Part shown: positions 1 through 64,000 of the stretch, one piece after another | Position numbering within the stretch: position 1 is the first letter of the stretch | Layout: every line of letters starts with the position of its first letter | Assembly (NCBI RefSeq): GCF_055900595.2 | Contig: NZ_CM148325.1 | Strand: one strand, 5' to 3' | DNA: 64,000 nucleotides | Notes under the pieces: model-generated | What the model was told of the DNA's origin: nothing | What the model saw: only the letters and a program-made list of their open reading frames with translations | The model's database searches: none | Program-made: the position numbers and the translations under genes

Positions 1-95
1 TACAGCAGGCTGTCGCTGAACAATATGAAGCAAAAACAGGTATTAAAGAGACTTTTTACGTTTGTAAACCATCACAAGGAGCAGGACAGTGCTGA
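1..95 (+). CDS. galK: galactokinase, 3' end (partial, runs off window start)
   Basis: In-frame translation ends ...[29 protein letters not shown], matching the remembered GalK C-terminus; sits directly upstream of galM. Confidence 0.8.
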
Positions 96-1129
96 ACGAA
101 ACTCCCGCACTGGCACCCGATGGTCAGCCGTACCGACTGTTAACTTTGCGTAACAACGCAGGGATGGTAGTCACGCTGATGGACTGGGGTGCGACTTTAC
201 TTTCCGCCCGTATTCCGCTTTCCGATGGCAGCGTCCGCGAGGCGCTGCTCGGCTGCGCCAGCCCGGAATGCTATCAGGATCAGGCCGCGTTTCTGGGGGC
301 CTCTATTGGTCGTTATGCAAACCGTATCGCCAATAGTCGTTATACCTTTGACGATGAAACCGTGACGCTTTCGCCAAGTCAGGGCGTTAACCAGCTGCAC
401 GGCGGCCCGGAAGGGTTCGACAAACGTCGCTGGCAGATTGTGAATCAGAACGATCGTCAGGTGCTATTTGCCCTGAGTTCAGAAGATGGCGATCAGGGCT
501 TTCCGGGTAATCTCGGCGCGACAGTGCAATATCGTCTGACCGACGATAACCGTATCTCCATTACTTATCGCGCCACAGTTGATAAACCTTGCCCGGTGAA
601 TATGACTAACCACGTCTATTTCAACCTCGACGGCGAGCAGTCTGACGTACGCAATCACAAGCTGCAGATTCTGGCAGACGAATATCTGCCGGTTGATGAA
701 GCCGGCATTCCGCACGACGGTCTGAAATCTGTCGCCGGAACGTCTTTTGATTTCCGCAGCGCCAAAATCATCGCCAGTGAATTTCTTGCCGACGACGATC
801 AGCGCAAAGTGAAAGGTTACGATCATGCGTTCTTGTTACAGGCTAAAGGCGATGGCAAGAAAGTGGCGGCGCATGTCTGGTCAGCAGATGAAAAATTGCA
901 ACTGAAGGTCTACACCACCGCTCCGGCTCTGCAATTCTACTCCGGCAACTTCCTCGGCGGCACACCGTCGCGGGGAACCGAACCTTATGCCGACTGGCAA
1001 GGGCTGGCGTTGGAAAGCGAGTTTCTGCCGGACAGCCCAAACCACCCTGAATGGCCGCAACCGGACTGCTTCCTGCGTCCTGGCGAAGAGTATTCCAGCC
1101 TGACTGAATATCAGTTTATTGCTGAATAA
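89..1129 (+). CDS. galM: aldose 1-epimerase (galactose mutarotase)
   Basis: 346 aa ORF with a GTG start overlapping the galK stop and AGGAG about 8 nt upstream; sequence matches remembered E. coli GalM. Confidence 0.9.
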
Positions 1130-1133
1130 CTTT

Positions 1134-1160
1134 AAGCCCTCGTCATGAGGGCTTTATCCT
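1134..1160 (+). terminator. putative intrinsic terminator after galM
   Basis: Inverted repeat aagccctc-gtcat-gagggctt followed by a short T-rich stretch. Confidence 0.35.
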
Positions 1161-1285
1161 TATATTGCTCAAATCACCAGCAAACACCGACATATTTGCA
1201 ACTCAATATTCACAACAACCTTACACTGCGACACTATTTTCGCTATGGTTATGCGTAAGCATTGCCGTTGCTTCGTCACGGCAAT

Positions 1286-1307
1286 ATAATGAGAATTATT
1301 ATCATTA
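1286..1307 (+). promoter_or_regulatory. Fur-box-like AT-rich element upstream of gpmA
   Basis: tataatgagaattattatcatt resembles the GATAATGATAATCATTATC Fur consensus; gpmA is, from memory, a Fur-regulated gene. Confidence 0.35.
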
Positions 1308-1331
1308 AAAGATGGTTTGAGGAGTAAGTAT

Positions 1332-2084
1332 ATGGCTGTAACTAAGCTGGTTCTGGTTCGTCATGGCGAAAGTCAGTGGAACAAAGAAAACCGTTTTACC
1401 GGTTGGTACGACGTGGATCTGTCTGAGAAAGGCGTAAGCGAAGCAAAAGCAGCTGGTAAGCTGCTGAAAGAGGAAGGTTACAGCTTTGATTTTGCTTACA
1501 CCTCTGTGCTGAAACGCGCTATCCATACCCTGTGGAATGTGCTGGACGAACTGGATCAGGCATGGCTGCCCGTTGAGAAATCCTGGAAACTGAACGAACG
1601 TCACTACGGTGCGTTGCAGGGTCTGAACAAAGCGGAAACTGCTGAAAAGTATGGCGACGAGCAGGTGAAACAGTGGCGTCGTGGTTTTGCGGTTACTCCG
1701 CCGGAACTGACTAAAGATGATGAGCGTTATCCGGGCCACGATCCACGTTACGCGAAGCTGAGCGAGAAAGAGCTGCCACTGACGGAAAGCCTGGCGCTGA
1801 CCATTGACCGCGTGATCCCTTACTGGAATGAAACTATTCTGCCGCGAATGAAGAGCGGTGAGCGCGTGATCATCGCCGCACACGGTAACTCGTTACGTGC
1901 GCTGGTGAAATATCTCGATAATATGAGCGAAGAAGAGATTCTTGAGCTGAATATCCCGACTGGCGTGCCACTGGTTTATGAATTCGACGAGAATTTCAAA
2001 CCGCTGAAACGCTATTATCTGGGTAATGCTGACGAGATCGCGGCGAAAGCAGCGGCCGTTGCTAACCAGGGTAAAGCGAAGTAA
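1332..2084 (+). CDS. gpmA: 2,3-bisphosphoglycerate-dependent phosphoglycerate mutase
   Basis: ORF 1317..2084; start placed at the internal Met ([17 protein letters not shown]...), giving the remembered 250 aa GpmA; RHG histidine-phosphatase motif present. Confidence 0.9.
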
Positions 2085-2107
2085 ACGTCATTCGCTTAAA
2101 AATGAGA

Positions 2108-2137
2108 AAGCCGACTGCAAGTGAGTCGGCTTTTTTG
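2108..2137 (+). terminator. intrinsic terminator after gpmA
   Basis: gccgactgcaagtgagtcggc hairpin followed by tttttt. Confidence 0.65.
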
Positions 2138-2149
2138 TTGCTAACAATG

Positions 2150-2184
2150 GAGCACATTGCCTGATGCGACGCTGCGCGTCTTGT
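2150..2184. repeat. REP (repetitive extragenic palindrome) element
   Basis: gcctgatgcgacgctgcgcgtcttgtcaggcctac, a typical E. coli REP sequence between the convergent gpmA and aroG. Confidence 0.55.
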
Positions 2185-2241
2185 CAGGCCTACGGTGATT
2201 CATCGGATAACCACTGTGACGGCGCATCCGACAATTAAACT

Positions 2242-3294
2242 TTACCCGCGACGCGCTTTTACTGCATTCGCCAGTTGACGTAACAGGGCATCGGTATCTT
2301 CCCAGCCAATGCAGGCATCGGTGATGCTCTTGCCATAGGCCAGCGGTTCCCCACTCTCGAGGCTCTGATTGCCTTCCACCAGATGGCTTTCCACCATCAC
2401 GCCAATAATGGCCTTTTCGCCACCGGCAATCTGCTGGCAAACGTCAGCACAAACATCCATCTGCTTTTTGAATTGTTTCGACGAGTTAGCATGGCTGAAA
2501 TCGATCATCACCTGTGCTGGCAGGCCTGCTTTGTTCAGCCCTTCTTTCACTTCAGCAACGTGCTTCGCGCTGTAGTTAGGCTCTTTACCGCCGCGCAGAA
2601 TGATATGGCAATCGCCGTTACCGCTGGTGTTCACGATCGCCGAATGCCCCCATTTCGTTACGGACAGGAAGCAGTGCGGCGCACCGGCGGCATTAATAGC
2701 ATCGATAGCCACTTTAATCGTACCGTCGGTGCCATTTTTGAAGCCGACCGGACAAGAAAGCCCAGACGCAAGTTCGCGGTGCACCTGCGATTCCGTTGTA
2801 CGTGCGCCAATTGCTCCCCAGCTCATCAGGTCCGCGAGATATTGCGGGGTGATCATATCCAGGAATTCACCCGCTGCTGGCAGACCGCTGTCGTTAATAT
2901 CGAGCAGTAATTTACGGGCAATACGCAGACCGTCGTTGATCTGGAAGCTGTTATCCATATGCGGATCGTTAATCAGCCCTTTCCAGCCCACTGTGGTACG
3001 CGGCTTTTCAAAGTAGACGCGCATTACGATTTCCAGCTCATCTTTCAGCTCTTCACGCAGCGCCAGCAAGCGAGTGGCATACTCTTTAGCCGCGACGGGA
3101 TCATGAATAGAACACGGACCAATCACCACCAACAGGCGATCATCATTACCTTTCAGGATCTTATGGATCGCTTTTCGGGCATGGGCGACCGTATTCGCGG
3201 CATTTTCAGTAGCAGGGAATTTTTCCAGCAATGCGACAGGAGGAAGTAACTCTTTGATTTCTTTGATGCGTAAATCGTCGTTCTGATAATTCAT
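2242..3294 (-). CDS. aroG: Phe-sensitive DAHP synthase (3-deoxy-7-phosphoheptulonate synthase)
   Basis: 350 aa ORF matching remembered AroG end to end (MNYQNDDLRIKEIKELLPP...). Confidence 0.95.
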   Translation of the reverse strand: MNYQNDDLRIKEIKELLPPVALLEKFPATENAANTVAHARKAIHKILKGNDDRLLVVIGPCSIHDPVAAKEYATRLLALREELKDELEIVMRVYFEKPRTTVGWKGLINDPHMDNSFQINDGLRIARKLLLDINDSGLPAAGEFLDMITPQYLADLMSWGAIGARTTESQVHRELASGLSCPVGFKNGTDGTIKVAIDAINAAGAPHCFLSVTKWGHSAIVNTSGNGDCHIILRGGKEPNYSAKHVAEVKEGLNKAGLPAQVMIDFSHANSSKQFKKQMDVCADVCQQIAGGEKAIIGVMVESHLVEGNQSLESGEPLAYGKSITDACIGWEDTDALLRQLANAVKARRG

Positions 3295-3364
3295 GTCTGT
3301 TCCAGTGTTGCCATACTTATCTTAGTGAATGCAATACTTCCAATCTATATCTTCCGTCAGAATG

Positions 3365-3382
3365 TGTAAACGGGGTTTTACA
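3365..3382 (-). promoter_or_regulatory. TyrR box in the aroG promoter
   Basis: TGTAAA-cggggt-TTTACA fits TGTAAA-N6-TTTACA exactly, about 70-90 bp upstream of the aroG start codon. Confidence 0.6.
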
Positions 3383-3609
3383 CTATGAACGGATTAATCC
3401 TGGAATTAGCAAGAAAAACGCCAGATTGTCGCGAAAAACGAGATCTCTCCTACAATTTCTAACTGTAACTCCTTTGTTTGTTAATTATTTCAAGATTCTC
3501 TGCTGCGTTTTATAACCTGGCTGAAATCTTAAACCATTGCCTTATATTCACCTGCAAATGCACTGTTGGAAGAGGTTATCCGACATAACGACCATAACAG
3601 GAGCATCCT

Positions 3610-3990
3610 ATGAAAATGACAAAACTGGCCACACTATTTCTGACTGCCACTCTAAGCCTTGCCAGCGGTGCCGCACTGGCTGCCGATAGCGGAGCGCAAA
3701 GCAATAACGGCCAGGCAAACGCCGCAGCTGATGCGGGCCAGGTAGCCCCTGATGCCCGTGAAAATGTCGCGCCAAATAACGTCGACAATAACGGGGTAAA
3801 TACCGGTTCTGGCGGCACAATGCTGCATCCGGATGGTTCTTCAATGAACAATGACGGCATGACCAAAGATGAAGAGCACAAAAACACCATGTGCAAAGAT
3901 GGTCGCTGCCCGGATATCAATAAAAAAGTCCAAACCGGTGATGGCATCAACAATGATGTCGATACCAAAACCGACGGTACCACGCAGTAA
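3610..3990 (+). CDS. ybgS: uncharacterised secreted protein YbgS
   Basis: 126 aa ORF with an N-terminal signal-peptide-like segment ([24 protein letters not shown]) and a low-complexity N/D/G-rich body; position as in K-12. Confidence 0.8.
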
Positions 3991-4010
3991 CCCTGCGAAA
4001 TAGCCAATAA

Positions 4011-4045
4011 TGGGAGAGCGGAGTCTCTCCCTTTTAATTTTTCCC
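4011..4045 (+). terminator. intrinsic terminator after ybgS
   Basis: gggagag-cggagt-ctctccc hairpin followed by ttttaattttt. Confidence 0.55.
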
Positions 4046-4103
4046 TTCTAAAAGCAGTATGATGTCATAAAGTTAAGTGAGAATAATTAAGGGATGACTC
4101 GTC

Positions 4104-5045
4104 ATGGCGCACTCACACTCACACACGTCCTCACACCTGCCAGAAGATAATAATGCTCGTCGCTTGTTGTATGCTTTCGGCGTGACTGCCGGGTTTATGC
4201 TCGTAGAAGTCATTGGTGGTTTTCTTTCCGGTTCTCTGGCATTGCTGGCCGATGCGGGTCATATGTTGACCGATACTGCCGCCCTGCTTTTCGCCCTACT
4301 CGCAGTGCAATTTTCCCGTCGTCCTCCCACCATTCGCCACACTTTCGGTTGGCTAAGATTGACCACGCTCGCGGCGTTTGTGAATGCCATCGCCCTGGTG
4401 GTGATTACTATTTTGATTGTCTGGGAGGCGATAGAACGCTTCCGCACGCCGCGTCCGGTCGAGGGCGTCATGATGATGGCAATTGCCGTGGCTGGGCTAC
4501 TGGCAAATATACTTTCTTTCTGGTTACTTCATCACGGCAGCGAAGAGAAAAACCTCAACGTGCGAGCAGCGGCACTGCATGTCCTCGGGGACCTTCTGGG
4601 TTCGGTTGGAGCTATTATTGCCGCGTTGATTATTATCTGGACCGGCTGGACACCTGCTGACCCCATTCTCTCAATACTGGTGTCGCTTCTGGTTCTGCGT
4701 AGCGCGTGGCGACTGTTGAAAGATAGCGTGAATGAATTACTTGAAGGTGCACCGGTATCGCTGGATATCGCCGAACTGAAGCGTCGTATGTGCCGGGAAA
4801 TCCCTGAAGTCCGCAATGTGCACCATGTACATGTATGGATGGTAGGCGAGAAGCCGGTGATGACGCTGCATGTGCAGGTGATCCCGCCACACGATCACGA
4901 TGCCTTGTTAGATCAGATCCAACACTACCTGATGGATCACTATCAGATTGAGCACGCCACTATTCAGATGGAATATCAACCTTGTCATGGGCCAGACTGC
5001 CACCTGAATGAAGGGGTGTCTGGCCATTCACATCATCATCATTAA
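4104..5045 (+). CDS. zitB: zinc/cation diffusion facilitator
   Basis: 313 aa ORF with six TM-like segments and His-rich N and C termini (HSHSH..., SGHSHHHH), typical CDF family and ZitB. Confidence 0.9.
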
Positions 5046-5761
5046 TGGGACAGCGCGCGTGAACCTCTTTCGCGTGCGCTGTTGATCCACATCCGGCTGC
5101 CGTTGAGGGCAATAAAGGTCAGGATGATGTACTCCAGAGACATGGCGTAAACGCCCTGAAGTGCAAAAATAACGACGCTAATCACGTTAATAATCACCCA
5201 CAATAGCCAGTTTTCCACATACTTACGCGTCATCAGAATCATTGCCACGATAGATAACACCATCATGCATGAATCCCAGAACGGGAAAGCGTCCGGCTGT
5301 AGTTCAGGCATCGCAACCTGTAATCCTAATGCTTGCATGATCATGACTGCCACGCGGGTCAAAAATGCAAACACCGGATTGATAAATACCGTCATCAGAC
5401 CAATCGAAACAACGCAAACCGCCAACCAGCTGAGCGCCTTCGGCAATGGCAACCAGCGAATTTTCAACTCCGCCTCGTTCTGACTGGTTTGTCGCGACCA
5501 CGCATACCAACCGTAAATATTCGCGGCAAAGAAAAACACCTGTAATAGCAGGCTGGCATACAGCTGAATCTGAAAGAAAATAATGCCAAACAAGGTGACG
5601 TTGATCAGGCCAAAGAAGTAGTTGCTGATCTTCTCCAGACTGGCAAGGCCAATACACAGCAACCCGGCGATCGTGCCTACCGCTTCGATCCATGAGAGAT
5701 CATAACCGCCTGCTCCTATTGGTATATGTACCAGGATATTCTGCACACTAAAAAAATCCAT
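5042..5761 (-). CDS. pnuC: nicotinamide riboside transporter
   Basis: 239 aa polytopic membrane ORF immediately downstream of nadA on the same strand (nadA-pnuC operon). Confidence 0.9.
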
Positions 5762-5798
5762 CTTTCCCCCAAAGCGTAACGTGACGCCTTATTATTAG

Positions 5799-6842
5799 TT
5801 ATCCACGTAGTGTAGCCGCAAAATCCAGCATACGATTGAGCGGCACCAGCGCCTTCTCTCGCAGCTTTTCCTCAACATGAACCTCGTGATTGCTTCCTTC
5901 CTGTTCTAATGCCTCTGCGATGGCCTGAAGGCCATTCATGGCCATCCACGGACAATGCGCGCAGCTGCGGCAGGTTGCGCCCTCACCCGCGGTTGGTGCT
6001 TCCAGTAACTCTTTATCTGGCACCGCCTGCTGCATTTTGTAGAAAATACCCCGATCGGTTGCCACGATAAGTCGCTGATGTGGCAATGTTTTCGCAGCAG
6101 CGATCAGTTGACTGGTGGAACCGACCGCATCCGCCATATCTACAATAGCTTGCGGTGATTCTGGATGCACCAGTATGGCAGCATCCGGGTATTCTTCTTG
6201 CAAGCGGGTTAACGCCTGAGTCTTAAACTCATCATGCACAATGCAGGCACCCTGCCAGCATAAAATGTCTGCGCCCGTCTGTTTTTGCACGTAACGCCCC
6301 AGATGTTTGTCGGGTGCCCAGATGATTTTTTCACCCAAACTATCCAGATGATCAATAAGTTCGACGGCAATGCTTGAAGTTACCACCCAATCTGCGCGCG
6401 CTTTTACCGCAGCAGAAGTGTTGGCGTAGACGACGACAGTACGATCGGGATGGGCATCGCAAAATGTGTTAAATTCTTCAACAGTGCAGCCGAGATCCAG
6501 TGAACATTCAGCCTGAAGTGTCGGCATCAGAATTGTTTTTTCTGGACTGAGGATTTTGGCGGTTTCTCCCATAAATCTCACCCCAGCGACTAACAATGTA
6601 GAAGCGGGATGCTTTGCACCGAAGCGCGCCATTTCCAGAGAATCAGAAATACATCCACCCGTTTCTTCTGCCAGTTGTTGAATTTCGGGATCGGTATAGT
6701 AGTGGGCAACCATCACCGCATTACGTTCTTTTAGCAAACGTTTTATCTTCTCGCGGTAATACGCTTTTTCATCAATGCTTAACGGCGTCGGCTTCGGGGG
6801 GAAAGGATAAATCGCCGCTTCAGGATCAAACATCACGCTCAT
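5799..6842 (-). CDS. nadA: quinolinate synthase A
   Basis: 347 aa ORF matching remembered NadA ([18 protein letters not shown]...). Confidence 0.9.
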
Positions 6843-6914
6843 CTTACCATCTCGTTTTACATGCTTAACGTTAACACCGACTTAAGCGTGACATTCGCTA
6901 TTATCGGCGCAATT

Positions 6915-6932
6915 TGTTTTATATGCTAAACA
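6915..6932 (-). promoter_or_regulatory. NadR-box-like palindrome upstream of nadA
   Basis: TGTTTTatatgcTAAACA inverted repeat (TGTTTA/TAAACA half-sites) about 75 bp upstream of the nadA start. Confidence 0.35.
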
Positions 6933-7084
6933 AGATAGTCGAATGGTGAGGAAAAGTCACTCGAATTACGTATGAGATGACGAATGCCACACTTTGCGTC
7001 TTATTCCTCCGACGTAGAGTCGTTTACGCAGCAAGCGCGGAGTATGTCATCAGGGTCAGAATTGAAATTGAGAGATGCCTGAAT

Positions 7085-7440
7085 AGCAAAAAAGCGCCTT
7101 TAGGGCGCTTTTTTTACATTGGTGGGTCGTGCAGGATGACTCGCTTCGCTCGCCCTTCGGGCCGTCGCCGCGAGCGGCTCCGTTGTTTCGCTACGCTCAA
7201 CTCGAACCTGCTGCAGGTTCGAATCTTTGAATATCCCAGATAGCAAAAAAGCGCCTTTAGGGCGCTTTTTTACATTGGTGGGTCGTGCAGGATGACTCGC
7301 TTCGCTCGCCCTTCGGGCCGTCGCCGCGAGCGGCTCCGTTGTTTCGCTACGCTCAACTCGAACCTGCTGCAGGTTCGAATCTTTGAATATCCCAGATAGC
7401 AAAAAAGCGCCTTTAGGGCGCTTTTTTTACATTGGTGGGT
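7085..7440. repeat. tandem repeat, about 157 bp unit, a little over two copies, downstream of lysQ
   Basis: The unit starts (agcaaaaaagcgcc...) at 7085, 7242 and 7398. Each unit holds an A-run/GC-hairpin/T-run (agcgcc-ttta-gggcgct) and a 17 nt copy of the tRNA-Lys 3' end (tggtgggtcgtgcagga). Confidence 0.7.
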
Positions 7441-7508
7441 CGTGCAGGATTCGAACCTGCGACCAATTGATTAAAAGTCAACTGCTCTACCAACTGAGCT
7501 AACGACCC
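7433..7508 (-). tRNA. lysQ: tRNA-Lys (UUU)
   Basis: Reverse complement matches the E. coli tRNA-Lys sequence through the CCA end; seventh gene of the operon. Confidence 0.95.
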
Positions 7509-7640
7509 CTTGCGGGATTATGCTGCTTTAATCATTCAGGATGGTGGGTCGTGCAGGATGACTCGACTTCGTCTCGCCCTTCGGGCCGTTGCTGACGCAA
7601 CGTTATCCTTCACGTTCTCTACCAGTAACCACCTTTAAAT

Positions 7641-7716
7641 TGGTGGGTCGTGCAGGATTCGAACCTGCGACCAATTGATTAAAAGTCAACTGCTCTACCA
7701 ACTGAGCTAACGACCC
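7641..7716 (-). tRNA. lysZ: tRNA-Lys (UUU)
   Basis: Identical tRNA-Lys sequence on the minus strand. Confidence 0.95.
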
Positions 7717-7862
7717 ATACGGGTGTTACCTGAATGATTTCTACTCGGAACCAATCTTTAAGATTAGTGGGTCGTGCAGGATGACTCGCTTCGCTCGCCC
7801 TACGGGCCGTTGCTGACGCATCGTTATCCTTCACGCTTAACATCTGAGTTTGATGTTAAAAC

Positions 7863-7938
7863 TGGTGGGTCGTGCAGGATTCGAACCTGCGACCAATTGA
7901 TTAAAAGTCAACTGCTCTACCAACTGAGCTAACGACCC
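7863..7938 (-). tRNA. lysY: tRNA-Lys (UUU)
   Basis: Identical tRNA-Lys sequence on the minus strand. Confidence 0.95.
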
Positions 7939-7941
7939 GAG

Positions 7942-8017
7942 TGGTGGGTGATGACGGGATCGAACCGCCGACCCCCTCCTTGTAAGGGAGGTGCTCTCCC
8001 AGCTGAGCTAATCACCC
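7942..8017 (-). tRNA. valZ: tRNA-Val (UAC)
   Basis: Reverse complement matches E. coli tRNA-Val(UAC) with CCA end. Confidence 0.95.
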
Positions 8018-8068
8018 GATACTGCGCTGGATACTACAAACTACTTCCACCGAACCCACCGTAATTAG

Positions 8069-8144
8069 TGGTGGGTCGTGCAGGATTCGAACCTGCGACC
8101 AATTGATTAAAAGTCAACTGCTCTACCAACTGAGCTAACGACCC
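8069..8144 (-). tRNA. lysW: tRNA-Lys (UUU)
   Basis: Identical tRNA-Lys sequence on the minus strand. Confidence 0.95.
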
Positions 8145-8146
8145 GG

Positions 8147-8222
8147 TGGTGGGTGATGACGGGATCGAACCGCCGACCCCCTCCTTGTAAGGGAGGTGCT
8201 CTCCCAGCTGAGCTAATCACCC
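8147..8222 (-). tRNA. valT: tRNA-Val (UAC)
   Basis: Identical tRNA-Val sequence on the minus strand. Confidence 0.95.
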
Positions 8223-8357
8223 GATACTGCGCTGGATACTACAACTAACTAGGTTAGTGGTGGGTCGTGCAGGATGACTCGACTTCGTCTCGCCCTTCGG
8301 GCCGTTGCTGACGCAACGTTATCCTTCACGTTTTACTACCGCTTCCACCTTAGCGAT

Positions 8358-8433
8358 TGGTGGGTCGTGCAGGATTCGAACCTGCGACCAATTGATTAAA
8401 AGTCAACTGCTCTACCAACTGAGCTAACGACCC
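8358..8433 (-). tRNA. lysT: tRNA-Lys (UUU)
   Basis: Identical tRNA-Lys sequence; first gene of the operon (transcribed from high to low coordinates). Confidence 0.95.
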
Positions 8434-8483
8434 ACTTTTTCGTTGCTTTCGGTTTGTTTGATATCCCGTGGCAACGGCGGCAT

Positions 8484-8511
8484 ATATTACTGATTTCAGA
8501 CTTGAGCGCAA
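8484..8511 (-). promoter_or_regulatory. putative sigma70 promoter of the lysT tRNA operon
   Basis: On the minus strand: -35 TTGCGC (8511..8506), 16 nt spacer, -10 TAATAT (8489..8484), then a GC-rich discriminator, about 45 nt upstream of lysT. Confidence 0.4.
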
Positions 8512-8597
8512 CAAAAATTTCGATGCAGATCACTCAACTGCTTATGATTCGCACGACACGACCAGAAATAATGCGACTTCTGGTCGTGTGTTATGCA

Positions 8598-9389
8598 TTA
8601 CATCGCGTTCAGACGTTTTTGTGCCTGTTTAGCGCCATCAGTACCAGGGTATTTACTGATAACCTGCTGGTATACGGCTTTCGCTTTTGCGGTGTCACCT
8701 TTGTCCTGCATGATGACGCCGACTTTAAACATCGCATCTGCAGCCTTCGGTGACTTCGGATAGTTTTTCACTACCGAAGCAAAATAATACGCCGCATCAT
8801 CTTTTTTACCCTTGTTGTAGTTTAACTGACCCAGCCAATAATTGGCGTTTGGCAGGTAAGTTGAATCAGGGTAATTTTTGATGAAATTCTGAAATGCCAC
8901 CATTGCGTCATCCTGGCGGGATTTATCCTGCACCAGCGCAATAGCTGCATTGTAATCCGTGTTTGCATCACCGCTTTTCACCGGCGCGCCAGCATTCGCA
9001 GTACCAGCATCAGCTGTCGGCGTCGTTGATGCCGCCGCACCGCTATGATCGCCGCTGGTTGATTGCGCCGCTGCACCACCGCTGCTGAGGCTATCGATCT
9101 GCAACAGGATCTGCTTTTGCCGCTCCACGACCTGATTCAGTTGATACTGATTTTCCTGAATCTGACCACGCAGGGAATCAATATCGGATTGATTATCAGA
9201 GAGTTGTTGCTGGAGTTGGGTTAAAAGCTGGCTGTGAGCATTAGAAATACGCTCAAGTTGAGTGACGCGGTCTTCGACCGAGCCTGAGCCGACACTACTG
9301 ATTGGTGCCTGAGCAAAAGCGGCCCAGGGGGCCGCTATACCAACCAGTAACGACAGACTCAATAGTTGATGTCTGAAGTTACTGCTCAT
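8598..9389 (-). CDS. cpoB: cell division coordinator CpoB (YbgF), TPR protein
   Basis: 263 aa ORF with signal peptide, coiled-coil Q-rich segment and TPR-like C-terminus; downstream of pal. Confidence 0.9.
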   Translation of the reverse strand: MSSNFRHQLLSLSLLVGIAAPWAAFAQAPISSVGSGSVEDRVTQLERISNAHSQLLTQLQQQLSDNQSDIDSLRGQIQENQYQLNQVVERQKQILLQIDSLSSGGAAAQSTSGDHSGAAASTTPTADAGTANAGAPVKSGDANTDYNAAIALVQDKSRQDDAMVAFQNFIKNYPDSTYLPNANYWLGQLNYNKGKKDDAAYYFASVVKNYPKSPKAADAMFKVGVIMQDKGDTAKAKAVYQQVISKYPGTDGAKQAQKRLNAM

Positions 9390-9398
9390 GCAATTCTC

Positions 9399-9944
<546 letters not shown>

Positions 9945-9954
9945 TTAATTATTA

Positions 9955-11247
9955 TCACAGATACGGCGACCAGGCAGGGAATTTTACCTGTCCATCAGTT
10001 GCCGGAAGACGCGCTTTGAAACGCCCATCTGTAGAAACCAAATTCAGCACGGATCCCATCCCCTGAGAAGAGCTGTAGATTACCATAGTGCCGTTAGGTG
10101 CCAGACTTGGCGTTTCATCCAGGAACGTGGACGACAGAACTTGTACGCCTCCCGTTGCCAGATCTTGTTTGGCAATGTGCTGCTGCCCACCATTGGAGCT
10201 GACCATTACCATAAATTTACCGTCGCTGCTGACATCCGCATCCTGGTTCTGCGAACCTTCCCAGGTAATACGTTGTGGCGCACCGCCGTTGATATTCACT
10301 TTATAAACCTGCGGACGACCGGCCTGGTCAGAAGTAAATGCCAGGTTCTGGCTGTCCGGGAACCAGGTCGGTTCGGTATTGTTACTGCGACCATCAGTCA
10401 CCTGGCGGATCTGACCAGAAGCCAAATCCATTACGTACAGGTTCAGGCTACCGGTTTTCGACAAGGCGAATGCCAGTTTGCTGCCGTCTGGCGAGAATGC
10501 AGGTGCACCGTTGTGACGCGGGAATGAAGCCACCTGACGTACAGCGCCATTTGCCAGCGTTTGGATGACCAGCGCGGAACGACCGCTTTCGAAGGTCACA
10601 TAAGCCAGTTTAGAACCGTCTGGTGACCACGCCGGAGACATCAGCGGCTGCGGTGAACGGTGAACGACAAATTGGTTGTAACCGTCATAGTCAGATACGC
10701 GCAGTTCATACGGGAACTGACCGCCGTTGGTCTGAACAACGTAGGCAATACGGGTACGGAACGCACCTTTAATGCCGGTCAGTTTTTCAAATACTTCGTC
10801 ACTGGCGGTATGACCAGCATAACGCAGCCACTGCTTGTTCACTTTGTACGAGTTCTGAGCAAGTACAGTACCCGGTGCGCCGCCAGTGTCAACCAGCTGA
10901 TAAGCAACATTGTAAGAGCCGTCCGGATTCGGAGTGACCTGGCCGACAACCACAGCGTCAATGCCCAGCGCAGACCATGCTGCTGGTTGTACTTCCTGTG
11001 CACTACCCGGCTGCTGTGGCAGACGAGCGCGATCTAATGGATTAAATTTACCGCTGTTACGCAAGTCAGCAGCAACGATGCCGCCAATATCTTCAGGTGC
11101 AGCACCAGGACCCGCCCACTGGAAAGGAACTACGCCAATAGGACGACCGGAATCTACACCGCTGTCGATCACAATGCGGACTTCAGCGTGCAGAACTGAT
11201 GCCCACAGTATGAGAAAACCAAATGCTACTCGTAATGCCTGCTTCAT
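9955..11247 (-). CDS. tolB: Tol-Pal system periplasmic beta-propeller protein
   Basis: Matches remembered TolB starting [21 protein letters not shown]; ORF has one extra Met upstream. Confidence 0.9.
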
Positions 11248-11379
11248 CATATCTCCCTTATCTGGACCGATGGCCCACGATAATTTAGCAGAATGTTAAC
11301 AAACTAAAATACACAAAACTACCAGAACCCCGTGTCAACCGGTGCCTGATGTTGACCGTTGGAACAATCAACATCGTGA

Positions 11380-12645
11380 TTACGGTTTGAAGTCCAATGG
11401 CGCATTTTTGAACACTTCATATACTGCCTGGCTTGGTGGTTTCGGGATCTTCGCAAGTTTAGCTGCTGCCAACGCAGCCTGACAAAGTGCGGGATCGCCA
11501 CCTTCAGGTTTGATATCCAGTAACATACCATCGGGTGCCAGTTTTATGCGCAGCGTACAGGTCTTGCCTGCATAGGACGATGCGTCATAGAACTTACTTT
11601 CGATAGCAGATTTAATCTGCCCGGCATAGTTATTGATATCGGCCCCTGATGCGCCATTGTTTTTAGTATTACCACTCCCGGCAGGCGAAGCATTGTTCCC
11701 TTTCGCCCCTCCCCCCGTTTTCGGTGCATTCTTACCAGAGCTTAGCTCACCGAAAATATCATCTGCCTCTGCGGCAGCTTTTGCTGCAGCGGCTTTTTCA
11801 GCTGCAGCTTTTGCCGCTGCCGCTTTTTTGTCTGCGGCGGCTTTTTCTGCCGCTGCTTTCTTATCAGCTGCTGCCTTTTCAGCAGCCGCTTTTTCTGCTG
11901 CTTTTTTGTCGGCTGCAGCTTTCTCTGCCGCTGCTTTCTTATCAGCTGCAGCCTTTTCAGCAGCCGCTTTCTTCTCAGCTTCTGCCTTGGTTTTTTCAGC
12001 AGCTTCAGTTGCCGCTTTTTTTCTTGCTTCAGCTGCAGCTGCTTCTGCCGCTTCCGCTTTCTTCTTCAGCGCCGCAGCGGCTGCTTCGGCTTTTTTCTGC
12101 GCTTCGGCTGCGGCTTTGGCGGCTTCTGCTTCTGCTTTTTTCTTCGCGTCTGCAGCCGCTTTCTTCGCTGCTTCTTCCGCAGCTTTTGCATCCGCTTCAG
12201 CCTTCGCTTTAGCATCTGCCGCCGCTTTCGCTGCCGCCTCTTCCGCTTGCTTCTGCTTTAACTCGGCCTGTTTTGCGGCTTCTTCAGCCTGCTTTTTCTG
12301 CTCCTGAGCCGCTAACCGCTCTTTCTCAAGTTGCTTCAGGCGTTCCTGTTCAGCCGCTTGTTTCTCACGCAGTTCTTCCGCAGCCTGCTGTTCCTTCATC
12401 TTGCGCTGCTCATCAGAACGCTTCGCGCTTGATTCCTGGCTTTGCATGCGTTTGTACTGCTCAACTACCGCACCTGAATCAACCATTACAGCGTCGATGG
12501 ACGAACCACCGCCGCCTCCGGCTGAAGCTTCTATATTCTCATCGAACGAACTCCAGATCAGCGCCGCAAATAAGATGACATGCAGCACTGCTGAAATAAT
12601 TATCGCCCGCTTGAGCTTGTCGTTTTGTTCGGTTGCCTTTGACAC
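11380..12645 (-). CDS. tolA: Tol-Pal system protein TolA
   Basis: 421 aa ORF with N-terminal TM anchor, long Ala/Lys/Glu-rich helical domain II and C-terminal domain III. Confidence 0.9.
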   Translation of the reverse strand: MSKATEQNDKLKRAIIISAVLHVILFAALIWSSFDENIEASAGGGGGSSIDAVMVDSGAVVEQYKRMQSQESSAKRSDEQRKMKEQQAAEELREKQAAEQERLKQLEKERLAAQEQKKQAEEAAKQAELKQKQAEEAAAKAAADAKAKAEADAKAAEEAAKKAAADAKKKAEAEAAKAAAEAQKKAEAAAAALKKKAEAAEAAAAEARKKAATEAAEKTKAEAEKKAAAEKAAADKKAAAEKAAADKKAAEKAAAEKAAADKKAAAEKAAADKKAAAAKAAAEKAAAAKAAAEADDIFGELSSGKNAPKTGGGAKGNNASPAGSGNTKNNGASGADINNYAGQIKSAIESKFYDASSYAGKTCTLRIKLAPDGMLLDIKPEGGDPALCQAALAAAKLAKIPKPPSQAVYEVFKNAPLDFKP

Positions 12646-12709
12646 TCTCGGTTTCCAAAAACTGTTCGCCTGTTACCCGCTCTCTTTCAAGCTAGGGAAA
12701 CGCAGATGT

Positions 12710-13138
12710 TTAGATAGGCTGCGTCATTAAACCAACCGATTTCACACCCGCACTATGTAACAAGTTCAGTGCTTTAATTATTTCATCGTAAGGCACATCT
12801 TTTGCGCCACCGATCAGAAAGACCGTTTTCGGGTTGGCCTTGAAACGGCTGGACACTTCCGCCACCACCTGCTCTGGTGGTAAACGCTCCAGGCGATCTT
12901 TCTCAACCATCACGGTGTACTGACCAATACCAGACACTTCAACAATCACTGGCGGATTATCGTTACTGCTCACCGCCTGTGATTCAGTAGCGTCTGGCAG
13001 ATCGACCTCCACGCTCTGGGTGATGATGGGCGCTGTCGCCATAAAGATCAGCAACAGCACCAGCAGTACGTCCAGCAACGGTACAATGTTGATTTCGGAC
13101 TTGAGATCGCGACGACCTCGTCCACGCGCTCTGGCCAT
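12710..13138 (-). CDS. tolR: Tol-Pal system protein TolR
   Basis: 142 aa ExbD/TolR-family ORF. Confidence 0.9.
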   Translation of the reverse strand: MARARGRGRRDLKSEINIVPLLDVLLVLLLIFMATAPIITQSVEVDLPDATESQAVSSNDNPPVIVEVSGIGQYTVMVEKDRLERLPPEQVVAEVSSRFKANPKTVFLIGGAKDVPYDEIIKALNLLHSAGVKSVGLMTQPI

Positions 13139-13141
13139 GGC

Positions 13142-14235
<1,094 letters not shown>

Positions 14236-14336
14236 TTTACATCCCGGTAATGCAACAAAAGTTAGAGCTTTTAAACGCTGCTACTATACGCGCGCGATTG
14301 AGGTTTGGGAATGAGGGCAAGTTAAGGGAGCGTAAA

Positions 14337-14372
14337 AATTTATGGGCCTGAAGCGGCCCATAAATTTTTAAA
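14337..14372 (-). terminator. intrinsic terminator after ybgE (end of cydABX-ybgE unit), possibly bidirectional
   Basis: atttatgggcc-gcttca-ggcccataaat hairpin flanked by A and T runs. Confidence 0.5.
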
Positions 14373-14384
14373 GAGAATTCTGAT

Positions 14385-14678
14385 TTAAAAGAAGAAGAAA
14401 ATCAGCCCGACAATGAGAACAATATCGGCAAGCAAAGGGCAAAAAATCCCTTGCCAGAGAACCTTCTGCGGACGAAAGCCCACGCCGTGAATAACACCAG
14501 CACAGACGGCCCACATCAGCAATAAACCATGCCAGATTTCCAGTTCACTGGTCTTCGCGGCGAAACGTGACGGGTCCCAAAACATACATCCTGCTAACAG
14601 AAGCGCCATCACGAAGGAAAGCGCCCGCAGGGGGCGCTTGTCCATTACCGCATACAAGGTTGCGATAATCTTACTCAT
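14385..14678 (-). CDS. ybgE: small membrane protein YbgE
   Basis: 97 aa hydrophobic ORF immediately downstream of cydX. Confidence 0.8.
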   Translation of the reverse strand: MSKIIATLYAVMDKRPLRALSFVMALLLAGCMFWDPSRFAAKTSELEIWHGLLLMWAVCAGVIHGVGFRPQKVLWQGIFCPLLADIVLIVGLIFFFF

Positions 14679-14791
14679 CAGATGTCTTCTTGACCGGCTT
14701 TGCCTGATTCGACGTGCTCAAGCGCCAGCGCGGTGATTACCCCAAATGAACAGGCAAGAAGCGTTCCCAGAATCCATGCGAAATACCACAT
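14678..14791 (-). CDS. cydX: cytochrome bd-I accessory subunit CydX (37 aa)
   Basis: Manual translation gives MWYFAWILGTLLACSFGVITALALEHVESGKAGQEDI*; its stop overlaps the ybgE ATG (ATGA). Below the ORF-track length threshold. Confidence 0.85.
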   Translation of the reverse strand: MWYFAWILGTLLACSFGVITALALEHVESGKAGQEDI

Positions 14792-14805
14792 TTTTAGCTC
14801 CTTAC

Positions 14806-15945
14806 TTAGTACAGAGAGTGGGTGTTACGTTCAATATCTTCTTTGGTGATACGACCGAACATTTTCCAGTAGCACCAAGCGGTGTAGAGCAGAATGATCG
14901 GTACCAGAACCACCGCAACCCAGGTCATGACGTTAAGCGTCAGCTGGCTGGAAGTTGCATCCCACATTGTCAGACTTGCGTTCATCATGGTGCTGGACGG
15001 CATCACAAACGGGAACATTGCAATACCGGCAGTCAGGATGATGCAGGCCAGCGTCAGGGAGGAGAACACAAACGCCCACGCCGCTTTATCCATACGTGCA
15101 GTCAGAATGGTCAGCAGAGGCAGAACCACACCCAGTACCGGAATAGCCCACAGAATCGGCGTGTTGTTGAAGTTCACCAACCATGCGCCAGCTTCACGAA
15201 CCACTTCTTTATTCAGTGGGTTAGATGCCGCGTAATGGTCCATTGTTGATTTCACAACATAACCATCGATACCGTACATCACCCATACGCCAGCCAGTGC
15301 GAAGCAGACCAGTGTCACCAGTGCCGCCACCTGAGCCGTTGCACGGGTACGCAGGTGCAGTTCGCCCACGGTACGCATCTGCAGATAGGTTGCGCCCTGA
15401 GTAATGATCATCCCTACGCTCACCACGCCAGCCAGCAGGCCGAACGGGTTAAGCAGCTGGAAGAAGTTACCGGTGTAGTACAGACGCAGGTATTCATCAA
15501 CGTTAAACGGTACGCCCTGCAACAGGTTACCGAACGCCACACCAATCACCAGCGGCGGAACGAAGCTACCAATGAAGATGCCCCAGTCCCACATGTTACG
15601 CCAGCGGGTTTCTTCAATCTTGGAGCGGTAGTCAAAACCGACCGGACGGAAGAACAGAGACGCCAGCACGAGGATCATCGCGACATAGAAGCCGGAGAAC
15701 GCAGCGGCATAGACCATCGGCCAGGCAGCAAACAGAGCGCCACCCGCAGTGATCAGCCATACCTGGTTACCGTCCCAGTGTGGTGCGATGGAGTTAATCA
15801 TAATTCGACGCTCGGTGTCGTTACGACCGAGGAAACGGGTGAGCATGCCCACCCCCATGTCGAAACCGTCAGTGACTGCAAAACCAATCAGCAGAACGCC
15901 AACCAGCAGCCACCAGATAAAACGCAATACTTCATAATCGATCAT
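14806..15945 (-). CDS. cydB: cytochrome bd-I ubiquinol oxidase subunit II
   Basis: 379 aa polytopic ORF matching CydB. Confidence 0.95.
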   Translation of the reverse strand: MIDYEVLRFIWWLLVGVLLIGFAVTDGFDMGVGMLTRFLGRNDTERRIMINSIAPHWDGNQVWLITAGGALFAAWPMVYAAAFSGFYVAMILVLASLFFRPVGFDYRSKIEETRWRNMWDWGIFIGSFVPPLVIGVAFGNLLQGVPFNVDEYLRLYYTGNFFQLLNPFGLLAGVVSVGMIITQGATYLQMRTVGELHLRTRATAQVAALVTLVCFALAGVWVMYGIDGYVVKSTMDHYAASNPLNKEVVREAGAWLVNFNNTPILWAIPVLGVVLPLLTILTARMDKAAWAFVFSSLTLACIILTAGIAMFPFVMPSSTMMNASLTMWDATSSQLTLNVMTWVAVVLVPIILLYTAWCYWKMFGRITKEDIERNTHSLY

Positions 15946-15960
15946 TTGACGACTCCTGTC

Positions 15961-17529
15961 TTAGCGTGCCGGCTGAGTAGTCGTGGAAGACTGCTCAAAG
16001 TGATAGCGACCGGTTTTCAGGCTGCTTGGGCCGAGGCGTGCAAACTTGAACATTAAGAACAATTCTGCCACCAGGAACAGGGTATACAGGCCACAAATCA
16101 GCACCATCGAGAAGATGAGGTCGCCTGCGGTCAGTGACGAGTTCGCTACAGCTGTCGGCAGCACTTCACCGATAGCCCAAGGTTGGCGACCATATTCAGC
16201 CACGAACCAGCCCGCTTCTACAGCAATCCACGGCAGCGGAATACCGTACAGTGCGGCGCGCAGCAGCCATTTTTTCTCGCCAATACGGTTGCGGATGACA
16301 CTCCAGAAAGAGAGCGCGATGATTGCCAGCAGCAGGAAGCCACACGCCACCATGATACGGAACGCGAAGTACAGCGGCGCTACACGTGGAATGGAGTCTT
16401 TGGTTGCCTGTTGAATCTGCGCTTCAGTTGCATCCGCCACGTTTGGCGTATAGCGTTTCAGCAGCAGACCGTAACCGAGGTCTTTCTTCATGCTATTGAA
16501 CTGGTCACGAACCGCCTGGTCAGTAGAACCAGAACGCAGTTGCTCGAGCAGAGAGTACGCCTTCATCCCGTTACGGATGCGTTCTTCATGCTGCACCATC
16601 AGCTCTTTCAGGCCGATAACCGGGGTATCCACGGAACGCGTTGCAATGATGCCCAGCGCGTAAGGGATCTGGATCGCAAATTTGTTCGTCTCCTCTTCCT
16701 GATCAGGAATGCCGAACAGAGTAAAGGCAGCAGGTGCAGGTTGCGTTTCCCACTCGGCTTCAATAGCAGCCAGTTTGGTTTTCTGCACGTCGCCCATTTC
16801 ATAACCAGATTCATCACCCAGAACAATAACAGACAGAACGGCAGCCATACCGAAGCTGGCAGCGATAGCAAAGGAGCGTTTAGCAAAGGCGAAGTCACGA
16901 CCTTTCAACATATACCATGCGCTGATACCGAGGATGAACATCGCGCCAGTCACATAACCAGACGCTACAGTGTGAACGAATTTCACCTGAGCAACCGGGT
17001 TAAGCACCAGCTCGGAGAAGCTCACCATCTCCATACGCATAGTTTCAAAGTTGAAATCGGATGCGATTGGGTTTTGCATCCAGCCGTTCGCAACCAGAAT
17101 CCACAGTGCGGACAGGTTTGAACCAAGCGCCACCAGCCAGGTGACACACATATGCTGAACTTTACCCAGACGATCCCAACCGAAGAAGAACAGACCTACA
17201 AAGGTGGATTCGAGGAAGAAGGCCATCAGACCTTCGATTGCCAGCGGCGCACCGAAGATATCCCCTACATAGTGGGAATAGTAAGACCAGTTAGTCCCGA
17301 ACTGGAACTCCATGGTCAGACCGGTTGCCACACCCAGAGCGAAGTTGATACCAAACAACTTGCCCCAGAACTTGGTCATATCTTTATAAATCTGTTTGCC
17401 GGAAAGGACGTAGACCGTTTCCATAATGGCCAGCAGGAACGCCATACCGAGCGTCAGTGGCACAAAAAGGAAGTGGTACATCGCGGTCAAGGCAAACTGT
17501 AAGCGCGACAGTTCGACTATATCTAACAT
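15961..17529 (-). CDS. cydA: cytochrome bd-I ubiquinol oxidase subunit I
   Basis: Matches remembered CydA ([20 protein letters not shown]...); the ORF extends one codon further to 17532. Confidence 0.95.
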
Positions 17530-17866
17530 CATGACTCCTTGCTCATCGCATGAAGACTCCGAGAGTGAACCCCGTTAGAAAGGGTCACACGCATGCCCCA
17601 ATACAAAATTATTTGCTCGCCTCTATCGCTGTCTTTTCCTCAAAAGTGGAAAAGACAATGATAAAAAAGTTACAAATATGTTAATGAATAAACCAAATTG
17701 ATCCCGTAATTATATTACGCCGCAAAATCCTTACAATAAACAGGTTTTTATTGAGCAAATTTGCATTTTTCGACAGTGATCAATTTATAGCGAAATTGTC
17801 ACGCCCCCACCAATTTGATCTACGACAATTTATCGTGTTTTGCAGATTTTTTTCAAGAATTAAAAA

Positions 17867-17880
17867 TTGATTAATATCAA
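17867..17880 (-). promoter_or_regulatory. FNR-consensus site in the cydAB upstream region
   Basis: TTGAT-taat-ATCAA, an exact match to TTGAT-N4-ATCAA, about 340 bp upstream of the cydA start; cydAB is a known FNR/ArcA-regulated operon. Confidence 0.45.
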
Positions 17881-18332
17881 AATCAATCGAATATGTTAAT
17901 TATGTATAAATCATAGACCATTGGTAATTTTATTGTTAATTTATTGTGAAATATTTACGTAACACAATTATTACAATAAAAAGACATAGATAAAAAACCA
18001 GTGTTTTATTTAACAGAATCGCCTTATCAACTTTTTATAATACCAATTGATTAGAGTAGCCAATTTGTTGCTATTTTACATAACATATTTTTATCAAAGT
18101 TAATTGATTGTTGCCTTTATGAGCATCGCCGTAAGACCGCCATGTTATTGTTTCATTTGTAATAATCACCAATAAGTATCGATGAGAGAGATATCGCTTA
18201 ACAGAGGCGACTGTGTCTGCATGAACACAGGCACTTTCGTCTGATAAACGAAAAATGAGCGATTTTTGCAAGTTAGTTTTTCTATAGCCGGGTACGCTGA
18301 GCGCCTCGCTTGATTACAATGAGGTTGCTGCC

Positions 18333-19277
18333 ATGGGTCTTGATAATATAGGTTATGTTGTCAATCGCTTCTCTGGTTGGCCATCAAATGATCCTCTAAA
18401 AACAGATAACGAATCAATGACATCACCCGTGACTGTGCAGGTAATAAAGTTGATTGCCGCCATCCTTGACCCACATCGGATAGTCGTTGGTATCGATACA
18501 CTTTATACAACGCAGCGCAAAACATTTACCTCAGAGGGTCAACAACTCATTGAATCAGCATTGAAAACACTTAATGTGATGAATTTAAATAACCTGGAAA
18601 CAGATCGCGATGAGGAGGGTAACTATCTGGCTTTTGGATATAACGTTGACACTCCTGACAGAATAACCGTTTCTGCTTATAATGAAAAAAAACCTTTCTG
18701 TTATGGCCAATGTCTTTTAATACAGGATGAAGAACCAGATTTATTTAACCTGGTAAAAATTAAAACCTTTGAAGCCAGGCATAATTATGTTTCTAAATTG
18801 ATGAGCGATCCGGAATTTATGTTTAAATTCAGTTATAGCACCCAACAAAATAGATTAGAACCTCATCTTCTGGTTCCCACTTATTTCCCTCTAAAAACAA
18901 ACCAACCGGTTACGCTAGAGGATGTACTGATACTTTATCGTTTCTTTAAAATGAATGGCGATTTTAATATATTAACATCAGATGAATACATGAGTATCAT
19001 GACACCTCTGATGAAGTGTGAGCGTAGTGTCCACGACCATAACAGGTATGTGACGGGCAAAGATGCTCTTCTTCTGGACAATCCTCCGTCTGGTAACCAG
19101 ATATATTTCCATATTTCCCCTGACGAATCAGCAACACTTGTCCTTTATTTTTCAGACAATAACCTTGAATCCTTCGTCTTTGAAAATGATATTCCGAGCC
19201 AGTATCGACATTTCAAAATGTTTACCAATTTAGCACTAGTTATTGATCAGTTAACCGACGCCAATCAAATACTTTAA
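18333..19277 (+). CDS. hypothetical protein (314 aa), AT-rich, no recognisable domain
   Basis: ATG start with GAGG about 10 nt upstream; codon composition visibly more AT-rich than flanking core genes; I recognise no motif. Confidence 0.5.
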   Translation: MGLDNIGYVVNRFSGWPSNDPLKTDNESMTSPVTVQVIKLIAAILDPHRIVVGIDTLYTTQRKTFTSEGQQLIESALKTLNVMNLNNLETDRDEEGNYLAFGYNVDTPDRITVSAYNEKKPFCYGQCLLIQDEEPDLFNLVKIKTFEARHNYVSKLMSDPEFMFKFSYSTQQNRLEPHLLVPTYFPLKTNQPVTLEDVLILYRFFKMNGDFNILTSDEYMSIMTPLMKCERSVHDHNRYVTGKDALLLDNPPSGNQIYFHISPDESATLVLYFSDNNLESFVFENDIPSQYRHFKMFTNLALVIDQLTDANQIL

Positions 19278-19356
19278 TTTTCTATACAGCCCTGTGTAAA
19301 ATATTGCTAATCAGTGCCCGGGGTTGATTTTTATTCCTCACGGTGATATTTAAATC

Positions 19357-19779
19357 ATGACCCCATCTCAGCTCTCTTTTAATACTCTTCCTGTCAATGC
19401 AACATGCACTTCAGAGATAACAGTAAACACACAAAAATTCTCTGACATCCTCTACTCAGTGGGGTATTCCCTAAAGGATCTGGCTTATCTGAGCAGATGT
19501 CTTGCATCATTACACCCGACACTCGCCAAAAACATTTATGAAACGGAAAATCTCAGCGATCAAAAATTACTTTATATAGATTGCCGTAGTACAAATGAAA
19601 TCAAGATAAATATCTTTTTTGGTCAGCAACGAGAAGGATTAATTGAAATTAGTTCTGACACAGTCATTTTTTCGATACTGTCTTCATTGATTGACTCAGC
19701 TATTTCTGAACATCGACATCAAATCACCATTAACGATTCAAATAATTCTGAACTATTTTATGAGGATTATACTGATTAA
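19357..19779 (+). CDS. hypothetical small acidic protein (140 aa)
   Basis: ORF 80 bp downstream of the previous ORF on the same strand; AT-rich; acidic C-terminus; no recognisable motif. Confidence 0.45.
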   Translation: MTPSQLSFNTLPVNATCTSEITVNTQKFSDILYSVGYSLKDLAYLSRCLASLHPTLAKNIYETENLSDQKLLYIDCRSTNEIKINIFFGQQREGLIEISSDTVIFSILSSLIDSAISEHRHQITINDSNNSELFYEDYTD

Positions 19780-20321
19780 ATCCACTCTGTGCGAACCTGT
19801 CCTGCATTTATGCCAGAAGTATTAGAATCTTTGATTAACGTTACTCGTACTGGTAGCACCTTCATGTGCCTCTCTTTTTTACGAACAATCAAAAGAACTA
19901 ACAAAGGGCATAATTCGTATAAATCATTAACCATTTGTTATATTCAACATTTTTTTACATTAAGCAGAGATGAATTGCAGTGAAATTCAAGTTAAATTTT
20001 ACAAAATGTATTACTCATGGCTAAAAAATCTCCCCAAAATGCAAATTAGAAGTTGATCACAATTATCTCAATACATCAAATAAAGTTAATTTTAAAAATT
20101 TAACATTCATGACATTAGTTGACATAACACGCTGAATTAAAATGAGAATTTAAAAACACACTTTAAACAATCATTTCCCGAAAGACATTTTGAAAATAGA
20201 TCAATTGCAACATTACGGTCAGATAAAGACACTCCTCTGATATTAAACCTGTGCCGTTATGAACGGCCATAAATACGACGTGTGTAACTTAATTTACTCT
20301 CTGTCTTACAAAGGATTACCC

Positions 20322-20771
20322 ATGAAGAAAGCAACACTTGTGATTGGCGTTATTGGCGCGGACTGCCATGCAGTAGGCAATAAAGTTCTGGACCGCGTTT
20401 TTAGCAACCATGACTTCAGAGTCATTAATCTGGGCGTAATGGTCAGCCAGGACGAATATATTGATGCTGCCATTGAAACTGGCGCTGACGCGATTGTCGT
20501 CTCCTCTATCTATGGGCATGGCGATATCGATTGTCTGGGCATGCGCGAACGCTGCATCGAGCGTGGGCTGGGTAACATCCTGCTCTATGTGGGCGGTAAC
20601 CTGGTGGTCGGAAAACATGACTTCGCTGACGTGGAAACCAAGTTCAAAGAGATGGGATTTGATCGCGTCTTTTCCCCAAGTCATGACTTAGAAGATGTTT
20701 GTCAGCTGATGGCCCACGATATCAACCAACGTCATGACGTTGATACTCGCATTCTTGAAGAGGCAATCTGA
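20322..20771 (+). CDS. glmS: glutamate mutase sigma (S) subunit, B12-binding
   Basis: [24 protein letters not shown]... aligns with the clostridial GlmS/MutS B12-binding subunit (DxHxxG-type motif in [10 protein letters not shown]); ORF track begins 21 codons earlier. Confidence 0.85.
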
Positions 20772-22159
20772 TGCAAATCGTCTCTGTCGATATTGGATCG
20801 ACGTGGACCAAAGCAGCCCTCTTCACCCGGGAGGGGGACGCGTTAACGTTGGTTAACCACGTTCTGACCCCAACCACCACCCATCATCTGGCGAAGGGGT
20901 TTTTCTCCAGCCTGGACCAGGTGTTAAACGTAGATGATGCCCTCCCCCTGTTAAACAGTGGTGAGGTTGCATTGAAGTATTCCTCCTCTGCCAAAGGTGG
21001 GCTGGCGGTTGCCGCAATGGGATTAGTGCCTTCTATCACTCTGGAAACCGCGAAAGTAACCGCTCACTCTGCGGGTGCTAAAATTGCGCAATATTACGCC
21101 TACAAGCTGAACCGCCGTGATATCCAGGCACTGGAAGAAACGCAGCCCGATATTCTCTTGTTCACCGGCGGCACCGACGGCGGAGAAGAAAGCTACGGAC
21201 TGAATAACGCCCGTGTGCTGGCAGAATCCAAACTCGACTGCGCCATTATTTATGCCGGAAACCGGGATATTCAGGACAAGGTGCAGGAGATCCTCGGGCA
21301 TAAAGACCTGACCATCGTCGACAACGTTCTGCCCGATCTTGACCATCCGAACCCTTTAGCTGCACGCCAGGCTATCTGCGACATATTCCTTAAACGCATC
21401 GTTAAAGGGAAAGGGCTGGATGTCATTGTTGATAAAACAGGCGAAGAACCAATGCCGACACCATGGACGGTCTTTGAACTGGTTAAGGCAATCAGTAACG
21501 TCGATCACAGCTGGAAAGAGTTCATGCTGATCGACATGGGCGGCGCAACCACCGATGTCTATTCCGCCTGTGCCAACACGCTCTCGCCCGACACTGTTTT
21601 ACATGGCGTACCGGAACCCTTCGTAAAACGGACGGTGGAAGGCGATCTGGGAATGCGCGTCTCGGCAATGGTGGTTGGTGAAAGTGCGAAAGAGTTAGTC
21701 AGTGTGAATTTTGCTCAGCAACCCGCACAGTTGGACGCTTTTTATCATTACCTCCGTCATCTAGTCGCTCATCCCGACTACTTACCCGCGAATGCAGATG
21801 AAAAATATTTCGATACCGTCCTGGCCGGACTGTGTGTGGGTTATGCCACCGAAAGACATGCGGGCACCAAAAAAGAGGTCTGCACCTGCGTCGGCAATGT
21901 CGATTTACAGATGGGACGTGACCTGACAACCGTGCGTAAAGTCGTGGGTTCCGGCGGATGGCTCTCGCGTGCCAGTCAGTTCGATATGCATCGCTGGTTG
22001 AAATACCGCGAGTTAAACGACGACGGTAAACGCATTCTCTTACCGACCGAATTTGAATATTACCGCGATTCCCGGGGGCTATTACCACTGCTGGCAAACG
22101 TCGCCAGAGTCGATCCGCTGGCCGCCGCGCGCACCAGTATTCAATGCTTAACCCTATAA
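20771..22159 (+). CDS. glmL: glutamate mutase-associated protein GlmL/MutL
   Basis: 462 aa ORF between the S and E subunit genes, start overlapping the glmS stop; same position and size as clostridial glmL. Confidence 0.75.
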   Translation: MQIVSVDIGSTWTKAALFTREGDALTLVNHVLTPTTTHHLAKGFFSSLDQVLNVDDALPLLNSGEVALKYSSSAKGGLAVAAMGLVPSITLETAKVTAHSAGAKIAQYYAYKLNRRDIQALEETQPDILLFTGGTDGGEESYGLNNARVLAESKLDCAIIYAGNRDIQDKVQEILGHKDLTIVDNVLPDLDHPNPLAARQAICDIFLKRIVKGKGLDVIVDKTGEEPMPTPWTVFELVKAISNVDHSWKEFMLIDMGGATTDVYSACANTLSPDTVLHGVPEPFVKRTVEGDLGMRVSAMVVGESAKELVSVNFAQQPAQLDAFYHYLRHLVAHPDYLPANADEKYFDTVLAGLCVGYATERHAGTKKEVCTCVGNVDLQMGRDLTTVRKVVGSGGWLSRASQFDMHRWLKYRELNDDGKRILLPTEFEYYRDSRGLLPLLANVARVDPLAAARTSIQCLTL

Positions 22160-22177
22160 CAATTAAGGCTGCAATCA

Positions 22178-23623
22178 ATGGAACTTCGAAATAAGAAATT
22201 AACCCATGACGAATTCATGACCGAGCGGCAACAGGTATTGAAAACCTGGGAAACCGGCAAGGATGTTGAAAACTTTGAAGATGGCGTTAAATACCAACAA
22301 ACCATTCCTGAGCATAAACGCTTCTCTCTTGCCCTGCTGAAAGCAGACAAGGAAGGTAAAACCCTTAGCCAACCGCGCGCAGGCGTGGCGCTGATGGACG
22401 AACACATCGAACTACTGAAAACACTACAAGAAGAGTGCGATCTGCTGCCGAGCACTATCGATGCATATACCCGTCTGAATCGGTACGAAGAAGCGGCTGT
22501 AGGGATTAAAAAATCCATCGAAGCCAGAACCTCTAAACTGAACGGTTTACCGGTAGTTAACCACGGCGTCGCAGCTTGCCGTCGCCTCACCGAAACTCTG
22601 CAAAAACCGCTACAGATCCGCCACGGCACGCCAGATGCGCGTCTGCTGGCTGAAATCTCGATGGCCAGCGGCTTTACCAGTTATGAAGGCGGCGGCATTT
22701 CCTACAATATTCCGTATGCCAAGCGCGTAACGCTGGAAAAATCGATCCGCGACTGGCAGTACTGCGATCGTTTAATGGGGATGTACGAAGAACACGGGAT
22801 CCGCATCAACCCCGAACCGTTTGGCCCACTAACGGGTACGCTGATCCCGCCGTTTATCTCGCACTCTATCGCAATAATCGAAGGCTTGCTGGCACTGGAA
22901 CAGGGTGTGAAGTCTATCACCGTTGGTTATGGTCAGGTCGGTAGCCTGACGCAGGATGTTGCGGCGATCCAGTCTCTGCGGGAACTTGCACACGAATACT
23001 TTCAGAGCTATGGCTATACCGACTACGAATTAAGTACCGTGTTTCACCAGTGGATGGGCGGCTTTCCGGAAGACGAATCGAAAGCGTTCGCCATTATCTC
23101 CTGGGGTGCTGCCGTCGCGGGGATGTCTGGTGCTACCAAAGTCATCACCAAAAGTCCGCACGAAGCCTGGGGCATCCCGACTGCTGCTGCCAACATTCAG
23201 GGGCTAAAAGCCTCCCGCCAGATGCTCAACATGGTCAACGAGCAGAAATTCCCGCCGTGCCCGGCGGTTGAACTAGAAATTGAACTGATTAAGAGCGAGG
23301 TTCGCGCGGTACTGAACAAAGTGTTCGAACTGGGTAATGGTGATATTGCGCGCGGTACGGTGCTGGCATTTGAAGCGGGCGTACTGGATGTGCCGTTTGC
23401 GCCAGCCGCCTGCAACGCAGGCAAAATTCTTCCGGTCCGTGACAACACTGGCGCGATTCGCGTACTGGAGGCCGGAGCCGTTCCATTGCCAAAAGATATT
23501 CTCGACCTCCACCACGATTACGTTGCTGAACGCGCGCGCTTTGAAGGACGCCAACCGACATTCCAGATGGTTGTAGATGACATCAATGCTGTATCCCACA
23601 GTAAATTAATAGGAAGACCATAA
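22178..23623 (+). CDS. glmE: glutamate mutase epsilon (E) subunit
   Basis: 481 aa ORF, size and position matching clostridial GlmE; flanked by glmS/glmL and methylaspartase. Confidence 0.85.
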   Translation: MELRNKKLTHDEFMTERQQVLKTWETGKDVENFEDGVKYQQTIPEHKRFSLALLKADKEGKTLSQPRAGVALMDEHIELLKTLQEECDLLPSTIDAYTRLNRYEEAAVGIKKSIEARTSKLNGLPVVNHGVAACRRLTETLQKPLQIRHGTPDARLLAEISMASGFTSYEGGGISYNIPYAKRVTLEKSIRDWQYCDRLMGMYEEHGIRINPEPFGPLTGTLIPPFISHSIAIIEGLLALEQGVKSITVGYGQVGSLTQDVAAIQSLRELAHEYFQSYGYTDYELSTVFHQWMGGFPEDESKAFAIISWGAAVAGMSGATKVITKSPHEAWGIPTAAANIQGLKASRQMLNMVNEQKFPPCPAVELEIELIKSEVRAVLNKVFELGNGDIARGTVLAFEAGVLDVPFAPAACNAGKILPVRDNTGAIRVLEAGAVPLPKDILDLHHDYVAERARFEGRQPTFQMVVDDINAVSHSKLIGRP

Positions 23624-24864
23624 TGAAAATAAAACAGGCCCTTTTTACCGCTGGCTACTCCTCATTCTATTTCGATGATCAGCAGGCGATAAAAAACGGA
23701 GCGGGTCACGACGGTTTTTTTTATACCGGGGAGCCAGTAACACAGGGGTTTAACGCCGTACGTCAGGCCGGGGAGTGCGTTTCGGTTCAGTTGATTCTGG
23801 AAAACGGTGCGGTCGCCGTAGGCGACTGTGCTGCCGTACAGTATTCCGGGGCAGGTGGTCGCGATCCACTGTTCCTCGCAGAGCACTTTATTCCGTTCCT
23901 CAACGACCATATCAAGCCATTACTGGTAGGCCGCGATGTGGATGCTTTCCTGCCGAATGCCCGTTTCTTCGACAAATTGCGTATTGACGGCAACTTGCTA
24001 CATACCGCCGTGCGCTACGGATTATCACAGGCGCTGCTTGATGCTACCGCGCTGGCAACCGGCCGTCTGAAAACTGAAGTGGTCTGTGATGAATGGCAGT
24101 TGCCACGCGTGGCGGAATCCATTCCATTATTTGGTCAGAGCGGCGACGATCGATATATCGCTGTCGATAAGATGATCCTTAAGGGCATCGACGTGCTGCC
24201 CCATGCGCTGATTAATAACGTCGAAGAGAAACTGGGCTTTAAAGGTGAAAAACTGCGCGAATATGTCCGCTGGCTGTCGGATCGCATTCTGAGCAAGCGC
24301 ACCAGCGCACGCTACCACCCTACCCTGCACATCGATGTATACGGCACTATTGGTCTGATCTTCGATATGGATCCGCTTCGCTGTGCGCAATACATCGCCA
24401 GTCTGGAAAAAGAGGCGCAAGGCCTGCCGCTCTACATTGAGGGGCCGGTCGATGCCGGTAACAAGCCCGATCAAATCCGCCTGCTGACCGCGATTACCAA
24501 AGAGCTGACGCGCCTCGGTTCCGGCGTGAAAATCGTGGCCGATGAATGGTGTAACACCTACCAGGATATTGTTGATTTCACTGATGCCGCCAGTTGCCAC
24601 ATGGTGCAAATCAAAACCCCGGATCTGGGCAGTATTCACAACATCGTCGATGCAGTTCTTTATTGCAACAGCCACAGCATGGAAGCGTACCAGGGCGGCA
24701 CCTGCAATGAAACTGATGTCAGTGCCCGCACCTGTGTCCACGTCGCCCTTGCTGCTCGCCCCATGCGTATGCTGGTAAAACCAGGGATGGGCTTTGACGA
24801 AGGCCTCGATATCGTCTTCAACGAAATGAATCGTACTATCGCGCTGTTGCAGGCTAAGGATTAA
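23623..24864 (+). CDS. mal: 3-methylaspartate ammonia-lyase (methylaspartase)
   Basis: 413 aa enolase-superfamily-like ORF; start overlaps the glmE stop (TAATG). Confidence 0.85.
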   Translation: MKIKQALFTAGYSSFYFDDQQAIKNGAGHDGFFYTGEPVTQGFNAVRQAGECVSVQLILENGAVAVGDCAAVQYSGAGGRDPLFLAEHFIPFLNDHIKPLLVGRDVDAFLPNARFFDKLRIDGNLLHTAVRYGLSQALLDATALATGRLKTEVVCDEWQLPRVAESIPLFGQSGDDRYIAVDKMILKGIDVLPHALINNVEEKLGFKGEKLREYVRWLSDRILSKRTSARYHPTLHIDVYGTIGLIFDMDPLRCAQYIASLEKEAQGLPLYIEGPVDAGNKPDQIRLLTAITKELTRLGSGVKIVADEWCNTYQDIVDFTDAASCHMVQIKTPDLGSIHNIVDAVLYCNSHSMEAYQGGTCNETDVSARTCVHVALAARPMRMLVKPGMGFDEGLDIVFNEMNRTIALLQAKD

Positions 24865-24867
24865 CAA

Positions 24868-26238
24868 ATGGCTCGTTCTTTTAAAGTCTTATCGCCAACG
24901 GCAATCCTCGGGTATGGATTCCCGGAAGAGAGCTTCCGCAAAGCGATGGCAGAATCGCCCGATCTGATCGCCGTTGATGCAGGCTCTTCCGATCCTGGCC
25001 CCCACTACCTCGGGGCGGGCAAACCGTTTACCGATCGCGCAGGGGTCAAGCGCGATCTACGCTATATGATCACCGCAGGCGTGCAAAATAATATACCGGT
25101 AGTGATCGGAACGGCCGGCGGTTCTGGTGCCGCTCCACACCTGGAGTGGTGCCGAGAAATAATTCATGAGATTGCCCGGGAAGAGCACCTCGCGTTCTCG
25201 ATGGCGCTGATCCCGGCAGACGTTGACAAAGCCATCGTCCACCAGGCGCTGGATAACGGCAAAATCACGGCGCTGGATTTTGTCCCGCCGTTAACCCACG
25301 ACGCGATTGACGAAAGTACGTATATCGTCGCGCAAATGGGCATCGAACCCTTCCAGCAGGCGCTGAAAGAAGGCGCGCAAGTGGTGCTGGGCGGGCGCGC
25401 TTACGACCCGGCCTGCTTTGCTGCGCTACCGATCATGCAAGGCTTTGATGAAGGTCTGGCGCTGCATTGTGGGAAAATCCTTGAATGCGCGGCAATCGCC
25501 GCAACGCCCGGCTCAGGCTCTGACTGTGCGATGGGCATCATTGATGACAACGGCTTTACGCTGAAGACATTTAATCCGAAGCGTAAATTTACCGAAACGT
25601 CAGCGGCTGCACACACACTGTATGAGAAATCCGATCCCTACTTTCTGCCAGGACCTGGCGGCGTGCTAAACCTGAAAGGTTGCACATTTAAAGCGATCAA
25701 TGATGGCGAAGTTTACGTCAGCGGTTCTAAGCATGAAGAAACGCCCTATGCCCTGAAACTGGAAGGTGCGCGGCGGGTGGGTTTCCGCTGTTTGACCATC
25801 GCCGGAACGCGCGACCCGATCATGATCGCCGGGATCGATAACATCATCGATGAAGTCAAAACCAGCGTTTCGCGTAATCTGTCCTTAGACGATGACAGCA
25901 TTCGCATCAATTTCCACCTGTACGGCAAAAACGGGGTGATGGGCGACCATGAACCGATGCAAACTGCCGGGCATGAGCTGGGGATTGTCCTTGATGTAGT
26001 TGCACCGACCCAGGATATTGCCAATAGCGTTTGCTCGCTGGTGCGCTCTACCATGCTGCACTACGGCTATGAAAACCGCATCGCTACCGCAGGCAACCTG
26101 GCGTTCCCGTTCTCCCCTTCTGATATCCAGGGCGGGCCGGTATACGAATTTTCCATATATCACCTGATTGAAGCCAACGACGCTCTGCGTTTTGATTTCC
26201 ATATTGAACAGGTGACGCCAGAAGGAGTTCAGGCATGA
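24868..26238 (+). CDS. uncharacterised protein, possibly DUF1446 (AtuA-like) family
   Basis: 456 aa ORF 3 nt after mal; the family assignment is from memory of the DUF1446/DUF4387 gene pairing and is unverified. Confidence 0.55.
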   Translation: MARSFKVLSPTAILGYGFPEESFRKAMAESPDLIAVDAGSSDPGPHYLGAGKPFTDRAGVKRDLRYMITAGVQNNIPVVIGTAGGSGAAPHLEWCREIIHEIAREEHLAFSMALIPADVDKAIVHQALDNGKITALDFVPPLTHDAIDESTYIVAQMGIEPFQQALKEGAQVVLGGRAYDPACFAALPIMQGFDEGLALHCGKILECAAIAATPGSGSDCAMGIIDDNGFTLKTFNPKRKFTETSAAAHTLYEKSDPYFLPGPGGVLNLKGCTFKAINDGEVYVSGSKHEETPYALKLEGARRVGFRCLTIAGTRDPIMIAGIDNIIDEVKTSVSRNLSLDDDSIRINFHLYGKNGVMGDHEPMQTAGHELGIVLDVVAPTQDIANSVCSLVRSTMLHYGYENRIATAGNLAFPFSPSDIQGGPVYEFSIYHLIEANDALRFDFHIEQVTPEGVQA

Positions 26239-26552
26239 AACAGTCAATTGTCTCACTGGCGCAAGTCATTCGTTCGAAAAATGCCGGACCTTACGAACTG
26301 GTTTTAGATATTTTATTTAAAACCAAAGAAAACTATGAGCGAGTAAAATCATCAGGGCAATTAACCCCAGAACTGATTGCGCGCTTATATCATGTTGAAC
26401 CTGACTTTATTCATCGTATTGTCTGGTTTGATCCTTCTAACGCAGTAAAAATTGTCATGCCACGAGATATTATCTCCGGGAATGTAGGTGACAATGATGT
26501 CTATGGCGCACAGCAACATGCACCTTTATTAAATATGAGTTTCGATTTGTAA
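26235..26552 (+). CDS. uncharacterised small protein, possibly DUF4387 family
   Basis: 105 aa ORF whose ATG overlaps the upstream stop (ATGA); contains an RSKNAGP-like segment I associate with DUF4387. Confidence 0.5.
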   Translation: MKQSIVSLAQVIRSKNAGPYELVLDILFKTKENYERVKSSGQLTPELIARLYHVEPDFIHRIVWFDPSNAVKIVMPRDIISGNVGDNDVYGAQQHAPLLNMSFDL

Positions 26553-26712
26553 AAATCCGAACACTTTTAGCCAACTGACATCCCGTCACTTATTGCAGCT
26601 CAACACTTCAGCTATTTGTAAGGTTGTTATAGCAGGTAGATGCCTGAATCTCTATTCAGGCATCCACTTCTCCTGATTCTGATTTATCGCCGTGCACCTG
26701 ATGGAGGAAAAA

Positions 26713-27993
26713 ATGAAGAAAATAAGTTTAACCACGATGATTCTTTTGGCGCTGGTACTTGGAATGATTATCGGCGTAGTGCTCAATAACACTGCTTCAC
26801 CGGAAACAGCAAAACTCTATGCGCAAGAAATATCGATATTCACGACGATTTTCTTACGACTGATAAAAATGATTATCGCTCCGTTAGTGGTCTCTACCCT
26901 GGTGGTAGGTATTGCTAAAATGGGCGATGCCAAAGCCCTTGGTCGTATTTTTTCTAAAACACTCTTTTTATTTATTTGCGCCTCATTGCTGTCAATTGCC
27001 TTAGGCTTGATAACGGTAAATTTCTTCATGCCAGGCACAGGAATTAATTTTGTTGCACACGGTGCCGAAACCACCGGAGTGGTCGCGTCAGAACCCTTTA
27101 CACTAAAAGTATTTATTTCGCATGCTTTCCCCACCAGCATTGTCGATGCCATGGCGCACAATGAAATTTTGCAAATCGTGGTGTTCTCAATTTTCCTCGG
27201 CTGTAGCCTGACGGCGATTGGTGAGAAAGGCAGCGCCATCGTTCACGCCTTAGATTCGCTGGCACATGCCATGTTAAAGCTCACTGGCTACGTCATGCTC
27301 TTCGCTCCCCTGACCGTATTCGCCGCTATTTCAGCATTGATTGCTGAACGAGGACTGGCAGTTATGGTGAGCGCCGGGATCTTTATGGGTGAATTTTATT
27401 TCACCATGTTATTACTTTGGGTGCTGCTTATCGGTCTGGCCATCGTTTATGTCGGCCCCTGCATCAGACGCCTGACCCGCGCCCTTTCTGAACCCGCCCT
27501 GCTGGCATTTACCACATCCAGTTCTGAAGCTGCTTTTCCGGGAACGCTTGAAAAACTGGAGCAATTTGGCGTTTCCCCCAAAATTGCCAGCTTTGTCTTA
27601 CCCATTGGCTACTCATTTAATCTCGTTGGATCAATGGCCTACTGCTCCTTCGCCACAGTTTTCATCGCCCAGGCCTGCAATATCCATTTATCCATCGGTG
27701 AGCAAATCACCATGCTGTTGATCCTGATGTTGACCTCGAAAGGAATGGCTGGCGTACCACGCGCCTCAATGGTGGTTATCGCCGCCACGCTCAACCAGTT
27801 CAATATTCCGGAAGCGGGGCTGATCTTGCTGATGGGCGTTGATCCGTTCCTTGATATGGGGCGTTCCGCGACAAACGTCATGAGCAACGCAATGGGCGCT
27901 GCGATGGTGAGTCGGTGGGAAGGCGAACATTTCGGCGAGGGTTGTCGGGGTAAAGCATTAAAACCCAATGAATCGAACGTTGCTCTGCCCTGA
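26713..27993 (+). CDS. dicarboxylate/amino acid:cation symporter (GltP-like)
   Basis: Start placed at MKKISLT with GGAGG 5 nt upstream; polytopic; conserved DAACS segments (IKMIIAPLVVSTLVVGIA, SSSEAAFP, PIGYSFNLVGS) resemble GltP. Confidence 0.8.
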   Translation: MKKISLTTMILLALVLGMIIGVVLNNTASPETAKLYAQEISIFTTIFLRLIKMIIAPLVVSTLVVGIAKMGDAKALGRIFSKTLFLFICASLLSIALGLITVNFFMPGTGINFVAHGAETTGVVASEPFTLKVFISHAFPTSIVDAMAHNEILQIVVFSIFLGCSLTAIGEKGSAIVHALDSLAHAMLKLTGYVMLFAPLTVFAAISALIAERGLAVMVSAGIFMGEFYFTMLLLWVLLIGLAIVYVGPCIRRLTRALSEPALLAFTTSSSEAAFPGTLEKLEQFGVSPKIASFVLPIGYSFNLVGSMAYCSFATVFIAQACNIHLSIGEQITMLLILMLTSKGMAGVPRASMVVIAATLNQFNIPEAGLILLMGVDPFLDMGRSATNVMSNAMGAAMVSRWEGEHFGEGCRGKALKPNESNVALP

Positions 27994-28100
27994 GGGGGAT
28001 CTTAAGAAATCAGAAGCCAATGACTACGCATTTTTATAAGCCGGATCATGAAGTTAGACGGCAATTAAGTAACACTAACGTTTAAGGTGAAAAGTGAAAT

Positions 28101-29753
28101 ATGTCCAAACCATTTATCTGGCAAGAACCGTTTCTACAAAATAAAGACGGTACAGAATATACATTAATTAGCGATCAACATATTACAGTAACGGAATTAG
28201 ACGGCGAAGAAGTAATAAAAATCGCTCCTGAAGCATTAACGCTGCTTGCCCGGCAGGCATTTTATGAAGCCTCTTTTTTCTTACGTTCCGCTCATTTGCA
28301 ACAGGTCGCCAGCATTCTTAACGATCCGCAGGCCAGCAGTAATGATAAATACGTTGCGTTGCAGTTATTACGTAATGCTGAAGTCTCAGCAAAAGGGGTA
28401 TTACCCAACTGTCAGGATACCGGCACCGCAACTATTGTTGCCAGTAAAGGGCAACAGATATGGACGGGAGGTAACGACGCTGAAGCCTTAAGCAAAGGCA
28501 TTTACAGTACTTTCCAGGAAAATAATCTGCGCTTTTCACAAAATGCGCCGCTGGATATGTATACCGAAGTCAATACGCAAACCAATCTTCCGGCGCAGAT
28601 TGATATCAGCGCTGTCGCTGGTAATGAGTACCATTTTCTCTGTGTTAATAAAGGGGGCGGCTCCGCCAATAAAGCTGCACTTTATCAGGAAACCAAATCC
28701 TTATTGCAACCAGAAAAACTGACCGCATTTTTAATCGACAAAATGAAATCGTTGGGCACGGCCGCCTGCCCGCCCTACCACATCGCCTTTGTCGTCGGAG
28801 GGCTTTCAGCCGATCAAACCTTAAAAGTTGCCAAGCTGGCCTCTACGAAATATTACGACAATTTGCCCACCAGCGGAAACGAGCAGGGACAAGCATTCCG
28901 TGATATTGAGCTGGAAAAAGCGTTGCTCGAAGCCAGTCAGCAATTTGGTATTGGTGCGCAATTTGGGGGTAAATATTTCGCTCATGATATTCGCGTCATT
29001 CGTCTGCCGCGTCACGGTGGCTCCTGCCCGATAGCTATGGCGCTCTCCTGTTCTGCCGATCGCAATATCAAAGCCAAAATTAACAAGCACGGTATCTGGC
29101 TGGAAAAACTCGAACACAATCCGGGGCAATATATTCCAGCCTCATTGCGGGAAGAAAATCACTCGCTACATGTACACCTGGATCTAAACCGTCCGTTGCG
29201 TGACGTGATGCAGGATCTCGCCAGATTACCGGTAGGTACCCGCGTGTCGTTAAGTGGTCCCATCGTAGTGGCGCGCGATATCGCCCACGCAAAAATAAAA
29301 GCGCGGCTGGATAGCGGCGAATCGATGCCGGATTACCTGAAGCATCATATTGTCTATTACGCTGGCCCGGCGAAAACACCGGAGAACATGGCCTGCGGTT
29401 CACTGGGTCCAACCACGGGCGGTCGAATGGACGGTTATGTCGAAACCTTCCAGGCGGCTGGCGGCAGTCTGGTAATGTTATCGAAAGGTAACCGCAGCCA
29501 GCAGGTCACCGATGCCTGTCACAAACATGGCGGCTTCAATCTGGGAAGTATTGGCGGTGCAGCTGCGTTACTGGCGCAAGAATATGTCAAAAGTCTGCGT
29601 TGCCTGGAATACCCGGAGCTGGGTATGGAGGCGGTGTGGATGATGGAAGTGGAAAATCTGCCCGCATTCATCCTGGTTGATGATAAAGGCAATAATTTCT
29701 TTAGCCAGTTTGAGCAGCAACACCGCTGCGCCAGTTGCCCTGCGGGACATTAA
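28101..29753 (+). CDS. fumD: class I fumarate hydratase paralog, probable mesaconase
   Basis: 550 aa ORF alignable along its length to remembered E. coli FumA ([34 protein letters not shown]); the fumD name follows a published O157:H7 mesaconase description, recalled from memory. Confidence 0.8.
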
Positions 29754-29762
29754 GGAAAATGA

Positions 29763-30365
29763 ATGGAAGCGCGAATTTCAACTGAACGGCATGTGCAGCG
29801 CCAGCAGAAATTGAAGGAACAGGTCGATACGCGCGTCGCGGCGGCGATAGAGAAAAAAGGGATCTTGATTGTTTTCACCGGCAACGGCAAAGGGAAATCC
29901 ACTGCCGCGTTTGGTACTGTAACGCGCGCGGTGGGCCATGGCAAAACGGTGGGGGTTGCGCAGTACATCAAGGGGCAATGGGACAACGGCGAATACAATC
30001 TTCTCCAGCCGCTGGGAGTGGAGTTTCATATTATGGGAACCGGTTTTACCTGGGAGACACAGAACCGGCAAGCGGATATCGATGCGGCGAAAGAGGTCTG
30101 GTCGGAAAGCAAACGGATGCTGGCTGACAAGCGTTACGACTTAGTGGTGCTTGATGAGCTCACCTATATGCTGGCTTACCATTATCTGGATACAGAAGAA
30201 GTGATCACTTCTCTGCAAAACCGTCCGGCACAACAAAGTGTCATTGTCACCGGACGCGGTTGCCACAGTCAGATATTAAAAATGGCGGATACGGTAAGTG
30301 AAATCCGCCCCGTCAAACATGCTTTTGATAACGGCATTCAGGCCCAGCCGGGGATCGACTGGTAA
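29763..30365 (+). CDS. cob(I)yrinic acid a,c-diamide / cobalamin adenosyltransferase (BtuR/CobA-like)
   Basis: 200 aa ORF with GILIVFTGNGKGKSTAAFG P-loop and overall similarity to remembered E. coli BtuR; a paralog located in the B12-dependent operon. Confidence 0.85.
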   Translation: MEARISTERHVQRQQKLKEQVDTRVAAAIEKKGILIVFTGNGKGKSTAAFGTVTRAVGHGKTVGVAQYIKGQWDNGEYNLLQPLGVEFHIMGTGFTWETQNRQADIDAAKEVWSESKRMLADKRYDLVVLDELTYMLAYHYLDTEEVITSLQNRPAQQSVIVTGRGCHSQILKMADTVSEIRPVKHAFDNGIQAQPGIDW

Positions 30366-30368
30366 TAA

Positions 30369-30396
30369 CTGCGCCTGGCATCCCGCCAGGCGCAGG
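30369..30396. terminator. bidirectional hairpin between the BtuR-like gene and the convergent LysR gene
   Basis: ctgcgcctggc-atccc-gccaggcgcag perfect inverted repeat followed by gtttt; occupies the 33 bp gap between the two stop codons. Confidence 0.55.
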
Positions 30397-30398
30397 TT

Positions 30399-31304
30399 TT
30401 ACATCTCCTGCGGTACGACCGATTTCGCCAGCAACCATTCACGAAATTGCTGCAAGTGCGGAGAGTCAGACTTCTCTTCCTGCCACGTCATAATAAAACG
30501 ATTACCGGTACGAATAGGCACATCACAGGGAATCACCATATCGCCACTATCCAAATCATGTTGAATAGCGAACCGTGGTAACAGCGCCACGCCGAGATTA
30601 GAGCGCACGGCGGCAATCAGCATTGAAAGCAAATCGAAACGTGGTCCGTTATTGACCAGCGGACTGCTAACGCCAGATAAAGCAAACCACTCTTCCCAGC
30701 CAGTAATACGGGTGCTTTGATGCAGAAGTGGTAACTCAGTAAGCAGTTCTGCCACTGACAGTTTTTGATCGGACATTGCAAGCAAACTGCCGCTGCATAC
30801 CGGCAAAATCTCCTCTTCAAAGAGATATTCTACTTCCGCCCAGGGCGCGCAAAAATTTTCGCGCATAATGACAGCATCGTACTCCCGATTAAGAAAATCG
30901 CCGTTATTAGCTAAAGAATGAATATTAACAATAATATCGGGATGTAACTTTGTGAATTCATGTAAATTTGGGATTAACCAGTGGGTACTAAAAGTAGGAT
31001 TAACGGCAAGTTCAATAACCTGAACCGTAGGCTGCCATGTCATAATCGTATTGGTATCGCGCTCCAGCTTATTTAATGTTTCTTTTACTATCCCCAGGTA
31101 ATACTTCCCTGCATCATTAAGAAAAATGCGTTTTTTAGAGTGTGAAAATAACGGAGTATGTAAAAATTCCTCCAGCGCACTTACTTGTCTGAATACAGCA
31201 CTTTGGGTTAACGCTAACTCCTCTGCCGCTCTGGTATAACTTTCATGTCGTGCGACGACCTCAAAAGTCACCAGCAGCTCCGTTTTAGGTATTTTTCCTC
31301 GCAT
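30399..31304 (-). CDS. LysR-family transcriptional regulator
   Basis: N-terminal HTH (FEVVARHESYTRAAEELALTQSAVFRQVSALEE) and LysR substrate-binding body; start placed at MRGKIPK (ORF track starts 10 codons earlier). Confidence 0.8.
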   Translation of the reverse strand: MRGKIPKTELLVTFEVVARHESYTRAAEELALTQSAVFRQVSALEEFLHTPLFSHSKKRIFLNDAGKYYLGIVKETLNKLERDTNTIMTWQPTVQVIELAVNPTFSTHWLIPNLHEFTKLHPDIIVNIHSLANNGDFLNREYDAVIMRENFCAPWAEVEYLFEEEILPVCSGSLLAMSDQKLSVAELLTELPLLHQSTRITGWEEWFALSGVSSPLVNNGPRFDLLSMLIAAVRSNLGVALLPRFAIQHDLDSGDMVIPCDVPIRTGNRFIMTWQEEKSDSPHLQQFREWLLAKSVVPQEM

Positions 31305-31893
31305 AATGCCGTCCGTGAAAAAATAACAATTCAAAAATTATTTTATAAAAAACAGTAGCACTAATGAATATCATAATTCAAATAAACAAACCAGTCAGCT
31401 ATATGTCTAACCAGGAAAATAAAGTGACAATAATCCTAAAACAGGAATTTCACCTCAGTTATCCGCATGCAATACTTTAAAGCTATTATTGCAAGAATAT
31501 TATTCATATACATGAATATACTCTAAATAAGTCAAGTTGCAGGAAGGGAACAAATAATGAATATCCAGAAGCTTACATAAGTAAGTGACCTGGGTGAGCG
31601 AACATCGATGCAGCACATGCAACTTGAATTATGACAAGTATACAATGATAAATTTATATACCCTATGTTATATATTATCTATGTCCGGTTAAATTGAATG
31701 AGTCATAGCCTTAAAAGACTTCACAAAAGATAATTCCTCTTTAACAATAAGCCAGATTTACCACTTGTAAAACTTGCTATCGCTGCATACACTACGCGCG
31801 TTTTCTTTCCCTTTTGCTGGCTGCTGACCGGAAAGACAAAATTACCCTCGCAATACAGGGGGTTGATTAACGTCTATATTTCAGGACAGCGTT

Positions 31894-33291
31894 ATGCATC
31901 ATCTTTCAAGGCTTGATAAAGCCTTTCTGCGCAAAGGGATCCAACTTTCCCGCGCCAACAATATTGTTTCATTATGTCGTCCATCAGGAGCCAGTGCCCG
32001 CGTACTGCTGCCGGACGAACTGCCGCTGGAAGAAAAAGCAGTGACACAACTGCTTGATTTTGCAGATGTGAAGCTACCAGACCACCCAGGTTATGTGCGC
32101 CAGACGTGCGCGACGCCAGATTTTCATCCCGGCAATGGCGTCCCCGTTGGCGCGGTGGTGGCCTCAACGCCGGATTTAGTCATTCCCGCCGCCATCGGCA
32201 CCGATATTTCTTGTGGCATGCGGCTGCTGACGACCGGATTAACACTTGAGCAAGCCGAAGCGCATAAAGACGTCATCGCTCAGCGGTTAACGCAAGTGCT
32301 ACTGCAAAATGAGCGCGATGTTCCGTTATCCGCACAGGCGTTCACCGCGCTTTTTGATGGCGGACCGGCAGATTGCATGTCGGCCTTGCCATCAGCAGGT
32401 CTCTGGACACGTACAAATATCCCCCGGATGACGCAAGAGATTGACCGCTGCATTGGGCTTAAAGAGCATAACAGTCATTCGCGTTATGCCCCACCCGCCC
32501 TGCTGGCAACGGACCGCGCATTACTCCGCGATCCTTGTCTTGGTACGCCGGGTTCAGGTAATCATTTTATTGAACTTCAGGTCGTTGATAACGTGGTTGA
32601 TCGCCATGTGGCCTGGCAACAAGGGCTGAAAACAGGCGATATTGTGGTGATGATCCACAGTGGATCACGAGATGTTGGCTTTTACGTCGGAAGACGCTGG
32701 ATGGATCGCGCCCGTGCTGAATGGCCCACCGGACATAAACATCCACAAAGCGGGTTATATGGTCTGGCAGGCGGACTGGCGGAGGAATATCTACAAGCGA
32801 TAGGAATGGCGGCGCGTTACGCGTGGTTAAATCGCGTGACAATTGCCGAAATGGTGCGCGTATGTCTTGCCAATCTCTTTCATCAGGACAATTCGCATCT
32901 GGTGGTGGATGTGCCACATAACATCATCCTTCGCGAGCATGAAATGAATATTCATCGCAAAGGCGCAACACCGGCACGAGTGGGCAATCTGGCGTTAATC
33001 CCCGGTTCAATGGGCGATTATTCGTGGCTTGCGGTTGGTTGCGGCAACCCGGAGTGGCTGTGGTCATGCAGTCACGGAGCAGGACGCAGCCAGCGTCGGC
33101 AGGCCATGCGCTCACGCGCGACTGAAGAGTCAACGCTGCCGTGGCAATGCGTCACATTGCGCGAAGAACGACGTCTTGAAGAAGCGCCAGCGGCTTATAA
33201 AGATATTGGTCCGGTTATCGAAGCTCAACAAGAAGCCGGATTAATTCAGCCAGCGGTCAGATTTCGACCGTGGTTAACGTTTAAAGCATAA
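31894..33291 (+). CDS. RtcB-family RNA ligase paralog
   Basis: 465 aa ORF with RtcB hallmarks (GTDISCGMRLL, GSGNHFIELQ, HSGSRDVG, CSHGAGRS); N-terminus longer than remembered E. coli RtcB, so the start is uncertain. Confidence 0.75.
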   Translation: MHHLSRLDKAFLRKGIQLSRANNIVSLCRPSGASARVLLPDELPLEEKAVTQLLDFADVKLPDHPGYVRQTCATPDFHPGNGVPVGAVVASTPDLVIPAAIGTDISCGMRLLTTGLTLEQAEAHKDVIAQRLTQVLLQNERDVPLSAQAFTALFDGGPADCMSALPSAGLWTRTNIPRMTQEIDRCIGLKEHNSHSRYAPPALLATDRALLRDPCLGTPGSGNHFIELQVVDNVVDRHVAWQQGLKTGDIVVMIHSGSRDVGFYVGRRWMDRARAEWPTGHKHPQSGLYGLAGGLAEEYLQAIGMAARYAWLNRVTIAEMVRVCLANLFHQDNSHLVVDVPHNIILREHEMNIHRKGATPARVGNLALIPGSMGDYSWLAVGCGNPEWLWSCSHGAGRSQRRQAMRSRATEESTLPWQCVTLREERRLEEAPAAYKDIGPVIEAQQEAGLIQPAVRFRPWLTFKA

Positions 33292-33388
33292 AAAAGGCCA
33301 TCATACGATGGCCAACCATGTCGAAACCGACAGCCCTTCGCCATTCCTGTAGAGGGAAGCGGCGAGGGCTATTTCTTATTACAGATAT
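33292..33388 (-). ncRNA. sdhX: candidate SdhX sRNA (sucD 3'UTR plus terminator)
   Basis: About 75 nt 3'UTR after the sucD stop ending in a ggccatcgtatgatggcc hairpin plus U-tract on the minus strand; SdhX is known to derive from the sucD 3'UTR, but I cannot verify the sequence from memory. Confidence 0.4.
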
Positions 33389-34258
33389 TTATTTCAGAAC
33401 AGTTTTCAGTGCTTCACCGATATCCGCCAGGCTGCGAACGGTTTTCACGCCTGCGGCTTCCAGAGCAGCGAATTTCTCATCCGCAGTCCCTTTCCCACCG
33501 GCAATGATGGCACCCGCGTGGCCCATACGTTTGCCTTTCGGCGCAGTTACACCAGCGATGTAACCTACAACTGGCTTGGTAACGTGCTCTTTGATGTACG
33601 CAGCCGCTTCTTCTTCAGCGCTACCGCCGATCTCACCGATCATCACGATCGCTTCGGTCTGCGGATCTTTTTCGAACATTTCGAGGATGTCGATAAAGTT
33701 AGAGCCAGGGATCGGGTCGCCGCCGATACCAACACAGGTCGACTGACCGAAACCGTAATCCGTGGTCTGTTTAACCGCTTCATAGGTCAGTGTACCGGAA
33801 CGGGAAACGATACCCACTTTACCCGGTTTGTGAATGTGACCAGGCTGGATGCCGATTTTACATTCACCCGGAGTGATAACGCCCGGGCAGTTCGGGCCGA
33901 TCATACGAACGCCTGCTTCATCCAGTTTCACTTTCACGGTCAGCATATCCAGCGTCGGGATGCCTTCAGTGATGGTGATAATCAGTTTGATGCCTGCGTC
34001 GATGGCTTCCAGAATGGAGTCTTTGCAGAACGGTGCTGGTACGTAGATAACAGAAGCGGTAGCGCCGGTGGCAGCAACGGCTTCACGCACGGTGTTGAAC
34101 ACCGGCAGACCGAGGTGGGTAGTACCGCCTTTACCAGGGGTTACGCCGCCAACCATTTTAGTGCCGTATGCAATGGCCTGTTCAGAGTGGAAAGTCCCCT
34201 GGCTACCAGTAAAGCCCTGGCAGATAACCTTGGTGTTTTTATCAATTAAAATGGACAT
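33389..34258 (-). CDS. sucD: succinyl-CoA synthetase alpha subunit
   Basis: 289 aa ORF matching remembered SucD ([33 protein letters not shown]...). Confidence 0.95.
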
Positions 34259-35424
34259 TATTTCCCCTCCACTGCGGCAACAACCTGCTGAGCTGCATCC
34301 GTCAGACCTTTTGCTGCAATAATATTCAGGCCGCTGTCAGCCAGTTTCTTCGCGCCGAGTTCGGCGTTGTTACCTTCCAGACGTACCACGACCGGTACGT
34401 TAACACCCACTTCCGCTACCGCGCCGATAATACCGTCAGCGATCAGGTCGCAACGAACGATACCACCGAAGATGTTAACCAGAACGGCTTTCACTTTGTC
34501 GTCAGAGAGGATGATTTTGAACGCTTCGGTTACACGTTCTTTGGTTGCGCCACCGCCAACGTCCAGGAAGTTAGCTGGTTCGCCGCCGTGCAGTTTAACG
34601 ATGTCCATCGTACCCATCGCCAGACCTGCGCCGTTAACCATACAACCGATGTTACCATCCAGCGCAACGTAGTTCAGTTCCCACTGTGCAGCCTGTGCTT
34701 CACGTGGATCTTCCTGCGACTGGTCACGCATTTCGCGCAGATCAGGCTGGCGGAACAGTGCGTTGCCATCAGCGCCCAGTTTACCGTCGAGGCAGATCAG
34801 ATCGCCCTGTTTGGTAATAACCAACGGGTTAATTTCGATAAGAGCAAGGTCGCGCTCAAGGAAAATGGTCGCCAGACCCATGAAAATTTTGGTGAACTGT
34901 TGAACCAGTTTACCTTCCAGACCCAGTTTGAACGCCAGCTCACGACCCTGATACGGCATCGGGCCAGTCAGCGGATCAAGCGCAACTTTGTGGATCAGGT
35001 GCGGAGTTTCTTCCGCCACTTTTTCGATTTCCACGCCGCCTTCAGTGGAGGCCATAAAGACCACGCGACGGGAACTACGGTCTACAACGGCACCAAGATA
35101 CAGCTCTTTAGCGATATCGGTCGCTGCTTCAACCAGAATCTGGTTAACCGGTTGGCCATTAGCATCTGTTTGATACGTTACCAGACGCTTGCCCAGCCAG
35201 TTTTCTGCAAAAGCACGGATGTCTTCTTTGCTGTTTACAACTTTCACACCGCCCGCTTTACCGCGGCCACCAGCGTGAACCTGACATTTCACTACCCACG
35301 GACCGGCACCGATTTTTGAAGCGGCTTCTTCTGCTTCGCGCGGAGTAGTACAGGCATAACCCACCGGTGCTGGTAAGCCATAGCGGGCAAACAGTTGTTT
35401 TGCCTGATATTCATGTAAGTTCAT
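34258..35424 (-). CDS. sucC: succinyl-CoA synthetase beta subunit
   Basis: 388 aa ORF matching remembered SucC ([20 protein letters not shown]...). Confidence 0.95.
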
Positions 35425-35507
35425 GTGTTCTGTCCATCCTTCAGTAATCGTTATCTTTTAAACCGTAGACCGAATATTTCGTATCGCTTCCGGGTATTGT
35501 CGGTCAC

Positions 35508-35676
35508 CCGTAGGCCTGATAAGACGCGCAAGCGTCGCATCAGGCATCGCTTGTCGGATGCGGCGCGAGCGCCTTATCCGACCTACATTGATGGTCCCCG
35601 TAGGCCTGATAAGACGCGTCAGCGTCGCATCAGGCTTCAATTGCCGGAGAAAGCGATAATGCCTCATCCGGTCTAC
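35508..35676. repeat. REP/BIME cluster in the sucB-sucC intergenic region
   Basis: Four imperfect palindromes of the gcctgataagacgcg...cgcatcaggc / gccggatgcggcg type. Confidence 0.6.
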
Positions 35677-35698
35677 AGTGCAGGTGAAACTTAAACTA

Positions 35699-36916
35699 CT
35701 ACACGTCCAGCAGCAGACGCGTCGGATCTTCCAGCAACTCTTTGATCGTTACCAGGAAGCCCACGGACTCGCGACCATCGATCAGACGGTGATCGTAGGA
35801 CAGCGCCAGGTACATCATCGGCAGGATCTCAACCTGACCATTCACTGCCATCGGACGATCTTTGATAGCGTGCATACCCAGAATTGCGCTCTGCGGCGGG
35901 TTGATGATAGGCGTAGACATCAGGGAACCGAACACACCACCGTTGGTGATGGTAAAGTTACCACCGGTCAGATCTTCAACCGTCAGCTTGCCGTCACGGC
36001 CTTTAACTGCCAGCTCTTTAATTTTCTTCTCGATGTCTGCCATGCCGAGGGTATCGACATCACGCAGAACCGGCGTCACCAGGCCGCGCGGCGTAGATAC
36101 CGCCATGCTGACGTCGAAATAGTTGTGGTAAACCACATCATCGCCGTCGATAGAAGCATTCACTTCCGGGTAACGTTTCAGGGCTTCAACCACCGCTTTC
36201 ACGTAGAAGGACATAAAGCCCAGACGGATGCCGTGACGTTTTTCAAACGCTTCACCATACTGCTTACGCAGATCCATAATCGGCTTCATGTTGACTTCGT
36301 TGAACGTGGTCAGCATGGCGGTGGAGTTTTTCGCTTCCAGCAGACGCTCTGCCACACGCTTACGCAGGCGAGTCATCGGAACACGTTTTTCGCTACGTGC
36401 AGCCAGAGCCGGTTGCGCCGCCGTAGTAGCTGCTGCCGGTGCAGACTCTTTCGCCGGGGCTTTCGCCAGATGTTTTTCCACATCTTCACGGGTCAGACGA
36501 CCACCTACACCGGTGCCTTTAATGGCGCTGGCATCAAGATTGTGTTCAGCCAAAAGGCGACGGATCGCCGGGCTTAAGGCATCGTTGTTTTGCTCTTCCA
36601 GAGACGCCTGTTGGCGTTGTGCCGGAGTTGACGCTTTCTCTTCAGCTTTAGCGCTGGTTTCTTTACCGGCGCTGTTGCCTTCACGCAGGCGACCAAGGAT
36701 CTGACGAGACGTTACGGTTGTACCTTCATCTTCCAGAACCGCATCCAGAATGCCGTCTGCTGATGCCGGTACTTCCAGTACCACTTTGTCAGTTTCGATT
36801 TCTACCAGCACTTCATCACGTACGACTGCGTCGCCGGGTTTTTTATGCCAGGTTGCGACGGTGGCATCGGCTACGGATTCAGGCAGGTCAGGGACCAGAA
36901 TATCTACGCTACTCAT
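35699..36916 (-). CDS. sucB: 2-oxoglutarate dehydrogenase E2 (dihydrolipoyl succinyltransferase)
   Basis: 405 aa ORF with lipoyl domain, Ala/Pro linker and catalytic domain (DHRLIDG). Confidence 0.95.
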
Positions 36917-36930
36917 TGTGTATCCTTTAT

Positions 36931-39732
36931 TTATTCGACGTTCAGCGCGTCATTAACCAGATCTTGTTGCTGTTTCTGGTGAACGGACATATACCCTACC
37001 GCCGGAGAGGCGGAGGCCGGGCGGCCTGCATAACGCAGAGAAGCCCCAAACGGAATCACTTCACGGAAATGATGCTGGCTGCAGTACCATGCGCCCTGGT
37101 TGAGCGGCTCTTCCTGGCACCAGACAAAATCCTTGACGTGAGCAAACTGCTGCAACACTTCCTGCATCGCTTTATGCGGGAACGGGTAGAGTTGCTCGAT
37201 ACGCACAATGGCGACATCGTGTTGATTGTTCTTACGGCGTTGTTCCAGCAGGTCGTAATAAACCTTACCAGAACACATCACTACGCGCTTCACACCCTTA
37301 GGATCAAGCTCGTCGATTTCACCAATGGCAGGCAGGAAGGTGCCGTTCGCCAGTTCTTCGAGGCTGGAAACCGCCAGCGGATGACGCAGCAGGGATTTCG
37401 GCGACATCACCACCAGCGGACGACGCATCCCGCGCAGCGCCTGACGACGCAGCATGTGGTAAACCTGTGCCGGGGTAGACGGTACGCACACCTGCATGTT
37501 TTGTTCAGCACAAAGTTGCAGATAACGTTCCAGACGCGCGGAGGAGTGCTCCGGCCCCTGCCCTTCGTAACCGTGCGGCAGCAACATCACCAGGCCACAC
37601 ATCCGACCCCATTTCTGTTCGCCAGAGGAGATGAACTGGTCGATAACCACCTGCGCACCGTTAGCGAAGTCACCAAACTGCGCTTCCCAGATAGTCAGCG
37701 TGCGCGGCTCTGCGGTGGCATAACCGTATTCAAACGCCAGCACTGCTTCTTCAGACAGTACGGAGTCCCAGACGCGGAACGCGCCCTGACCATTATGGAT
37801 ATGTTGCAGCGGCGTGTAAGTAGAACCGTTGGACTGGTTGTGGATCACCGCATGACGATGGAAGAAGGTACCGCGACCGGAGTCTTCACCCGACAGGCGG
37901 ACCGGAATGCCTTCATCAACCAACGTGGCGTAAGCGAGGTTTTCCGCGCCGCCCCAGTCGAACAGTTTCTCACCGGCAGCCATTGCCTGGCGATCGCCAT
38001 AAATCTTGGCAACGCGAGACTGCATTTCAACCGCTTCCGGCACCGTACTGATACGTTTAGCCAGTTCCTGCAGGCGCTTCATCTCAACTTTGTTCGGGTA
38101 CTCTTCGTCCCATTCGTGGTTGAGGTACGGCGACCAGGTGAAAGAGTGCATGTTCATCGGACGCCACTCTGCTACCACGCAATCGCCAGCATCCAGCGCA
38201 TCGCGATACAGGTTAACCATCTCAGTGGCATCTTCCAGCGTCGCGACCTTTTCCTGCTCCAGCTTGTCAGCGTAGATTTTGCGCGGCGTCGGATGTTTTT
38301 TGATTTTCTGATACATCAGCGGCTGAGTTGCACTCGGCTCGTCGGCTTCGTTGTGGCCGTGACGGCGGTAGCACACCAGGTCGATGAAGACATCACGTTT
38401 AAAGGTGTTACGGAAATCGAGCGCCAGACGGGTCACAAAGGCAACGGCTTCCGGATCATCCGCATTAACGTGGAAAATCGGTGCCTGTACCATCTTGCCG
38501 ATATCAGTACAGTACGGCGTAGAACGGGCATCCAGCGGGTTAGAGGTGGTGAAGCCAACCTGGTTGTTGATAACGATACGTACCGTACCGCCAACTTCAT
38601 AACCACGCGCTTTCGACATGTTCAGAGTTTCCTGAACCACGCCCTGCCCGGTCACTGCGGCATCACCGTGGATGGTGATTGGCAGCACTTTGTTGCTGCT
38701 CGGCTCATCGAGTCTGTCCAGACGGGCGCGAACAGAACCGATAACTACCGGGCTTACAATCTCAAGGTGAGACGGGTTAAACGCCAGCGCCAGGTGAACC
38801 AGGCCGCCATCGGTCTGGAAGTCAGACGAGAAGCCCATGTGGTATTTCACGTCGCCCGTGCCGAGGTGTTCTTTATGTTTACCGGCAAATTCGTCGAACA
38901 AGTCTTGCGGTTTTTTACCCAGCACGTTAACCAGCACGTTCAGACGACCACGGTGCGCCATCCCGAGAACCACTTCACGGGTGCCGCTATTGCCAGCATG
39001 GCGGATCATCTCTTTAAGCATCGGGATTAACGCGTCACCGCCTTCCAGCGAGAAGCGTTTTGCGCCAGGGAATTTTGCGCCGAGGTAACGTTCGAGGCCT
39101 TCAGCGGCGGTCAGTTCGCTTAAGAAGCGTTTTTTCTCTTCGCTATTGAAAGTCGCGCGACCAGACTCGATACGCTGTTGGATCCAGCGTTTTTCTTCGG
39201 TGCTGGTAATGTGCATGTACTCGGCACCAATCGGGCCGCAGTAGGTTTGCTTGAGGGCTTCCAGCAGCTCGCCGAGTTTCATGGTTTCTTTGCCGCTGGC
39301 AAATGAACCGACGTTGAAGGTCTCCTGGAAGTCTGCTTCGGTCAGATCGTGGAAAGACGGATCCAGATCGGCCACTTTATCTTGCTGCCACAGTCCCAGC
39401 GGATCGAGATTCGCATGCTGGTGACCGCGGAAGCGGTATGCGTTAATGAGCTGCAGGACTTTAACCTGCTTCACATTGGTGTCAGGGTCGGAGATCGTTG
39501 AAGAGTAACGTGAAGCGTCTTTCGCCAGGCGGCGGAAATATTCACGCGTTTGAGAGTGGAATTGATCCGGTTTGACTCCCGTACCAGGTAACTGCTGGAA
39601 CGTCGAACGCCAGTTAGCGTCAACCGAGTCAGGATCGGTTAAGAAGTCTTCATAGAGCTGTTCTATCCAGCTCTGGTTTGCGCCAGAGAGGTAAGAAGAG
39701 TCCAACCAGGCTTTCAAAGCGCTGTTCTGCAT
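36931..39732 (-). CDS. sucA: 2-oxoglutarate dehydrogenase E1 component
   Basis: 933 aa ORF matching remembered SucA ([31 protein letters not shown]...). Confidence 0.95.
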
Positions 39733-39893
39733 CGTGATCCCTTAAGCATCTTTTTTATGCTTACTTCGCCGTGGATACTACCACGCACAGTGATGTGCGT
39801 GCCGGGGTTCACTTGCGAGCTCTTGTCTACGTAGTGGCTCGCGAAGGAACCTTTAAAAACTGTCTTAGTGTCAGGGGCAGTTTTTAAAGATTT

Positions 39894-40078
39894 CCTGCAT
39901 TTCTTTTGTAGGCCGGATAACGCATTCACGCCGCATCCGGCGCTGTTTGCCTGATGCGACGCTTGCGCGTCTTATCAGGCCTACGATTCCTGCATTTCTT
40001 TTGTAGGCCGGATAACGCATTCACGCCGCATCCGGCACTGTTTGCCTGATGCGACGCTTGCGCGTCTTATCAGGCCTG
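39894..40078. repeat. two tandem copies of a ~95 bp REP-containing unit (sucA-sdhB intergenic)
   Basis: tcctgcatttcttttgtaggccggataacgcattcacgccgcatccggc...gcctgatgcgacgcttgcgcgtcttatcaggcct occurs twice head-to-tail with single-base differences. Confidence 0.6.
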
Positions 40079-40081
40079 GGT

Positions 40082-40798
40082 TTACGCATTACGCTGCAAC
40101 AACATCGACTTGATATGGCCGATGGCGCGCGTCGGGTTCAGCCCCTTCGGACATACACTGACGCAGTTCATGATGCTGTGACAGCGGAATACGCTGAATG
40201 CATCGCTCAAACCGTCGAGGCGGCTGTCAGTCTCGGTATCACGGCTATCGATCAGGAAACGATATGCCGCTAACAAGCCTGCCGGGCCGATAAACTTATC
40301 GGGATTCCACCAGAAAGACGGACAAGAGGTTGAACAACATGCGCAGAGAATACATTCATACAGCCCGTCGAGTTTTTCGCGCTGCTCTGGCATCTGTAAA
40401 TGCTCGCGAGCTGGCGGATTTTGTCCATTATTCAACAGGTAAGGCTTAATTTTCTCATATTGCGCATAGAATTGTCCCATGTCTACCACCAAATCGCGGA
40501 TCACCGGTAAACCTGGCAGCGGGCGAATCACAATCTTCTTGCCCGGCTGGTTGAGTGCCGAAATCGGGGTAATACAGGCCAGACCATTCTTACCGTTCAT
40601 GTTCAGACCGTCGGAACCGCACACACCTTCACGGCAGGAACGACGGAACGACAGGCTGGGATCTTTCTCTTTCAACTGGATAAGCGCATCCAGCAGCATC
40701 ATGTCGCGACCTTCTTCCGCTTCCAGGGTGTAATCCTGCATACGCGGAGCATCATCAACATCCGGGTTATAGCGATAAATTGAAAACTCGAGTCTCAT
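40082..40798 (-). CDS. sdhB: succinate dehydrogenase iron-sulfur subunit
   Basis: 238 aa ORF with Cys clusters typical of SdhB. Confidence 0.95.
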   Translation of the reverse strand: MRLEFSIYRYNPDVDDAPRMQDYTLEAEEGRDMMLLDALIQLKEKDPSLSFRRSCREGVCGSDGLNMNGKNGLACITPISALNQPGKKIVIRPLPGLPVIRDLVVDMGQFYAQYEKIKPYLLNNGQNPPAREHLQMPEQREKLDGLYECILCACCSTSCPSFWWNPDKFIGPAGLLAAYRFLIDSRDTETDSRLDGLSDAFSVFRCHSIMNCVSVCPKGLNPTRAIGHIKSMLLQRNA

Positions 40799-40813
40799 TT
40801 TCCTGTCTCCGCA

Positions 40814-42580
40814 TTAGTAAGTACGAATCTTCGGCGGGAATGCCGGGCGCAGTTTCGGTTCCATGTTGACGCTTCGGCGCGTCATGGATTCCGACTCTGG
40901 CAGATACAGGGAGTGGCACAGCCAGTTTTCATCATCACGATCCGGGAAGTCGAAGCGGCTATGCGCGCCACGGCTTTCGGTACGGAAGTTGGCAGAAACA
41001 GCCGTTGCATACGCCGTTTCCATCAGGTTATCCAGTTCCAGGCATTCAACGCGCTGGGTGTTGAACTCGCTGGAAGTGTCATCCAGACGGGCATTTTTCA
41101 AACGCTCACGGATCACTTTCAACTGCTCAAGCCCTTTTGCCATCGCATCACCTTCACGGAAGACCGAGAAGTTATGCTGCATACATTCTTGCAGTGCTTT
41201 ACGAATCGCCACCGGATCTTCACCATTACGGTTGTTGTTCCAGCGATTCAGGCGATCCAGAGACGCTTCAACATCAGACTCGCTGGCATCGCGCAGTGCG
41301 CCCTGCTCGGCAATAGACTCTTGCAGATGCAGGCCCGCTGCGCGACCAAAGACCACCAGGTCCAGCAGCGAGTTACCGCCAAGACGGTTAGCGCCGTGTA
41401 CCGAAACACAAGCGATTTCACCTACCGCGAACAGCCCCGGAACAACCACATCTTCGCCTTTCTCGTTCACCGTCAGCGCCTGACCGGTCACTTTGGTCGG
41501 AATACCGCCCATCATGTAGTGACAGGTTGGGATAACCGGAATCGGCTCTTTCACCGGATCGACGTGTGCGAAGGTACGGGAGAGTTCAAGGATACCCGGC
41601 AGACGGGATTCGAGAACTTCTTTACCCAGGTGGTCGAGTTTCAGTTTTGCATGTGGCCCCCACGGACCATCACAGCCGCGACCTTCACGGATTTCGATCA
41701 TGATGGAACGCGCCACCACGTCACGGCCCGCCAGGTCTTTGGCGTTCGGCGCATAACGCTCCATAAAGCGTTCGCCATGTTTGTTCAGCAGGTAACCGCC
41801 TTCACCACGGCAACCTTCGGTGACCAGTACGCCCGCACCTGCTATACCGGTCGGGTGGAACTGCCACATTTCCATATCCTGCACAGGTACACCTGCACGG
41901 ATAGCCATACCGACGCCGTCGCCGGTGTTAATGTGCGCGTTGGTGGTGGACTGATAAATACGCCCTGCCCCGCCGGTTGCCAGCACAGTCGCACGGGCTT
42001 TGAAGTAAACCACTTCACCGGTTTCGATGCACAGTGCGGTACAACCAACTACCGCGCCATCCTGGTTCTTCACCAGATCCAGCGCATACCACTCGGAGAA
42101 AATGGTGGTGTGGTTTTTCAGGTTCTGCTGATAAAGCGTGTGCAACAGTGCGTGACCGGTACGGTCAGCTGCCGCCGCAGTACGTGCCGCTTGCTCGCCA
42201 CCGAAGTTTTTCGACTGGCCGCCAAACGGACGTTGATAGATACGACCATCATCAAGACGCGAGAACGGTAGCCCCATGTGTTCCAGTTCCAGAATCGCTT
42301 CCGGCCCGGTTTTACACATATATTCAATCGCGTCCTGGTCACCGATATAGTCCGACCCTTTTACGGTGTCGTACATATGCCATTCCCAGTTATCTTCATG
42401 GGTATTACCCAGCGCAACGGTAATGCCGCCTTGCGCAGAAACGGTATGGGAACGGGTCGGGAAGACTTTGGAGAGCAGCGCACAGGTTTGGCCGCTCTGG
42501 GAAATTTGCAGCGCCGCGCGCATACCTGCGCCACCGGCACCAATCACAACTGCATCAAATTCTCTGACTGGCAATTTCAT
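40814..42580 (-). CDS. sdhA: succinate dehydrogenase flavoprotein subunit
   Basis: Start placed at [24 protein letters not shown] (FAD-binding GxGxxG); the ORF extends 4 codons upstream. Confidence 0.95.
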
Positions 42581-42927
42581 CACACACCCCACACCACAAC
42601 GAATCCATAAATCACGTAAACCACCAGTGCAACGACAATCACCAGTTGCAGCATCAGGCGCAAGGCCAGCGGTTTAACGTAGTCGGTCAACACCTGCCAC
42701 ATGCCGATCCAGGCATGGATCAAGATAGAAAACAGCGCCAGCAGGGTGAACACTTTGGTGAACGCAGAGGCGAAGAAACCAATCCAGACTTCATATGTCA
42801 GCTCGCCACTGGTAGCGAAAAAACCGACCATATAAATGATGTAAAGCGTCAGGACGATAGCGGTAGCGCGAACGAGGATGAAATCATGTACGCCATTGCG
42901 TCCTAATGCGGAGGCGTTGCTTACCAT
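42580..42927 (-). CDS. sdhD: succinate dehydrogenase membrane anchor subunit
   Basis: 115 aa hydrophobic ORF between sdhC and sdhA. Confidence 0.9.
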
Positions 42928-43310
42928 ACGAGGACTCCTGCGAGAAGTGAAAGCACGACAGTAATAACAAAGGAGATTTTGGCGGAGCGTTTACCCGCTT
43001 CGAATGTTTCTTCCAGATAGCCAAAATCCATCATCATGTGGCGAATACCTACGACGACGTGATACGCCAGAGCGGTAAGGATGCCCCACATGATAAATTT
43101 GACGAAGAAGCTGCCCATAATCGCGGAAGCTTGCTCGAAACCTTCAGGGGAAGAGAGGCTGGTACCCAGAAGCCACAGCAGGATGCCCACTGCAACAAAG
43201 GTGATCACACCGGAAACGCGATGGAGAATGGACGCTATCGCCGTGACGGGGAACCGGATGGTCTGTAGGTCCAGATTAACAGGTCTTTGTTTTTTCACAT
43301 TTCTTATCAT
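42921..43310 (-). CDS. sdhC: succinate dehydrogenase cytochrome b556 subunit
   Basis: Start placed at [15 protein letters not shown] to give the remembered 129 aa SdhC. Confidence 0.9.
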
Positions 43311-44018
43311 GAATAACGCCCACATGCTGTTCTTATTATTCCCTGGGGACTACGGGCACAGAGGTTAACTTTCTGTTACCTGGAGACGTCGGGATTTCCT
43401 TCCTCCGGTCTGCTTGCGGGTCAGACAGCGTCCTTTCTATAACTGCGCGTCATGCAAAACACTGCTTCCAGATGCGAAAACGACACGTTACAACGCTGGG
43501 TGGCTCGGGATTGCAGGGTGTTCCGGAGACCTGGCGGCAGTATAGGCCGTTCACAAAATCATTACAATTAACCTACATATAGTTTGTCGGGTTTTATCCC
43601 GAACAGTGATCTGGGTCACGATAACAACATTTATTTAATTTTTAATCATCTAATTTGACAATCATTCAACAAAGTTGTTACAAACATCACTAGGAAAAGC
43701 ATATAATGCGTAAAAGTTATGAAGTCAGTATTTCACCTAAGATTAACTTATGTAACAGTGTGGAAGTATTGACCAATTCATTCGGGACAGTTATTAGTGG
43801 TAGACAAGTTTAATAATTCGGATTGCTAAGTACTTGATTCGCCATTTATTCGTCATCAATGGATCCTTTACCTGCAAGCGCCCAGAGCTCTGTACCCAGG
43901 TTTTCCCCTCTTTCACAGAGCGGCGAGCCAAATAACAAACGGGTAAAGCCAGGTTGATGTGCGAAGGCAAATTTAAGTTCCGGCAGTCTTACGCAATAAG
44001 GCGCTAAGGAGACCTTAA

Positions 44019-45302
44019 ATGGCTGATACAAAAGCAAAACTCACCCTCAACGGGGATACAGCTGTTGAACTGGATGTGCTGAAAGGCACGCTGGGTCAAG
44101 ACGTTATTGATATCCGTACTCTCGGTTCAAAAGGTGTGTTCACCTTTGACCCAGGCTTCACTTCAACCGCATCCTGCGAATCTAAAATTACTTTTATTGA
44201 TGGTGATGAAGGTATTTTGCTGCACCGCGGTTTCCCGATCGATCAGCTGGCGACCGATTCTAACTACCTGGAAGTTTGTTACATCCTGCTGAATGGTGAA
44301 AAACCAACTCAGGAACAGTATGACGAATTTAAAACGACGGTGACCCGTCATACCATGATCCACGAGCAGATTACCCGTCTGTTCCATGCTTTCCGTCGCG
44401 ACTCGCATCCAATGGCAGTCATGTGTGGTATTACCGGCGCGCTGGCGGCGTTCTATCACGACTCGCTGGATGTTAACAATCCTCGTCATCGTGAAATTGC
44501 CGCGTTCCGCCTGCTGTCAAAAATGCCGACCATGGCCGCGATGTGTTACAAGTATTCCATTGGTCAGCCATTCGTTTACCCGCGCAACGATCTCTCCTAT
44601 GCCGGTAACTTCCTGAATATGATGTTCTCCACGCCGTGCGAACCGTATGAAGTTAATCCGATTCTGGAACGTGCTATGGACCGTATTCTGATCCTGCACG
44701 CTGACCATGAACAGAACGCCTCTACCTCCACCGTGCGTACCGCTGGCTCTTCGGGGGCGAACCCGTTTGCCTGTATCGCAGCAGGTATTGCTTCACTGTG
44801 GGGACCTGCGCACGGTGGTGCTAACGAAGCAGCGCTGAAAATGCTGGAAGAAATCAGCTCCGTTAAACACATTCCGGAATTTGTTCGTCGTGCGAAAGAC
44901 AAGAATGACTCTTTCCGCCTGATGGGCTTCGGTCACCGCGTGTACAAAAACTACGACCCGCGCGCCACCGTCATGCGTGAAACCTGCCACGAAGTCCTGA
45001 AAGAGCTGGGCACGAAGGATGACCTGCTGGAAGTAGCTATGGAGCTGGAAAATATCGCGCTGAACGACCCGTACTTTATTGAGAAAAAACTGTACCCTAA
45101 CGTCGATTTCTACTCTGGTATCATCCTGAAAGCGATGGGTATTCCGTCTTCCATGTTCACCGTCATATTCGCTATGGCACGTACAGTTGGCTGGATCGCC
45201 CACTGGAGCGAAATGCACAGTGATGGCATGAAGATTGCCCGTCCACGTCAGCTGTATACCGGCTATGAAAAACGCGATTTTAAAAGCGACATCAAACGTT
45301 AA
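44019..45302 (+). CDS. gltA: citrate synthase
   Basis: 427 aa ORF matching remembered GltA ([33 protein letters not shown]...); divergent from sdhC across a ~700 bp regulatory region. Confidence 0.95.
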
Positions 45303-45331
45303 CTGCTGATTCCTAAGCTGTAAATTCTGTT

Positions 45332-45362
45332 AACCCGCCTTTAAAAGGCGGGTTAATTTTTA
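45332..45362 (+). terminator. intrinsic terminator after gltA
   Basis: aacccgcc-tttaaaa-ggcgggtt hairpin followed by aattttta. Confidence 0.55.
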
Positions 45363-45694
45363 TCTACCTGAACACAAAAAAATGTAAAAATAAAATTAAT
45401 TAACCGGCTGACATTAATATTGCAAAATAATAGAATTGTTCATTTTATCGGCAAAATAATAAATTTTAATTAAGGTATCTGCTTTTAGTTACATTTATAA
45501 CCTCATGAAAATGAGGTATATCTCTCTCATTCCCCCCGATAACATTCATTAAATTATTAATTCATCACATCAATTAGTTAACCTTGCATTTAATATAATT
45601 AATAATATTTTTAAGTAAAACTAAAAACATTCGACAATCAAATAAGATATTCTGATATCGCTATACTTTTTCTATTTCTGTAAAGGACTCAGTT

Positions 45695-46261
45695 ATGTTT
45701 AAAGGACAAAAAACATTGGCCGCATTGGCCGTATCTCTGTTATTCACTGCACCGGTTTATGCAGCTGATGAAGGTTCTGGTGAAATTCACTTTAAAGGTG
45801 AGGTTATAGAAGCACCATGTGAAATACATCATGATGATATTGATAAAGAAATTGAGCTAGGTCAGGTGACCACCAGCCACATTAATCAGTCTCATCACAG
45901 CGATGCGGTTGCTGTCGACCTGCGTTTAATCAACTGCGACCTGGAAAACTCTAATAACGGTTCCGGTGGCAAGATTTCCAAAGTTGCGGTCACCTTCGAT
46001 AGCTCAGCGAAAACCACTGGCGCAGATCCGATACTCAACAATACCAGCACTGGCGAAGCCACCGGTGTCGGCGTGCGTTTAATGAATAAGGATCAAAGCA
46101 ATATCATTTTAGGCACTGCTTCTCCGGATATCGACCTCGCACCAACGTCCAGTGAACAAACACTGAACTTCTTTGCCTGGATGGAACAAATTGATCAAGC
46201 GACACCAGTAACGGCAGGGGCTGTTACAGCGAATGCAACCTACGTACTGGATTATAAATAA
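45695..46261 (+). CDS. ybgD: fimbrial major subunit (chaperone-usher type)
   Basis: 188 aa ORF with signal peptide and fimbrial subunit architecture; AT-rich upstream region. Confidence 0.85.
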   Translation: MFKGQKTLAALAVSLLFTAPVYAADEGSGEIHFKGEVIEAPCEIHHDDIDKEIELGQVTTSHINQSHHSDAVAVDLRLINCDLENSNNGSGGKISKVAVTFDSSAKTTGADPILNNTSTGEATGVGVRLMNKDQSNIILGTASPDIDLAPTSSEQTLNFFAWMEQIDQATPVTAGAVTANATYVLDYK

Positions 46262-46310
46262 GCGTTATTGGGCGGCATCACTGCCGCCTTTCTTAAAATA
46301 TTTATCTGGT

Positions 46311-48770
46311 ATGGACACCGTGAATATTTATCGACTCTCTTTTGTATCCTGCCTGGTCATGGCGATGCCTTCCGCCATGGCGGTTGAATTCAACCTGAAT
46401 GTCCTCGACAAATCGATGCGTGAGCGCATTGATATTTCATTATTAAAGGAAAAAGGTGTCATTGCTCCCGGTGAATATTTTGTCAGCATTGCGGTAAATA
46501 ATAACCAAATCAGTAATGGGCAAAAAATTAACTGGCAAAAAAAGGGTGACAATACCATTCCGTGCATCAATGATTTATTGGTCGATAAATTTGGCTTAAA
46601 ACCTGAAGTCCGTCAGTCGTTACCCCTGATTAATCAGTGCGTCAATTTTAGCACCCGACCAGAAATGCTCTTCAATTTTGATCAGGCCAGTCAGCAACTG
46701 AATATCACCATCCCACAGGCCTGGCTGGCGTGGCACTCAGATAACTGGACTCCACCCTCCACATGGAAAGAAGGTGTCCCCGGTGTCCTGATGGATTACA
46801 ACTTGTTTGCCAGCAGCTACCGCCCACAGGATGGCAGCAGCAGCACTAATCTTAACGCCTACGGAACAGCCGGAATTAACGCGGGGGCATGGCGCTTACG
46901 CAGTGACTATCAGTTGAATCAAAATGATGGCGATGATAACCATGAGCAGTCAGGCGAAATATCACGTACCTATCTTTTTCGCCCGCTACCGCAATTAGGT
47001 TCAAAATTAACCCTCGGCGAAACGGATTTTAGTTCCAATATTTTCGACGGTTTTTCTTATACCGGCGCGGCACTGGCGAGTGACGACCGGATGTTACCGT
47101 GGGAACTGCGCGGCTACGCTCCACAAATTAGCGGTATTGCACAAACCAATGCCACGGTGACGATCAGTCAATCAGGCCGCGTCATCTACCAGAAAAAAGT
47201 CCCGCCAGGCCCGTTTATCATTGATGATCTGAATCAGTCCGTCCAGGGGACGCTGGATGTCAAAGTGACGGAAGAAGATGGTCGGGTGAACAATTTCCAG
47301 GTTTCGGCAGCATCGACGCCTTTCCTTACGCGCCAGGGGCAGGTTCGTTATAAACTGGCCGCGGGTCAGCCACGGCCCTCCATGTCTCATCAAACTGAAA
47401 ATGAAACCTTTTTTAGCAATGAAGTTTCCTGGGGGATGCTGTCAAATACCTCGCTGTACGGCGGCCTGCTGATTTCGGGTGATGACTACCATTCTGCCGC
47501 AATGGGTATCGGGCAAAATATGCTGTGGCTTGGCGCGCTATCGTTTGATGTCACCTGGGCCAGTAGCCATTTTGATACCGAGCAGGACGAGCGGGGATTA
47601 AGCTACCGCTTTAATTACAGCAAACAAGTGGATGCCACTAACAGCACGATTTCGCTCGCCGCTTATCGCTTCTCAGATCGTCATTTTCACAGCTACGCCA
47701 ACTATCTGGATCACAAATACAACGACAACGATGCGCAGGACGAAAAACAGACGATCAGCTTATCCGTGGGGCAACCGATTACCCCACTGAACCTCAATCT
47801 GTACGCCAACCTGCTGCATCAAACCTGGTGGAATGCAGACGCCTCCACGACCGCCAACATTACGGCGGGTTTTAATGTTGATATTGGTAACTGGAGAGAT
47901 ATCTCGATCTCGACGTCATTCAATACAACCCATTACGAAGATAAAGATCGCGACAACCAGATTTACCTGTCGATTTCGCTTCCCTTCGGTAACGGTGGTC
48001 GGGTCGGTTATGACATGCAAAACAGTAGCCACAGCACCACACACCGCATGTCGTGGAACGATACGCTGGATGAACGAAATAGCTGGGGGATGTCTGCTGG
48101 ACTACAATCCGACCGTCCGGACAATGGAGTCCAGGTGAGCGGTAACTATCAGCACCTGAGTTCAGCGGGTGAGTGGGATCTTTCTGGTACTTATGCTGCC
48201 AATGACTACAGTTCTGTTAGCAGCAGCTGGAGTGGTTCTTTCACGGCGACGCAATATGGTGCAGCCGTCCATCGCCGCAGCTCCACCAATGAACCACGCC
48301 TGATGGTCAGCACCGATGGCGTGGCAGATATTCCGGTTCAGGGCAATCTCGACTACACCAACCATTTTGGCATTGCAGTGGTACCGCTGGTTTCCAGTTA
48401 TCAACCTTCCACCGTGGCCGTGAACATGAACGACTTACCCGACGGCGTGACGGTGACAGAAAACGTCATCAAAGAAACGTGGATTGAAGGCGCAATAGGT
48501 TACAAATCACTGGCATCCCGTTCCGGTAAAGACATTAACGTCATCATTCGCAACGCCAGCGGTCAGTTCCCTCCCCTCGGTGCAGATATCCGTCAGGATG
48601 GCAGCAGCATTAGCGTGGGGATGGTTGGCGAGGAAGGACACGCCTGGTTAAGCGGAGTCGCTGAGAATCAAAAGTTTACCGTGGTCTGGGGTGATAGTCA
48701 GCGTTGCTCGCTCCATCTTCCTGAACATATGGAAGACACCGCAAATCGCCTGATTTTACCTTGTCATTAA
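46311..48770 (+). CDS. ybgQ: fimbrial outer-membrane usher
   Basis: About 820 aa usher-family ORF; start placed at MDTVNIYRLSFVSCLVMAMPSAMA; the ORF track starts at 46233. Confidence 0.85.
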   Translation: MDTVNIYRLSFVSCLVMAMPSAMAVEFNLNVLDKSMRERIDISLLKEKGVIAPGEYFVSIAVNNNQISNGQKINWQKKGDNTIPCINDLLVDKFGLKPEVRQSLPLINQCVNFSTRPEMLFNFDQASQQLNITIPQAWLAWHSDNWTPPSTWKEGVPGVLMDYNLFASSYRPQDGSSSTNLNAYGTAGINAGAWRLRSDYQLNQNDGDDNHEQSGEISRTYLFRPLPQLGSKLTLGETDFSSNIFDGFSYTGAALASDDRMLPWELRGYAPQISGIAQTNATVTISQSGRVIYQKKVPPGPFIIDDLNQSVQGTLDVKVTEEDGRVNNFQVSAASTPFLTRQGQVRYKLAAGQPRPSMSHQTENETFFSNEVSWGMLSNTSLYGGLLISGDDYHSAAMGIGQNMLWLGALSFDVTWASSHFDTEQDERGLSYRFNYSKQVDATNSTISLAAYRFSDRHFHSYANYLDHKYNDNDAQDEKQTISLSVGQPITPLNLNLYANLLHQTWWNADASTTANITAGFNVDIGNWRDISISTSFNTTHYEDKDRDNQIYLSISLPFGNGGRVGYDMQNSSHSTTHRMSWNDTLDERNSWGMSAGLQSDRPDNGVQVSGNYQHLSSAGEWDLSGTYAANDYSSVSSSWSGSFTATQYGAAVHRRSSTNEPRLMVSTDGVADIPVQGNLDYTNHFGIAVVPLVSSYQPSTVAVNMNDLPDGVTVTENVIKETWIEGAIGYKSLASRSGKDINVIIRNASGQFPPLGADIRQDGSSISVGMVGEEGHAWLSGVAENQKFTVVWGDSQRCSLHLPEHMEDTANRLILPCH

Positions 48771-48778
48771 TTAAGGAA

Positions 48779-49516
48779 ATGAAAATGACATTTATGAAAG
48801 GACTTCCCCTTTTGTTGTTGGTTACCAGTCTGTGTAGCCACGCTGCACTACAACCCGACCGCACTCGCATTGTGTTTAACGCTAATGATAAAGCTACCAG
48901 TCTGCGAGTAGATAATCGTAGCGATAAACTCCCCTACCTCGCTTATTCCTGGCTCGAAAATGAAAAAGGGGAGAAAAGCGACGATCTTCTGGTCGCCCTG
49001 CCACCGATACAACGTCTGGAACCGAAAGCAACAACGCAGGTGCGGATAGTCAAGCAAGCCTCGACCGCGAAATTACCGGGCGATCGCGAAACGCTATTTT
49101 TCTACAATATGCGTGAAATTCCTCCCGCCCCGGAAAAAAACAGCGACCATGCCGTTCTGCAAGTCGCCATCCAGAGCCGTATCAAGGTGTTCTGGCGACC
49201 GTCTGCATTACGCAAGAAAGCAGGAGAAAAGGTCGAACTGCAGTTACAGGTCAGCCAGCAGGGCAATCAGCTTAGCTTAAAAAACCCTACTGGCTATTAT
49301 CTGACCATCGCGTATCTTGGGCGAAATGAGCAAAGCGTTCTCCCGGGCTTCAAAACTGTGATGATTGCGCCTTTTAGTACAGTAAGCACAACCACTGGAA
49401 ATTATAGTGGCAGCCAGTTTTATCTCGGTTATATGGATGATTATGGCGCATTACGCATGACAACGCTCAACTGTAACGGGCAATGCCGTTTACAGGCGGT
49501 GGAGGCGAAGAAATGA
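48779..49516 (+). CDS. ybgP: fimbrial periplasmic chaperone
   Basis: PapD-like chaperone ORF; start placed at [14 protein letters not shown] with AAGGA upstream; the ORF track starts at 48761. Confidence 0.85.
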
Positions 49517-50574
49517 GTGCTGGCAAGGGATTGTTGCTCATCATCTATTTGTTATTTCTACCGTTAAAATCTGCGCTTGCCCTGAACTGTTACTTTGGTT
49601 CATCCGGTGGTTCGGTAGAAAAATCGGAATCTATTCAACCATTTGCTGTACCAGGGAATGCCAAACCCGGCGATAAGATCTGGGAGTCTGACGATATTAA
49701 AATTCCCGTCTATTGTGACAACAATACCAACGGCAACTTTGAGAGCGAGCATGTCTACGCCTGGGTAAACCCGTACCCGGGAATTCAGGATCGCTATTAT
49801 CAACTCGGCGTAACTTACAATGGTGTTGATTATGATGCTAACCAGGGAAAAAGCCGCATCGACACTAACCAGTGCATCGACAGCAAAAACATTAATATTT
49901 ATACCCCTGAGCAGATCATCGCGATGGGATGGCAGAACAAAATTTGCTCTGGTGATCCCAATAATATTCATATGTCGCGTACGTTTCTCGCTCGCATGCG
50001 GTTATACGTCAAGATACGAGAGATACCGCCGCATGATTATCAAAGCACGCTCAGCGATTACATTGTGGTGCAATTTGATGGCGAAGGAAGCGTTAATGAG
50101 GACCCTACCGCCCAAAACCTGAAATATCATATTACCGGTCTGGAAAACATTCGGGTATTGGATTGCAGCGTCAATTTTTCTATTACCCCAGCCAACCAGG
50201 TCATTGATTTTGGTAAATTTAATGTACTGGATATCCGGCGACACAACATGACAAAAACATTCGGTATTAAAACGACAAAATCACAAAACGATCAATGTAC
50301 CGACGGATTCAAAGTCAGCTCTTCGTTTTATACCGAAGAAACATTGATTGAAGAGGATAAAGCACTGCTGATTGGCAATGGTCTGAAGCTACGTTTACTG
50401 GATGAAAACGCCTCGCCCTATACCTTCAACAAATACAGCGAATATGCCGACTTCACCAGTGACATGCTGATCTACGAAAAAACCTATACGGCTGAACTTT
50501 CGTCTATTCCCGGCACTCCCATTGAGGCTGGCTCCTTCGATACCGTGGTGCTTTTTAAGATTAACTATAACTAA
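49513..50574 (+). CDS. ybgO: fimbrial adhesin-like protein
   Basis: Start placed at [23 protein letters not shown] to give about 353 aa; last gene of the ybgDQPO operon. Confidence 0.8.
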
Positions 50575-50582
50575 TTTCCCAT

Positions 50583-50615
50583 GATGCCCTTTGCAACCGA
50601 AAGGGCATCTCTTTC
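50583..50615 (+). terminator. putative terminator after ybgO
   Basis: gatgcccttt-gcaaccg-aaagggcatc perfect inverted repeat followed by tctttc. Confidence 0.45.
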
Positions 50616-50724
50616 AGAAAATTGCTGATTTTCCCCTTTTCCTTGATTGCTGTTATTTTTTCCTGGCCCGGCTTTCTTTATGCTGTATCGATACACCAAA
50701 GAGAAAATAATGAGGAAGCGAAGG

Positions 50725-51771
50725 ATGCCAGTTTTGCAGTGGGGAATGTTATGTGTGCTCTCACTTCTCCTTTCTATTGGCTTCCTCGGATTACATCTCC
50801 CGGCGGCGCTATTACTTGGGCCGATGCTCGCCGGGATCATCTTCAGTATGCGCGGGGTTACCCTGCAACTCCCCCGCTCCGCTTTTCTCGCCGCGCAGGC
50901 CATTCTTGGCTGCATGATTGCGCAAAACCTGACCGGTTCGATCCTGACCACGCTAGCGGTGAACTGGCCGATTGTGTTAGCTATTTTACTGGTGACGTTA
51001 CTTTCCAGCGCCATCGTGGGTTGGTTATTGGTGCGCTATAGCTCACTGCCTGGAAATACCGGTGCCTGGGGTTCTTCGCCAGGCGGCGCGGCTGCGATGG
51101 TTGCTATGGCACAGGATTACGGCGCAGATATTCGTCTGGTGGCGTTTATGCAATACCTACGAGTGCTGTTCGTCGCGGGGGCGGCGGTACTGGTTACGCG
51201 GATGATGTTGGGTGATAACGCTGAAGCGGTTAACCAGCAGATCGTCTGGTTCCCGCCAGTGAGCATTAATCTCCTGCTTACGATTTTGCTCGCGGTCGTT
51301 GCCGGTACGGCGGGATGCTTGCTACGTCTTCCTTCCGGCACGATGCTCATCCCGATGCTGGCGGGCGCAGTGCTCCAGTCTGGTCAGCTCATCACCATCG
51401 AACTACCAGAATGGCTGCTGGCGATGGCGTATATGGCAATTGGCTGGCGGATTGGTCTTGGTTTCGATAAGCAAATCTTACTGCGGGCATTGCGCCCGCT
51501 GCCACAAATCTTGCTGTCGATTTTTACTCTGCTGGCTATTTGTGCAGGTATGGCGTGGGGACTGACCCGGTTTATGCATATTGATTTTATGACTGCCTAC
51601 CTCGCCACCAGTCCCGGCGGGCTTGATACCGTGGCGGTCATCGCCGCAGGGAGCAATGCCGATATGGCGCTTATTATGGCGATGCAAACCCTACGCCTGT
51701 TCAGTATTTTGCTGACGGGGCCAGCCATTGCGCGGTTTATTTCAACCTATGCGCCGAAGCGGTCGGCCTAG
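50725..51771 (+). CDS. abrB: AbrB-family membrane protein (putative transporter, AidB regulator locus)
   Basis: Polytopic membrane ORF; start placed at [16 protein letters not shown]; position between ybgO and nei as in K-12. Confidence 0.8.
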
Positions 51772-52559
51772 TGCTGGCAGCCTGGACACCAGTAAAACGG
51801 GCGCGAGGACAACGTGGTTTTCTCAATGATGCTGCCACAACGTTCGCACGGTTCGCCATCACGATGAAAAACCTTAAAGCGAAACAGCGCCCCATGATGT
51901 TTATTCTCATCCACCTGCCCCCGCGTAGCGTAAGAAAGTCGAGGAATCTCCAGTAACGCGTGTGCGAGTGCATCCAGTTGCGCCGCATTGAGATCTTTCG
52001 CTTTATGATTGCCGGTTAACCCCACCTGCCAGAGGATCTCCACCCGCAAATAATTGCCAAGCCCAGCCAGAAACGCCTGATCGAGTAGTAATCCAGCAAA
52101 CTGACGGTTACGAAAGCGCGGCGACAATAACCGTTCTTTCGCCACCTCCGGCGTCAGATTCGGGTCGAGTACATCGGGGCCAACGCGTTGTAAAAACGGA
52201 TGCGTGGTCAGTTGTTTCGGGGTCAACATCTCAATATCCGAGGCGCTATAAAGCAGAATGGTTTTGTCAGCCGTTTGCAGTTTTACCCGCAATACTCGCG
52301 TGGTCTGCGGCTCTTCGCCGGTATCAACCACGCGCCAGACGCCGTAAAGCTGATTATGGCTGTAGAGCGTTAACCCGTTGGAAAAATGAGTTAACAACGC
52401 CTTACCTCGCGTTTCCACATGGGTAACGTGTTGACCGATAAGTTGTGATTGATAAGGTTTTAACTGCGGGAAGGCAAACCAGACATCAGTTAGAGGTTTA
52501 CCTTTGATCGCCGCCTCCAGGTTATCCGCTGCACGGCGGATCTCCGGGCCTTCAGGCAT
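51768..52559 (-). CDS. nei: endonuclease VIII
   Basis: 263 aa ORF with N-terminal MPEGPEIRR (Fpg/Nei catalytic Pro) and C-terminal zinc finger (CERCG...CPGCQ). Confidence 0.9.
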
Positions 52560-52594
52560 GGTGATATCCTTTTTTCATTCTTTATTAAGCGGGG

Positions 52595-53329
52595 CTATGC
52601 TGCGACAACAATCCCCTTTTCGGCAAATGTAGAGCGTAGTCGGCGGGCGAACGCCAGTGCGTGTTCTCCATCGCCATGCAGGCAGACCGTTTGCGCCGTG
52701 ACCGTTGCCCATTCGCCGTTGATACTTTTGACTCTGCCGTGTTGCACCATCTCCAGCGTCTGCGCCAGCGCCTGTTCTTCGTCTTCAATCAGCGCGCCTG
52801 GCTGGCTTCGCGGCACCAGCGAGCCGTCAGCCTTGTAACCGCGATCGGCAAACACTTCCTCGCGCGTTGTCAGGCCATATTGCTTGCCTGCACGAATCAG
52901 CTCGCTTCCCGCCAGCCCGACGAGAATCAATGCCGGATCGCAAGCGTATACCGCTCTGGCGATGGCGTCTGCCAGTTGTGCCTCTTTCGCCGCCTGGTTA
53001 TACAACATGCCGTGCGGTTTGACATGACGCATTACGCCGCCTTGAGCACGGGCAATCGTTGCCAGCGCGCCAATTTGATACAGCGTCTGGGCGTAAACGG
53101 TTTCTGGCGGCAGCTGCATGGCGCTGCGACCAAAATTTTCCCTGTCGGGAAAACTCGGGTGAGCGCCAATCGCAACACCATTTTTTATTGCTTCACGCAC
53201 GCAAGCCTGCATGGTTTGCGCATCGCCAGCATGAAATCCACAGGCAATATTGGCAGAGGAAACCAGCGTTAATAGCTCTGCGTCGCTGACACAGCCTTCG
53301 CCCAGATCGGCGTTCAGGTCAATTTTCAT
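52595..53329 (-). CDS. pxpA: 5-oxoprolinase subunit A (LamB/YcsF family)
   Basis: 244 aa ORF matching remembered YbgL. Confidence 0.85.
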
Positions 53330-54251
53330 TGTGCAGCCGCCACGCTAATTGTTCGAAATAACGTTGCTGATCTTGCCGTGCTTTCAGTGCCTCTTCCAGT
53401 GAACACTGGACAAAATGAATCGGCTGACCGAGCGGAATTTGCGCCAGATGGTACATATCAGCCTCAATGATACAGGCAATACGCGGATAACCACCGGTGG
53501 TCTGTGCGTCGTTCATCAATACAATCGGCTGGCCGTTATGCGGCACCTGCACCACGCCCGGCAACAAACCATGAGATAACAGTTCGCGATCGGTGGTGCG
53601 TTTTAAAATTTGCCCCTGTAAGCGATAACCCATACGGTTACTTTGCGGGCTAAGTTGCCACGGCGAACGCCAGAATGCATCCTGCGAGGCACGATCGAAC
53701 TCATGATATTCTGGCCCTGGCAAGGCGCGAATGCGGTTGCCCCACAGCAGCTGTTTAACGCCCTGCGCTTCCATAAAATCACGCTTCGCTTTGCCCATCG
53801 GGAGACGGTCACCATCCTTCAGTAAACGGCCTTCTAACCCGCCAATCCCCACTTTAAGATCGGTACTGCATGACCCCATAACCGACGGAACATCAAATCC
53901 GCCCGCAACCGCCAGATAACTGCGCATCCCATGCTGCGGGCGTTTAAGGGTTAAACGCTGGCCTGCTTTCATCGGCAAGCGCCAGCCGGTCCAGACAGCA
54001 TTATCATCCAGCCGCGCTTCGCAACCTGCACCGGTCAGGGCAAACCAACCATCAGTTTCGAACTCTACCGTTAACTGACCGAGCGTTATCTCCAGCGCGG
54101 GGGCATTGGCGTCATTACCCACCAGCAGGTTAGCAATGCGTAACGCAGGCATATCCAGTGCGCCGCAGTGGCTGATACCCGACTGGCGAAAACCGTGACG
54201 ACCGCCATCCTGCACAGTGGTATACATGCCCGCACGAATAATCTTCAGCAT
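53319..54251 (-). CDS. pxpC: 5-oxoprolinase subunit C
   Basis: 310 aa ORF matching remembered YbgK; overlaps pxpA start. Confidence 0.85.
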
Positions 54252-54901
54252 ACTCCCTCCTTCTGCGGTACAAAGCGCACGCTGTCTCCCGGACGTAATA
54301 AGATGGGTTCGTCACGCGCCGGATCAAACAGGCTGAGTGAGGTATGACCAATCAACTGCCAGCCGCCCGGCGTTGCCAGCGGATAAACACCGGTCTGCGG
54401 CCCGCCGATCCCGACAGAACCTGCCGGAACGAGCAAGCGCGGCTCAGCGCGCCGTGGCGTGTGTAGTTGTTCCGGCAAACTCCCGAGATACGGGAAGCCC
54501 GGTTGAAAACCTAAAAACCAGACCACGTATTCCACAGAGGAGTGCAATTCAACAACCTGTTTTTCGCTCAATCCACAATGCGCCGCGACCACCGCCAAAT
54601 CCGGTCCGCCTGCACCACCGTAAACCACCGGAATTTCAATAAAACGAGACTCCGGCTCCAGCGCCTCACTCTCCTCCCACCAGCGTTGCAAACGCTCTAT
54701 GGCATCCAGCGCCAGCGACTCAGGATTACGTAAAATCACCGTGATATTGTTCATGCCGGGAATGGCTTCAACCACATTCGGCATATCCACCAGACGCTGC
54801 GCCAGTCGCCAGATCCGTTTCTGGCTAGCCAGCGTCACCGGCGGTTCCAGCTCCAGCACTACCGCCGTTTCACCTATCAGATAACAACGCGCTCGTTGCA
54901 C
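54245..54901 (-). CDS. pxpB: 5-oxoprolinase subunit B
   Basis: 218 aa ORF matching remembered YbgJ. Confidence 0.85.
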
Positions 54902-54923
54902 TTTCGATCCCTCTGATTATTCG

Positions 54924-55667
54924 TTATGCAGGATTAGGAATATCAATAAAGGTCACATCAAGATCGGTATTTTCATTCAGCCACTCACTCAATGCGCGAA
55001 TACCACCGCGTTCGGTGGCATGGTGACCCGCAGCATAAAAATGCAATCCCTGCTCGCGGGCTGAATGAATGGTCTGTTCAGAAACTTCGCCAGTAATAAA
55101 AGCATCCACGCCAAAACGCGCGGCGCTATCGATAAAACTTTGCCCGCCGCCCGTGCACCAGGCAACGCGCTGAATCACCTCAGGTCCGGTATCGCCACAC
55201 CATAACGGCTTACGTCCCAGACGCGCTTCAATCCAGGAAGCCAATTCCAGTCCCGGCACAGGCATAGTCAGTTCGCCCCACGGCACTAACGGCTCAATTT
55301 CACCCAAGACCGTAATCCCAAGTAACGCCGCCAGCTGTGCGTTATTGCCCAGCTCCGGATGCGCGTCCAACGGCAGATGCCAGCCATACAGGTTGATATC
55401 ATTCGCCAACAATGTTTTTAAGCGGTTACGCTTCATACCGCGAATTACTGGCGATTCCCCTTTCCAGAAATAACCATGATGCACAATGACCGCATCCGCG
55501 CCCAGACGCACCGCTTCATCGAGCAAAGCCTGGCTGGCGGTGACACCGGTAACAATTTTTTGCACCGTCTCTTTGCCTTCCACCTGCAAACCATTCGGCG
55601 CGTAATCACTAATCGCCGCGCTGTTCAGTTTTTCGTTAATCAGTTGTTCCAGTTCGGTGTTTTTCAT
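54924..55667 (-). CDS. ybgI: Nif3-family metal-binding protein (GTP cyclohydrolase 1 type 2 homolog)
   Basis: 247 aa ORF at the head of the ybgIJKL-nei unit. Confidence 0.85.
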   Translation of the reverse strand: MKNTELEQLINEKLNSAAISDYAPNGLQVEGKETVQKIVTGVTASQALLDEAVRLGADAVIVHHGYFWKGESPVIRGMKRNRLKTLLANDINLYGWHLPLDAHPELGNNAQLAALLGITVLGEIEPLVPWGELTMPVPGLELASWIEARLGRKPLWCGDTGPEVIQRVAWCTGGGQSFIDSAARFGVDAFITGEVSEQTIHSAREQGLHFYAAGHHATERGGIRALSEWLNENTDLDVTFIDIPNPA

Positions 55668-55754
55668 CTTCGCGCCTTCCGTATTCTGATAGCTACACCG
55701 TTAACATAGCGTTACCTCGCCTGTTCGTCGATAGCCAATCTTTTGACATATTAA

Positions 55755-57419
<1,665 letters not shown>

Positions 57420-57434
57420 CAGGCCAGCACCGAT

Positions 57435-57548
57435 GCCTGATAAGACGCTTAATGCGTCTTATCAGGCCTGGATGTCCCTGCAATATATTGAATTTGCACT
57501 ATTTGCCAGGCCGGAGAAGGCGTTCACGCAGTATCCGGCATCCGGGCA
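57435..57548. repeat. REP elements downstream of dtpD
   Basis: gcctgataagacgcttaatgcgtcttatcaggc and gccggagaaggcg...ccggcatccgggc palindromes. Confidence 0.5.
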
Positions 57549-57567
57549 AGATTGCCTGACGCGTCTG

Positions 57568-58986
57568 TTATTTCCCCTTCCTCGCCGCCTCATACGCTGC
57601 CAACGTTCGTACTCTCGCTTCTTTGTGATCGACTATCGGTTGCGGATAATCCAGCGTCACACCTGATTTATCTGCCCACTTCCACGGTTCATGCACCGCT
57701 TTCCCTGGTACATCGCGCAACTCTGGTAGCCACCGGCGGATAAACTCACCTTCGTGGTCAAATTTCTCGCCCTGAGTTGTCGGATTGAAAATACGGAAAT
57801 ACGGTGCAGCATCGGTTCCAGTAGAAGCCGCCCATTGCCAGCCACCGTTATTGGCTGCCAAATCACCATCAATCAGTTGCGACATGAAATATCGCTCGCC
57901 TTCCCGCCAGTCGATCAGCAAATCTTTCACCAGAAAACTGGCAGTAATCATCCGCAGGCGATTATGCATCCAGCCAGTGCTGTTAAGCTGACGCATGGCC
58001 GCATCAACAATCGGGTATCCCGTTTTGCCTTCCTGCCAGGCCTTTAAATGCGCGGGATTACTTTGCCACTGTACGCGATCGGTCCAGGCAATAAAGGGGC
58101 GATGCTTACACAGTGACGGGTGATACGTCATCAAATGACGGTAGAACTCGCGCCAGATCAGCTCATTAAGCCAGACGCTACCAGCCCCGCCATCCAGCGC
58201 TTGCGGCTGTTCCGCCAACAGGCGATGCAGACACTGGCGAGGCGATAACCTACCCGTTGCAAGGCTTGCAGACAAACGGCTGGTGCCTTCCACTGCCGGA
58301 AAATCACGCTGCTGATCGTACTGACTCGCACCGTTCTGGCAAAACTGGCGTAATTGCGCAATCGCCGCTTTTTCTTCCACCGGGAAATGCGCGGTATCGA
58401 AAGACTGACGAGGGTAATTCAGCGTAATAGATGGCGCGGGATCTAATGATCCGCTACTCCGAACTTTTGGCGCAGCGACGCACTCCGGCATCCCTTCCCG
58501 CAGCCGTTTCAGCCAGGCATTCTTAAAAGGCGTAAAGACTTTGTACATCTCATGATTGCCAGTCATCACCGCCCCCGGCGGCAGGATCACGCTGTCATCG
58601 AACCCTTCACACACCACGTTACTCAGCGCTCTTTCAACTTCCACATCCCGCGCCCGCTCATTCACCTCATACTGATAGTTATAAAACAGATGGGTAACAC
58701 GATTTTCCGCGCACACCTGTTTAACTATTTCGACGCTGGCGGCAAAGTCATCCACTTCATGAAACAGCAAAGGAATACCTTTTTCCGCCAGCGCGTTTTG
58801 CAGCGCATTAAGTTGTGTATTGATAAGTTCAGCCTGACGCGGCGACACATTATGCGCCGCCCACTGGCGTGGTGTAGCGATATACAACGCCAGCACGCGT
58901 GCAGACGAATTGCGGCAGGCGGCAGCAAGCGCGAGATTGTCGTGCAGACGTAAATCCTGGCGAAACCAGACCAGATGGGTAGTCAT
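57568..58986 (-). CDS. phr: deoxyribodipyrimidine photolyase
   Basis: 472 aa ORF matching remembered Phr/PhrB (MTTHLVWFRQDLRLHDNLAL...). Confidence 0.9.
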   Translation of the reverse strand: MTTHLVWFRQDLRLHDNLALAAACRNSSARVLALYIATPRQWAAHNVSPRQAELINTQLNALQNALAEKGIPLLFHEVDDFAASVEIVKQVCAENRVTHLFYNYQYEVNERARDVEVERALSNVVCEGFDDSVILPPGAVMTGNHEMYKVFTPFKNAWLKRLREGMPECVAAPKVRSSGSLDPAPSITLNYPRQSFDTAHFPVEEKAAIAQLRQFCQNGASQYDQQRDFPAVEGTSRLSASLATGRLSPRQCLHRLLAEQPQALDGGAGSVWLNELIWREFYRHLMTYHPSLCKHRPFIAWTDRVQWQSNPAHLKAWQEGKTGYPIVDAAMRQLNSTGWMHNRLRMITASFLVKDLLIDWREGERYFMSQLIDGDLAANNGGWQWAASTGTDAAPYFRIFNPTTQGEKFDHEGEFIRRWLPELRDVPGKAVHEPWKWADKSGVTLDYPQPIVDHKEARVRTLAAYEAARKGK

Positions 58987-59492
58987 AAAACTCCTGCATG
59001 GCGCAAGTTAATCACCCGCGGCCAAAGTTCGAAATAACGCTGCCCTGAAAGCCAGGCGTCAGGATAAAGCGCCATATAGTGTTTGATACGCATCAGCGGC
59101 GCAAGAAGCGGTTGCTCGCCACGGCGATAACTGTCGATAAGCGACGCCAGCTGCTGGCGTTCTGTGGAATCAATATGTGGGCGAAAATATCCCTGAACGT
59201 GCATCAAAACGTTAGTATGATCACGCCGGTTGGCAGGGTGAGAAAGCAAAACAATTACGCGTTGACGGTACTGGTTGTAATAGTCATCCAGATTTTGCCA
59301 CTGGTGAATATCAGCCACAAACGGGCCAAGTTTGCGGTATTCCGGCTGGGAATGAGCCAGAAAGACGAGTTTATAGCGGCTGTGATAATCGTTGAGCGCC
59401 CCGCGCGTTAGCCCATGTTCTTTCAGTCGATGTAACTCATGAAGGGCGAAGATACGGATTAGGGTGCTTTCATCAAATCGTTGCTGATTCAT
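58983..59492 (-). CDS. ybgA: DUF1722-family protein YbgA
   Basis: 169 aa ORF overlapping the phr start (ybgA-phr operon). Confidence 0.85.
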   Translation of the reverse strand: MNQQRFDESTLIRIFALHELHRLKEHGLTRGALNDYHSRYKLVFLAHSQPEYRKLGPFVADIHQWQNLDDYYNQYRQRVIVLLSHPANRRDHTNVLMHVQGYFRPHIDSTERQQLASLIDSYRRGEQPLLAPLMRIKHYMALYPDAWLSGQRYFELWPRVINLRHAGVL

Positions 59493-59576
59493 TACTGCTC
59501 CTGAACGGTTTACAGGAGTAAGTGTAGACGGCAGTATTGAAAAAACGAAACGAATAAATGAATTCGGTAAAGAAAT

Positions 59577-59984
59577 TCAATTATTCATAATAAAGTTCAT
59601 AGTAGCGATAAATAGTTTCTTTTCTTCATCACTCATGGCAGCAACGTTTAACATGTTGTCATCAAAATTATTGATGTTATTTTTTAATTTCAGTAACTGC
59701 AAAGGAGAAAAATAGTCACTCCCGATGAGATTACTCAATACCAGCAATAGCTCCCCATCATATAAATAGCCCACCATAAGATTAATCTCTATCATCTCAA
59801 TTGCTTTTTGTACAGCAAGCGCCGGTAAGATATTCTGACGAAGCATTTTGGCAATATCATTTTCATCCAGTTCATCGGGTGTTTTATCTAATAAAGAATT
59901 ATACCAGTTTATTAAACCACTTTTGAAAGCGAACGAATCATATTGCAGGTGATAAATCTGTTTTAGGGTTTCTTTATTTTTCAA
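59577..59984 (-). CDS. hypothetical small protein (135 aa from a TTG start), AT-rich
   Basis: ORF with a TTG start (first ATG would give about 89 aa); markedly AT-rich; acidic, Asn/Leu-rich; no known motif. Confidence 0.35.
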   Translation of the reverse strand: MKNKETLKQIYHLQYDSFAFKSGLINWYNSLLDKTPDELDENDIAKMLRQNILPALAVQKAIEMIEINLMVGYLYDGELLLVLSNLIGSDYFSPLQLLKLKNNINNFDDNMLNVAAMSDEEKKLFIATMNFIMNN

Positions 59985-60026
59985 TTTATAGTGCCTTTAT
60001 TTGCTATAATTTTTTCTGAAATAACA

Positions 60027-60494
60027 TCAGCGAGTTTGCTCAGGTGCAGGGATGACCGAAATTGTCATGTATTTTTTCAGTCTGGCTTCTCGTTTCACAC
60101 CTTTCGGATCTGAACCAAAAGGAAGCGTCAAGCATGGTGAGTCAACGGTTTGGATTGTCCAGAGAGAATCACCAATGAATCTGAAATTGATGCTATCCGC
60201 TGTAACGGATAATCCCTCAAAACTTCCCGTCGCATACTCATTACCCAAACGTACGGTCTCTTTAACTCCATCGTTAACATCGATAAGGACAATTGTCAGT
60301 GATTCCTCAAAAATAACGTCATCCGTCAGAAAAAGGATATAACGCTGGTCATTAACCTGAATTGCCGCTTCCAGTATTTGCCCTGGTACAATAATACCTG
60401 TGTTATTGCCATTGAGCACAACGTCAGACTGAGCCTGAGATAAATCAGTCGCTTTGTGAACCTTGACCAACGATATCGAATTAACCTGTTGCAT
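60027..60494 (-). CDS. hypothetical protein (about 155 aa), AT-rich, immunity-protein-like context
   Basis: ATG at 60494 lies 2 nt after the stop of the upstream glycine-zipper reading frame; the ORF track extends it to a GTG at 60587 in a way that would overlap that frame. Confidence 0.4.
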   Translation of the reverse strand: MQQVNSISLVKVHKATDLSQAQSDVVLNGNNTGIIVPGQILEAAIQVNDQRYILFLTDDVIFEESLTIVLIDVNDGVKETVRLGNEYATGSFEGLSVTADSINFRFIGDSLWTIQTVDSPCLTLPFGSDPKGVKREARLKKYMTISVIPAPEQTR

Positions 60495-60496
60495 AA

Positions 60497-60637
60497 TCAA
60501 TTCCACAAGCGCCCCATTTCCCATGCGGCAAGTGCACCGCCGACAAAGCCGCCAATAAGTACGCAAACAGGTGCTCCTGGACCACACATCAATCCGGTCA
60601 ACGCACCGCCTGCGACAGCACCGGCAATAATATTCAT
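60497..60637 (-). CDS. 46-codon glycine-zipper reading frame (possible toxin C-terminal remnant or small membrane peptide)
   Basis: Manual translation MNIIAGAVAGGALTGLMCGPGAPVCVLIGGFVGGALAAWEMGRLWN*; no good Shine-Dalgarno; in-frame sequence upstream runs 35 codons to a stop with no other ATG. Confidence 0.25.
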   Translation of the reverse strand: MNIIAGAVAGGALTGLMCGPGAPVCVLIGGFVGGALAAWEMGRLWN

Positions 60638-60820
60638 CCGGGTACGACTGCCAGTGGTTTTAACAGATTTACGCTCACCGTTACGTATCCTGCCACCACT
60701 CAGGTTGCAGACGCGGCAGTCACAGCCTTGACGGTGTTGAAACTAAAGTTCAGGTGATAGTCTGATGTTCATAGTTTGAGCATTATCCCCTGACAGAATA
60801 AAATCAAGCAGTGTCAATGA

Positions 60821-61078
60821 TCACGTGTATATATCATTTAAAGCATTATCAAGCCAATCTTCCATGTTTTTAATTTTAGCCCGCGCATATAAATCATTCA
60901 TAACATCCTCATAACTCTGCCCATCATTGACCATACAATTAGCTGTATGAGGCAGAACATGTATAAAATCAGACAATATAAAACAAGCCTTTGAATTTCC
61001 AGAGTTAGCTGCAATTCTGATATCAATCAATCCTCTGGCAATCAATTTAAGAATAACATCTTGCATTTTAATTTCCAT
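60821..61078 (-). CDS. hypothetical small protein (85 aa), AT-rich
   Basis: ATG-initiated ORF in the AT-rich array; no recognisable motif. Confidence 0.35.
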   Translation of the reverse strand: MEIKMQDVILKLIARGLIDIRIAANSGNSKACFILSDFIHVLPHTANCMVNDGQSYEDVMNDLYARAKIKNMEDWLDNALNDIYT

Positions 61079-61160
61079 ATCATCCAGTTAAATTTCAGTA
61101 GTAAATCGTCTATCAAAAAAAGATGAAATTAACATTCATAAATTTATTACAATATGAAAA

Positions 61161-61514
61161 TCAAAAATATACATCATCAGCTTCTTCCGAAAACTCCATG
61201 GCTCCTAAGGCACCTAAATCAATACTAAATATAGTATCACTTTCCTTAGCACTCCCAACATAGATAAAATAGCCTAAATCTCCGTCTTGACCTATCAAAA
61301 AATAGTCAGGTTCCACTTGTTGAATATCATATGTTTCATTTCTTTCAATAAGATCAGAATAGTTATATAAATATAATGTTTCGTGCTTCTTATTAGTTAT
61401 TTCATAGGTCTCACTATCTTTAATTTCTTCTATCAAAAAATGTTTATACACTGGAGGAAACTTGATTGACATGTCAAATTCAATTTTATTTATATATTCT
61501 ATAATTTTATTCAT
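61161..61514 (-). CDS. hypothetical small acidic protein (117 aa), AT-rich
   Basis: ATG-initiated ORF; acidic, Tyr/Glu/Asp-rich, reminiscent of immunity-type proteins; no recognisable motif. Confidence 0.4.
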   Translation of the reverse strand: MNKIIEYINKIEFDMSIKFPPVYKHFLIEEIKDSETYEITNKKHETLYLYNYSDLIERNETYDIQQVEPDYFLIGQDGDLGYFIYVGSAKESDTIFSIDLGALGAMEFSEEADDVYF

Positions 61515-61798
61515 GTTAAGAATACATGAAAGATTATTTATTGATTATCTTGATGAATATATCTTCACTTTTTATTTTCATTTACTCATCGCGGAAATAC
61601 ACATTGCCTTGTAGACAAGCGCTAATAATACGTTATGAACCTGACTTCCGCCAGACAATCAATCTATGAATTCATTACGCCGTAGTGTTTTAGAAAGACA
61701 CTTTCTGACCAGATGGTGAACCATATACTACATCGCGCATTATAAAAAAACCGCCAGCGTTTCCACTAGCGGTTTTCAATGTTTTCAAAACTCAGCAA

Positions 61799-62005
61799 TC
61801 AGTAAAAATCACCGGTTGCCTTTTCGGCCTGATCCATCCACACCGGTTTATCGCTGGTTTTCGACCAGACGCGATGCAGATAGCTGTAAAAGCGGGCGCG
61901 GTCTTTCCAGAAAAGCATGAAAGGCAGCGCCAGAACGCCCGCTGCAACCGCATAAGTACGGCGTAAAAAGATAAGCCATGCAGGATATTCTCTGTAGAGT
62001 TCCAT
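61799..62005 (-). CDS. ybfA: DUF2517-family small protein YbfA
   Basis: 68 aa ORF with a strong AAGGGGGAG ribosome-binding site; position beside kdpF as in K-12. Confidence 0.75.
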
Positions 62006-62215
62006 ACTTTTCTCCCCCTTTTGTATCTACCCGGTGAATGGCACCGGAAAAATGAATTTGTTTATCTGATGAAAATAGTACCGCCTTTTGTGTAATTTTA
62101 CTACTCATCCGACCACTTATTTTTGCTTATTGATGGTTTATTTACATTCACACTGTAATTAAGTTACACAAAAGTTAAATTAATACTAACCATCAGTTAA
62201 ATCATGGCTTTTGCC

Positions 62216-62236
62216 ATTTTTATACTTTTTTTACAT
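62216..62236 (+). promoter_or_regulatory. KdpE binding site in the kdpFABC promoter
   Basis: TTTTTATACTTTTTTTACAT, the T-rich direct-repeat KdpE operator, about 85 bp upstream of the kdpF start. Confidence 0.5.
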
Positions 62237-62317
62237 CCCGCCCGAAGATTTTTGCGAAATCTTTGCAGCCAGAATTCTACCCTTCCGGTATCACTTTTAG
62301 GCCACTGGAGGTGCACT

Positions 62318-62407
62318 GTGAGTGCAGGCGTGATAGCCGGCGTGTTGCTGGTGTTTTTATTACTGGGTTATCTGGTTTATGCCCTGATCAATGCGGAGGC
62401 GTTCTGA
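62318..62407 (+). CDS. kdpF: K+-transporting ATPase subunit F (29 aa)
   Basis: GTG-initiated (M)[28 protein letters not shown]; stop overlaps the kdpA ATG. Confidence 0.85.
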
Positions 62408-64000
62408 TGGCTGCGCAAGGGTTCTTACTGATTGCCACGTTTTTACTGGTGTTAATGGTGCTGGCGCGCCCTTTGGGCAGTGGGCTGGCGCGGCTGATTA
62501 ATGACATACCTCTTCCCGGTACAGCGGGCGTTGAACGTATACTCTTTCGTTTACCTGGCGTCTCTGACAGTGAGATGAACTGGAAGCAGTATCTCTGTGC
62601 CATTCTCGGCCTGAACATGCTGGGGCTGGCGGTGCTGTTTTTTATGTTGCTCGGTCAGCACTATCTGCCGCTTAATCCACAGCAGTTGCCAGGGCTGTCG
62701 TGGGATCTGGCGCTGAATACCGCCGTCAGCTTTGTCACGAATACCAACTGGCAATCTTACAGCGGTGAAACCACGTTGAGCTATTTCAGCCAGATGGCGG
62801 GCTTAACGGTGCAAAACTTTCTTTCTGCCGCCAGCGGGATTGCGGTGATTTTTGCCCTCATTCGTGCATTTACCCGCCAGAGCATGAGCACACTCGGGAA
62901 TGCCTGGATCGATCTGCTACGCATCACGTTATGGGTGCTAGTCCCTGTGGCGTTGTTGATCGCACTGTTTTTTATTCAACAAGGTGCGCTGCAAAACTTT
63001 CTGCCCTATCAGGCGGTGAATACCGTTGAAGGAGCGCAACAGCTGTTACCCATGGGGCCTGTAGCTTCTCAGGAAGCGATCAAGATGCTCGGTACTAACG
63101 GCGGTGGCTTCTTTAATGCCAACTCGTCGCATCCGTTTGAAAACCCAACCGCACTGACCAACTTCGTGCAGATGCTGGCGATCTTCTTGATCCCAACAGC
63201 GCTGTGCTTTGCCTTTGGTGAAGTGGCAGGCGATCGCCGCCAGGGGCGCATGTTGCTGTGGGCGATGTCAGTGATTTTTGTCATCTGCGTAGGCGTGGTG
63301 ATGTGGGCAGAAGTTCAGGGTAATCCTCATCTGCTGGCGCTGGGTGCGGACAGCAGCATCAATATGGAAGGTAAAGAGAGTCGTTTCGGCGTGCTGGTCA
63401 GTAGCCTGTTTGCGGTCGTGACTACGGCGGCTTCCTGTGGCGCGGTGATTGCGATGCATGATTCGTTTACCGCTCTCGGTGGCATGGTGCCGATGTGGCT
63501 GATGCAAATTGGTGAAGTGGTATTCGGCGGTGTCGGTTCTGGTCTTTACGGCATGATGCTGTTTGTTCTGCTGGCGGTGTTTATTGCCGGGCTGATGATT
63601 GGTCGTACACCGGAATATCTGGGTAAAAAAATCGACGTACGTGAGATGAAACTGACTGCACTGGCGATTCTGGTCACCCCGACGCTGGTGCTGATGGGCG
63701 CGGCGCTGGCAATGATGACCGATGCCGGACGTAGCGCCATGCTCAACCCTGGCCCGCATGGTTTTAGCGAAGTGCTGTACGCCGTGTCATCCGCCGCTAA
63801 CAACAACGGCAGCGCCTTTGCCGGATTAAGCGCCAACTCCCCGTTCTGGAACTGTTTACTTGCGTTCTGCATGTTTGTCGGTCGCTTCGGGGTGATTATC
63901 CCGGTGATGGCAATTGCCGGTTCGCTGGTGAGTAAAAAGAGCCAACCCGCCAGCTCCGGCACGCTGCCAACGCACGGCCCGCTGTTTGTTGGCCTGTTAA
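62407..64000 (+). CDS. kdpA: K+-transporting ATPase subunit A (partial, runs off window end)
   Basis: [31 protein letters not shown]... open to the end of the window; absent from the ORF track only because there is no stop codon in the window. Confidence 0.9.

Follow-up and report, generated by a model that had tools for sequence, protein, structure and literature searches.

Two tandem tRNA-linked repeats with intervening terminators form a length-polymorphic array behind the lysT operon of Escherichia coli

The tRNA-linked repeats (TLRs) were first seen by Egan and Landy in 1978 at the tyrT locus, and a catalogue compiled by Rudd in 1999 lists 22 copies at ten loci of strain K-12 with one to five copies per locus (both as described in PMC8144298). 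These elements are without known function, a claim made for rtT in 1991 having been withdrawn in 1994 (PMC8144298). At tyrT, which is the source of the rtT RNA (rttR) and of tpr, a 178-bp repeat is present in 3.14 copies (Egan and Landy, 1978). Three other TLRs are located between the dual terminators T1 and T2 of rrnA, rrnB, and rrnD (Stenum et al., 2021, PMC8144298). For the lysT tRNA cluster of K-12, Agrawal, Mohanty, and Kushner (2014, PMC4176162) detected one transcript of over 1100 nt, a size that by itself fits termination at either the first or the second hairpin behind lysQ (T1 or T2 below). The passages of that study dealing with these operons describe identical terminators behind lysV and lysQ, full-length valU and lysT transcripts that end at a T1-type terminator, and removal of this terminator by RNase P through a cut between U and G located 3 nt after the CCA, with the precise 3′-end mapping performed on the valU operon and the cut being presumed for lysT/lysQ.

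The array described here is present in a 64,000-nucleotide stretch of DNA (the window) from contig NZ_CM148325.1. On the minus strand, ARAGORN detected seven tRNA genes (Lys-Val-Lys-Val-Lys-Lys-Lys) that extend from 8433 to 7433. These genes make up the lysT tRNA operon, which is flanked by cpoB and nadA in agreement with the matching RefSeq record. Transcription of the operon runs from right to left in window coordinates, and nadA is transcribed from the same strand. The final gene of the operon, lysQ (tRNA-Lys; 7433..7508, minus strand), was detected by ARAGORN and matched the Rfam tRNA model with 79.2 bits. A spacer of 590 bp separates lysQ from nadA, and the repeat array lies inside this spacer, downstream of the former gene and upstream of the latter. 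The last 18 nt of lysQ (7433-7450), which are the genuine tRNA end, constitute the first copy of the repeated 3′-end block. Beyond the array, the unique part of the intergenic region (6843..7082, minus strand) was defined from a promoter scan, which detected a promoter-like site within it at 6929-6900, and from the annotation of the matching RefSeq genome; this part is followed by the nadA start codon at 6842-6840.

Tandem Repeats Finder reported a repeat at 7083-7450 with a period of 156, 2.4 copies, 99% matches, and a score of 729, and a repeat search of the window found that 7110-7265 and 7266-7421 were 100% identical. A perfect duplication of 156 bp is beyond chance, and the array is not an assembly artefact, as the structure was found in several independent complete assemblies. 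A 32-nt block started at 7083, 7240, and 7396, giving spacings of 157 and 156. The sole difference between copies was in a T run of the plus strand, with 7 T in copies 1 and 3 and 6 T in copy 2; on the transcribed (minus) strand this difference falls within an A run located 5′ of a hairpin, the U tract being U6 in all three copies. The initial annotation of this DNA had described a tandem duplication of approximately 157 bp located 3′ of lysQ, with units starting at 7085, 7242, and 7398 and differing by a single T. This description was reproduced here, the starts being in the same register with a shift of 2 nt and no difference other than that in the T run being found.

The module consists of a 54-bp block, comprising the last 18 nt of tRNA-Lys, AATG, and an intrinsic terminator, that alternates with a 102-bp body. 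The order on the transcribed strand is lysQ, AAUG-terminator, body, 18 nt-AAUG-terminator, body, 18 nt-AAUG-terminator, and then unique DNA. The tRNA-Lys 3′ fragment, ATCCTGCACGACCCACCA, equals lysQ 7433-7450 and was found at the end of unit 1 (7276..7293, minus strand) and again at the end of unit 2 (7120..7137, minus strand). Copies of the tRNA-Lys 3′ end had also been reported in the initial annotation; their presence was upheld, but their length is 18 nt rather than the 17 nt given there. The body of unit 1 (7294..7395, minus strand) was delimited by a match to RF00391 at 7276-7401, by folding, and by alignment and covariation. This body contains a 12-bp hairpin at 7358-7382, derived from an inverted copy of the T-arm 5′ half, with the T-arm 5′ half itself, GCAGGTTCGA, at 7358-7367, followed by a conserved structured core of 64 nt at 7294-7357. 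The body of unit 2 (7138..7239, minus strand; RF00391 match at 7120-7245 with 51 bits) is 100% identical to that of unit 1, with its core at 7138-7201 and its T-arm half at 7202-7211. A 21-nt palindrome, TCGAACCTGC-N-GCAGGTTCGA, is present at 7358-7378 in unit 1 and at 7202-7222 in unit 2, and the T-arm-like motif ggttcgaatc previously noticed in each unit is part of it. Two open reading frames in this region, 6977..7243 and 7100..7402, had been dismissed as artefacts of the repeats; neither had a protein-family match or a CDS in RefSeq, in keeping with that judgement, and open reading frame calls in the array region are to be ignored.

Comparison with Rfam matched both units to the RtT family (RF00391), with 51.0 bits against a gathering score of 45, a narrow margin, and with E = 3e-08 over the full model (1-130). 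The same model also matched three inter-tRNA spacers of the lysT operon with 49.6 to 60.7 bits. These spacer-type TLRs, all on the minus strand, are located between lysZ and lysQ (7542..7635; 60.7 bits, repeat family, and alignment), between lysY and lysZ (7765..7841; 49.6 bits and repeat families), and between lysT and valT (8258..8351; 60.6 bits and repeat family). The spacer-type TLR at 7542..7635 is without a terminator and terminates in a tRNA-Lys 3′ fragment. The RefSeq records NZ_CM128605.1, sharing 99.9% identity with the window, and NZ_CP098223.1 each carry two "RtT sRNA" annotations, which coincide in position with the two units. Both units in the window are located 3′ of lysQ and before nadA, on the minus strand and in the same orientation, and each carries the hallmark of TLRs, an 18- to 19-bp segment identical to the 3′ end of the upstream tRNA (PMC8144298), in the form of the 18 nt given above. 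Judged by these features of its sequence, the array is two tandem TLR (RtT) units at the 3′ end of the lysT operon. The units share with the family the common core AACG-hairpin-CAACGGCCCGAAGGGCGAG...GAGTNATCC, the position relative to the operon, the orientation, and the 18-nt tRNA end. One element of the Rfam consensus, the outer helix, in which a 5′ segment pairs with the T-stem/acceptor 3′ strand, was not formed by the E. coli Lys units, in which cmscan reported non-canonical pairs throughout this helix; the minimum free energy fold of a Lys unit contained just a 4-bp UGGG/CCCA closure. The outer helix is a trait of the tyrT-based Rfam model and not of the definition of a TLR. The element belongs to a family recognized since 1978 and catalogued in 1999, and both copies are labelled by the NCBI pipeline. 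This catalogued identity of the unit (RF00391, TLR) was absent from the initial annotation.

Three symmetric elements consisting of an A run, a hairpin, and a T run are present at 7088-7114, 7245-7271, and 7401-7427. The first to be transcribed, terminator T1 (7396..7432, minus strand), has the form AAUG, A7-GCGCC-CUAAA-GGCGC-U6 and is located directly after the CCA of lysQ. T1 folded with -15.3 kcal/mol and z = -4.57, and its assignment also draws on the repeat family, the K-12 sequence, and the account of this terminator in PMC4176162. Terminator T2 (7240..7275, minus strand; AAUG, A6-hairpin-U6) is a repeat copy whose hairpin sequence is identical to those of the folded T1 and T3. Terminator T3 (7083..7119, minus strand; AAUG, A7-hairpin-U6) belongs to the last copy of the 54-bp block, beyond which unique sequence extends from 7082 towards the nadA promoter; it folded with -15.3 kcal/mol and z = -4.25 relative to shuffled sequences. 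A G+C-rich hairpin directly preceding U6 on the transcribed strand, as expected of an intrinsic terminator, was thus found by folding in T1 and T3. The repeat search, these folds, and the identical hairpin of T2 bear out the earlier proposal of three terminator hairpins in series before nadA. The three hairpins were absent from the list produced by a consensus terminator scan, although they were clear on folding; this was probably due to pairing of the flanking A and U runs, which consumes the U tract. T1 shares its hairpin and U tract with the terminator that follows lysV and lysQ in K-12 and differs from it in the A run, which is A7 in the window and A6 in K-12. In the relevant passages of PMC4176162, the identical sequence behind lysV is demonstrated to terminate transcription in vivo in K-12, and the same is presumed for lysQ. 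These K-12 data put the transcript end upstream of the TLR units, and termination would by analogy be expected at T1 of the window. The CCA-AAU/G context cut by RNase P recurs behind each TLR in the window. The passages of the K-12 study on these operons describe one terminator, with neither a TLR nor a second hairpin, whereas the window strain has three hairpins.

The order of elements in the window array is the same as that in the T1-T2 regions of rrnA, rrnB, and rrnD, which contain the TLR sRNAs rrA, rrB, and rrF. A TLR-like core, AACGTTGCGAAGCAACGGCCCGGAGGGTGGCG, is visible by eye in the T1-T2 spacer of rrnB, and rrB falls below the RtT gathering score while the window units lie above it. 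Binding of Hfq and CsrA has been shown for the rrn copies of the TLR only. In rrnB, T1 and T2 differ in sequence and only the 18-nt block is repeated, whereas in the window the terminator is inside the 54-bp repeat; the window array is expandable because the terminator belongs to this repeat. Units at tyrT and the Lys units are alike in being arranged in tandem after the last tRNA gene, in closing with the 3′ end of the cognate tRNA, and in an aligned common core at the same T-loop position, the tyrT arrangement being AAGGTTCGA, core, ATCCTTCCCCCACCACCA. The two loci differ in period (156 bp for the Lys units and 178 bp for tyrT) and in RtT score (51 bits for the window units and 133 to 137 bits for the tyrT copies). 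There is no intrinsic terminator between the copies at tyrT, where the units are co-transcribed with tyrT-tyrV. Each Lys unit, in contrast, begins with a strong terminator and would, hence, lie outside the main transcript. Relative to the TLR set of K-12, the window strain has one distal unit more and is without the TLR of the lysW-valZ spacer, which is 51 nt long as compared to 149 nt in K-12.

Copy number at lysQ was determined in 60 records taken at even spacing from the 5,428 matching E. coli records, with the span classes verified on fetched loci; the resulting frequencies are rough. Two units were present in 2 records, one unit in 25, and none in 31, the other two being a tRNA-TLR fusion allele and a partial record. 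In K-12 MG1655, a spacer of 432 bp, as compared to 590 bp in the window, holds one unit and two terminators. A body-only query detected the TLR body in 3,242 of 5,426 genomes at 1 to 5 places per genome, 5 being the most bodies found in one genome for both loci together; this count pools the lysQ and lysV loci, as a terminator-unit-terminator arrangement is also present behind lysV at the end of the valU operon. Counts of alleles based on at least 80% coverage of junction or three-unit queries were unusable, since overlapping BLAST pieces were joined and one-unit genomes reached 100%. There was no single-piece match to a three-unit array among the best 60 matches to a synthetic three-unit query. 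Units within a genome differed by 0 to 1 nt, while the window type differed from the K-12 type by 3 to 5 nt. GN05505, a second two-unit genome, has a duplicated unit of the K-12 type. Two-unit alleles at lysQ were also detected in other operon haplotypes, and tandem pairs were found at lysV as well. Alleles distributed in this way are as expected if the 54-bp blocks repeatedly undergo unequal exchange or evolve in concert, and the high identity of units within a genome could reflect gene conversion instead of independent duplications. The existence of 0-, 1-, and 2-unit alleles and the smaller differences within than between genomes support the repeated unequal recombination proposed in the initial annotation. 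That annotation had also held that a copy number invariant across E. coli and already annotated would make the structure ordinary. Copy number was not invariant and the two-unit form was in the minority, but the element was already annotated and of a known kind. At this length-polymorphic site, the presence of two units is an ordinary allele carried by a minority of genomes.

The fusion allele was found in strain 98232, where the annotation gives the last "tRNA-Lys" a length of 140 nt. Its sequence consists of the 5′ part of lysQ through GCAGGTTCGA, followed by the 64-nt core and then by ATCCTGCACGACCCACCA. The allele is the product of an exchange between GCAGGTTCGA of lysQ and the identical 10-mer of the TLR body. 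The fusion allele thereby indicates that the TLR body is composed of the T-arm 5′ half, a 64-nt insert after T-loop position 58, and the remaining 18 nt of the tRNA.

The Lys-type TLR junction was present throughout the Enterobacterales, with a pattern scan of species-representative genomes detecting at least 120 loci. In Enterobacter cloacae, a terminator-unit-terminator-unit-terminator arrangement with the same terminator between the units was found behind the valU-type operon, and tandem pairs were also present in Pectobacterium, Dickeya, and Erwinia. Among 45 distinct Lys-type cores, a three-hairpin structure had 92.5% of cells paired, as compared to 23 to 40% when the structure was slid along the alignment. 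Compensatory changes on both sides were observed for 8 of 13 core pairs, and none of 500 shuffles reached the covariation score. RNAalifold gave a partly implausible long-range structure on the MAFFT alignment, and hence the three-hairpin structure was specified manually for scoring; the third core hairpin was outside the scoring, the MAFFT alignment being inconsistent in this part. Units in Photorhabdus were complete tRNA-Lys copies with a T loop interrupted by the 64-nt core. These units formed arrays of 10 or more with a spacing of 174 to 179 bp and RtT scores of 72 to 86 bits. In many of the Photorhabdus copies, the acceptor stem was perfect and the UUU anticodon loop intact, and the predicted fold of a unit retained the acceptor, D, and T stems. 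Comparison of these sequences suggests that the TLRs of E. coli are decayed copies of T-loop-interrupted tRNA genes.

These observations can be combined into a single account, comprising tandem TLRs, exchange between blocks, back-up terminators, and descent from tRNA-Lys, which we consider very likely as a whole. The anatomy of the array and the population pattern suggest that 156-bp units are gained and lost by unequal homologous exchange or replication slippage between the 54-bp blocks and whole units, processes that would yield the 0-, 1-, and 2-unit alleles. Most operon transcripts would end at the first hairpin, T1, after which RNase P would trim the terminator 3 nt past the CCA as in K-12. 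With termination at T1, the TLR bodies would be transcribed only by read-through; both this read-through and what becomes of the TLR bodies are envisaged here by analogy to K-12 and rrnB. Any read-through RNA would meet the module of 3′ end plus terminator again, T2 and T3 thus acting as redundant terminators before nadA. The extra unit would then contribute one further back-up terminator to the interval separating nadA from this very strongly transcribed tRNA operon, together with one more copy of the TLR. Selective neutrality is most likely for the duplication itself. As the conservation and covariation seen in the core argue against TLRs being mere junk, neutrality may be limited to the extra copy. 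As judged from the other genera, the body would represent a decayed copy of tRNA-Lys with a structured 64-nt core, conserved across the Enterobacterales, interrupting the T loop after A58.

Maintenance of the core structure with compensatory changes across about 25 genera would also accord with the units being working sRNA genes, the expression of which is set by leaky read-through of T1 and the dosage of which is raised by the duplication. The layout resembles that of rrnB, where a stable-RNA gene is followed by T1, a TLR, an 18-nt 3′-end copy, and T2, and expression by leaky-T1 read-through has been shown for rrA, rrB, and rrF, the TLRs within the terminator pairs of rrnA, rrnB, and rrnD (PMC8144298). 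RtT RNAs have, moreover, been detected and found to be differentially expressed in Klebsiella by RNA-seq (PMC4147364). However, T1 of the window is a strong hairpin followed by U6, and the units are absent from lysQ in about half of the sampled E. coli genomes. The 19 TLRs of tRNA operons score <0.01 in a prediction of CsrA binding (PMC8144298), and TLRs have no known function, the claim made for rtT having been withdrawn as outlined above. Dosage-dependent sRNA genes are, on balance, an unlikely explanation of the array. Each unit contains a sense-strand open reading frame (7200..7114 and 7356..7270) with a TTG start that would specify a 28-aa peptide, MSVAKQRSRSRRRPEGRAKRVILHDPPM; this frame has RRxRPEGR in common with the Tpr of K-12, MRSFDQGSTRAPARERCRRQRPEGRSAQR, the "protamine-like protein" annotated within the tyrT repeats, and the units could accordingly encode a small arginine-rich peptide like Tpr. 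The resemblance to Tpr is, however, accounted for by nucleotide conservation, as CGNCCCGAAGGGCG of the core is translated in one and the same frame at both loci. The open reading frame of the units begins with TTG, lies behind a terminator, had no match in Pfam or NCBIfam, and has no CDS annotated in RefSeq, while the 1- to 4-nt indels in loops and the compensatory changes in stems across genera are the pattern of a structured nucleic acid and not of a coding frame. A Tpr-like protein with a conserved translatable frame was rejected as a candidate on these grounds, and a peptide-coding role for the units is barely credible.

Another potential origin of the array is repeated integration, with the 18-nt copies being attachment-site scars of an integrative element or of a small mobile insertion targeting the T loop. 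The 18-nt fragment begins exactly in the T loop, after A58, and many att cores of tyrosine integrases begin at this point. The core was, furthermore, constant in length, with 64 nt in 60 of 88 cases, and the T-loop position that it occupies is shared by the Lys and Tyr TLRs. Against these similarities, the 590-bp intergenic region is too small for an integrase or other gene. A search of 50,697 phage records produced 0 matches, and matches in a plasmid collection were nearly all to very large, non-mobilizable entries (0.28 to 5.4 Mb, with one of 50 kb), which look like chromosomal sequence filed as plasmids. Copy-number variants differed by exactly one 156-bp unit with 54-bp direct repeats at the edges, all loci among the matches listed in the cross-species scan (at least 120) were in the Enterobacterales, and all but one of the units at 10 loci checked for tRNA genes were located just 3′ of a tRNA-Lys gene. 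Duplication of an att site with an integrase or cargo was also rejected as a candidate, there being only 102 bp between the repeats, with no CDS, no protein-family match, and no phage match in this interval. Integration is, therefore, a highly improbable source of the array, and gain and loss of TLR units by exchange between the 54-bp blocks remains the preferred explanation.

The array itself offers little that is new. These results do indicate how such arrays can vary, as a 54-bp block comprising a tRNA end and a terminator enables them to expand and contract. They also identify the lysQ-nadA spacer as length polymorphic, with alleles of 0, 1, and 2 units and fusion alleles, a property that can confuse short-read assembly and tRNA annotation; the "140-nt tRNA-Lys" of one genome is an example of the latter. 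The one lead of wider interest lies outside the window, in Photorhabdus. Our literature search, which did not extend to Rudd (1999), found nothing relevant on RtT in Photorhabdus or on T-loop insertions. A possible but rather doubtful extension of the descent from tRNA-Lys is that the E. coli units descend, in decayed form, from a separate class of tRNA-like genes, namely complete tRNA-Lys copies with a 64-nt three-hairpin domain at T-loop position 58/59. Nucleotides of the T loop bulge out at 58/59, and the L-shaped fold might, hence, tolerate an insertion at this site. If expressed, the Photorhabdus copies would be a new kind of T-loop-expanded tRNA-like RNA, with potential roles as a processed precursor or as a decoy for factors that target tRNA-Lys. 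The Photorhabdus arrays may be the best place to ask what TLRs are for and, if their RNAs are expressed and have such roles, would provide a biological rationale for a family of repeats that has so far been functionless.

The lysT operon (seven tRNA genes, minus strand, with lysQ last) is throughout a mosaic of presence and absence of the tRNA-linked repeat (TLR; Rfam RtT, RF00391). In the window, the lysW-valZ spacer (8018-8068) was 51 nt long; its K-12 counterpart (L001 920-1068) contained a TLR and measured 149 nt. The spacers between the last tRNA-Lys genes were 33 nt long in many genomes versus the TLR spacers of 132 and 146 nt in the window. The number of tRNA-Lys genes was lower in some of the compared genomes. 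A direct repeat of 205 bp (window 7863-8244; 1.9 copies, 99% identical) was also detected and corresponds to the Lys-Val pair of genes that occurs twice, as lysW-valT and as lysY-valZ. Elsewhere in the window, the Rfam model of the CpoB/ybgF intercistronic RNA thermometer (RF02782) was matched over its full length (142 bits) upstream of cpoB, at 9360-9498 on the minus strand.

The terminator-TLR-terminator module was also found 3′ of lysV, the last gene of the valU-valX-valY-lysV operon adjoining gltX/xapR (K-12, L004 2389-2720). The K-12 lysV and lysQ units differed by 1 nt, and the lysV-locus module was duplicated in one E. coli genome (L140). Sequence exchange appears to have occurred between the lysV and lysQ loci.

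A TLR core (AACGTTGCGAAGCAACGGCCCGGAGGGTGGCG) was recognised by eye between the T1 and T2 terminators of K-12 rrnB (L017 158-340), in a terminator cassette that is in wide use. The last 18 nt of the 5S rRNA were repeated in this region, which scored below the Rfam RtT threshold.

The central core hairpin of the E. coli/Enterobacter type exhibited apparent tandem G-A/A-G mismatches (CG-GA-GCCG...CGGC-GA-CG), with mismatch-bearing hairpins at window positions 7310-7330 and 7154-7174 on the minus strand (columns 30-49 of A2, the cross-genus core alignment). At these mismatch positions the cores of other genera in A2 had Watson-Crick pairs. The mismatches may form a sheared G-A motif.

Arrays of at least 10 units, of 174-179 bp each, were observed in Photorhabdus asymbiotica (L065 8700-10500) and likewise at L018, L064 and L132. 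The Photorhabdus arrays lay 3′ of two intact tRNA-Lys genes. Each unit contained all of tRNA-Lys, with the 64-nt structured core of the TLR inserted behind position 58 of the T loop; in many units the acceptor stem was perfect and the UUU anticodon loop intact. The units scored 72-86 bits with Rfam RtT, and their 5′ parts were also called as tRNA by Rfam. In L065 and L018 the ARAGORN calls were limited to the two intact tRNA-Lys genes, but in L064 they also included two 73-nt tRNA-Lys genes within the array.

A 140-nt 'tRNA-Lys' was present in the RefSeq annotation of E. coli strain 98232 (NZ_CP173446.1; positions 821-960 of L011). This gene was a lysQ-TLR fusion, consisting of the tRNA 5′ part, the 64-nt core within the T loop and the 18-nt 3′ end, and is the product of an exchange between GCAGGTTCGA 10-mers. 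Functional lysQ has effectively been lost from this genome.

Follow-up and report, generated by a model that had tools for sequence, protein, structure and literature searches.

The elements in the spacers of the lysT tRNA operon are almost certainly tRNA-linked repeats (TLRs; RtT in Rfam), a known family of enterobacterial stable-RNA operons. They are probably structured, individually dispensable passengers, which are co-transcribed with the tRNAs and then discarded, and whose clearest effect would be to make the locus recombinationally plastic. We give this reading a probability of roughly 0.72.

The lysT Locus and Its Repeats

ARAGORN detects seven tRNA genes on the minus strand between positions 7433 and 8433 of the window (the whole 64,000-nucleotide stretch that was analysed), in the order Lys, Val, Lys, Val, Lys, Lys, Lys. 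The operon is flanked by cpoB and nadA, its layout is the same as in K-12, and the closest database match to the locus (1.6 kb queried) is E. coli strain E200086, with 99.9% identity. All features described below lie on the minus strand. The tRNA-Lys(UUU) gene at the lysT position (8358–8433), which is also supported by the Rfam tRNA model (79.2 bits) and by synteny with K-12, is followed in the lysT–valT spacer by TLR unit 1 (100 nt, 8258–8357), made up of a core at 8276–8337 and an exact copy of the tRNA-Lys 3' end at 8258–8275. Next come tRNA-Val(UAC) at the valT position (8147–8222) and tRNA-Lys(UUU) at the lysW position (8069–8144). The lysW–valZ spacer (8018–8068) is an empty TLR site, with 51 nt in the window against 149 nt, including a TLR, in K-12. 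After tRNA-Val(UAC) at the valZ position (7942–8017) and tRNA-Lys(UUU) at the lysY position (7863–7938), unit 2 (98 nt, 7765–7862) occupies the lysY–lysZ spacer, with its core at 7783–7842 and its 3'-end copy at 7765–7782. Unit 3 (99 nt, 7542–7640; core 7560–7618; exact 3'-end copy 7542–7559) lies between the tRNA-Lys(UUU) genes at the lysZ (7641–7716) and lysQ (7433–7508) positions. Units 1–3 each begin at the nucleotide right after the CCA of a tRNA-Lys gene; their full extent as indel units (8258–8357, 7765–7862 and 7542–7640) was measured against strains that lack them.

Two further units stand in tandem after lysQ. Unit 4 (7276–7432) consists of a terminator hairpin (7396–7427) and then a full-length TLR (7276–7401); it is recognized by repeat families D3 and D7 as well as by the Rfam model. 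Unit 5 (7120–7275; terminator hairpin 7240–7271, full-length TLR 7120–7245) is a perfect tandem copy of unit 4, so that a perfect 156-bp repeat spans 7110–7265 and 7266–7421 and the terminator is duplicated too. A third copy of the terminator hairpin (AAAAAAGCGCCCUAAAGGCGCUUUUUU, 7083–7114), found from its sequence and from repeat family D7, closes the array ahead of the nadA promoter region. These minus-strand hairpins (GCGCC-CUAAA-GGCGC-U6) were read from the sequence and from family D7, as the terminator scan did not list them. Units 1–3 lie within the lysT transcription unit, and the two terminal copies lie behind its first terminator; K-12 has one terminal copy where the window has two.

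The repeats can be counted directly. The plus-strand 18-mer TGGTGGGTCGTGCAGGAT, which is the complement of the tRNA-Lys 3' end AUCCUGCACGACCCACCA, occurs ten times in the window at no more than one mismatch, with none expected by chance. Five occurrences are real tRNA-Lys 3' ends; the remaining five, at 7120, 7276, 7542, 7765 and 8258, are orphans, four of them exact (18/18) and one, at 7765, matching at 17/18 positions, where TAG replaces TGG and the transcript reads CUA where CCA is expected. The GC-rich core CTCGCCCTWCGGGCCGTYGC is found five times (7149, 7305, 7573, 7794 and 8289), again with none expected. A preliminary description of this DNA had reported three elements just 3' of tRNA-Lys genes, each with a copy of the tRNA 3' end followed by a shared GC-rich segment, and these counts bear out their presence, their position and their exact or near-exact 18-nt copies. 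Some details needed correction. The elements were said to begin with the tRNA-Lys 3' end, but since the operon is on the minus strand, each element ends with it in the RNA. The second element starts at 7765 rather than 7767, and the set of three was incomplete, as the two full-length copies after lysQ (7120–7245 and 7276–7401) belong to it as well.

Membership of the TLR Family

Rfam RtT (RF00391) has a gathering score of 45 bits, which each of the five copies surpasses, with 60.7 (unit 3), 60.6 (unit 1), 51 (unit 4), 51 (unit 5) and 49.6 bits (unit 2). For the three spacer copies, the full-length cmscan alignment consists of the T-arm of the real upstream tRNA-Lys and a 43-nt insertion, which together make up its 5' third, and then the element. 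In a near-identical strain, the label 'RtT sRNA' is given by PGAP to the two terminal copies alone; the spacer copies are probably omitted because their Rfam alignment overlaps tRNA genes.

TLRs were first described by Egan & Landy (1978) and catalogued by Rudd (1999), who, as summarised by Stenum et al. (2021, PMC8144298), counted 22 copies at ten K-12 loci. A locus holds between one and five of them, and every copy closes with the 3' end of the stable-RNA gene that lies upstream. The lysT elements satisfy every part of the definition as given in that summary: they lie in a stable-RNA operon, their last 18 nt match the 3' end of the upstream gene (18/18 positions in four copies, 17/18 in one; the definition gives 18–19 bp), and their internal sequence is shared with the tyrT, arg and rrn loci. 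The K-12 lysT operon itself carries four spacer copies and one terminal copy at positions that match those of the window. The K-12 TLRs and those of the window are alike in their site in a tRNA operon, in the last 18 nt being the 3' end of the upstream gene and in their positions within lysT; the window differs in having no lysW–valZ copy and two terminal copies instead of one, and there is no difference in kind. The preliminary description had itself named prior annotation of identical elements in K-12 as grounds against its reading, and the same elements are indeed present there, already catalogued as tRNA-linked repeats (PMC8144298).

Close relatives are the 178-bp repeats of the K-12 tyrT–tyrV region (RtT/rttR, with the tpr ORF and the rtT RNA, a discrete RNA released from the tyrT transcript), where four RtT copies score 133–138 bits, compared with 50–61 bits for the lysT copies. 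The lysT core can be aligned with the tyrT-operon repeats, and the core hairpins and the outer helix are common to both. Unlike tyrT RtT, the lysT spacer copies are a short form without the P2 hairpin and hairpin 0, and the 3' end is that of tRNA-Lys instead of tRNA-Tyr.

Presence and Absence Across Strains

Eight strains were compared, in which the operon has 5–7 tRNA genes and 0–6 TLRs. With four long inter-tRNA spacers of 135/51/146/132 nt, the window has two terminal copies and GD33 none. K-12 (135/149/146/132 nt) and O91:H21 (135/149/146/33 nt) have one terminal copy each; LR-28 (135/51/146/33 nt) has none, and neither does O157:H7 F8952, which has only six tRNAs and spacers of 35/51/146 nt. 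In APEC O1, where the spacers measure 35/51/48/33 nt, there is no TLR at all, terminal or internal, and the seven tRNA genes are intact. The eighth strain, ST3, has lost a Val–Lys pair. Removing from a long spacer the interval that runs from the real CCA to the pseudo-CCA yields exactly the short spacer, which is the pattern expected from recombination or slippage between 18-bp direct repeats; unit 1 is missing from APEC O1 as exactly such a unit.

A survey of 5,426 complete E. coli genomes was made with TLR-specific queries of 61–62 nt, at a coverage of at least 80% and at megablast sensitivity. TLR-1 was found in 3545/5426 genomes, the TLR-2 type in 4052/5426 and TLR-3 in 1798/5426, so that single copies are present in 33–75% of the genomes. 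For about 1,370–1,420 of the 5,426 genomes, not one of the three queries gave a match, and these TLRs thus appear, at this search sensitivity, to be lacking in about a quarter of E. coli strains. In Citrobacter and Pseudocitrobacter (L014, L087 and L114), too, TLR-1 occupies the corresponding spacer, so it has persisted since those genera split, and the empty sites of E. coli are for this reason most simply explained as losses.

Anatomy and Fold of the Repeat

A full-length copy starts with a 5' strand that is complementary both to the local T-arm and to the first bases of the acceptor, followed by a direct copy of the 5' strand of the T-stem with GGUUCGA. Four hairpins come next: hairpin 0 (as in CUCGAGC-GAAA-GCGAGAG; it contains tandem G.A or Watson–Crick pairs), hairpin 1 (CGUUGC-N3-6-GCAACG), hairpin 2 (CCC-GNA-GGG) and hairpin 3, the sequence of which is free. 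The copy ends with AUCC and the remainder of the tRNA 3' end. Read in this manner, the full-length unit looks like the 3' third of a tRNA with about 65 nt inserted in its T-loop. Spacer units 1–3 are the short form, which keeps the outer helix and hairpins 1–3. In the outer helix, CGUGAAGGAU and AUCCUGCACG are paired at 9/10 positions, and the terminal E. coli copies pair poorly in this region.

The fold was assessed on an unfitted MAFFT alignment of 55 cores, in which 95.3% of the cells are paired, against 86.3% in shuffles and 31–43% in slid controls. Double-sided changes number 87 compared with 24 in shuffles, and none of 500 shuffles matched the observed score. The covariation sits in hairpins 0 and 3; hairpins 1 and 2 are invariant, partly because the search pattern fixed both. 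On either side of hairpin 1, the purines alternate between A.G and G.A (70 versus 35 cases, with only seven exceptions). The 5' strand pairs best with the 3' end of its own class, both for Lys (8.5 of 10 positions, against 7.0–7.6) and for Tyr (9.5 against 7.1–8.1). G.U pairs are present on the transcribed strand of the cores, and shuffled sequences give less stable folds than the spacer copies do (z −2.5 to −3.1 for the copies). On these comparisons, the family is under structural constraint at the RNA level, with the strength of that statement limited by the pattern-seeded sampling and by the relatedness of the sequences. Such constraint counts against a purely neutral passenger.

Three other structures or products were considered and set aside. 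The full-length copies contain a hammerhead-like motif (GGAUGAG, a stem and CGA; compare CUGAUGAG...CGAAA), in which the invariant C3, U4 and A14 are missing, and no ribozyme family matched at E ≤ 10. The tyrT repeat has an annotated tpr ORF; no conserved frame of that type is expected in the Lys copies, because their hairpin 3 differs in length by 6, 8 or 9 nt. Finally, the cloverleaf-like MFE fold of units 1 and 3 contains a GGUGG/CCACC closing helix that is not relied on, as orthologues do not conserve GGUGG (L100, for example, has GGUUGG) and a different local hairpin is in competition with it.

A covarying fold, with its purine–purine covariation, its transcribed-strand G.U pairs and its stability, is what would be expected if the lysT TLRs were small regulatory RNAs that are released from the polycistron and report the rate of operon transcription to regulators such as Hfq or CsrA. 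The model for such a role is RrA, RrB and RrF, TLRs that lie between dual terminators in rrnA, rrnB and rrnD; they are transcribed and processed, and in vitro both Hfq and CsrA bind to them (PMC8144298). Their core is homologous to that of the lysT TLRs, as judged by matches to the covariance model R1 described below, and the terminator–TLR–terminator layout recurs in units 4 and 5 (hairpins 7396–7427, 7240–7271 and 7083–7114), although not in units 1–3. RrA, RrB and RrF, however, end with the 3' end of 5S rRNA and carry several CsrA-binding GGA motifs, whereas the 19 tRNA-operon TLRs are predicted non-binders, with scores below 0.01 as CsrA binders (PMC8144298). The lysT TLRs do not have several single-stranded GGA motifs for CsrA: there are only one or two GGA per unit, one of which is inside the outer helix. 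RtT-annotated RNAs of 166–170 nt, which judging by gene numbers are apparently interleaved with tRNA genes, were differentially expressed in K. pneumoniae RNA-seq (PMC4147364). In E. coli strains with active RNase P (rph-1, as well as rne-1 rph-1), on the other hand, 'surprisingly few' processing intermediates and no spacer-only species were seen (Agrawal, Mohanty and Kushner 2014, PMC4176162). The copies are, moreover, missing from 25–67% of E. coli genomes, and all of them from APEC O1. According to the summary in PMC8144298, the sole functional claim for a tRNA-linked copy (rtT, Bosl & Kersten 1991) was retracted in 1994. A regulatory RNA is rather unlikely, and any RNA function of the lysT TLRs would probably be at most modulatory.

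Transcribed spacers of tRNA operons can reportedly yield functional RNA, as in the case of 3'ETS-leuZ, a sponge RNA derived from a tRNA spacer that is said to pair with RyhB and RybB. The lysT TLRs resemble it in being RNA from the transcribed spacer or trailer of a tRNA operon. 3'ETS-leuZ is, however, a unique sequence and not a repeat, and it is without a copy of a tRNA 3' end; we know of no target for the lysT TLRs.

The Core Behind Other Stable RNAs

A fixed 20-nt core pattern was scanned in one genome per species, which gave at least 120 stretches, and the sequence after the core was compared with the local tRNAs. About 20 matches in GC-rich, non-gammaproteobacterial genomes had no upstream hairpin and were counted as chance. 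Among the matches listed, 116 distinct sequences keep the upstream hairpin, and their 3' ends are those of tRNA-Lys(UUU) in 36, tRNA-Tyr in 33, tRNA-Arg(ACG) in 17, 5S rRNA in seven, tRNA-Pro in five and tRNA-Ser in one. The remaining 17 of these 116 sequences are unclassified; they include two copies linked to tRNA-Arg(CCG), decayed 3' ends and forms without a matched stable-RNA 3' end (for example L009, L045, L092 and L115). The hosts among the matches listed comprise Enterobacterales, Gilliamella, Photobacterium, Marinobacterium, Thioalkalivibrio and others, a taxonomic picture that, like the invariance of hairpins 1 and 2, is biased in its ascertainment because it is drawn from the matches listed and from a fixed 20-nt pattern.

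The relationship was also examined with a covariance model (R1) for which only tRNA-linked cores were used, after removal of the flanks that derive from the tRNA. Over the 64-kb window, R1 finds the five lysT copies only, at 28–51 bits (43.1 for unit 1, 28.4 for unit 2, 41 for unit 3 and 51.3 for unit 4), and it scores 36.5–51 bits in the K-12 arg operon. It gives 52–58 bits for the 5S-linked copies, a part of which is by construction, because these copies were picked by the 20-nt core pattern. The T1–T2 spacer of K-12 rrnB was not chosen by the pattern, and R1 matches it with 28.2 bits (E 2.9e-5); this match is the published rrB TLR, for which Rfam RtT gives no match at E ≤ 1. Judging from these matches, the GC-rich part is not a decayed tRNA-Lys, as the preliminary description had supposed, since no tRNA model matches it and, across Gammaproteobacteria, the core follows tRNAs for Tyr, Arg, Pro and Ser as well as 5S rRNA.

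How the core came to lie behind so many genes invites the hypothesis that the core, now or formerly a mobile or copied module, entered the 3' part of stable-RNA genes, in tRNA genes between GGTTCGA and ATCC of the T-loop, and was rebuilt with the 3' end of its host, with tandem copies arising by recombination. This is compatible with the passenger reading, and we regard it as unlikely. It would account for the order of the full-length copies (the T-stem 5' strand with GGUUCGA, the core, then AUCC with the T-stem 3' strand, the acceptor and CCA), for the preceding strand complementary to the local T-arm, for the better pairing of the 5' strand with its own-class 3' end in Lys and Tyr, and for the fact that the core is linked, with matched ends, to no fewer than seven different stable RNAs. 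A whole tRNA-Tyr-like gene with the core inside its T-loop is present in Citrobacter, Kosakonia and Phytobacter (L015, L017, L065 and L095), but an interrupted gene of this form can equally come from deletion between two AAGGTTCGA repeats. Transposase, integrase and terminal inverted repeats are all absent from these units of only 98–157 nt, no fresh insertion was seen in E. coli, where all polymorphisms can be explained as deletions between direct repeats, and no mechanism is known.

The duplications that integrative elements leave at tRNA 3' ends provide a related comparison. As at such att sites, an intact tRNA is followed by an insert and then by a direct repeat of the 3' end, and the unit can be precisely deleted; direct repeats of the tRNA 3' end do flank the inserted DNA in lysT. 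The TLR insert is, in contrast, only 80–140 nt long and carries no integrase or cargo, and its core recurs behind many tRNAs and 5S rRNA, inside the T-loop sequence and not beside an intact att core. Between the repeats, no integrase, cargo or remnants of them were found, the units consisting of hairpins and a terminator only; at 98–157 nt, they are too short to hold such a gene.

A broader and equally unlikely proposal is that the TLR core, instead of being peculiar to enterobacteria, may be an ancient structured RNA module of Gammaproteobacteria, placed behind at least seven stable RNAs with the 3' end of each and a complementary 5' strand. Its reach could include Enterobacterales, Orbales, Vibrionales, Alteromonadales, Oceanospirillales and Chromatiales, with one match in Mariprofundus (Zetaproteobacteria).

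Processing and the Fate of the Spacers

The separation of the lysT operon has been studied by Agrawal, Mohanty and Kushner (2014, PMC4176162), who found that RNase P is both required and sufficient and proceeds from the 3' end. The part played by RNase E is very minor, its cuts in the long spacers being confined to conditions in which RNase P has been inactivated, and the authors proposed that the long tRNA-Lys 3' trailers, which are the TLRs, are trimmed by RNase II and PNPase (PMC4176162). Applied to the window, RNase P would cut 5' of each tRNA, starting from the 3' end of the transcript, and would leave each TLR as a long 3' trailer of a tRNA-Lys, which RNase II and PNPase would then remove. 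The trailer would be a compact core of several hairpins closed by a helix, the 3' strand of which is the 18-nt copy of the tRNA-Lys 3' end. At the level of the DNA, the direct repeats would allow the precise loss, duplication and shuffling of units together with adjacent tRNA genes. Given that the tRNA genes are intact in strains without TLRs, the repeats are probably dispensable for the production of tRNA.

The preliminary description had suggested that the elements act as processing sites for RNases or as structural spacers. As cis-acting signals or spacers that RNase E or RNase P would need, they are now very improbable, and this reading is already largely refuted. The 18-nt copy does recreate the sequence context of a genuine tRNA 3' end; recognition of the 5S-linked repeat by RNase E has been proposed because the 3' end of RrB maps 3 nt after the repeat (PMC8144298), and RNase E does cut inside the long lysT spacers once RNase P is inactive. 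Against this reading, RNase P alone makes the pre-tRNAs (PMC4176162). The valT–lysW and valZ–lysY pairs are separated with spacers of 2–3 nt, and natural operons with no element, or with any subset of them, retain all tRNA genes. A required function is unsupported because of the intact operons without TLRs, of which APEC O1 is the clearest case with all seven tRNA genes, the genome frequencies of 33–75% and the RNase P data.

Least credible of all is an origin of the entire element as a partial copy of tRNA-Lys that has decayed: its last 18 nt are identical to tRNA-Lys, and by eye a loose likeness to the tRNA-Lys 5' half can be seen at the 5' side of units 1 and 3 (GGUGG..UGGUAGAG), but no tRNA model matches the elements at E ≤ 10 (ARAGORN and Rfam tRNA both detect only the seven real genes), their GC-rich 60 nt are common to repeats behind unrelated tRNAs and 5S rRNA, and a model made from those cores alone recognizes the window copies.

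Implications

Taken by itself, the finding matters little, as these repeats are catalogued, are also present in K-12 and have no demonstrated function. The family was already known; what is added is small and leaves the picture unchanged, namely the map of presence and absence across strains and the occurrence of the core outside Enterobacterales. There are two points for annotation: PGAP labels the terminal copies only, and Rfam RtT misses the 5S-linked relatives. For the organism, the TLRs together with the identical tRNA-Lys genes make the lysT operon a hotspot of structural variation, which can confound assembly and counts of tRNA genes. The wider question, one for the family rather than for the window, is what keeps a structured and covarying core in place after so many genes for stable RNAs. 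If the core were indeed an ancient module, this would point to a mechanism of targeted copying at the 3' regions of stable RNAs or to a conserved role in the metabolism of their 3' ends, and the lysT copies would be its short form.

Detection of the rrnB and arg Operon Repeats

In K-12, the spacer between terminators T1 and T2 of rrnB (L124:439–512), the segment found in many cloning vectors, carries the hairpin series of a tRNA-linked repeat (TLR) together with a copy of the 5S rRNA 3′ end. This spacer is a TLR, namely the published rrB (PMC8144298). It was not matched by the Rfam RtT model at E ≤ 1; a model built from tRNA-linked cores detects it with 28.2 bits. The TLRs of the arg tRNA operon in the K-12 argQ-argZ-argY region (L125:1352–2101) were scored with both RtT and this same covariance model (R1), made from tRNA-linked cores only. 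RtT gave 41.6 (truncated), 31 and 22.8 bits, all below its gathering score of 45 bits, and these elements are therefore missed by standard annotation. With R1, they reached 36.5–51 bits.

Variation within the lysT Operon

The lysW-valZ spacer of the window (8018–8068) measures only 51 nt compared with 149 nt in K-12, where a TLR lies inside it, and the difference in length is exactly the unit running from the real CCA to the pseudo CCA. TLR unit 2 of the lysY-lysZ spacer (7765–7862, minus strand) has a pseudo 3′ end that reads CUA (7765–7767), whereas that of its K-12 counterpart is CCA. At the end of the operon, 3′ of lysQ, a terminator and a full-length TLR form a 156-bp unit that is perfectly duplicated in tandem (7110–7265 and 7266–7421, together 7110–7421). 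K-12 has a single such unit, and none is present in APEC O1, GD33, LR-28 or O157:H7 F8952.

Matches to other Rfam RNA families were also found in the window. A CpoB/ybgF ICR thermometer (RF02782) is strongly matched, with 142 bits, at 9360–9498 (minus strand), 5′ of cpoB. Three matches of 72–79 bits belong to naRNA4 (RF02564), a REP-derived family, at 35513–35583 (minus), 39911–39981 (plus) and 40006–40076 (plus).

Distribution and Unusual Forms

Among the matches listed, TLR/RtT-type elements that carry a matched tRNA 3′ end extend well beyond Enterobacterales and are present in Marinobacterium (L122, with RtT scores of up to 100.7 bits), Thioalkalivibrio (L121), Mariprofundus (L107), Photobacterium (L062, L105), Amphritea (L006) and Gilliamella (L007, L008, L040). 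Cores without a matched stable-RNA 3′ end were seen in the Alteromonadales Alishewanella (L009), Arsukibacterium (L092) and Aliiglaciecola (L045), and directly 5′ of a 5S gene in Brenneria (L115), a member of Enterobacterales.

In Citrobacter, Kosakonia and Phytobacter (L015:~9280–9450, L017, L065, L095), a complete tRNA-Tyr-like gene precedes the real tRNA-Tyr. Its T-loop is interrupted by a TLR core, lying between GGTTCGA and ATCC, its 3′ end is decayed and its anticodon loop is CUGCAAA, not CUGUAAA.

Covariation around the Hairpins

In the alignment of TLR cores, the base 5′ of CGUUGC (column 26) and that 3′ of GCAACG (column 46), which flank hairpin 1, covary: among the matches listed (n = 112 elements), A faces G in 70 and G faces A in 35, with seven exceptions. 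This looks like a swap of purine-purine pairs. At hairpins 0 and 3, Watson-Crick pairs substitute for tandem G·A pairs in some species among these matches.

Follow-up and report, generated by a model that had tools for sequence, protein, structure and literature searches.

A probable old ORFan cassette of two AT-rich genes between cydA and glmS in Escherichia

ORFans of E. coli have been described as AT-richer genes with raised nonsynonymous and similar synonymous diversity, which are generally shorter than other genes and most commonly present in one genome (Yu and Stoltzfus 2012, PMC3514957); E. coli ORFans and taxonomically restricted genes were also treated by van Passel et al. 2008 (PMC2275313). 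The window analyzed here, i.e. the whole stretch of 64,000 nucleotides from contig NZ_CM148325.1 of RefSeq assembly GCF_055900595.2, contains two adjacent genes, A and B, that resemble this class. They have no homologue beyond a narrow clade, keep their coding capacity as conserved ORFs with pN below pS, are AT-rich, combine raised nonsynonymous with ordinary synonymous divergence and have no assigned function. On these traits the pair would belong to the already described class of E. coli ORFans. In contrast to the usual shortness of ORFans, A is large (314 aa), and the pair is both relatively old, being common to E. albertii, and widespread, being present in 21% of complete E. coli genomes.

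Other described systems resemble the pair in part. Type II toxin-antitoxin and PADLOC-type two-gene cassettes share with it the co-directional arrangement, a small acidic second product, fast evolution, patchy occurrence and location in a variable interval. Pairs of an effector and a class I chaperone of the Tir/CesT type likewise combine a larger protein with a small acidic partner of ~140 aa, here with a polar N-terminus, in AT-rich DNA of a genus that includes attaching-effacing pathogens. The methylaspartate cluster of Enterobacteriaceae (Kronen and Berg 2015, PMC4682846) is adjacent to A-B on the same strand and is co-inherited with them in E. coli and E. albertii. That paper does not discuss A or B, does not use the word 'hypothetical' and cites FumD (ECs0757) as its sole ECs07xx tag. 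No mention was found in the literature searched of the presumed locus tags of A and B, which were reconstructed from the FumD tag.

A and B lie between the end of cydA (minus strand, 17529/17532) and the start of glmS (20322) (Table 1). In RefSeq both CDS are also annotated, as 'hypothetical protein', for O157:H7 and for a genome of 99.9% identity. Their GC contents, 0.375 for A and 0.352 for B, are the lowest two in the window when its 50 large non-overlapping ORFs are compared; the remaining ORFs range from 0.43 to 0.57, with the next lowest at 0.434-0.445. This confirms the AT-rich two-gene module on one strand between cydA and glm that the first-pass annotation had recognized. The two genes are close neighbors as it claimed, at 79 nt and not 80 bp, and its description of the second protein as small and acidic holds for B, with A being acidic as well. 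The chance of an open frame at the local base composition is ~7.5e-10 for 314 codons and ~8.6e-5 for 140 codons, and therefore both ORFs are more than chance. A Shine-Dalgarno-like GAGG is found 8 nt upstream of the ATG of A, while B has only a weak GGTGA. No signal-peptide-like or membrane-helix-like hydrophobic segment occurs in either protein. The candidate terminator-like hairpin lies within the cassette close to its left border and precedes A by ~100 nt; no terminator-like site was detected in the spacer between A and B or between B and glmS. The promoter of A probably lies in the spacer to the left of the cassette. The plus strand there gave no convincing sigma-70 match, promoter and terminator match counts at the locus were not above those in shuffled sequence, and Rfam gave no match in 17400-20400.

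Table 1. Features of the A-B locus (window coordinates)
Feature	Position	Strand	Remarks
ORF A	18333-19277	+	314 aa, ATG start, 945 nt, pI 4.84
ORF B	19357-19779	+	140 aa, ATG start, pI 4.61
A-B spacer	19278-19356	+	79 nt
A-B cassette, AT-rich, Escherichia-specific, ~1.74 kb	18185-19925	+	Limits set by comparison between genomes
Escherichia-specific AT-rich spacer	17912-18184	none	Homology breakpoints
AT-rich region 5' of glmS, outside the cassette, travels with the glm operon	19926-20321	none	Alignments
Terminator-like G+C-rich hairpin with T-rich tail	18213-18234	+	Candidate; consensus match only
Direct repeat D1, copy 1, 28 nt	17904-17931	+	Spans the K-12/Salmonella homology breakpoint
Direct repeat D1, copy 2, 28 nt	19917-19944	+	23/28 identical to copy 1; spans the right cassette boundary

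The homology with E. marmotae breaks at 18184 and restarts at 19926, and the 325 bp that E. marmotae has instead are unrelated. Homology with E. coli 536 extends to 18169 and then stops, and that with E. albertii restarts at 19917. Homology with K-12 and Salmonella ends at 17911 and 17908, respectively; the AT-rich spacer that follows is common to E. coli 536 and E. marmotae, both devoid of A-B, and is missing in K-12 and Salmonella. The AT-rich region upstream of glmS is alignable with Salmonella only at 20165-20246 and from 20312 on. No remnants of A or B were detected in K-12, E. coli 536, E. marmotae, Salmonella or Enterobacter by tblastn, blastn and Smith-Waterman alignment with a shuffle control.

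The pair had been assigned to the left edge of an inserted island. Relative to K-12, A-B are indeed the left end of the DNA that substitutes for mngRAB, but they are not integral to the glm island. In Salmonella enterica and E. marmotae the glm island adjoins cydA without A-B, in Enterobacter asburiae it occurs without A-B beside cob genes, and in E. albertii L004 A is present while glm is deleted. Thus, A-B form a separable cassette rather than an integral part of glm. They do not accompany glmS, glmL, glmE and the methylaspartate ammonia-lyase gene wherever that cluster occurs, as a member of the glm operon would, and by this comparison the cassette evidently does not belong to the methylaspartate (glutamate fermentation) pathway.

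Altogether 1135 of 5426 complete E. coli genomes (21%) carry the cassette, including O157:H7, O55:H7 and O145:H28 strains and isolates from blood, urine, pig and wastewater. In all 1135 carriers cydA, A, B and glmS are contiguous at a single chromosomal locus with metabolic genes as neighbors, and co-occurrence with glm is complete. The pair therefore travels with glm throughout the E. coli survey, whereas the two are separable in Salmonella, E. marmotae, Enterobacter and L004; the complete co-occurrence in E. coli would fit a functional link particular to the lineage as well as physical linkage. Both genes are annotated as intact CDS in 24 of 25 genomes sampled across the carriers, and one E. 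coli genome has an ISVsa5 insertion. The ORFs are thus intact in nearly all E. coli carriers rather than disrupted in most strains. No copy was found in phages by tblastn or on true plasmids, the three 'plasmid' matches being mislabelled chromosome-sized records of 0.73-4.9 Mb, and the cassette does not lie within a prophage or an effector exchangeable locus. The cassette is immobile. The wider sucD-cydA interval is variable, with at least four alternative cargos. E. coli pathotypes from blood, urine and pigs usually lack LEE; the isolate sources suggest that many carriers are without it, and judged from these sources the carrier distribution does not obviously follow LEE.

Family searches gave only chance-level matches (E values of 0.12 to 1.6). 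Pfam has no family for the window proteins or for any member of the two homologue alignments, NCBIfam and PHROGs have none for A or B, PADLOC-DB 2.0.0 gave zero matches at E values up to 5 with the alleles of the window, of O157 and of E. albertii, and the PDB gave no match for A or B when searched by sequence and by profile. Pfam, NCBIfam and PADLOC detected no toxin, antitoxin, DNA-binding, regulatory, effector or chaperone domain in any allele. The first-pass annotation had seen no recognizable catalytic or structural motif in the two proteins and had called them the least explained protein-coding genes of the window; both statements are borne out by these searches, and the profile-HMM comparison with Pfam that it had proposed produced no match to a characterized family, mundane or otherwise. 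A HMMER profile of A run against 1.84 billion representative proteins retrieved only fragments of A itself, and relatives of A or B among 5.8 billion proteins were found solely in Escherichia. A scan of 100,044 species genomes turned up E. albertii and Escherichia sp. MOD1-EC7003; beyond these, only two MAG contigs matched, with 87-88% identity to the E. coli gene.

The structural comparison, also proposed earlier, was carried out but yielded nothing usable. AlphaFold2 models had pLDDT values of 42.2 for A and 43.5 for B, too poor to count, and we regard the Foldseek results against the PDB on these models (TM of at most 0.26, best E values of 0.03-0.3) as meaningless. Since both predictions are poor, a known fold could be hidden. 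For B, three helices, three strands and one long helix were predicted at low confidence; class I chaperones have a different order of secondary structure elements. We also considered A and B as paralogues sharing a strand-strand-strand-helix module (A 97-147, A 255-313 and B 69-120). This was unsupported, as hhalign gave nothing significant, whether A was compared with B or six sub-segments with one another, the sole 'matches' being overlaps between the chosen segments.

A is open, free of indels and without stop codons in ten alleles: that of the window, five others from E. coli and four from E. albertii. The pN/pS ratio is 0.44-0.52 (about 0.45), with Fisher p values from 4e-4 to 4e-9 and pN below pS in every comparison, and each third of the gene taken alone gives 0.38-0.56; neighboring genes have ratios of 0.00-0.2. 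Between E. coli and E. albertii, pS is 0.37-0.41 for A and 0.44-0.50 for glmS, glmL and glmE, while pN is 0.19-0.20 for A as compared to 0.014-0.058 for the glm genes, which corresponds to 4-15 times faster amino acid change in A. By its substitution pattern A is evidently a genuine gene under weak purifying selection. The constraint appears uniform along the gene, with no strongly conserved catalytic core standing out, and for this reason A would be a protein of a binding or adaptor type rather than an enzyme. A small catalytic motif may still be present, for instance among the residues C127, H150, C229, H234 and D235, which are invariant in a comparison of three lineages only.

B shows a different history. 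Within E. coli it has a pN/pS of 0.43 (p = 0.008), and frameshifts at the C-terminus give variants of 160 aa, which fall into clusters with about 100 distinct sequences. In E. albertii, B is inactive in all five sampled genomes: three of them have a stop at codon 36, and two, L004 and L011, retain only a remnant. Four of the five genomes have an intact A, and in the type strain A is frameshifted. In Escherichia sp. MOD1-EC7003 both genes are broken, with an ERIC insertion in A. B is thus dispensable. As B is dead in every sampled E. albertii and A mostly intact, A does not strictly need B as an antidote or chaperone. In addition, four E. albertii genomes have intact A without functional B; this pattern rules out A as the toxin and B as the antidote but permits the reverse arrangement. 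Erosion, seen in three sister lineages, would also be expected of a gene pair that is being lost.

Taken together, we hold an old, Escherichia-restricted and vertically inherited ORFan cassette, in which A is weakly constrained and B optional, to be the best explanation and a reasonably probable one. In this account ~1.74 kb of foreign-looking AT-rich DNA would have been seated between the cydAB control region and the glm operon before the split of E. coli and E. albertii, and would have descended vertically at this one locus since. A would be a soluble, acidic, cytoplasmic and translated protein, held by weak but significant purifying selection and presumably acting through binding, as an adaptor, rather than through catalysis. 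B would be an optional partner, retained in E. coli and repeatedly lost elsewhere. Owing to its AT-richness the cassette would normally be silenced by H-NS, and it may be expressed only under gut-like or anaerobic conditions. A related but bolder reading, which we consider unlikely, is that A-B represent an unrecognized Escherichia-specific two-protein system with folds without known relatives, either a module of a new kind for defense or addiction or a factor for interaction with host or niche, kept through the entire evolution of E. coli and E. albertii and present in about one fifth of E. coli including the sampled O157:H7.

The cassette does not behave as a mobile addiction or defense module, and the analogies with effector/chaperone, toxin/antitoxin and phage-defense pairs drawn in the first-pass annotation gain no support. 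A two-gene conflict system of an undescribed family (toxin-antitoxin, abortive infection or other anti-phage), composed of an effector and its neutralizer or sensor, is in our view unlikely. The co-directional genes with a small acidic second product, the rapid evolution, the repeated loss in sister lineages and the hypervariable interval would all suit such a system, and if B were the toxin and the upstream A the antitoxin, B would be lost first, as it was in E. albertii. However, no allele contains a toxin, antitoxin or defense domain of Pfam, NCBIfam or PADLOC, and neither partner falls into a type II toxin-antitoxin family. Unlike typical mobile modules, the pair has no copy on true plasmids, in phages or outside Escherichia; it occupies one fixed chromosomal locus in one genus, is not scattered across taxa, is inherited vertically and has synonymous divergence equal to that of its neighbors. 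Survival of A without B in four E. albertii genomes means that A is no B-dependent toxin, and a spacer of 79 nt behind an upstream partner of 314 aa is atypical of type II modules.

Decay offers another account, according to which A and B are remnants of a once-functional acquired element that make no fitness contribution and persist for want of time. Several observations point this way, namely pN/pS of 0.4-0.55, high against the 0.00-0.2 of neighboring genes, the stop codon in B and the type-strain frameshift of A in E. albertii, the disruption of both genes in MOD1-EC7003, the replacement of the cassette in E. marmotae, and the frameshifted B variants and ISVsa5 insertion in E. coli. On the other hand, pN of A is significantly below pS in every comparison and in each third, and neutral decay would not permit a 945-nt AT-rich ORF to stay open and free of indels at pS of ~0.4; both CDS are moreover intact in nearly all sampled E. 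coli carriers. We regard decay as improbable.

Even less probable, to the point of being quite unlikely, is an Escherichia-specific accessory role of the pair, as a regulator, adaptor or assembly factor, in the glm methylaspartate pathway or in cydAB expression. It would account for the complete co-occurrence and contiguity with glm in the 1135 carriers, the common strand with glmS without an intervening terminator-like site after B, and the evolutionary age common to A and glm. Against it stand the complete glm islands without A-B in Salmonella, E. marmotae and Enterobacter, the retention of A where glm is deleted in L004, the lack of a detectable DNA-binding or regulatory domain, and sharp differences from the glm genes in composition (GC of 0.35-0.38 versus about 0.48-0.55) and in evolutionary rate.

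By a crude heuristic, the 25 N-terminal residues of B consist of 64% S/T/N/P/Q, ranking first among the 50 window ORFs (next 0.40), while those of A reach 36%, tied third-highest with 8 of 50 ORFs at or above. This composition, together with the AT-rich genes restricted to Escherichia including E. albertii and the small acidic B, is what would suggest that A and/or B are type III secretion substrates (LEE or ETT2), with B possibly a chaperone or second effector, yet we consider this very unlikely in view of the lack of an effector or chaperone family match in Pfam and of a usable Foldseek match for the poor models, the predicted order of secondary structure in B, of low confidence, that is not that of class I chaperones, the inactivation of B in all sampled genomes of E. 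albertii, a species that possesses LEE (PMC4700944), the intactness of the genes in E. coli isolates from blood, urine and pigs, where pathotypes usually lack LEE, and the location outside prophages and effector exchangeable loci.

A specific role of A would mean a genus-restricted function in ~21% of E. coli including O157:H7, O55:H7 and O145:H28. Its location, directly beside the cytochrome bd-I control region and an island for anaerobic glutamate fermentation, makes A a candidate for adaptation to a niche or host. For annotation, A-B should not be labelled as a glm pathway, toxin-antitoxin, defense or effector module. The locus also provides a clean case for the open question of bacterial ORFan origins (PMC12315717). 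A is both large and datable, predating the split of E. coli and E. albertii and missing at the same site in Salmonella. It pairs ordinary synonymous with fast protein divergence, and the occupied and unoccupied states of the locus can be compared across species.

As to repeats, the ERIC motif had no match in the window; the element at 31516-31642 of the window resembles the ERIC copy of L012 only as a diverged relative.

The comparisons supported ORF A and ORF B, which lie between cydA and the glutamate-mutase (methylaspartate, glm) operon, as a real, old and vertically inherited cassette at a single locus in one genus. The first-pass annotation had described an AT-rich two-ORF module on one strand, with a spacing of 80 bp and a small, acidic second product. 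The ORF map and GC ranking bore this out with a gap of 79 nt, and the product of A is acidic as well (pI 4.84 for A and 4.61 for B). GC content dips to 0.34-0.42 over the pair vs ~0.53 in the flanks, and a ranking of 50 large non-overlapping window ORFs puts B (0.352) and A (0.375) at the bottom, with the next lowest at 0.434. At the local base composition, the chances that frames of 314 and 140 codons stay open are ~7.5e-10 and ~8.6e-5, respectively. A sequence scan detected no hydrophobic stretch sufficient for a signal peptide or membrane helix in either product. Both carry the label "hypothetical protein" in O157:H7 and in NZ_CP098223, an E. coli chromosome from a dog in Korea that is 99.9% identical to the window. 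For the neighboring glmS, the longest ORF opens upstream of ATG 20322, the start used by RefSeq and by homologs from other genera (149 aa, MKKATLV...); the 21 additional codons are probably not translated.

Coordinates of the cassette and of other features in the window
Feature	Position	Strand	Description
ORF A	18333-19277	+	314 aa
ORF B	19357-19779	+	140 aa
A-B cassette	18185-19925		discrete unit, ~1.74 kb
Direct repeat, copy 1	17904-17931		28 nt
Direct repeat, copy 2	19917-19944		28 nt
sucD-cydA interval	17912-33283		variable content
glmS, longest ORF	20259-20771		170 aa
ERIC/IRU-like element	31516-31642		diverged; between LysR and RtcB genes
RtcB-family gene	~31871-33292	+	between LysR gene and sucD
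pxpC	~53320-54253	-	5-oxoprolinase subunit C
Region near ybfA	~59000-61500		several small hypothetical genes in NZ_CP098223

Profile-HMM and related searches placed neither protein in a characterized family: nothing matched in Pfam for the window proteins or any member of the multi-allele alignments of A and B, in NCBIfam or PHROGs for either protein, in PADLOC for three allele sets, or in the PDB by sequence and profile searches. A word-indexed search of 5.8 billion proteins returned Escherichia sequences and one Shigella fragment only, while the full HMMER search of 1.84 billion cluster representatives with the A profile gave 14 matches, all short pieces of A itself. Among 100,044 species with one genome each, A was found only in E. 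albertii, Escherichia sp. MOD1-EC7003 and two MAG contigs, the latter sharing 87-88% identity with the E. coli gene and presumably binning artefacts. AlphaFold2 models were of low confidence (pLDDT 42.2 for A and 43.5 for B), and Foldseek found nothing usable with them; no mention of A or B was found in the literature searched. The empty family searches, together with the Escherichia-limited matches, therefore identify A and B as ORFans (taxonomically restricted genes) confined to one genus.

Among known kinds, the E. coli ORFan (PMC3514957, PMC2275313) comes closest; the cassette shows all three defining features examined, although A is large and the pair older and more widespread than is typical. 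In the sequence features that gave a clear answer, it does not match type III effector/chaperone pairs, toxin-antitoxin modules or PADLOC-type defence systems, nor does it match the glm operon. No copy of the pair was found in phages. Three "plasmid" matches were rejected as chromosomes because the records measure 0.73-4.9 Mb. The absence of mobile-conflict-system behavior is supported. A novel toxin-antitoxin or defence pair is possible, provided that B is the toxic partner; both the lack of mobility and the lack of any family match speak against it. The caution of the first-pass annotation in choosing among effector/chaperone, toxin/antitoxin and defence analogies was justified.

Outside E. 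coli, the two ORFs of the cassette differ in their decay. Of five E. albertii genomes, four keep A intact, while the type strain has a frameshift in it near residue 185. B is interrupted at codon 36 by an in-frame stop in three E. albertii genomes, which also have an early stop at codon 134, and just a 31-aa remnant is recognizable in the type strain and at L004, an E. albertii locus with A beside cydA and no glm. Since A stays intact without B, it cannot depend on B as an antidote or chaperone, and the optional status of B is supported. Both genes are broken in Escherichia sp. MOD1-EC7003, where an ERIC element lies inside A. The same decay of B in E. albertii argues against A and B being type III secretion substrates, for which the sole hint is that B has a polar N-terminus (64% S/T/N/P/Q, ranking first among 50 window ORFs).

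A spans 945 nt with zero indels and zero internal stops in the window, five other E. coli and four E. albertii genomes, and its protein identity between the two species is 62-64%. Nei-Gojobori estimates of pN/pS for A are 0.44 (window vs O157) and 0.48-0.52 (E. coli vs E. albertii), with pN significantly below pS (Fisher p from 4e-4 to 4e-9) and values of 0.38-0.56 in each third of the gene. Within E. coli, B has a pN/pS of 0.43 (p = 0.008). The neighbors glmS, glmL, glmE and cydA range from 0.00 to 0.20. Judged by these sequence measures, A is a real gene, and its translation under weak constraint over the full length is supported. A decaying remnant is disfavored, as the ORF is intact and under significant purifying selection. 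Against most E. coli, the pair has ~90% nucleotide identity vs 97.5-98% for glm. Because synonymous divergence between E. coli and E. albertii is 0.37-0.41 for A, near the 0.44-0.50 of glm genes, while nonsynonymous divergence is 4-15 times theirs, this low identity reflects weak protein constraint and not separate transfer. E. coli ORFans in general are AT-richer and retain coding capacity, with elevated nonsynonymous and similar synonymous diversity (PMC3514957), a divergence pattern that A shares.

The pair was found in 1135 of 5426 complete E. coli genomes, and the glm operon also occurs in 1135 of them. A 3.6-kb cydA-A-B-glmS-glmL query was covered in a single piece (at least 80%) in 1135 genomes. 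The equal counts therefore indicate the same contiguous cydA-A-B-glmS arrangement in every carrier, so that in these complete E. coli genomes the pair always travels with glm. Disruption in most strains was not seen, as both genes are annotated as intact CDSs in 24 of 25 carriers from a spread sample. The sole exception, E. coli Br_112_kylling (NZ_CP182371), has ISVsa5 (IS4-family) copies within A, which is left in two pseudogene pieces, and also downstream of B. Minor clusters of B are C-terminal frameshift variants of 160 aa. The window lineage itself is rare and divergent: only ~10 of the 5426 genomes have at least 99% identity over this region, and the window cydA has diverged from that of O157 by 0.08 at synonymous sites. 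The B protein shares 97% identity with a partial one (106 aa) from strain TW10509 of cryptic clade I.

The pair had been placed at the left edge of the inserted island. This position is correct relative to K-12, whose homology to the window stops at 17911 and restarts at 33284 with mngRAB between, but the pair is not part of the glm island. In Salmonella enterica, the glm cluster adjoins cydA at the same site without A-B, and homology ends at 17908 and picks up at 20165. In E. marmotae, where glm also adjoins cydA, positions 17400-18184 and 19926 onward are common to the window and 325 bp of unrelated sequence replaces the cassette, with no A-B remnant (Smith-Waterman score not above shuffles). 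Enterobacter asburiae has its glm cluster beside cob genes without A-B. The L004 sequence remains homologous to the window across A and into B, after which the homology skips to sucD beyond an intervening 258-aa gene. In E. coli 536, homology in the spacer reaches 18169, and a TPR-repeat gene follows ahead of sucD. Combined, these comparisons delimit A-B as a discrete cassette within the cydA-glmS spacer, separate from the glm island. Complete glm islands without A-B disfavor a lineage-specific accessory to glm or cyd, and the absence of functional membership in the methylaspartate pathway is supported.

In Escherichia, the sucD-cydA interval is a hot spot for replacement, and at least four different contents occur there: mngR-mngA-mngB in K-12, the TPR-repeat gene in 536, A-B with the glm island and a LysR gene in the window strain and O157, and A with the 258-aa gene, which encodes a product resembling an outer-membrane protein, in one E. 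albertii. O157:H7 lacks the RtcB-family gene of the window, its LysR gene being directly followed by sucD.

The new information on A-B is evolutionary, not functional. Uniform and moderate constraint suggests that A may act through binding rather than catalysis. The AT-richness and the location, flanked by the cydAB control region and an anaerobic operon, would be consistent with H-NS silencing and expression under particular conditions only. Both proposals draw on general knowledge of xenogeneic silencing. It is improbable that the cassette hides a truly new two-protein system.

The direct repeat flanking A-B (23 of 28 positions identical, copies 2013 nt apart) could be an old att-like site, rearrangement microhomology or coincidence. 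Copy 1 spans the end of K-12 and Salmonella homology (17908-17911), and copy 2 the restart of E. albertii and E. marmotae homology (19917-19926). This match was reached in one of 60 block-shuffles; in the main E. coli lineage the copies are alike at ~20 of 28 positions (counted by eye), and copy 1 is not recognizable in E. albertii. Copies related to the ERIC/IRU-like element lie at 7345-7472 and ~8087-8213 of the MOD1-EC7003 locus within the decayed A-B, one of them interrupting A. One copy holds the ERIC core GTAAGCTCCTGGGGATTCAC, which is absent from the window. Elsewhere, pxpC is frameshifted according to the annotation of NZ_CP098223, and the region near ybfA, which in the same annotation also contains an IS630 fragment and a contact-dependent growth inhibition immunity gene, may be an orphan immunity cluster.

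Follow-up and report, generated by a model that had tools for sequence, protein, structure and literature searches.

The cluster analyzed here, by which some Escherichia coli would degrade glutamate to pyruvate, acetate, and ammonia, has already been described in E. coli O157:H7 (Kronen & Berg 2015; PMC4682846). That paper describes the gene cluster, characterizes its mesaconase FumD (ECs0757) biochemically and kinetically, and reports no growth on glutamate and no condition under which the genes were expressed in O157:H7. The clostridial pathway (glm-mal-mesAB-citDEF of Clostridium tetanomorphum and C. tetani) runs the same chemistry, from glutamate to pyruvate plus acetate. Two further points of comparison are the CmlAB proteins of Raoultella planticola (PDB 9erq and 9evf; Berg laboratory) and the mngR-mngA-mngB locus, which in K-12 occupies the same cydA-sucD interval and shares its right backbone boundary, just past mngR.

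The window (the whole stretch of DNA analyzed: 64,000 nt of contig NZ_CM148325.1, assembly GCF_055900595.2) has the O157:H7 gene order, glmS-glmL-glmE-mal-DUF1446-DUF4387-transporter-fumD-cobA/cobO with a convergent lysR, at the same chromosomal site; the original prediction had linked this cluster, FumD included, to O157:H7-type E. coli, and the published description bears it out. Positions 14000 to 31322 are collinear with O157:H7 strain F8797 at 96.8% nucleotide identity, and the proteins are 97.8 to 100% identical (FumD, 97.8%), apart from two hypothetical proteins, hyp314 and hyp140, at merely 85%. The loci differ between lysR and sucD, where the window holds an intact rtcB and a 456-bp spacer (31323 to 33247) and O157:H7 holds remnants of 57 nt and ~40 nt. 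GlmS, GlmL (MutL), GlmE, and Mal are homologous to their clostridial counterparts, but the part of mesaconase is taken by FumD, a class I fumarase of one chain, rather than by the two-subunit MesAB, the predicted citramalate-cleaving enzyme is CmlAB (DUF1446 plus DUF4387) rather than the acyl-carrier-protein-dependent CitDEF type, and the regulator is LysR-type rather than GntR-type. We read the region, with a probability of roughly 85%, as the enterobacterial cluster for glutamate catabolism by the methylaspartate pathway, an old resident at its usual site between cydAB and sucABCD.

The interval between cydA and sucD

In blastn comparisons with the K-12-type strain HS-02, homology stops at window position 17911 and restarts at 33284; the differing segment is therefore 17912 to 33283, 15,372 bp between cydA and sucD, versus 5.9 kb of mngB-mngA-mngR in K-12-type E. 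coli. HS-02 and similar strains have mngB-mngA-mngR where the block stands, in agreement with the original prediction, which had also held that the left junction could not be placed closer than about 18.3 kb; alignment puts it at 17911/17912, ~420 bp to the left of 18333, and alignments to Klebsiella, Salmonella, and Citrobacter break off at 17907-17908. The right junction falls within the final 8 nt of the RtcB open reading frame (ORF). The features, from left to right, are as follows.

17533..17911, no strand: cydA upstream (regulatory) region, backbone common to K-12-type E. coli and other genera, with the left breakpoint at its end
18333..19277, plus: hyp314, a 314-aa ORFan (GC content 37.5%) found only in Escherichia
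19357..19779, plus: hyp140, a 140-aa ORFan and partner of hyp314, hypothetical in RefSeq
20188..20208, plus: invariant 21-nt element TTTTGAAAATAGATCAATTGC, a TTGA-N7-TCAA dyad of the T-N11-A type, ~115-135 nt 5′ of glmS
20322..20771, plus: glmS, B12-binding subunit S of glutamate (methylaspartate) mutase (NF002612, 251 bits; cutoff 110)
20771..22159, plus: glmL (mutL), methylaspartate mutase accessory/reactivating protein (NF040745, 507 bits, cutoff 475; TIGR01319, 882 bits)
22178..23623, plus: glmE, glutamate mutase subunit E (TIGR01503, 859 bits; cutoff 390)
23623..24864, plus: mal, methylaspartate ammonia-lyase (TIGR01502, 544 bits; cutoff 286)
24868..26238, plus: cmlA, predicted large subunit of a CoA-independent citramalate lyase (420/456 residues, 92.1%, identical to PDB 9erq_A/9evf)
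26235..26552, plus: cmlB, predicted small subunit of citramalate lyase, DUF4387 (PDB 9erq_B, E = 5e-57)
26713..27993, plus: DAACS dicarboxylate/amino acid:cation symporter, presumed glutamate importer (DctA, 314 bits; GltP, 304 bits)
28101..29753, plus: fumD, class I fumarase acting as mesaconase (NF011921, 1272 bits; cutoff 1060)
29763..30365, plus: cobO, cob(I)yrinic acid a,c-diamide/cob(I)alamin adenosyltransferase, source of the AdoCbl cofactor (NF004637, 295 bits, cutoff 185; TIGR00708, 246 bits, cutoff 168)
30369..30395, no strand: strong hairpin, 11-bp stem with 9 G-C pairs (−28.3 kcal/mol, z = −6.1)
30399..31304, minus: LysR-type regulator, GcvA-like (NF008352, 221 bits, under the cutoff)
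31323..31893, no strand: AT-rich spacer 5′ of rtcB with a long imperfect hairpin at 31505..31655 (fold z = −4.5), full length and single copy in 144 genomes
31894..33291, plus: orphan RtcB-family RNA ligase gene (Pfam RtcB, residues 63-464, E = 7e-95)
33284..33388, no strand: sucD-proximal spacer where the backbone restarts (blastn to HS-02), with the sucD terminator hairpin at 33296..33313

The block encodes the methylaspartate pathway (GlmS/GlmE with GlmL, methylaspartate ammonia-lyase, and the FumD mesaconase) and, alongside it, a symporter of the DAACS family, a regulator of the LysR type, and a cobalamin adenosyltransferase. Every gene that the original prediction named is present, and its identification of B12-dependent glutamate genes stands, on NCBIfam equivalogs above their curated cutoffs and on how RefSeq annotates the near-identical genome E600003. 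The sucD terminator-like site reads on the minus strand (33313-33296).

Probable operon, with its proposed regulation and operation

Spacings within the cluster are short: glmS/glmL, −1 nt; glmL/glmE, +18; glmE/mal, −1; mal/cmlA, +3; cmlA/cmlB, −4; and fumD/cobO, +9, with wider gaps 5′ of the symporter gene (160 nt) and of fumD (107 nt). They support the suggestion that the central genes form one transcription unit, a probable operon: glmS to cmlB are translationally coupled, and the unit probably extends to cobO and stops at the hairpin on which cobO and lysR converge. This hairpin, first placed at 30369..30396, was recovered one position shorter and is likely a bidirectional terminator. The lysR gene adjoins cobO in most enterobacterial loci. 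The element TTTTGAAAATAGATCAATTGC occurs once in the window and is identical in eight sequences from Escherichia, Klebsiella, Salmonella, Citrobacter, and Pseudescherichia, amid divergent spacer DNA; we infer a candidate operator here for the LysR protein of the cluster, which would probably control a glmS promoter through the dyad.

In the operation that we propose, the enzymatic steps are taken from homologous enzymes, and transport and regulation are conjectural. The DAACS symporter would bring in glutamate; its scores for DctA and GltP both lie under the equivalog cutoffs, and it is labeled GltP in Fig. 5 of PMC4682846. AdoCbl-dependent GlmS and GlmE, kept active by GlmL, would then rearrange glutamate to (2S,3S)-3-methylaspartate (the DxHxxG motif of GlmS occupies residues 14-19), from which methylaspartate ammonia-lyase would release mesaconate and NH3. 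The Fe-S class I fumarase FumD would hydrate mesaconate to (S)-citramalate, which CmlAB would cleave. CobO presumably adenosylates salvaged corrinoid, since E. coli is incapable of de novo B12 synthesis.

The same genes might instead serve to salvage exogenous C5-dicarboxylates or 3-methylaspartate (mesaconate, citramalate, or methylaspartate of gut or plant origin), with the mutase dispensable or the pathway reversed and glutamate fermentation minor. E. coli and other enterobacteria did not grow on glutamate, nor did it induce expression (PMC4682846), the symporter qualifies as an equivalog of neither GltP nor DctA, and FumD, Mal, and CmlAB would by themselves turn methylaspartate or mesaconate into pyruvate plus acetate. 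We nevertheless consider salvage unlikely: glmS-glmL-glmE is translationally coupled to mal-cmlAB and kept with it across Proteobacteria, Bacillota, and Dictyoglomota; glmE is under strong purifying selection (dN/dS, 0.019); a dedicated adenosyltransferase is kept; and a glutamate-yielding hut operon stands beside the cluster in some E. coli.

Age and modularity of the locus

The cluster is patchy in E. coli, present in ~1116 of 5426 complete genomes (~20%). In at least five genera, it is found between cydBA and sucDC: the order cydB-cydA-[glmS..lysR]-sucD-sucC recurs in Klebsiella, Citrobacter, Salmonella arizonae/diarizonae, Pseudescherichia, and further Escherichia species. Outside E. coli, cydA and glmS are consistently ~1.2 kb apart. 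In strain 7/2, the order is cydA-hyp-hyp-glm cluster-lysR-rtcB-mngB-mngA-mngR-sucD; the window is this arrangement less 5.6 kb of mngBAR. Some E. coli have a hut operon inserted beside the cluster.

That some 15 kb recently entered between cydA and sucD as a single genomic island, displacing mngRAB, is largely refuted. In its favor, mngBAR of K-12-type strains sits exactly at the block's place, merely a fifth of E. coli genomes have the block, the DNA is AT-rich (31-38% GC) at 17.5-20.3 kb and again at 31.3-31.9 kb, and the nearest relatives of RtcB outside Escherichia, in Betaproteobacteria and Pseudomonas, are only 60-67% identical. However, the block did not simply take the place of mngRAB: cluster, rtcB, and mngBAR stand side by side in strain 7/2, ~136 genomes have both rtcB and mngA, and the mng locus is adjacent rather than allelic to the glm cluster (in Citrobacter amalonaticus S646, it lies on the cluster's opposite side). 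Five genera have the cluster at this site, its dS (0.03-0.14) matches that of the flanks (0.085-0.105), and its distances co-vary with those of CydA across 23 genomes (r = 0.72; Mantel, 0/2000). The core genes have a host-like GC content (49-55%). No integrase or transposase ORF was found, no convincing repeats at the junctions, and no tRNA genes at 10-42 kb of the window (the nearest are at 7433..8433), in line with the original prediction, which saw no integrase, tRNA-adjacent insertion, or direct repeats at the junctions. The mng locus is absent from the window, and mngA was not found elsewhere on the E600003 chromosome at megablast sensitivity.

Because of the coexistence in strain 7/2, the multigenus synteny, the flank-like dS, and the co-variation with CydA, the most fitting reading is that the cluster is an old resident of the site, deleted in K-12-like lineages. 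Simple vertical descent has points against it: the patchiness, the location at other sites in Enterobacter, Lelliottia, Buttiauxella, Yersinia, Hafnia, and Morganella, and the comparison with E. whittamii, in which the cluster (88-90% nucleotide identity) is more diverged than the flanks (96%). Reacquisition by homologous recombination via the conserved cyd and suc flanks would also produce the same synteny.

Nor is the block a single unit, as had been supposed, but three modules, each distributed separately: a pair of ORFans confined to Escherichia, a conserved core, and the orphan rtcB. The first, hyp314/hyp140, was probably a separate addition to the site. Neither protein has a family match (for hyp314, none in Pfam, NCBIfam, PADLOC, or PHROG); hyp314 falls into only 5 clusters among 5.8 billion proteins, was not found in E. 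whittamii or the other genera sampled, and has an AF2 model with a pLDDT of 44.5. Their dN/dS values are 0.41 (hyp314) and 0.40 (hyp140).

The rtcB module lies outside the glutamate pathway. Its boundaries are at 31322/31323 and 31778/31779: homology to O157:H7 and to FUJ80154 ends at 31322, and that to FUJ80154 restarts at 31779. The catalytic motifs of RtcB are present, as judged by reading the translation. The gene is carried by 296 of 5426 E. coli genomes and was not found in O157:H7 or in any other genus sampled. Its final two codons and stop codon span the mngBAR deletion junction, which the window and O157:H7 share, one SNP apart. The window lineage would have lost mngBAR at this junction and kept the orphan rtcB, later lost in O157:H7.

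It is hardly credible that the cluster is a silent, decaying relic of cryptic genes without present function in E. coli: neither expression nor enzyme activity was detected in O157:H7 in any laboratory condition tried (PMC4682846), and most E. coli lineages have lost the cluster, but all ORFs are intact and equal in length to their O157:H7 orthologues, all pathway genes have dN/dS values of 0.00-0.15 with dS up to 0.14, and the invariant upstream element is kept across genera.

The citramalate-cleaving step

Likeness to deposited structures supplies a predicted identity for the two genes of 456 aa and 105 aa that had counted as unknown: they are probably the citramalate lyase subunits CmlA and CmlB. 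In E600003, they bear the RefSeq names "acyclic terpene utilization AtuA family protein" (AtuA/DUF1446) and "DUF4387," whereas the deposits are named "Citramalate lyase, subunit A (cmlA)" (9erq_A/9evf) and "Citramalate lyase, subunit B (cmlB)" (9erq_B). The match to the R. planticola proteins is full length for both subunits (CmlB, 88/104 residues, 85%, counted by hand on the alignment), with the same two-gene arrangement and 4-nt overlap, and cmlB lies directly 3′ of cmlA in every one of 58 loci from several phyla. No primary paper on CmlAB was found in the literature searched; the assignment draws on the PDB deposit names and on one user of the enzyme, who employed it as a citramalate lyase (bioRxiv 10.64898/2026.01.16.699985). 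So assigned, CmlAB would fill the pathway step that was absent from the 2015 description by Kronen & Berg.

Boundaries and content of the cydA-sucD interval

Eight complete Escherichia coli genomes, including E600003 (stool, Bangladesh), are 99.9-100% identical to the window; the otherwise identical E600003 differs from it by a 1-bp indel within the hyp140-glmS spacer (window 19780..20321), which offsets coordinates between the two. In the K-12-type strain HS-02, the mannosylglycerate genes mngB-mngA-mngR lie between cydA and sucD, and blastn homology of the window to this genome stops at 17911 and restarts at 33284, such that the differing segment is 17912..33283 (15,372 bp, versus 5,924 bp in HS-02). 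The original prediction of a glutamate-gene block of roughly 15 kb at the site where K-12 carries mngRAB is therefore right as to block and site, but not in treating the block as an insert replacing mngRAB, since the two coexist in strain 7/2. The left junction, thought not to be placeable closer than about 18.3 kb, falls at 17911/17912, ~420 bp to the left of 18333; the conserved region upstream of cydA ends there, as does homology to other genera (17907-17908). Protein-coding genes below were placed by the ORF list and NCBIfam scans.

7433..8433, minus strand: tRNA cluster of five tRNA-Lys(UUU) and two tRNA-Val(UAC), whose anticodon arms matched the pattern TTGA-N7-TCAA
up to 17532, minus strand: cydB, cydA
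about 18170..19925: hyp314/hyp140 module, GC 35-37%
18333 to 30365, plus strand: run of plus-strand genes
30399..31304, minus strand: LysR gene
31894..33291, plus strand: RtcB-family gene
from 33389, minus strand: sucD, sucC

The short gaps and overlaps described earlier between consecutive cluster genes are correct, and the hairpin following the plus-strand run is real (30369..30395; 11-bp stem, -28.3 kcal/mol, z = -6.1). As to whether mngRAB exists elsewhere in the genome, a query joining the rtcB segment to 1.2 kb of mngA matched the E600003 chromosome at rtcB only, so mngA is absent from that chromosome at megablast sensitivity. Farther right, the sucC-sucB (odhB) spacer contains ~195 bp (35474..35668) without counterpart in O157:H7, HS-02, or 7/2, which consist of REP-type repeats (Rfam naRNA4, 78.8 and 50 bits); these copies were the only hits in an Rfam search of 17-36 kb (E <= 1) for a B12 riboswitch or other known RNA.

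The methylaspartate pathway and its citramalate cleavage step

Six cluster proteins exceed curated equivalog cut-offs, as listed below. Both subunits of the adenosylcobalamin-dependent glutamate mutase are present, with GlmS bearing the B12-binding DxHxxG motif (DCHAVG, residues 14-19), and FumD is 97.8% identical to its O157:H7 orthologue. The symporter, a DAACS family member, scores under both the GltP and the DctA cut-offs.

NCBIfam equivalog matches of cluster proteins (protein; model; score; cut-off)
GlmS; NF002612; 251 bits; 110
GlmL (MutL), mutase reactivase/chaperone; NF040745; 507 bits; 475
GlmE; TIGR01503; 859 bits; 390
Methylaspartate ammonia-lyase; TIGR01502; 544 bits; 286
FumD-type class I fumarase (mesaconase); NF011921; 1272 bits; 1060
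Cobalamin adenosyltransferase; NF004637; 295 bits; 185

The original prediction named the gene cluster correctly, and the cluster is already known: its statement that these genes, FumD included, had been described for O157:H7 matches the work of Kronen and Berg (PLoS One 2015; PMC4682846). That study characterised FumD as a mesaconase/fumarase and gave a cluster frequency of 26.5% among E. coli and 90.6% among O157:H7. Downstream of mal it reported a DUF1446 gene, its function then unassigned, and it found neither a citramalate lyase nor a condition giving gene expression; on whether glutamate supports flux through the pathway or benefits growth, its laboratory results for O157:H7 were negative (PMC4682846). 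In the literature searched, there was no further EHEC work on methylaspartate. In our survey, 1116 of 5426 complete genomes (20.6%) contain at least 80% of window 17000..34000. A protein scan with CmlA, taking one genome per species, yielded 61 loci, across which a tblastn map delimits the conserved core as glmS-glmL-glmE-mal-cmlA-cmlB; this core reaches Aromatoleum, Telmatospirillum, Bacillota, Desulfotomaculum, and Dictyoglomaceae.

Of the 456 residues of the AtuA/DUF1446 protein, 420 (92.1%) are identical in PDB 9erq_A/9evf; for the 105-aa DUF4387 protein, the match to 9erq_B is 88 of 104 (85%; tallied manually on the alignment). In the deposits, the two chains bear the names "Citramalate lyase, subunit A (cmlA)" and "subunit B (cmlB)." A 2026 preprint employs the Raoultella planticola enzyme "Cml (cmlAB)," supplied as a gift by the Berg laboratory, and states its activity (bioRxiv 10.64898/2026.01.16.699985); in the literature searched, there was no primary paper on DUF1446, DUF4387, CmlAB, or AtuA with citramalate. 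From the PDB names and this one preprint user, we assign the pair as the predicted citramalate lyase CmlAB, which supplies, through homology only, an enzyme converting (S)-citramalate to pyruvate and acetate. Because this assignment fills the cleavage step, the pathway is complete on paper and would run from glutamate through methylaspartate, mesaconate, and (S)-citramalate to pyruvate and acetate, plus NH3. RefSeq still misses CmlAB, labelling the two genes "AtuA family" and "DUF4387," so the assignment is a gain in annotation.

Ancestry of the cluster and modularity of the block

Synteny extends well beyond E. coli: the order cydB-cydA-[glmS…lysR]-sucD-sucC occurs in four Klebsiella species, many Citrobacter species, Salmonella enterica subsp. 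arizonae and diarizonae, Pseudescherichia vulneris, E. whittamii, and cryptic Escherichia, and, E. coli apart, cydA and glmS are separated by a constant ~1.2 kb. Island genes of the window are 97-99% identical to those of O157:H7, 7/2, and FUJ80154, equal to cyd and suc, with dS of 0.03-0.14 versus 0.085-0.105 for the flanks; dN/dS of the pathway genes is 0.00-0.15, indicating that they have been kept by selection. Across 23 genomes, mean GlmL/GlmE/Mal/CmlA distances track CydA distances (Pearson 0.72, a value attained in 0 of 2000 Mantel permutations). Core genes have a host-like GC content of 49-55%, AT-rich DNA being confined to the hyp314/hyp140 module and the spacers, and the block thus displays neither the divergence nor the composition, aberrant relative to the surrounding core genome, of a mobile island.

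Three observations weigh on the other side. The cluster sits elsewhere in Enterobacter, Lelliottia, Buttiauxella, Yersinia, Hafnia, and Morganella; it is 88-90% identical to that of E. whittamii, versus 96% for the flanks; and homologous recombination via the very conserved cyd/suc flanks would leave identical synteny. Weighing these against the coexistence with mng, the cross-genus site, dS, co-variation with CydA, and GC content, we consider it probable (roughly 0.6-0.7) that the cluster is ancestral at the cydA-sucD site and has been lost repeatedly, possibly with flank-guided exchange. The K-12 state is accordingly best read as a loss, rather than the O157 state as a gain. Recent insertion of the block as a single unit is very improbable on the same comparisons. 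The earlier view that the junctions lack an integrase, an adjacent tRNA, and direct repeats also stands: the ORFs include no integrase or transposase, there are no tRNA genes within 10-42 kb (the nearest, the Lys/Val cluster at 7433..8433, lying ~9.5 kb outside the left junction, not next to the island), and the junction repeats are short, weak, and unconvincing.

In two other Escherichia loci, those of E. whittamii and Escherichia sp. E1V33, the cluster lies at cydA-sucD without full-length matches to the symporter or cobO (cobO 16% covered), which suggests that the cluster has partly decayed there or is laid out differently.

The 15-kb block is modular, comprising hyp314/hyp140, the glmS…lysR core (to 31322), and rtcB with its upstream spacer. 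The first module holds two adjacent, Escherichia-restricted ORFans of 314 and 140 aa (18333..19779) and is missing from E. whittamii and Escherichia sp. E1V33, as from every other genus sampled. Among 5.8 billion proteins, hyp314 has homologues in only 5 clusters, all from Escherichia; family searches of NCBIfam, PADLOC, and PHROGs with both proteins, and of Pfam with hyp314 only, returned nothing, and an AlphaFold2 model of hyp314, built from a 6-sequence alignment, reached a pLDDT of 44.5. The pair evolves rapidly (dN/dS ~0.4; proteins 85% identical to those of O157:H7), and its ORF length stays conserved down to 62% identity. We rejected a 28-nt imperfect direct repeat (17904-17931/19917-19944; 82% identical) as an insertion scar of this module, because the repeat is lineage-specific and homology to E. 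whittamii passes through its left copy.

The third module is an orphan RtcB-family RNA ligase gene (31894..33291, 465 aa) whose product has a full RtcB domain (Pfam PF01139, residues 63-464, E = 7e-95) and, by eye, the metal-/GMP-binding motifs GTDISCGMR, GSGNHF, HSGSR, PHN, and SHGAGR. It scores under the cut-offs of PRK09588 (207 versus 407) and TIGR03073 release_rtcB (169 versus 272), and no rtcA, rtcR, or prfH ORF lies beside it, so that it matches neither known operon type (rtcBA-rtcR, prfH-rtcB2). The gene is present in 296 of 5426 E. coli genomes, in single copy and always at the cydA-sucD locus; O157:H7 lacks it, retaining remnants of 57 nt and ~40 nt, and the map of cluster loci places it in no other genus sampled. 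Its nearest non-Escherichia relatives, in Betaproteobacteria and Pseudomonas, are 60-67% identical; a phage source was discarded, the best phage matches being just ~30% identical. The AT-rich spacer upstream contains a long imperfect hairpin (31505..31655; 25-nt arms, -35.5 kcal/mol, z = -4.5) that is single copy where present and has no Rfam match.

Strain 7/2 is ordered cydA-hyp-hyp-glm cluster-lysR-rtcB-mngB-mngA-mngR-sucD, and rtcB and mngA occur together in ~136 genomes. The window equals the 7/2 arrangement less 5,609 bp, with the deletion junction inside the last two rtcB codons (…GTTTAA, then AGCATAAAAAAGG). O157:H7 has the same junction, one SNP apart, suggesting that mngBAR was deleted once, in a common ancestor.

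In Citrobacter amalonaticus S646 (locus L049, 1..4817), mngB-mngA-mngR occupies the cydA side and immediately precedes glmS; in another genus, too, mng thus shifts within the interval.

A candidate operator and a possible cassette slot

Upstream of glmS, an alignment of 8 genomes from five genera (Escherichia, Klebsiella, Salmonella, Citrobacter, and Pseudescherichia) contains one invariant 21-nt block, TTTTGAAAATAGATCAATTGC (window 20188..20208), amid divergent AT-rich DNA. The block is unique within the window, with no second copy in the cluster, and holds a TTGA-N7-TCAA dyad of the T-N11-A type. Dyads of this type are used by LysR regulators, and the block is a candidate operator of the cluster's own LysR protein. 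A canonical FNR site was rejected, the half-site spacing being 5, not 4.

The interval between lysR and sucD has other occupants. FUJ80154-type strains have hutH, hutG, hutI, hutD, a permease gene, and hutU between lysR and rtcB (FUJ80154 locus L005, 16083..23824), with a boundary that roughly 150 genomes appear to share, and others have a TPR-protein gene. Since the hut pathway ends in glutamate, this block would supply substrate to the neighbouring glutamate pathway. In Citrobacter, Klebsiella, and Salmonella, the ORFs in this slot look like, by sequence, a SumT-type methyltransferase and a PocR-type regulator; SumT is named in Fig. 5 of PMC4682846. We tentatively raise a broader scheme, which we regard as the less probable outcome: cydA-sucD would be an ancient cross-genus cassette slot in which the glutamate pathway is ancestral, in which hut, mng, rtcB, the sumT/pocR-like genes, and the hyp pair are swapped by flank-guided recombination, and in which TTGA-N7-TCAA and LysR form the switch.

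The analysis contributes exact breakpoints on both sides, the identification of CmlAB, the modular dissection, the argument for K-12 as a loss, and a conserved candidate operator that could guide expression studies. With CmlAB in place, about a fifth of E. coli, most O157:H7 included, have a predicted B12-dependent route from glutamate to pyruvate, acetate, and ammonia. If the slot scheme is true, the roughly 150 hut-bearing E. coli would encode, side by side, every step from histidine via glutamate to pyruvate, acetate, and ammonia, and a switch composed of TTGA-N7-TCAA and LysR would explain the lack of observed pathway expression.

Follow-up and report, generated by a model that had tools for sequence, protein, structure and literature searches.

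Two adjacent genes inside a glutamate-fermentation operon of Escherichia coli most probably encode a heteromeric citramalate lyase, CmlAB, which closes the methylaspartate pathway of that operon in place of CitDEF (probability roughly 0.88). The grounds from the present analysis are orthology to a crystallised enzyme, synteny, and an obligatory pairing of the A and B genes. The activity itself would be that attributed to CmlAB by others, through the names and ligands of PDB entries and through the in vivo use of the genes in a preprint.

In the proposed pathway, glutamate would be converted to 3-methylaspartate by GlmSE with GlmL and CobA, 3-methylaspartate to mesaconate by Mal, mesaconate to (S)-citramalate by FumD and, in the final step, (S)-citramalate to pyruvate and acetate by CmlAB. 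CmlAB would thus take the place of the classical three-subunit, ACP-dependent CitDEF-type citramalate lyase of clostridia, and would need neither a CoA thioester nor an ACP prosthetic group. CmlA and CmlB would be made in fixed proportion by translational coupling and act as one complex. The reaction, the two-subunit make-up and the independence of CoA and ACP have been shown or reported.

The cluster was described in E. coli O157:H7 by Kronen and Berg (PLoS One, 2015), who characterised FumD as a mesaconase (PMC4682846). The citrate, isocitrate and methylisocitrate lyases of this organism were all found to be devoid of citramalate lyase activity, and a DUF1446 gene next to mal was flagged at a time when the fate of citramalate in E. 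coli O157:H7 was unknown (PMC4682846).

The cmlAB gene pair and its operon

The window, i.e., the whole stretch of 64,000 nucleotides that was analysed (contig NZ_CM148325.1, assembly GCF_055900595.2), is E. coli chromosomal DNA. The relevant features are the following.

20322–20771, + strand: glmS, glutamate (methylaspartate) mutase subunit S (NF002612, E 2e-75; start as in RefSeq, identical locus)
20771–22159, + strand: glmL, glutamate mutase accessory protein (TIGR01319, NF040745)
22178–23623, + strand: glmE, glutamate mutase subunit E (TIGR01503, E 6.8e-259)
23623–24864, + strand: mal, 3-methylaspartate ammonia-lyase, stop codon at 24862–24864, 3 nt short of cmlA (TIGR01502, E 2.4e-163)
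24856–24860, + strand: Shine-Dalgarno-like AAGGA, 7 nt 5′ of the cmlA ATG (sequence reading)
24868–26238, + strand: cmlA, predicted citramalate lyase large subunit, 456 aa, ATG start, AtuA/PF07287 (ORF and Pfam)
26222–26227, + strand: Shine-Dalgarno-like AAGGAG within the 3′ end of cmlA, 7 nt 5′ of the cmlB ATG (sequence reading)
26235–26238, + strand: ATGA, cmlB start overlapping the cmlA stop, translational coupling (sequence reading)
26235–26552, + strand: cmlB, predicted citramalate lyase small subunit, 105 aa, ATG start, DUF4387/PF14330 (ORF, Pfam and PDB match)
26713–27993, + strand: gltP/dctA-type dicarboxylate/amino acid:cation symporter (NF002461 and NF008440, below equivalog cut-offs; start as in RefSeq)
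28101–29753, + strand: fumD, class I fumarase/mesaconase, producing (S)-citramalate, the predicted CmlAB substrate (NF011921, 1271.7 bits)
29763–30365, + strand: cobA/cobO, corrinoid (cob(I)yrinic acid a,c-diamide) adenosyltransferase (NF004637, TIGR00708)
30369–30395, + strand: terminator-like hairpin closing the operon, 11 pairs, 9 of them G-C (terminator scan)
30399–31334, − strand: divergent LysR-family regulator, exact start uncertain (GcvA-like LysR matches)

All nine genes from glmS to cobA are intact, with tight or overlapping junctions. No other terminator-like match in the scan is as strong as the hairpin directly 3′ of cobA, and because this hairpin stands after the last gene, the nine genes look like one operon; elsewhere on the + strand from glmS to cobA, the stems of the matches have at most 7 pairs and lie mostly inside coding sequence. 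A hairpin in the cmlB–gltP spacer was considered and dismissed, as the whole spacer is no more stably folded than shuffled sequence (z −1.12) and the hairpin lacks a U-tract after it. The lysR gene adjoining the cluster is conserved in Enterobacterales.

An earlier note on this DNA, made from the sequence, had described the two ORFs with their ATGA overlap, named the neighbours (glmS/L/E, methylaspartase, a symporter, a FumA-like mesaconase and an adenosyltransferase), and held that the operon contains no citramalate lyase. Both ORFs and the overlap were found as described, and NCBIfam confirmed every one of the named neighbours. A tblastn search over the whole window with CitC, CitD, CitE, CitF, CitX and CitG of E. 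coli K-12 found nothing, which bears out the third point: the operon is without a classical citramalate or citrate lyase. The same note had suggested, as a guess, a DUF1446 (AtuA-like)/DUF4387 assignment for the pair and proposed an HMM search, which gave these families: CmlA matches PF07287 (AtuA, formerly DUF1446) partially, over residues 63–392 (E 1.2e-18), and CmlB matches PF14330 (DUF4387; E 2.9e-39). No NCBIfam model matches CmlA or CmlB. RefSeq annotates the pair as two CDS, named ‘acyclic terpene utilization AtuA family protein’ and ‘DUF4387 domain-containing protein’.

Of 78 orthologous loci, 41 share the 4-nt ATGA overlap of cmlA and cmlB, and the gap is 22 nt or less in most of the others. 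The 1685-bp cmlAB region was matched in 1125 of 5426 complete E. coli genomes, with an identity of 95–100%. cmlAB is not a chance pair of ORFs; the A-then-B order is kept across phyla. The two genes are adjacent, the large subunit gene preceding the small one, as in the crystallised CmlAB type.

Relationship to the crystallised citramalate lyase

The chains of PDB entries 9ERQ and 9EVF, released in October 2025, are named by their depositors ‘Citramalate lyase, subunit A (cmlA)’ and ‘subunit B (cmlB)’. The titles read ‘Citramalate lyase - ADP - pyruvate complex’ (9EVF, 2025-10-08) and ‘Citramalate lyase - AMPPNP - citramalate complex’. With phmmer, CmlA of the window aligns with PDB chain A from end to end (residues 1–456 to 1–456, E 6.5e-293), with 420 of 456 residues identical (92.1%), and CmlB aligns with 9erq_B over residues 1–104 of both (E 5.2e-57), with 88 of 104 residues identical (84.6%). 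Compared with crystallised CmlAB, CmlA of E. coli has 36 substitutions and CmlB has 16, every one at a variable position; over 20 orthologues of 61–100% identity, 161 columns are invariant, and the 36 differences of CmlA avoid all of them. An AlphaFold2 model of the window CmlA (pLDDT 85, pTM 0.84) superposes on both structures (TM 0.92 with 9evf_A). CmlA therefore retains the clade-invariant residues and the fold of crystallised CmlAB.

The relationship extends to gene position. Crystallised CmlA is 100% identical to the product of a Klebsiella michiganensis DSM 25444 gene (locus L002), where the order glmS-glmL-glmE-mal-cmlA-cmlB-gltP-fumD-cobA-lysR is the same as in the window. Since the L002 gene occupies the same position in the cluster, the window genes are positional orthologues of the crystallised enzyme. 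The closest known system is thus CmlAB as represented by K. michiganensis and Raoultella planticola.

In vivo evidence comes from a 2026 preprint, in which cmlAB of Raoultella serves to split citramalate into pyruvate plus acetate: an acetyl-CoA auxotroph of E. coli needs both mesaconate and cmlAB to grow, isotope labelling confirms the route, and the genes work in a strain into which only cmlAB, and neither glm nor mal, was introduced (bioRxiv 10.64898/2026.01.16.699985). The PDB names and ligands and this use of the Raoultella genes together predict that CmlAB of the window converts (S)-citramalate to pyruvate and acetate.

The proposal in the earlier note that the pair supplies a missing pathway step was therefore correct, the two proteins being close syntenic orthologues of PDB CmlA and CmlB with citramalate and pyruvate bound; it is the close orthology to a two-subunit citramalate lyase that makes this step the last one of the pathway. 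Its description of the role as undescribed no longer applies. The citramalate lyase role of the pair is already established by others, who have crystallised and named the orthologue and put it to use in metabolic engineering. In the library that could be searched in full text, only the 2015 FumD study and the 2026 preprint bear on the enzyme, and no primary paper on the biochemistry of CmlAB was found.

Gene context across species and alternative readings

In one scan of GTDB species representatives, at least 583 relatives were found, and the best 80 (57–92% identity) were taken with 10-kb flanks. These come from Enterobacterales, Rhodocyclales, Riflebacteria, Aminicenantes, Spirochaetes, Lentisphaerae, Bacillota, Planctomycetota, Myxococcota, Shewanella and Desulfobacterales; as these are the closest relatives, figures based on them apply to the CmlA clade rather than to the AtuA family at large. 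Context was tested by tblastn with the window proteins, and only loci with enough flank were counted. Among these best 80 of at least 583 relatives, cmlB lies directly 3′ of cmlA in 77 of 77 loci and mal directly 5′ of it in 67 of 72, while glmS and glmE are each found near cmlA in 56 of 63 loci and a class I fumarase gene lies 3′ of cmlA in 37 of 60. The earlier note had made its proposal depend on co-occurrence with glutamate mutase genes in other genomes, and this co-occurrence was found. The arrangement is recognisable at lower identity in Prevotella nigrescens (54%), with the order glmS-glmL-glmE-mal-cmlA-cmlB-hyp-fumarase alpha/beta.

Homologues of CitC, CitD, CitE, CitF, CitX and CitG were found in 0 of the same 80 loci within 10 kb on either side of cmlA, so the prosthetic-group genes citC, citX and citG are absent there as they are from the window. 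Together with the glm/mal linkage, this shows that CmlAB and CitDEF are two alternatives by which one and the same step is carried out. CitDEF (EC 4.1.3.22/4.1.3.6; clostridia, E. coli) has the same net reaction and pathway position as CmlAB (PMC4682846). However, it has three subunits with an acyl carrier protein, whereas CmlAB has two subunits and no such carrier, and it uses a thioester cycle, whereas the CmlAB crystals contain an adenine nucleotide. In blastp comparisons of CmlA and CmlB with E. coli CitC, CitD, CitE, CitF, CitX and CitG, no match was better than E 0.48.

At five of the 80 loci cmlAB stands alone (three in Shewanella, one each in Accumulibacter and Desulfospira). The neighbours of the stand-alone pair at Shewanella locus L061 (hrpA, an M4 protease gene and fadE) and at Desulfospira locus L063 (corrinoid methyltransferases, a histidine kinase and an RND efflux system) are uninformative.

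Such stand-alone pairs are compatible with a reading that concerns the use of the genes in E. coli, namely that CmlAB has the fold and activity of a lyase but that the E. coli cluster is cryptic or differently used, being silent or drawing citramalate or mesaconate from another source. In E. coli O157:H7, neither expression of the cluster nor anaerobic growth on glutamate was obtained (PMC4682846); the cluster is accessory, occurring in 1125 of 5426 genomes; and in strain E200086, the cmlAB of which is 100% identical, fumD is split by IS1. This reading is nevertheless improbable: in the window, the nine genes are intact and closely packed up to the hairpin after cobA. Moreover, the glm/mal synteny is kept from Enterobacterales to Bacteroidota, Riflebacteria and Bacillota, which argues for selection as one pathway.

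It is very unlikely that the pair is instead an AtuA-type lyase acting on hydroxy-acyl-CoA esters. The family assignment of CmlA in Pfam, which the RefSeq name follows, points that way, and AtuA has tentatively been assigned as a lyase that splits a tertiary β-hydroxy acid into a ketone and free acetate (PMC4847356), so that two PF07287 proteins would share chemistry of the same formal type. However, the proposed AtuA substrate is a CoA ester, whereas that of CmlA is a free dicarboxylate; the Pfam match of CmlA is weak and covers only part of the protein; and distant members of the AtuA family share only 31–43% identity with CmlA. The gene context also differs: in place of atu-type genes (geranyl-CoA carboxylase, acyl-CoA dehydrogenase, hydratase), of which none was found beside cmlAB, the neighbours are glmSLE, mal, gltP, fumD, cobA and lysR, and the mal linkage recurs in 67 of 72 loci, while AtuA/DUF4387 pairs at 42–56% identity occupy different contexts. 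In addition, crystals of a near-identical orthologue contain citramalate and pyruvate.

An accessory factor of glutamate mutase or methylaspartase, such as a reactivase or a second methylaspartate ammonia-lyase, is scarcely credible: although cmlA abuts mal at most loci and several source records label CmlA homologues ‘3-methylaspartate ammonia-lyase’, that annotation was noted by Kronen and Berg to be without known basis (PMC4682846) and is wrong, CmlA has no NCBIfam or Pfam similarity to methylaspartase (enolase superfamily), GlmL already acts as accessory protein, citramalate and pyruvate are the ligands in the PDB entries, and cmlAB-dependent use of mesaconate without glm or mal contradicts it (bioRxiv 10.64898/2026.01.16.699985).

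Nucleotide, fold and the wider AtuA/DUF4387 family

The non-hydrolysable AMPPNP is bound together with citramalate, and ADP together with pyruvate, in the CmlAB crystals, which suggests that catalysis probably involves an adenine nucleotide. The C4 carboxylate of citramalate may be transiently phosphorylated, so that the leaving acetate unit would be an activated acyl phosphate, and this acyl phosphate would have an effect on the acetate carbanion similar to the stabilisation by the CitDEF thioester. Alternatively, the role of the nucleotide may be purely structural or allosteric. A wider proposal, which we regard as tentative and on balance doubtful, is that ATP is used chemically, with citramalyl phosphate yielding pyruvate and acetyl phosphate or with the phosphate recycled to ADP in situ; an acyl-phosphate cycle would then replace the thioester and ACP, and the whole AtuA/DUF4387 family would consist of nucleotide-assisted, acetate-releasing lyases of tertiary β-hydroxy acids. 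If true, this nucleotide-assisted family would take in Pseudomonas AtuA, the fungal fusions and the Klebsiella plasmid paralogue described below. The depositors of 9ERQ and 9EVF probably already know whether ATP acts chemically.

The CmlA fold has no close solved structural relative, and a resemblance to kinases is only a hint. The secondary-structure string had given a first impression of a (βα)8 TIM-barrel aldolase for the N-domain, which the fold searches did not support. CoA-independent C–C cleavage of a hydroxy-dicarboxylate to a 2-oxo acid (or glyoxylate) and a free carboxylic acid, like that of CmlAB, is carried out by the isocitrate lyase/PEP mutase superfamily (e.g., 2,3-dimethylmalate lyase); similarity to the TIM barrel of the isocitrate lyase type was looked for in CmlA and was not found. 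Candidates for ligand-binding elements are three invariant Gly-rich loops, D42-P-G-P-x-Y-L-G-x-G-K52, G81-x-x-G-G-x-G-A-x-x-H91 and P214-G-S-G-x-D-C220. In the AlphaFold2 model, confidence is low for the first and third loops, and these two are altered or lost in the fungal fusions, which would fit a role in substrate specificity. Among the invariant residues, K52, R57, K61, H91, R177, D180, H200, K203, E206, C207, D219, C220, H249 and K254 are candidates for lining the ligand site.

DUF4387 comprises 1162 clusters at 50% identity (E ≤ 1e-3), most of them stand-alone proteins of about 100–110 aa, and it forms the C-terminal domain of some proteins of about 530–735 aa. The whole of CmlA can be aligned with the N-terminal portion of two such fusions (37–40% identity), both fungal or fungal-like and both with precomputed Pfam domains AtuA and DUF4387. 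The AtuA family thus includes long forms of about 600 aa with a C-terminal DUF4387, verified in the fungal fusions only; natural fusions of this kind (about 600–670 aa) argue for a physical complex of A and B.

More distant bacterial pairs occupy other contexts. A paralogue on Klebsiella IncF plasmids (55.8% identity) is surrounded by genes for LysR, two aldehyde dehydrogenases, an SDR, an alcohol dehydrogenase, a fumarate hydratase and a succinate-semialdehyde dehydrogenase, and a Methylobacterium pair (42%) adjoins a flavin monooxygenase system. The different surroundings of these pairs suggest that substrate specificity differs by clade.

The practical value of the finding lies in annotation: RefSeq/PGAP, Pfam and NCBIfam still say ‘AtuA family’ and ‘DUF4387’, so that an update is due, and the synteny counts given above could calibrate an equivalog model for CmlA and CmlB. 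Biologically, CmlAB would close the gap left in 2015, i.e., how citramalate is disposed of in enterobacteria that have glutamate mutase, methylaspartase and mesaconase but no CitDEF-type lyase. As a compact, two-gene, CoA-independent module, it is already in use in synthetic pathways (bioRxiv 10.64898/2026.01.16.699985). The cluster is carried by about one fifth of complete E. coli genomes, by many Citrobacter, Klebsiella/Raoultella, Salmonella arizonae, Yersinia, Morganella and Hafnia, and by anaerobes of at least eight other phyla; with CmlAB as the last enzyme, the methylaspartate route, which leads from glutamate to pyruvate, acetate and ammonia, would be fully encoded in all of these carriers.

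Chromosomal setting of the glm cluster

The cluster runs glmS-glmL-glmE-mal-cmlA-cmlB-gltP-fumD-cobA and is followed by a divergent LysR regulator gene. Three flanking genes bear on its chromosomal context:

18333-19277, + strand: low-GC ORF of 314 aa between cydA and glmS (RefSeq: hypothetical protein)
19357-19779, + strand: low-GC ORF of 140 aa between cydA and glmS (RefSeq: hypothetical protein)
31894-33291, + strand: RtcB-family RNA ligase gene (465 aa) between the LysR regulator gene of the cluster and sucD

The two ORFs between cydA and glmS have a G+C content of 35-37.5%, a composition that looks foreign, and they may represent the boundary of the island bearing the glm cluster. The sucCD-cydAB interval of K-12 is occupied by mngR-mngAB instead, and the entire segment of the window in this interval therefore looks like a replacement island.

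Composition and spacing within the operon

The G+C content of cmlB (26235-26552) is 38.4%, as compared with 55.0% for cmlA (24868-26238) and 49-53% for the remaining genes of the operon. The value for cmlB is thus far below that for cmlA despite the overlap of the two genes and their constant pairing. The 160-nt spacer between cmlB and gltP includes the following element:

26639-26664: perfect 11-bp inverted repeat, GATGCCTGAAT-CTCT-ATTCAGGCATC

This repeat could form an mRNA-stabilising or processing hairpin that sets the transporter gene apart from those of the enzymes. No U-tract is present 3′ of the repeat, and the predicted folding of the whole 160-nt spacer is not better than that of shuffled sequence (z -1.12).

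CmlA homologues, their names and a plasmid paralogue

Several public protein records of CmlA homologues (P0002, P0060, P0072, P0258) bear the name 3-methylaspartate ammonia-lyase. This misnaming was pointed out as early as 2015 (PMC4682846), and it is still spreading, reaching even a fungal AtuA-DUF4387 fusion.

A paralogous AtuA-like/DUF4387 pair is located on the Klebsiella pneumoniae IncFIB/IncHI1B plasmid NZ_CP138807.1 (locus L083, 7989-16048), and this pair is found on about 12 Klebsiella plasmids. The AtuA-like protein of L083 is 55.8% identical to CmlA, and its LysR-controlled cluster encodes two aldehyde dehydrogenases, an SDR, an alcohol dehydrogenase, a fumarate hydratase and a succinate-semialdehyde dehydrogenase. 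This cluster may be a hydratase-plus-lyase module acting on another substrate.

Disruption of fumD

In E. coli E200086, the cmlAB genes of which are 100% identical to those of the window, an IS1A insertion splits the mesaconase gene fumD (locus L001, 12234-14663), whereas fumD of the window (28101-29753) is intact and encodes 550 aa. The pathway is therefore undergoing inactivation in some lineages.
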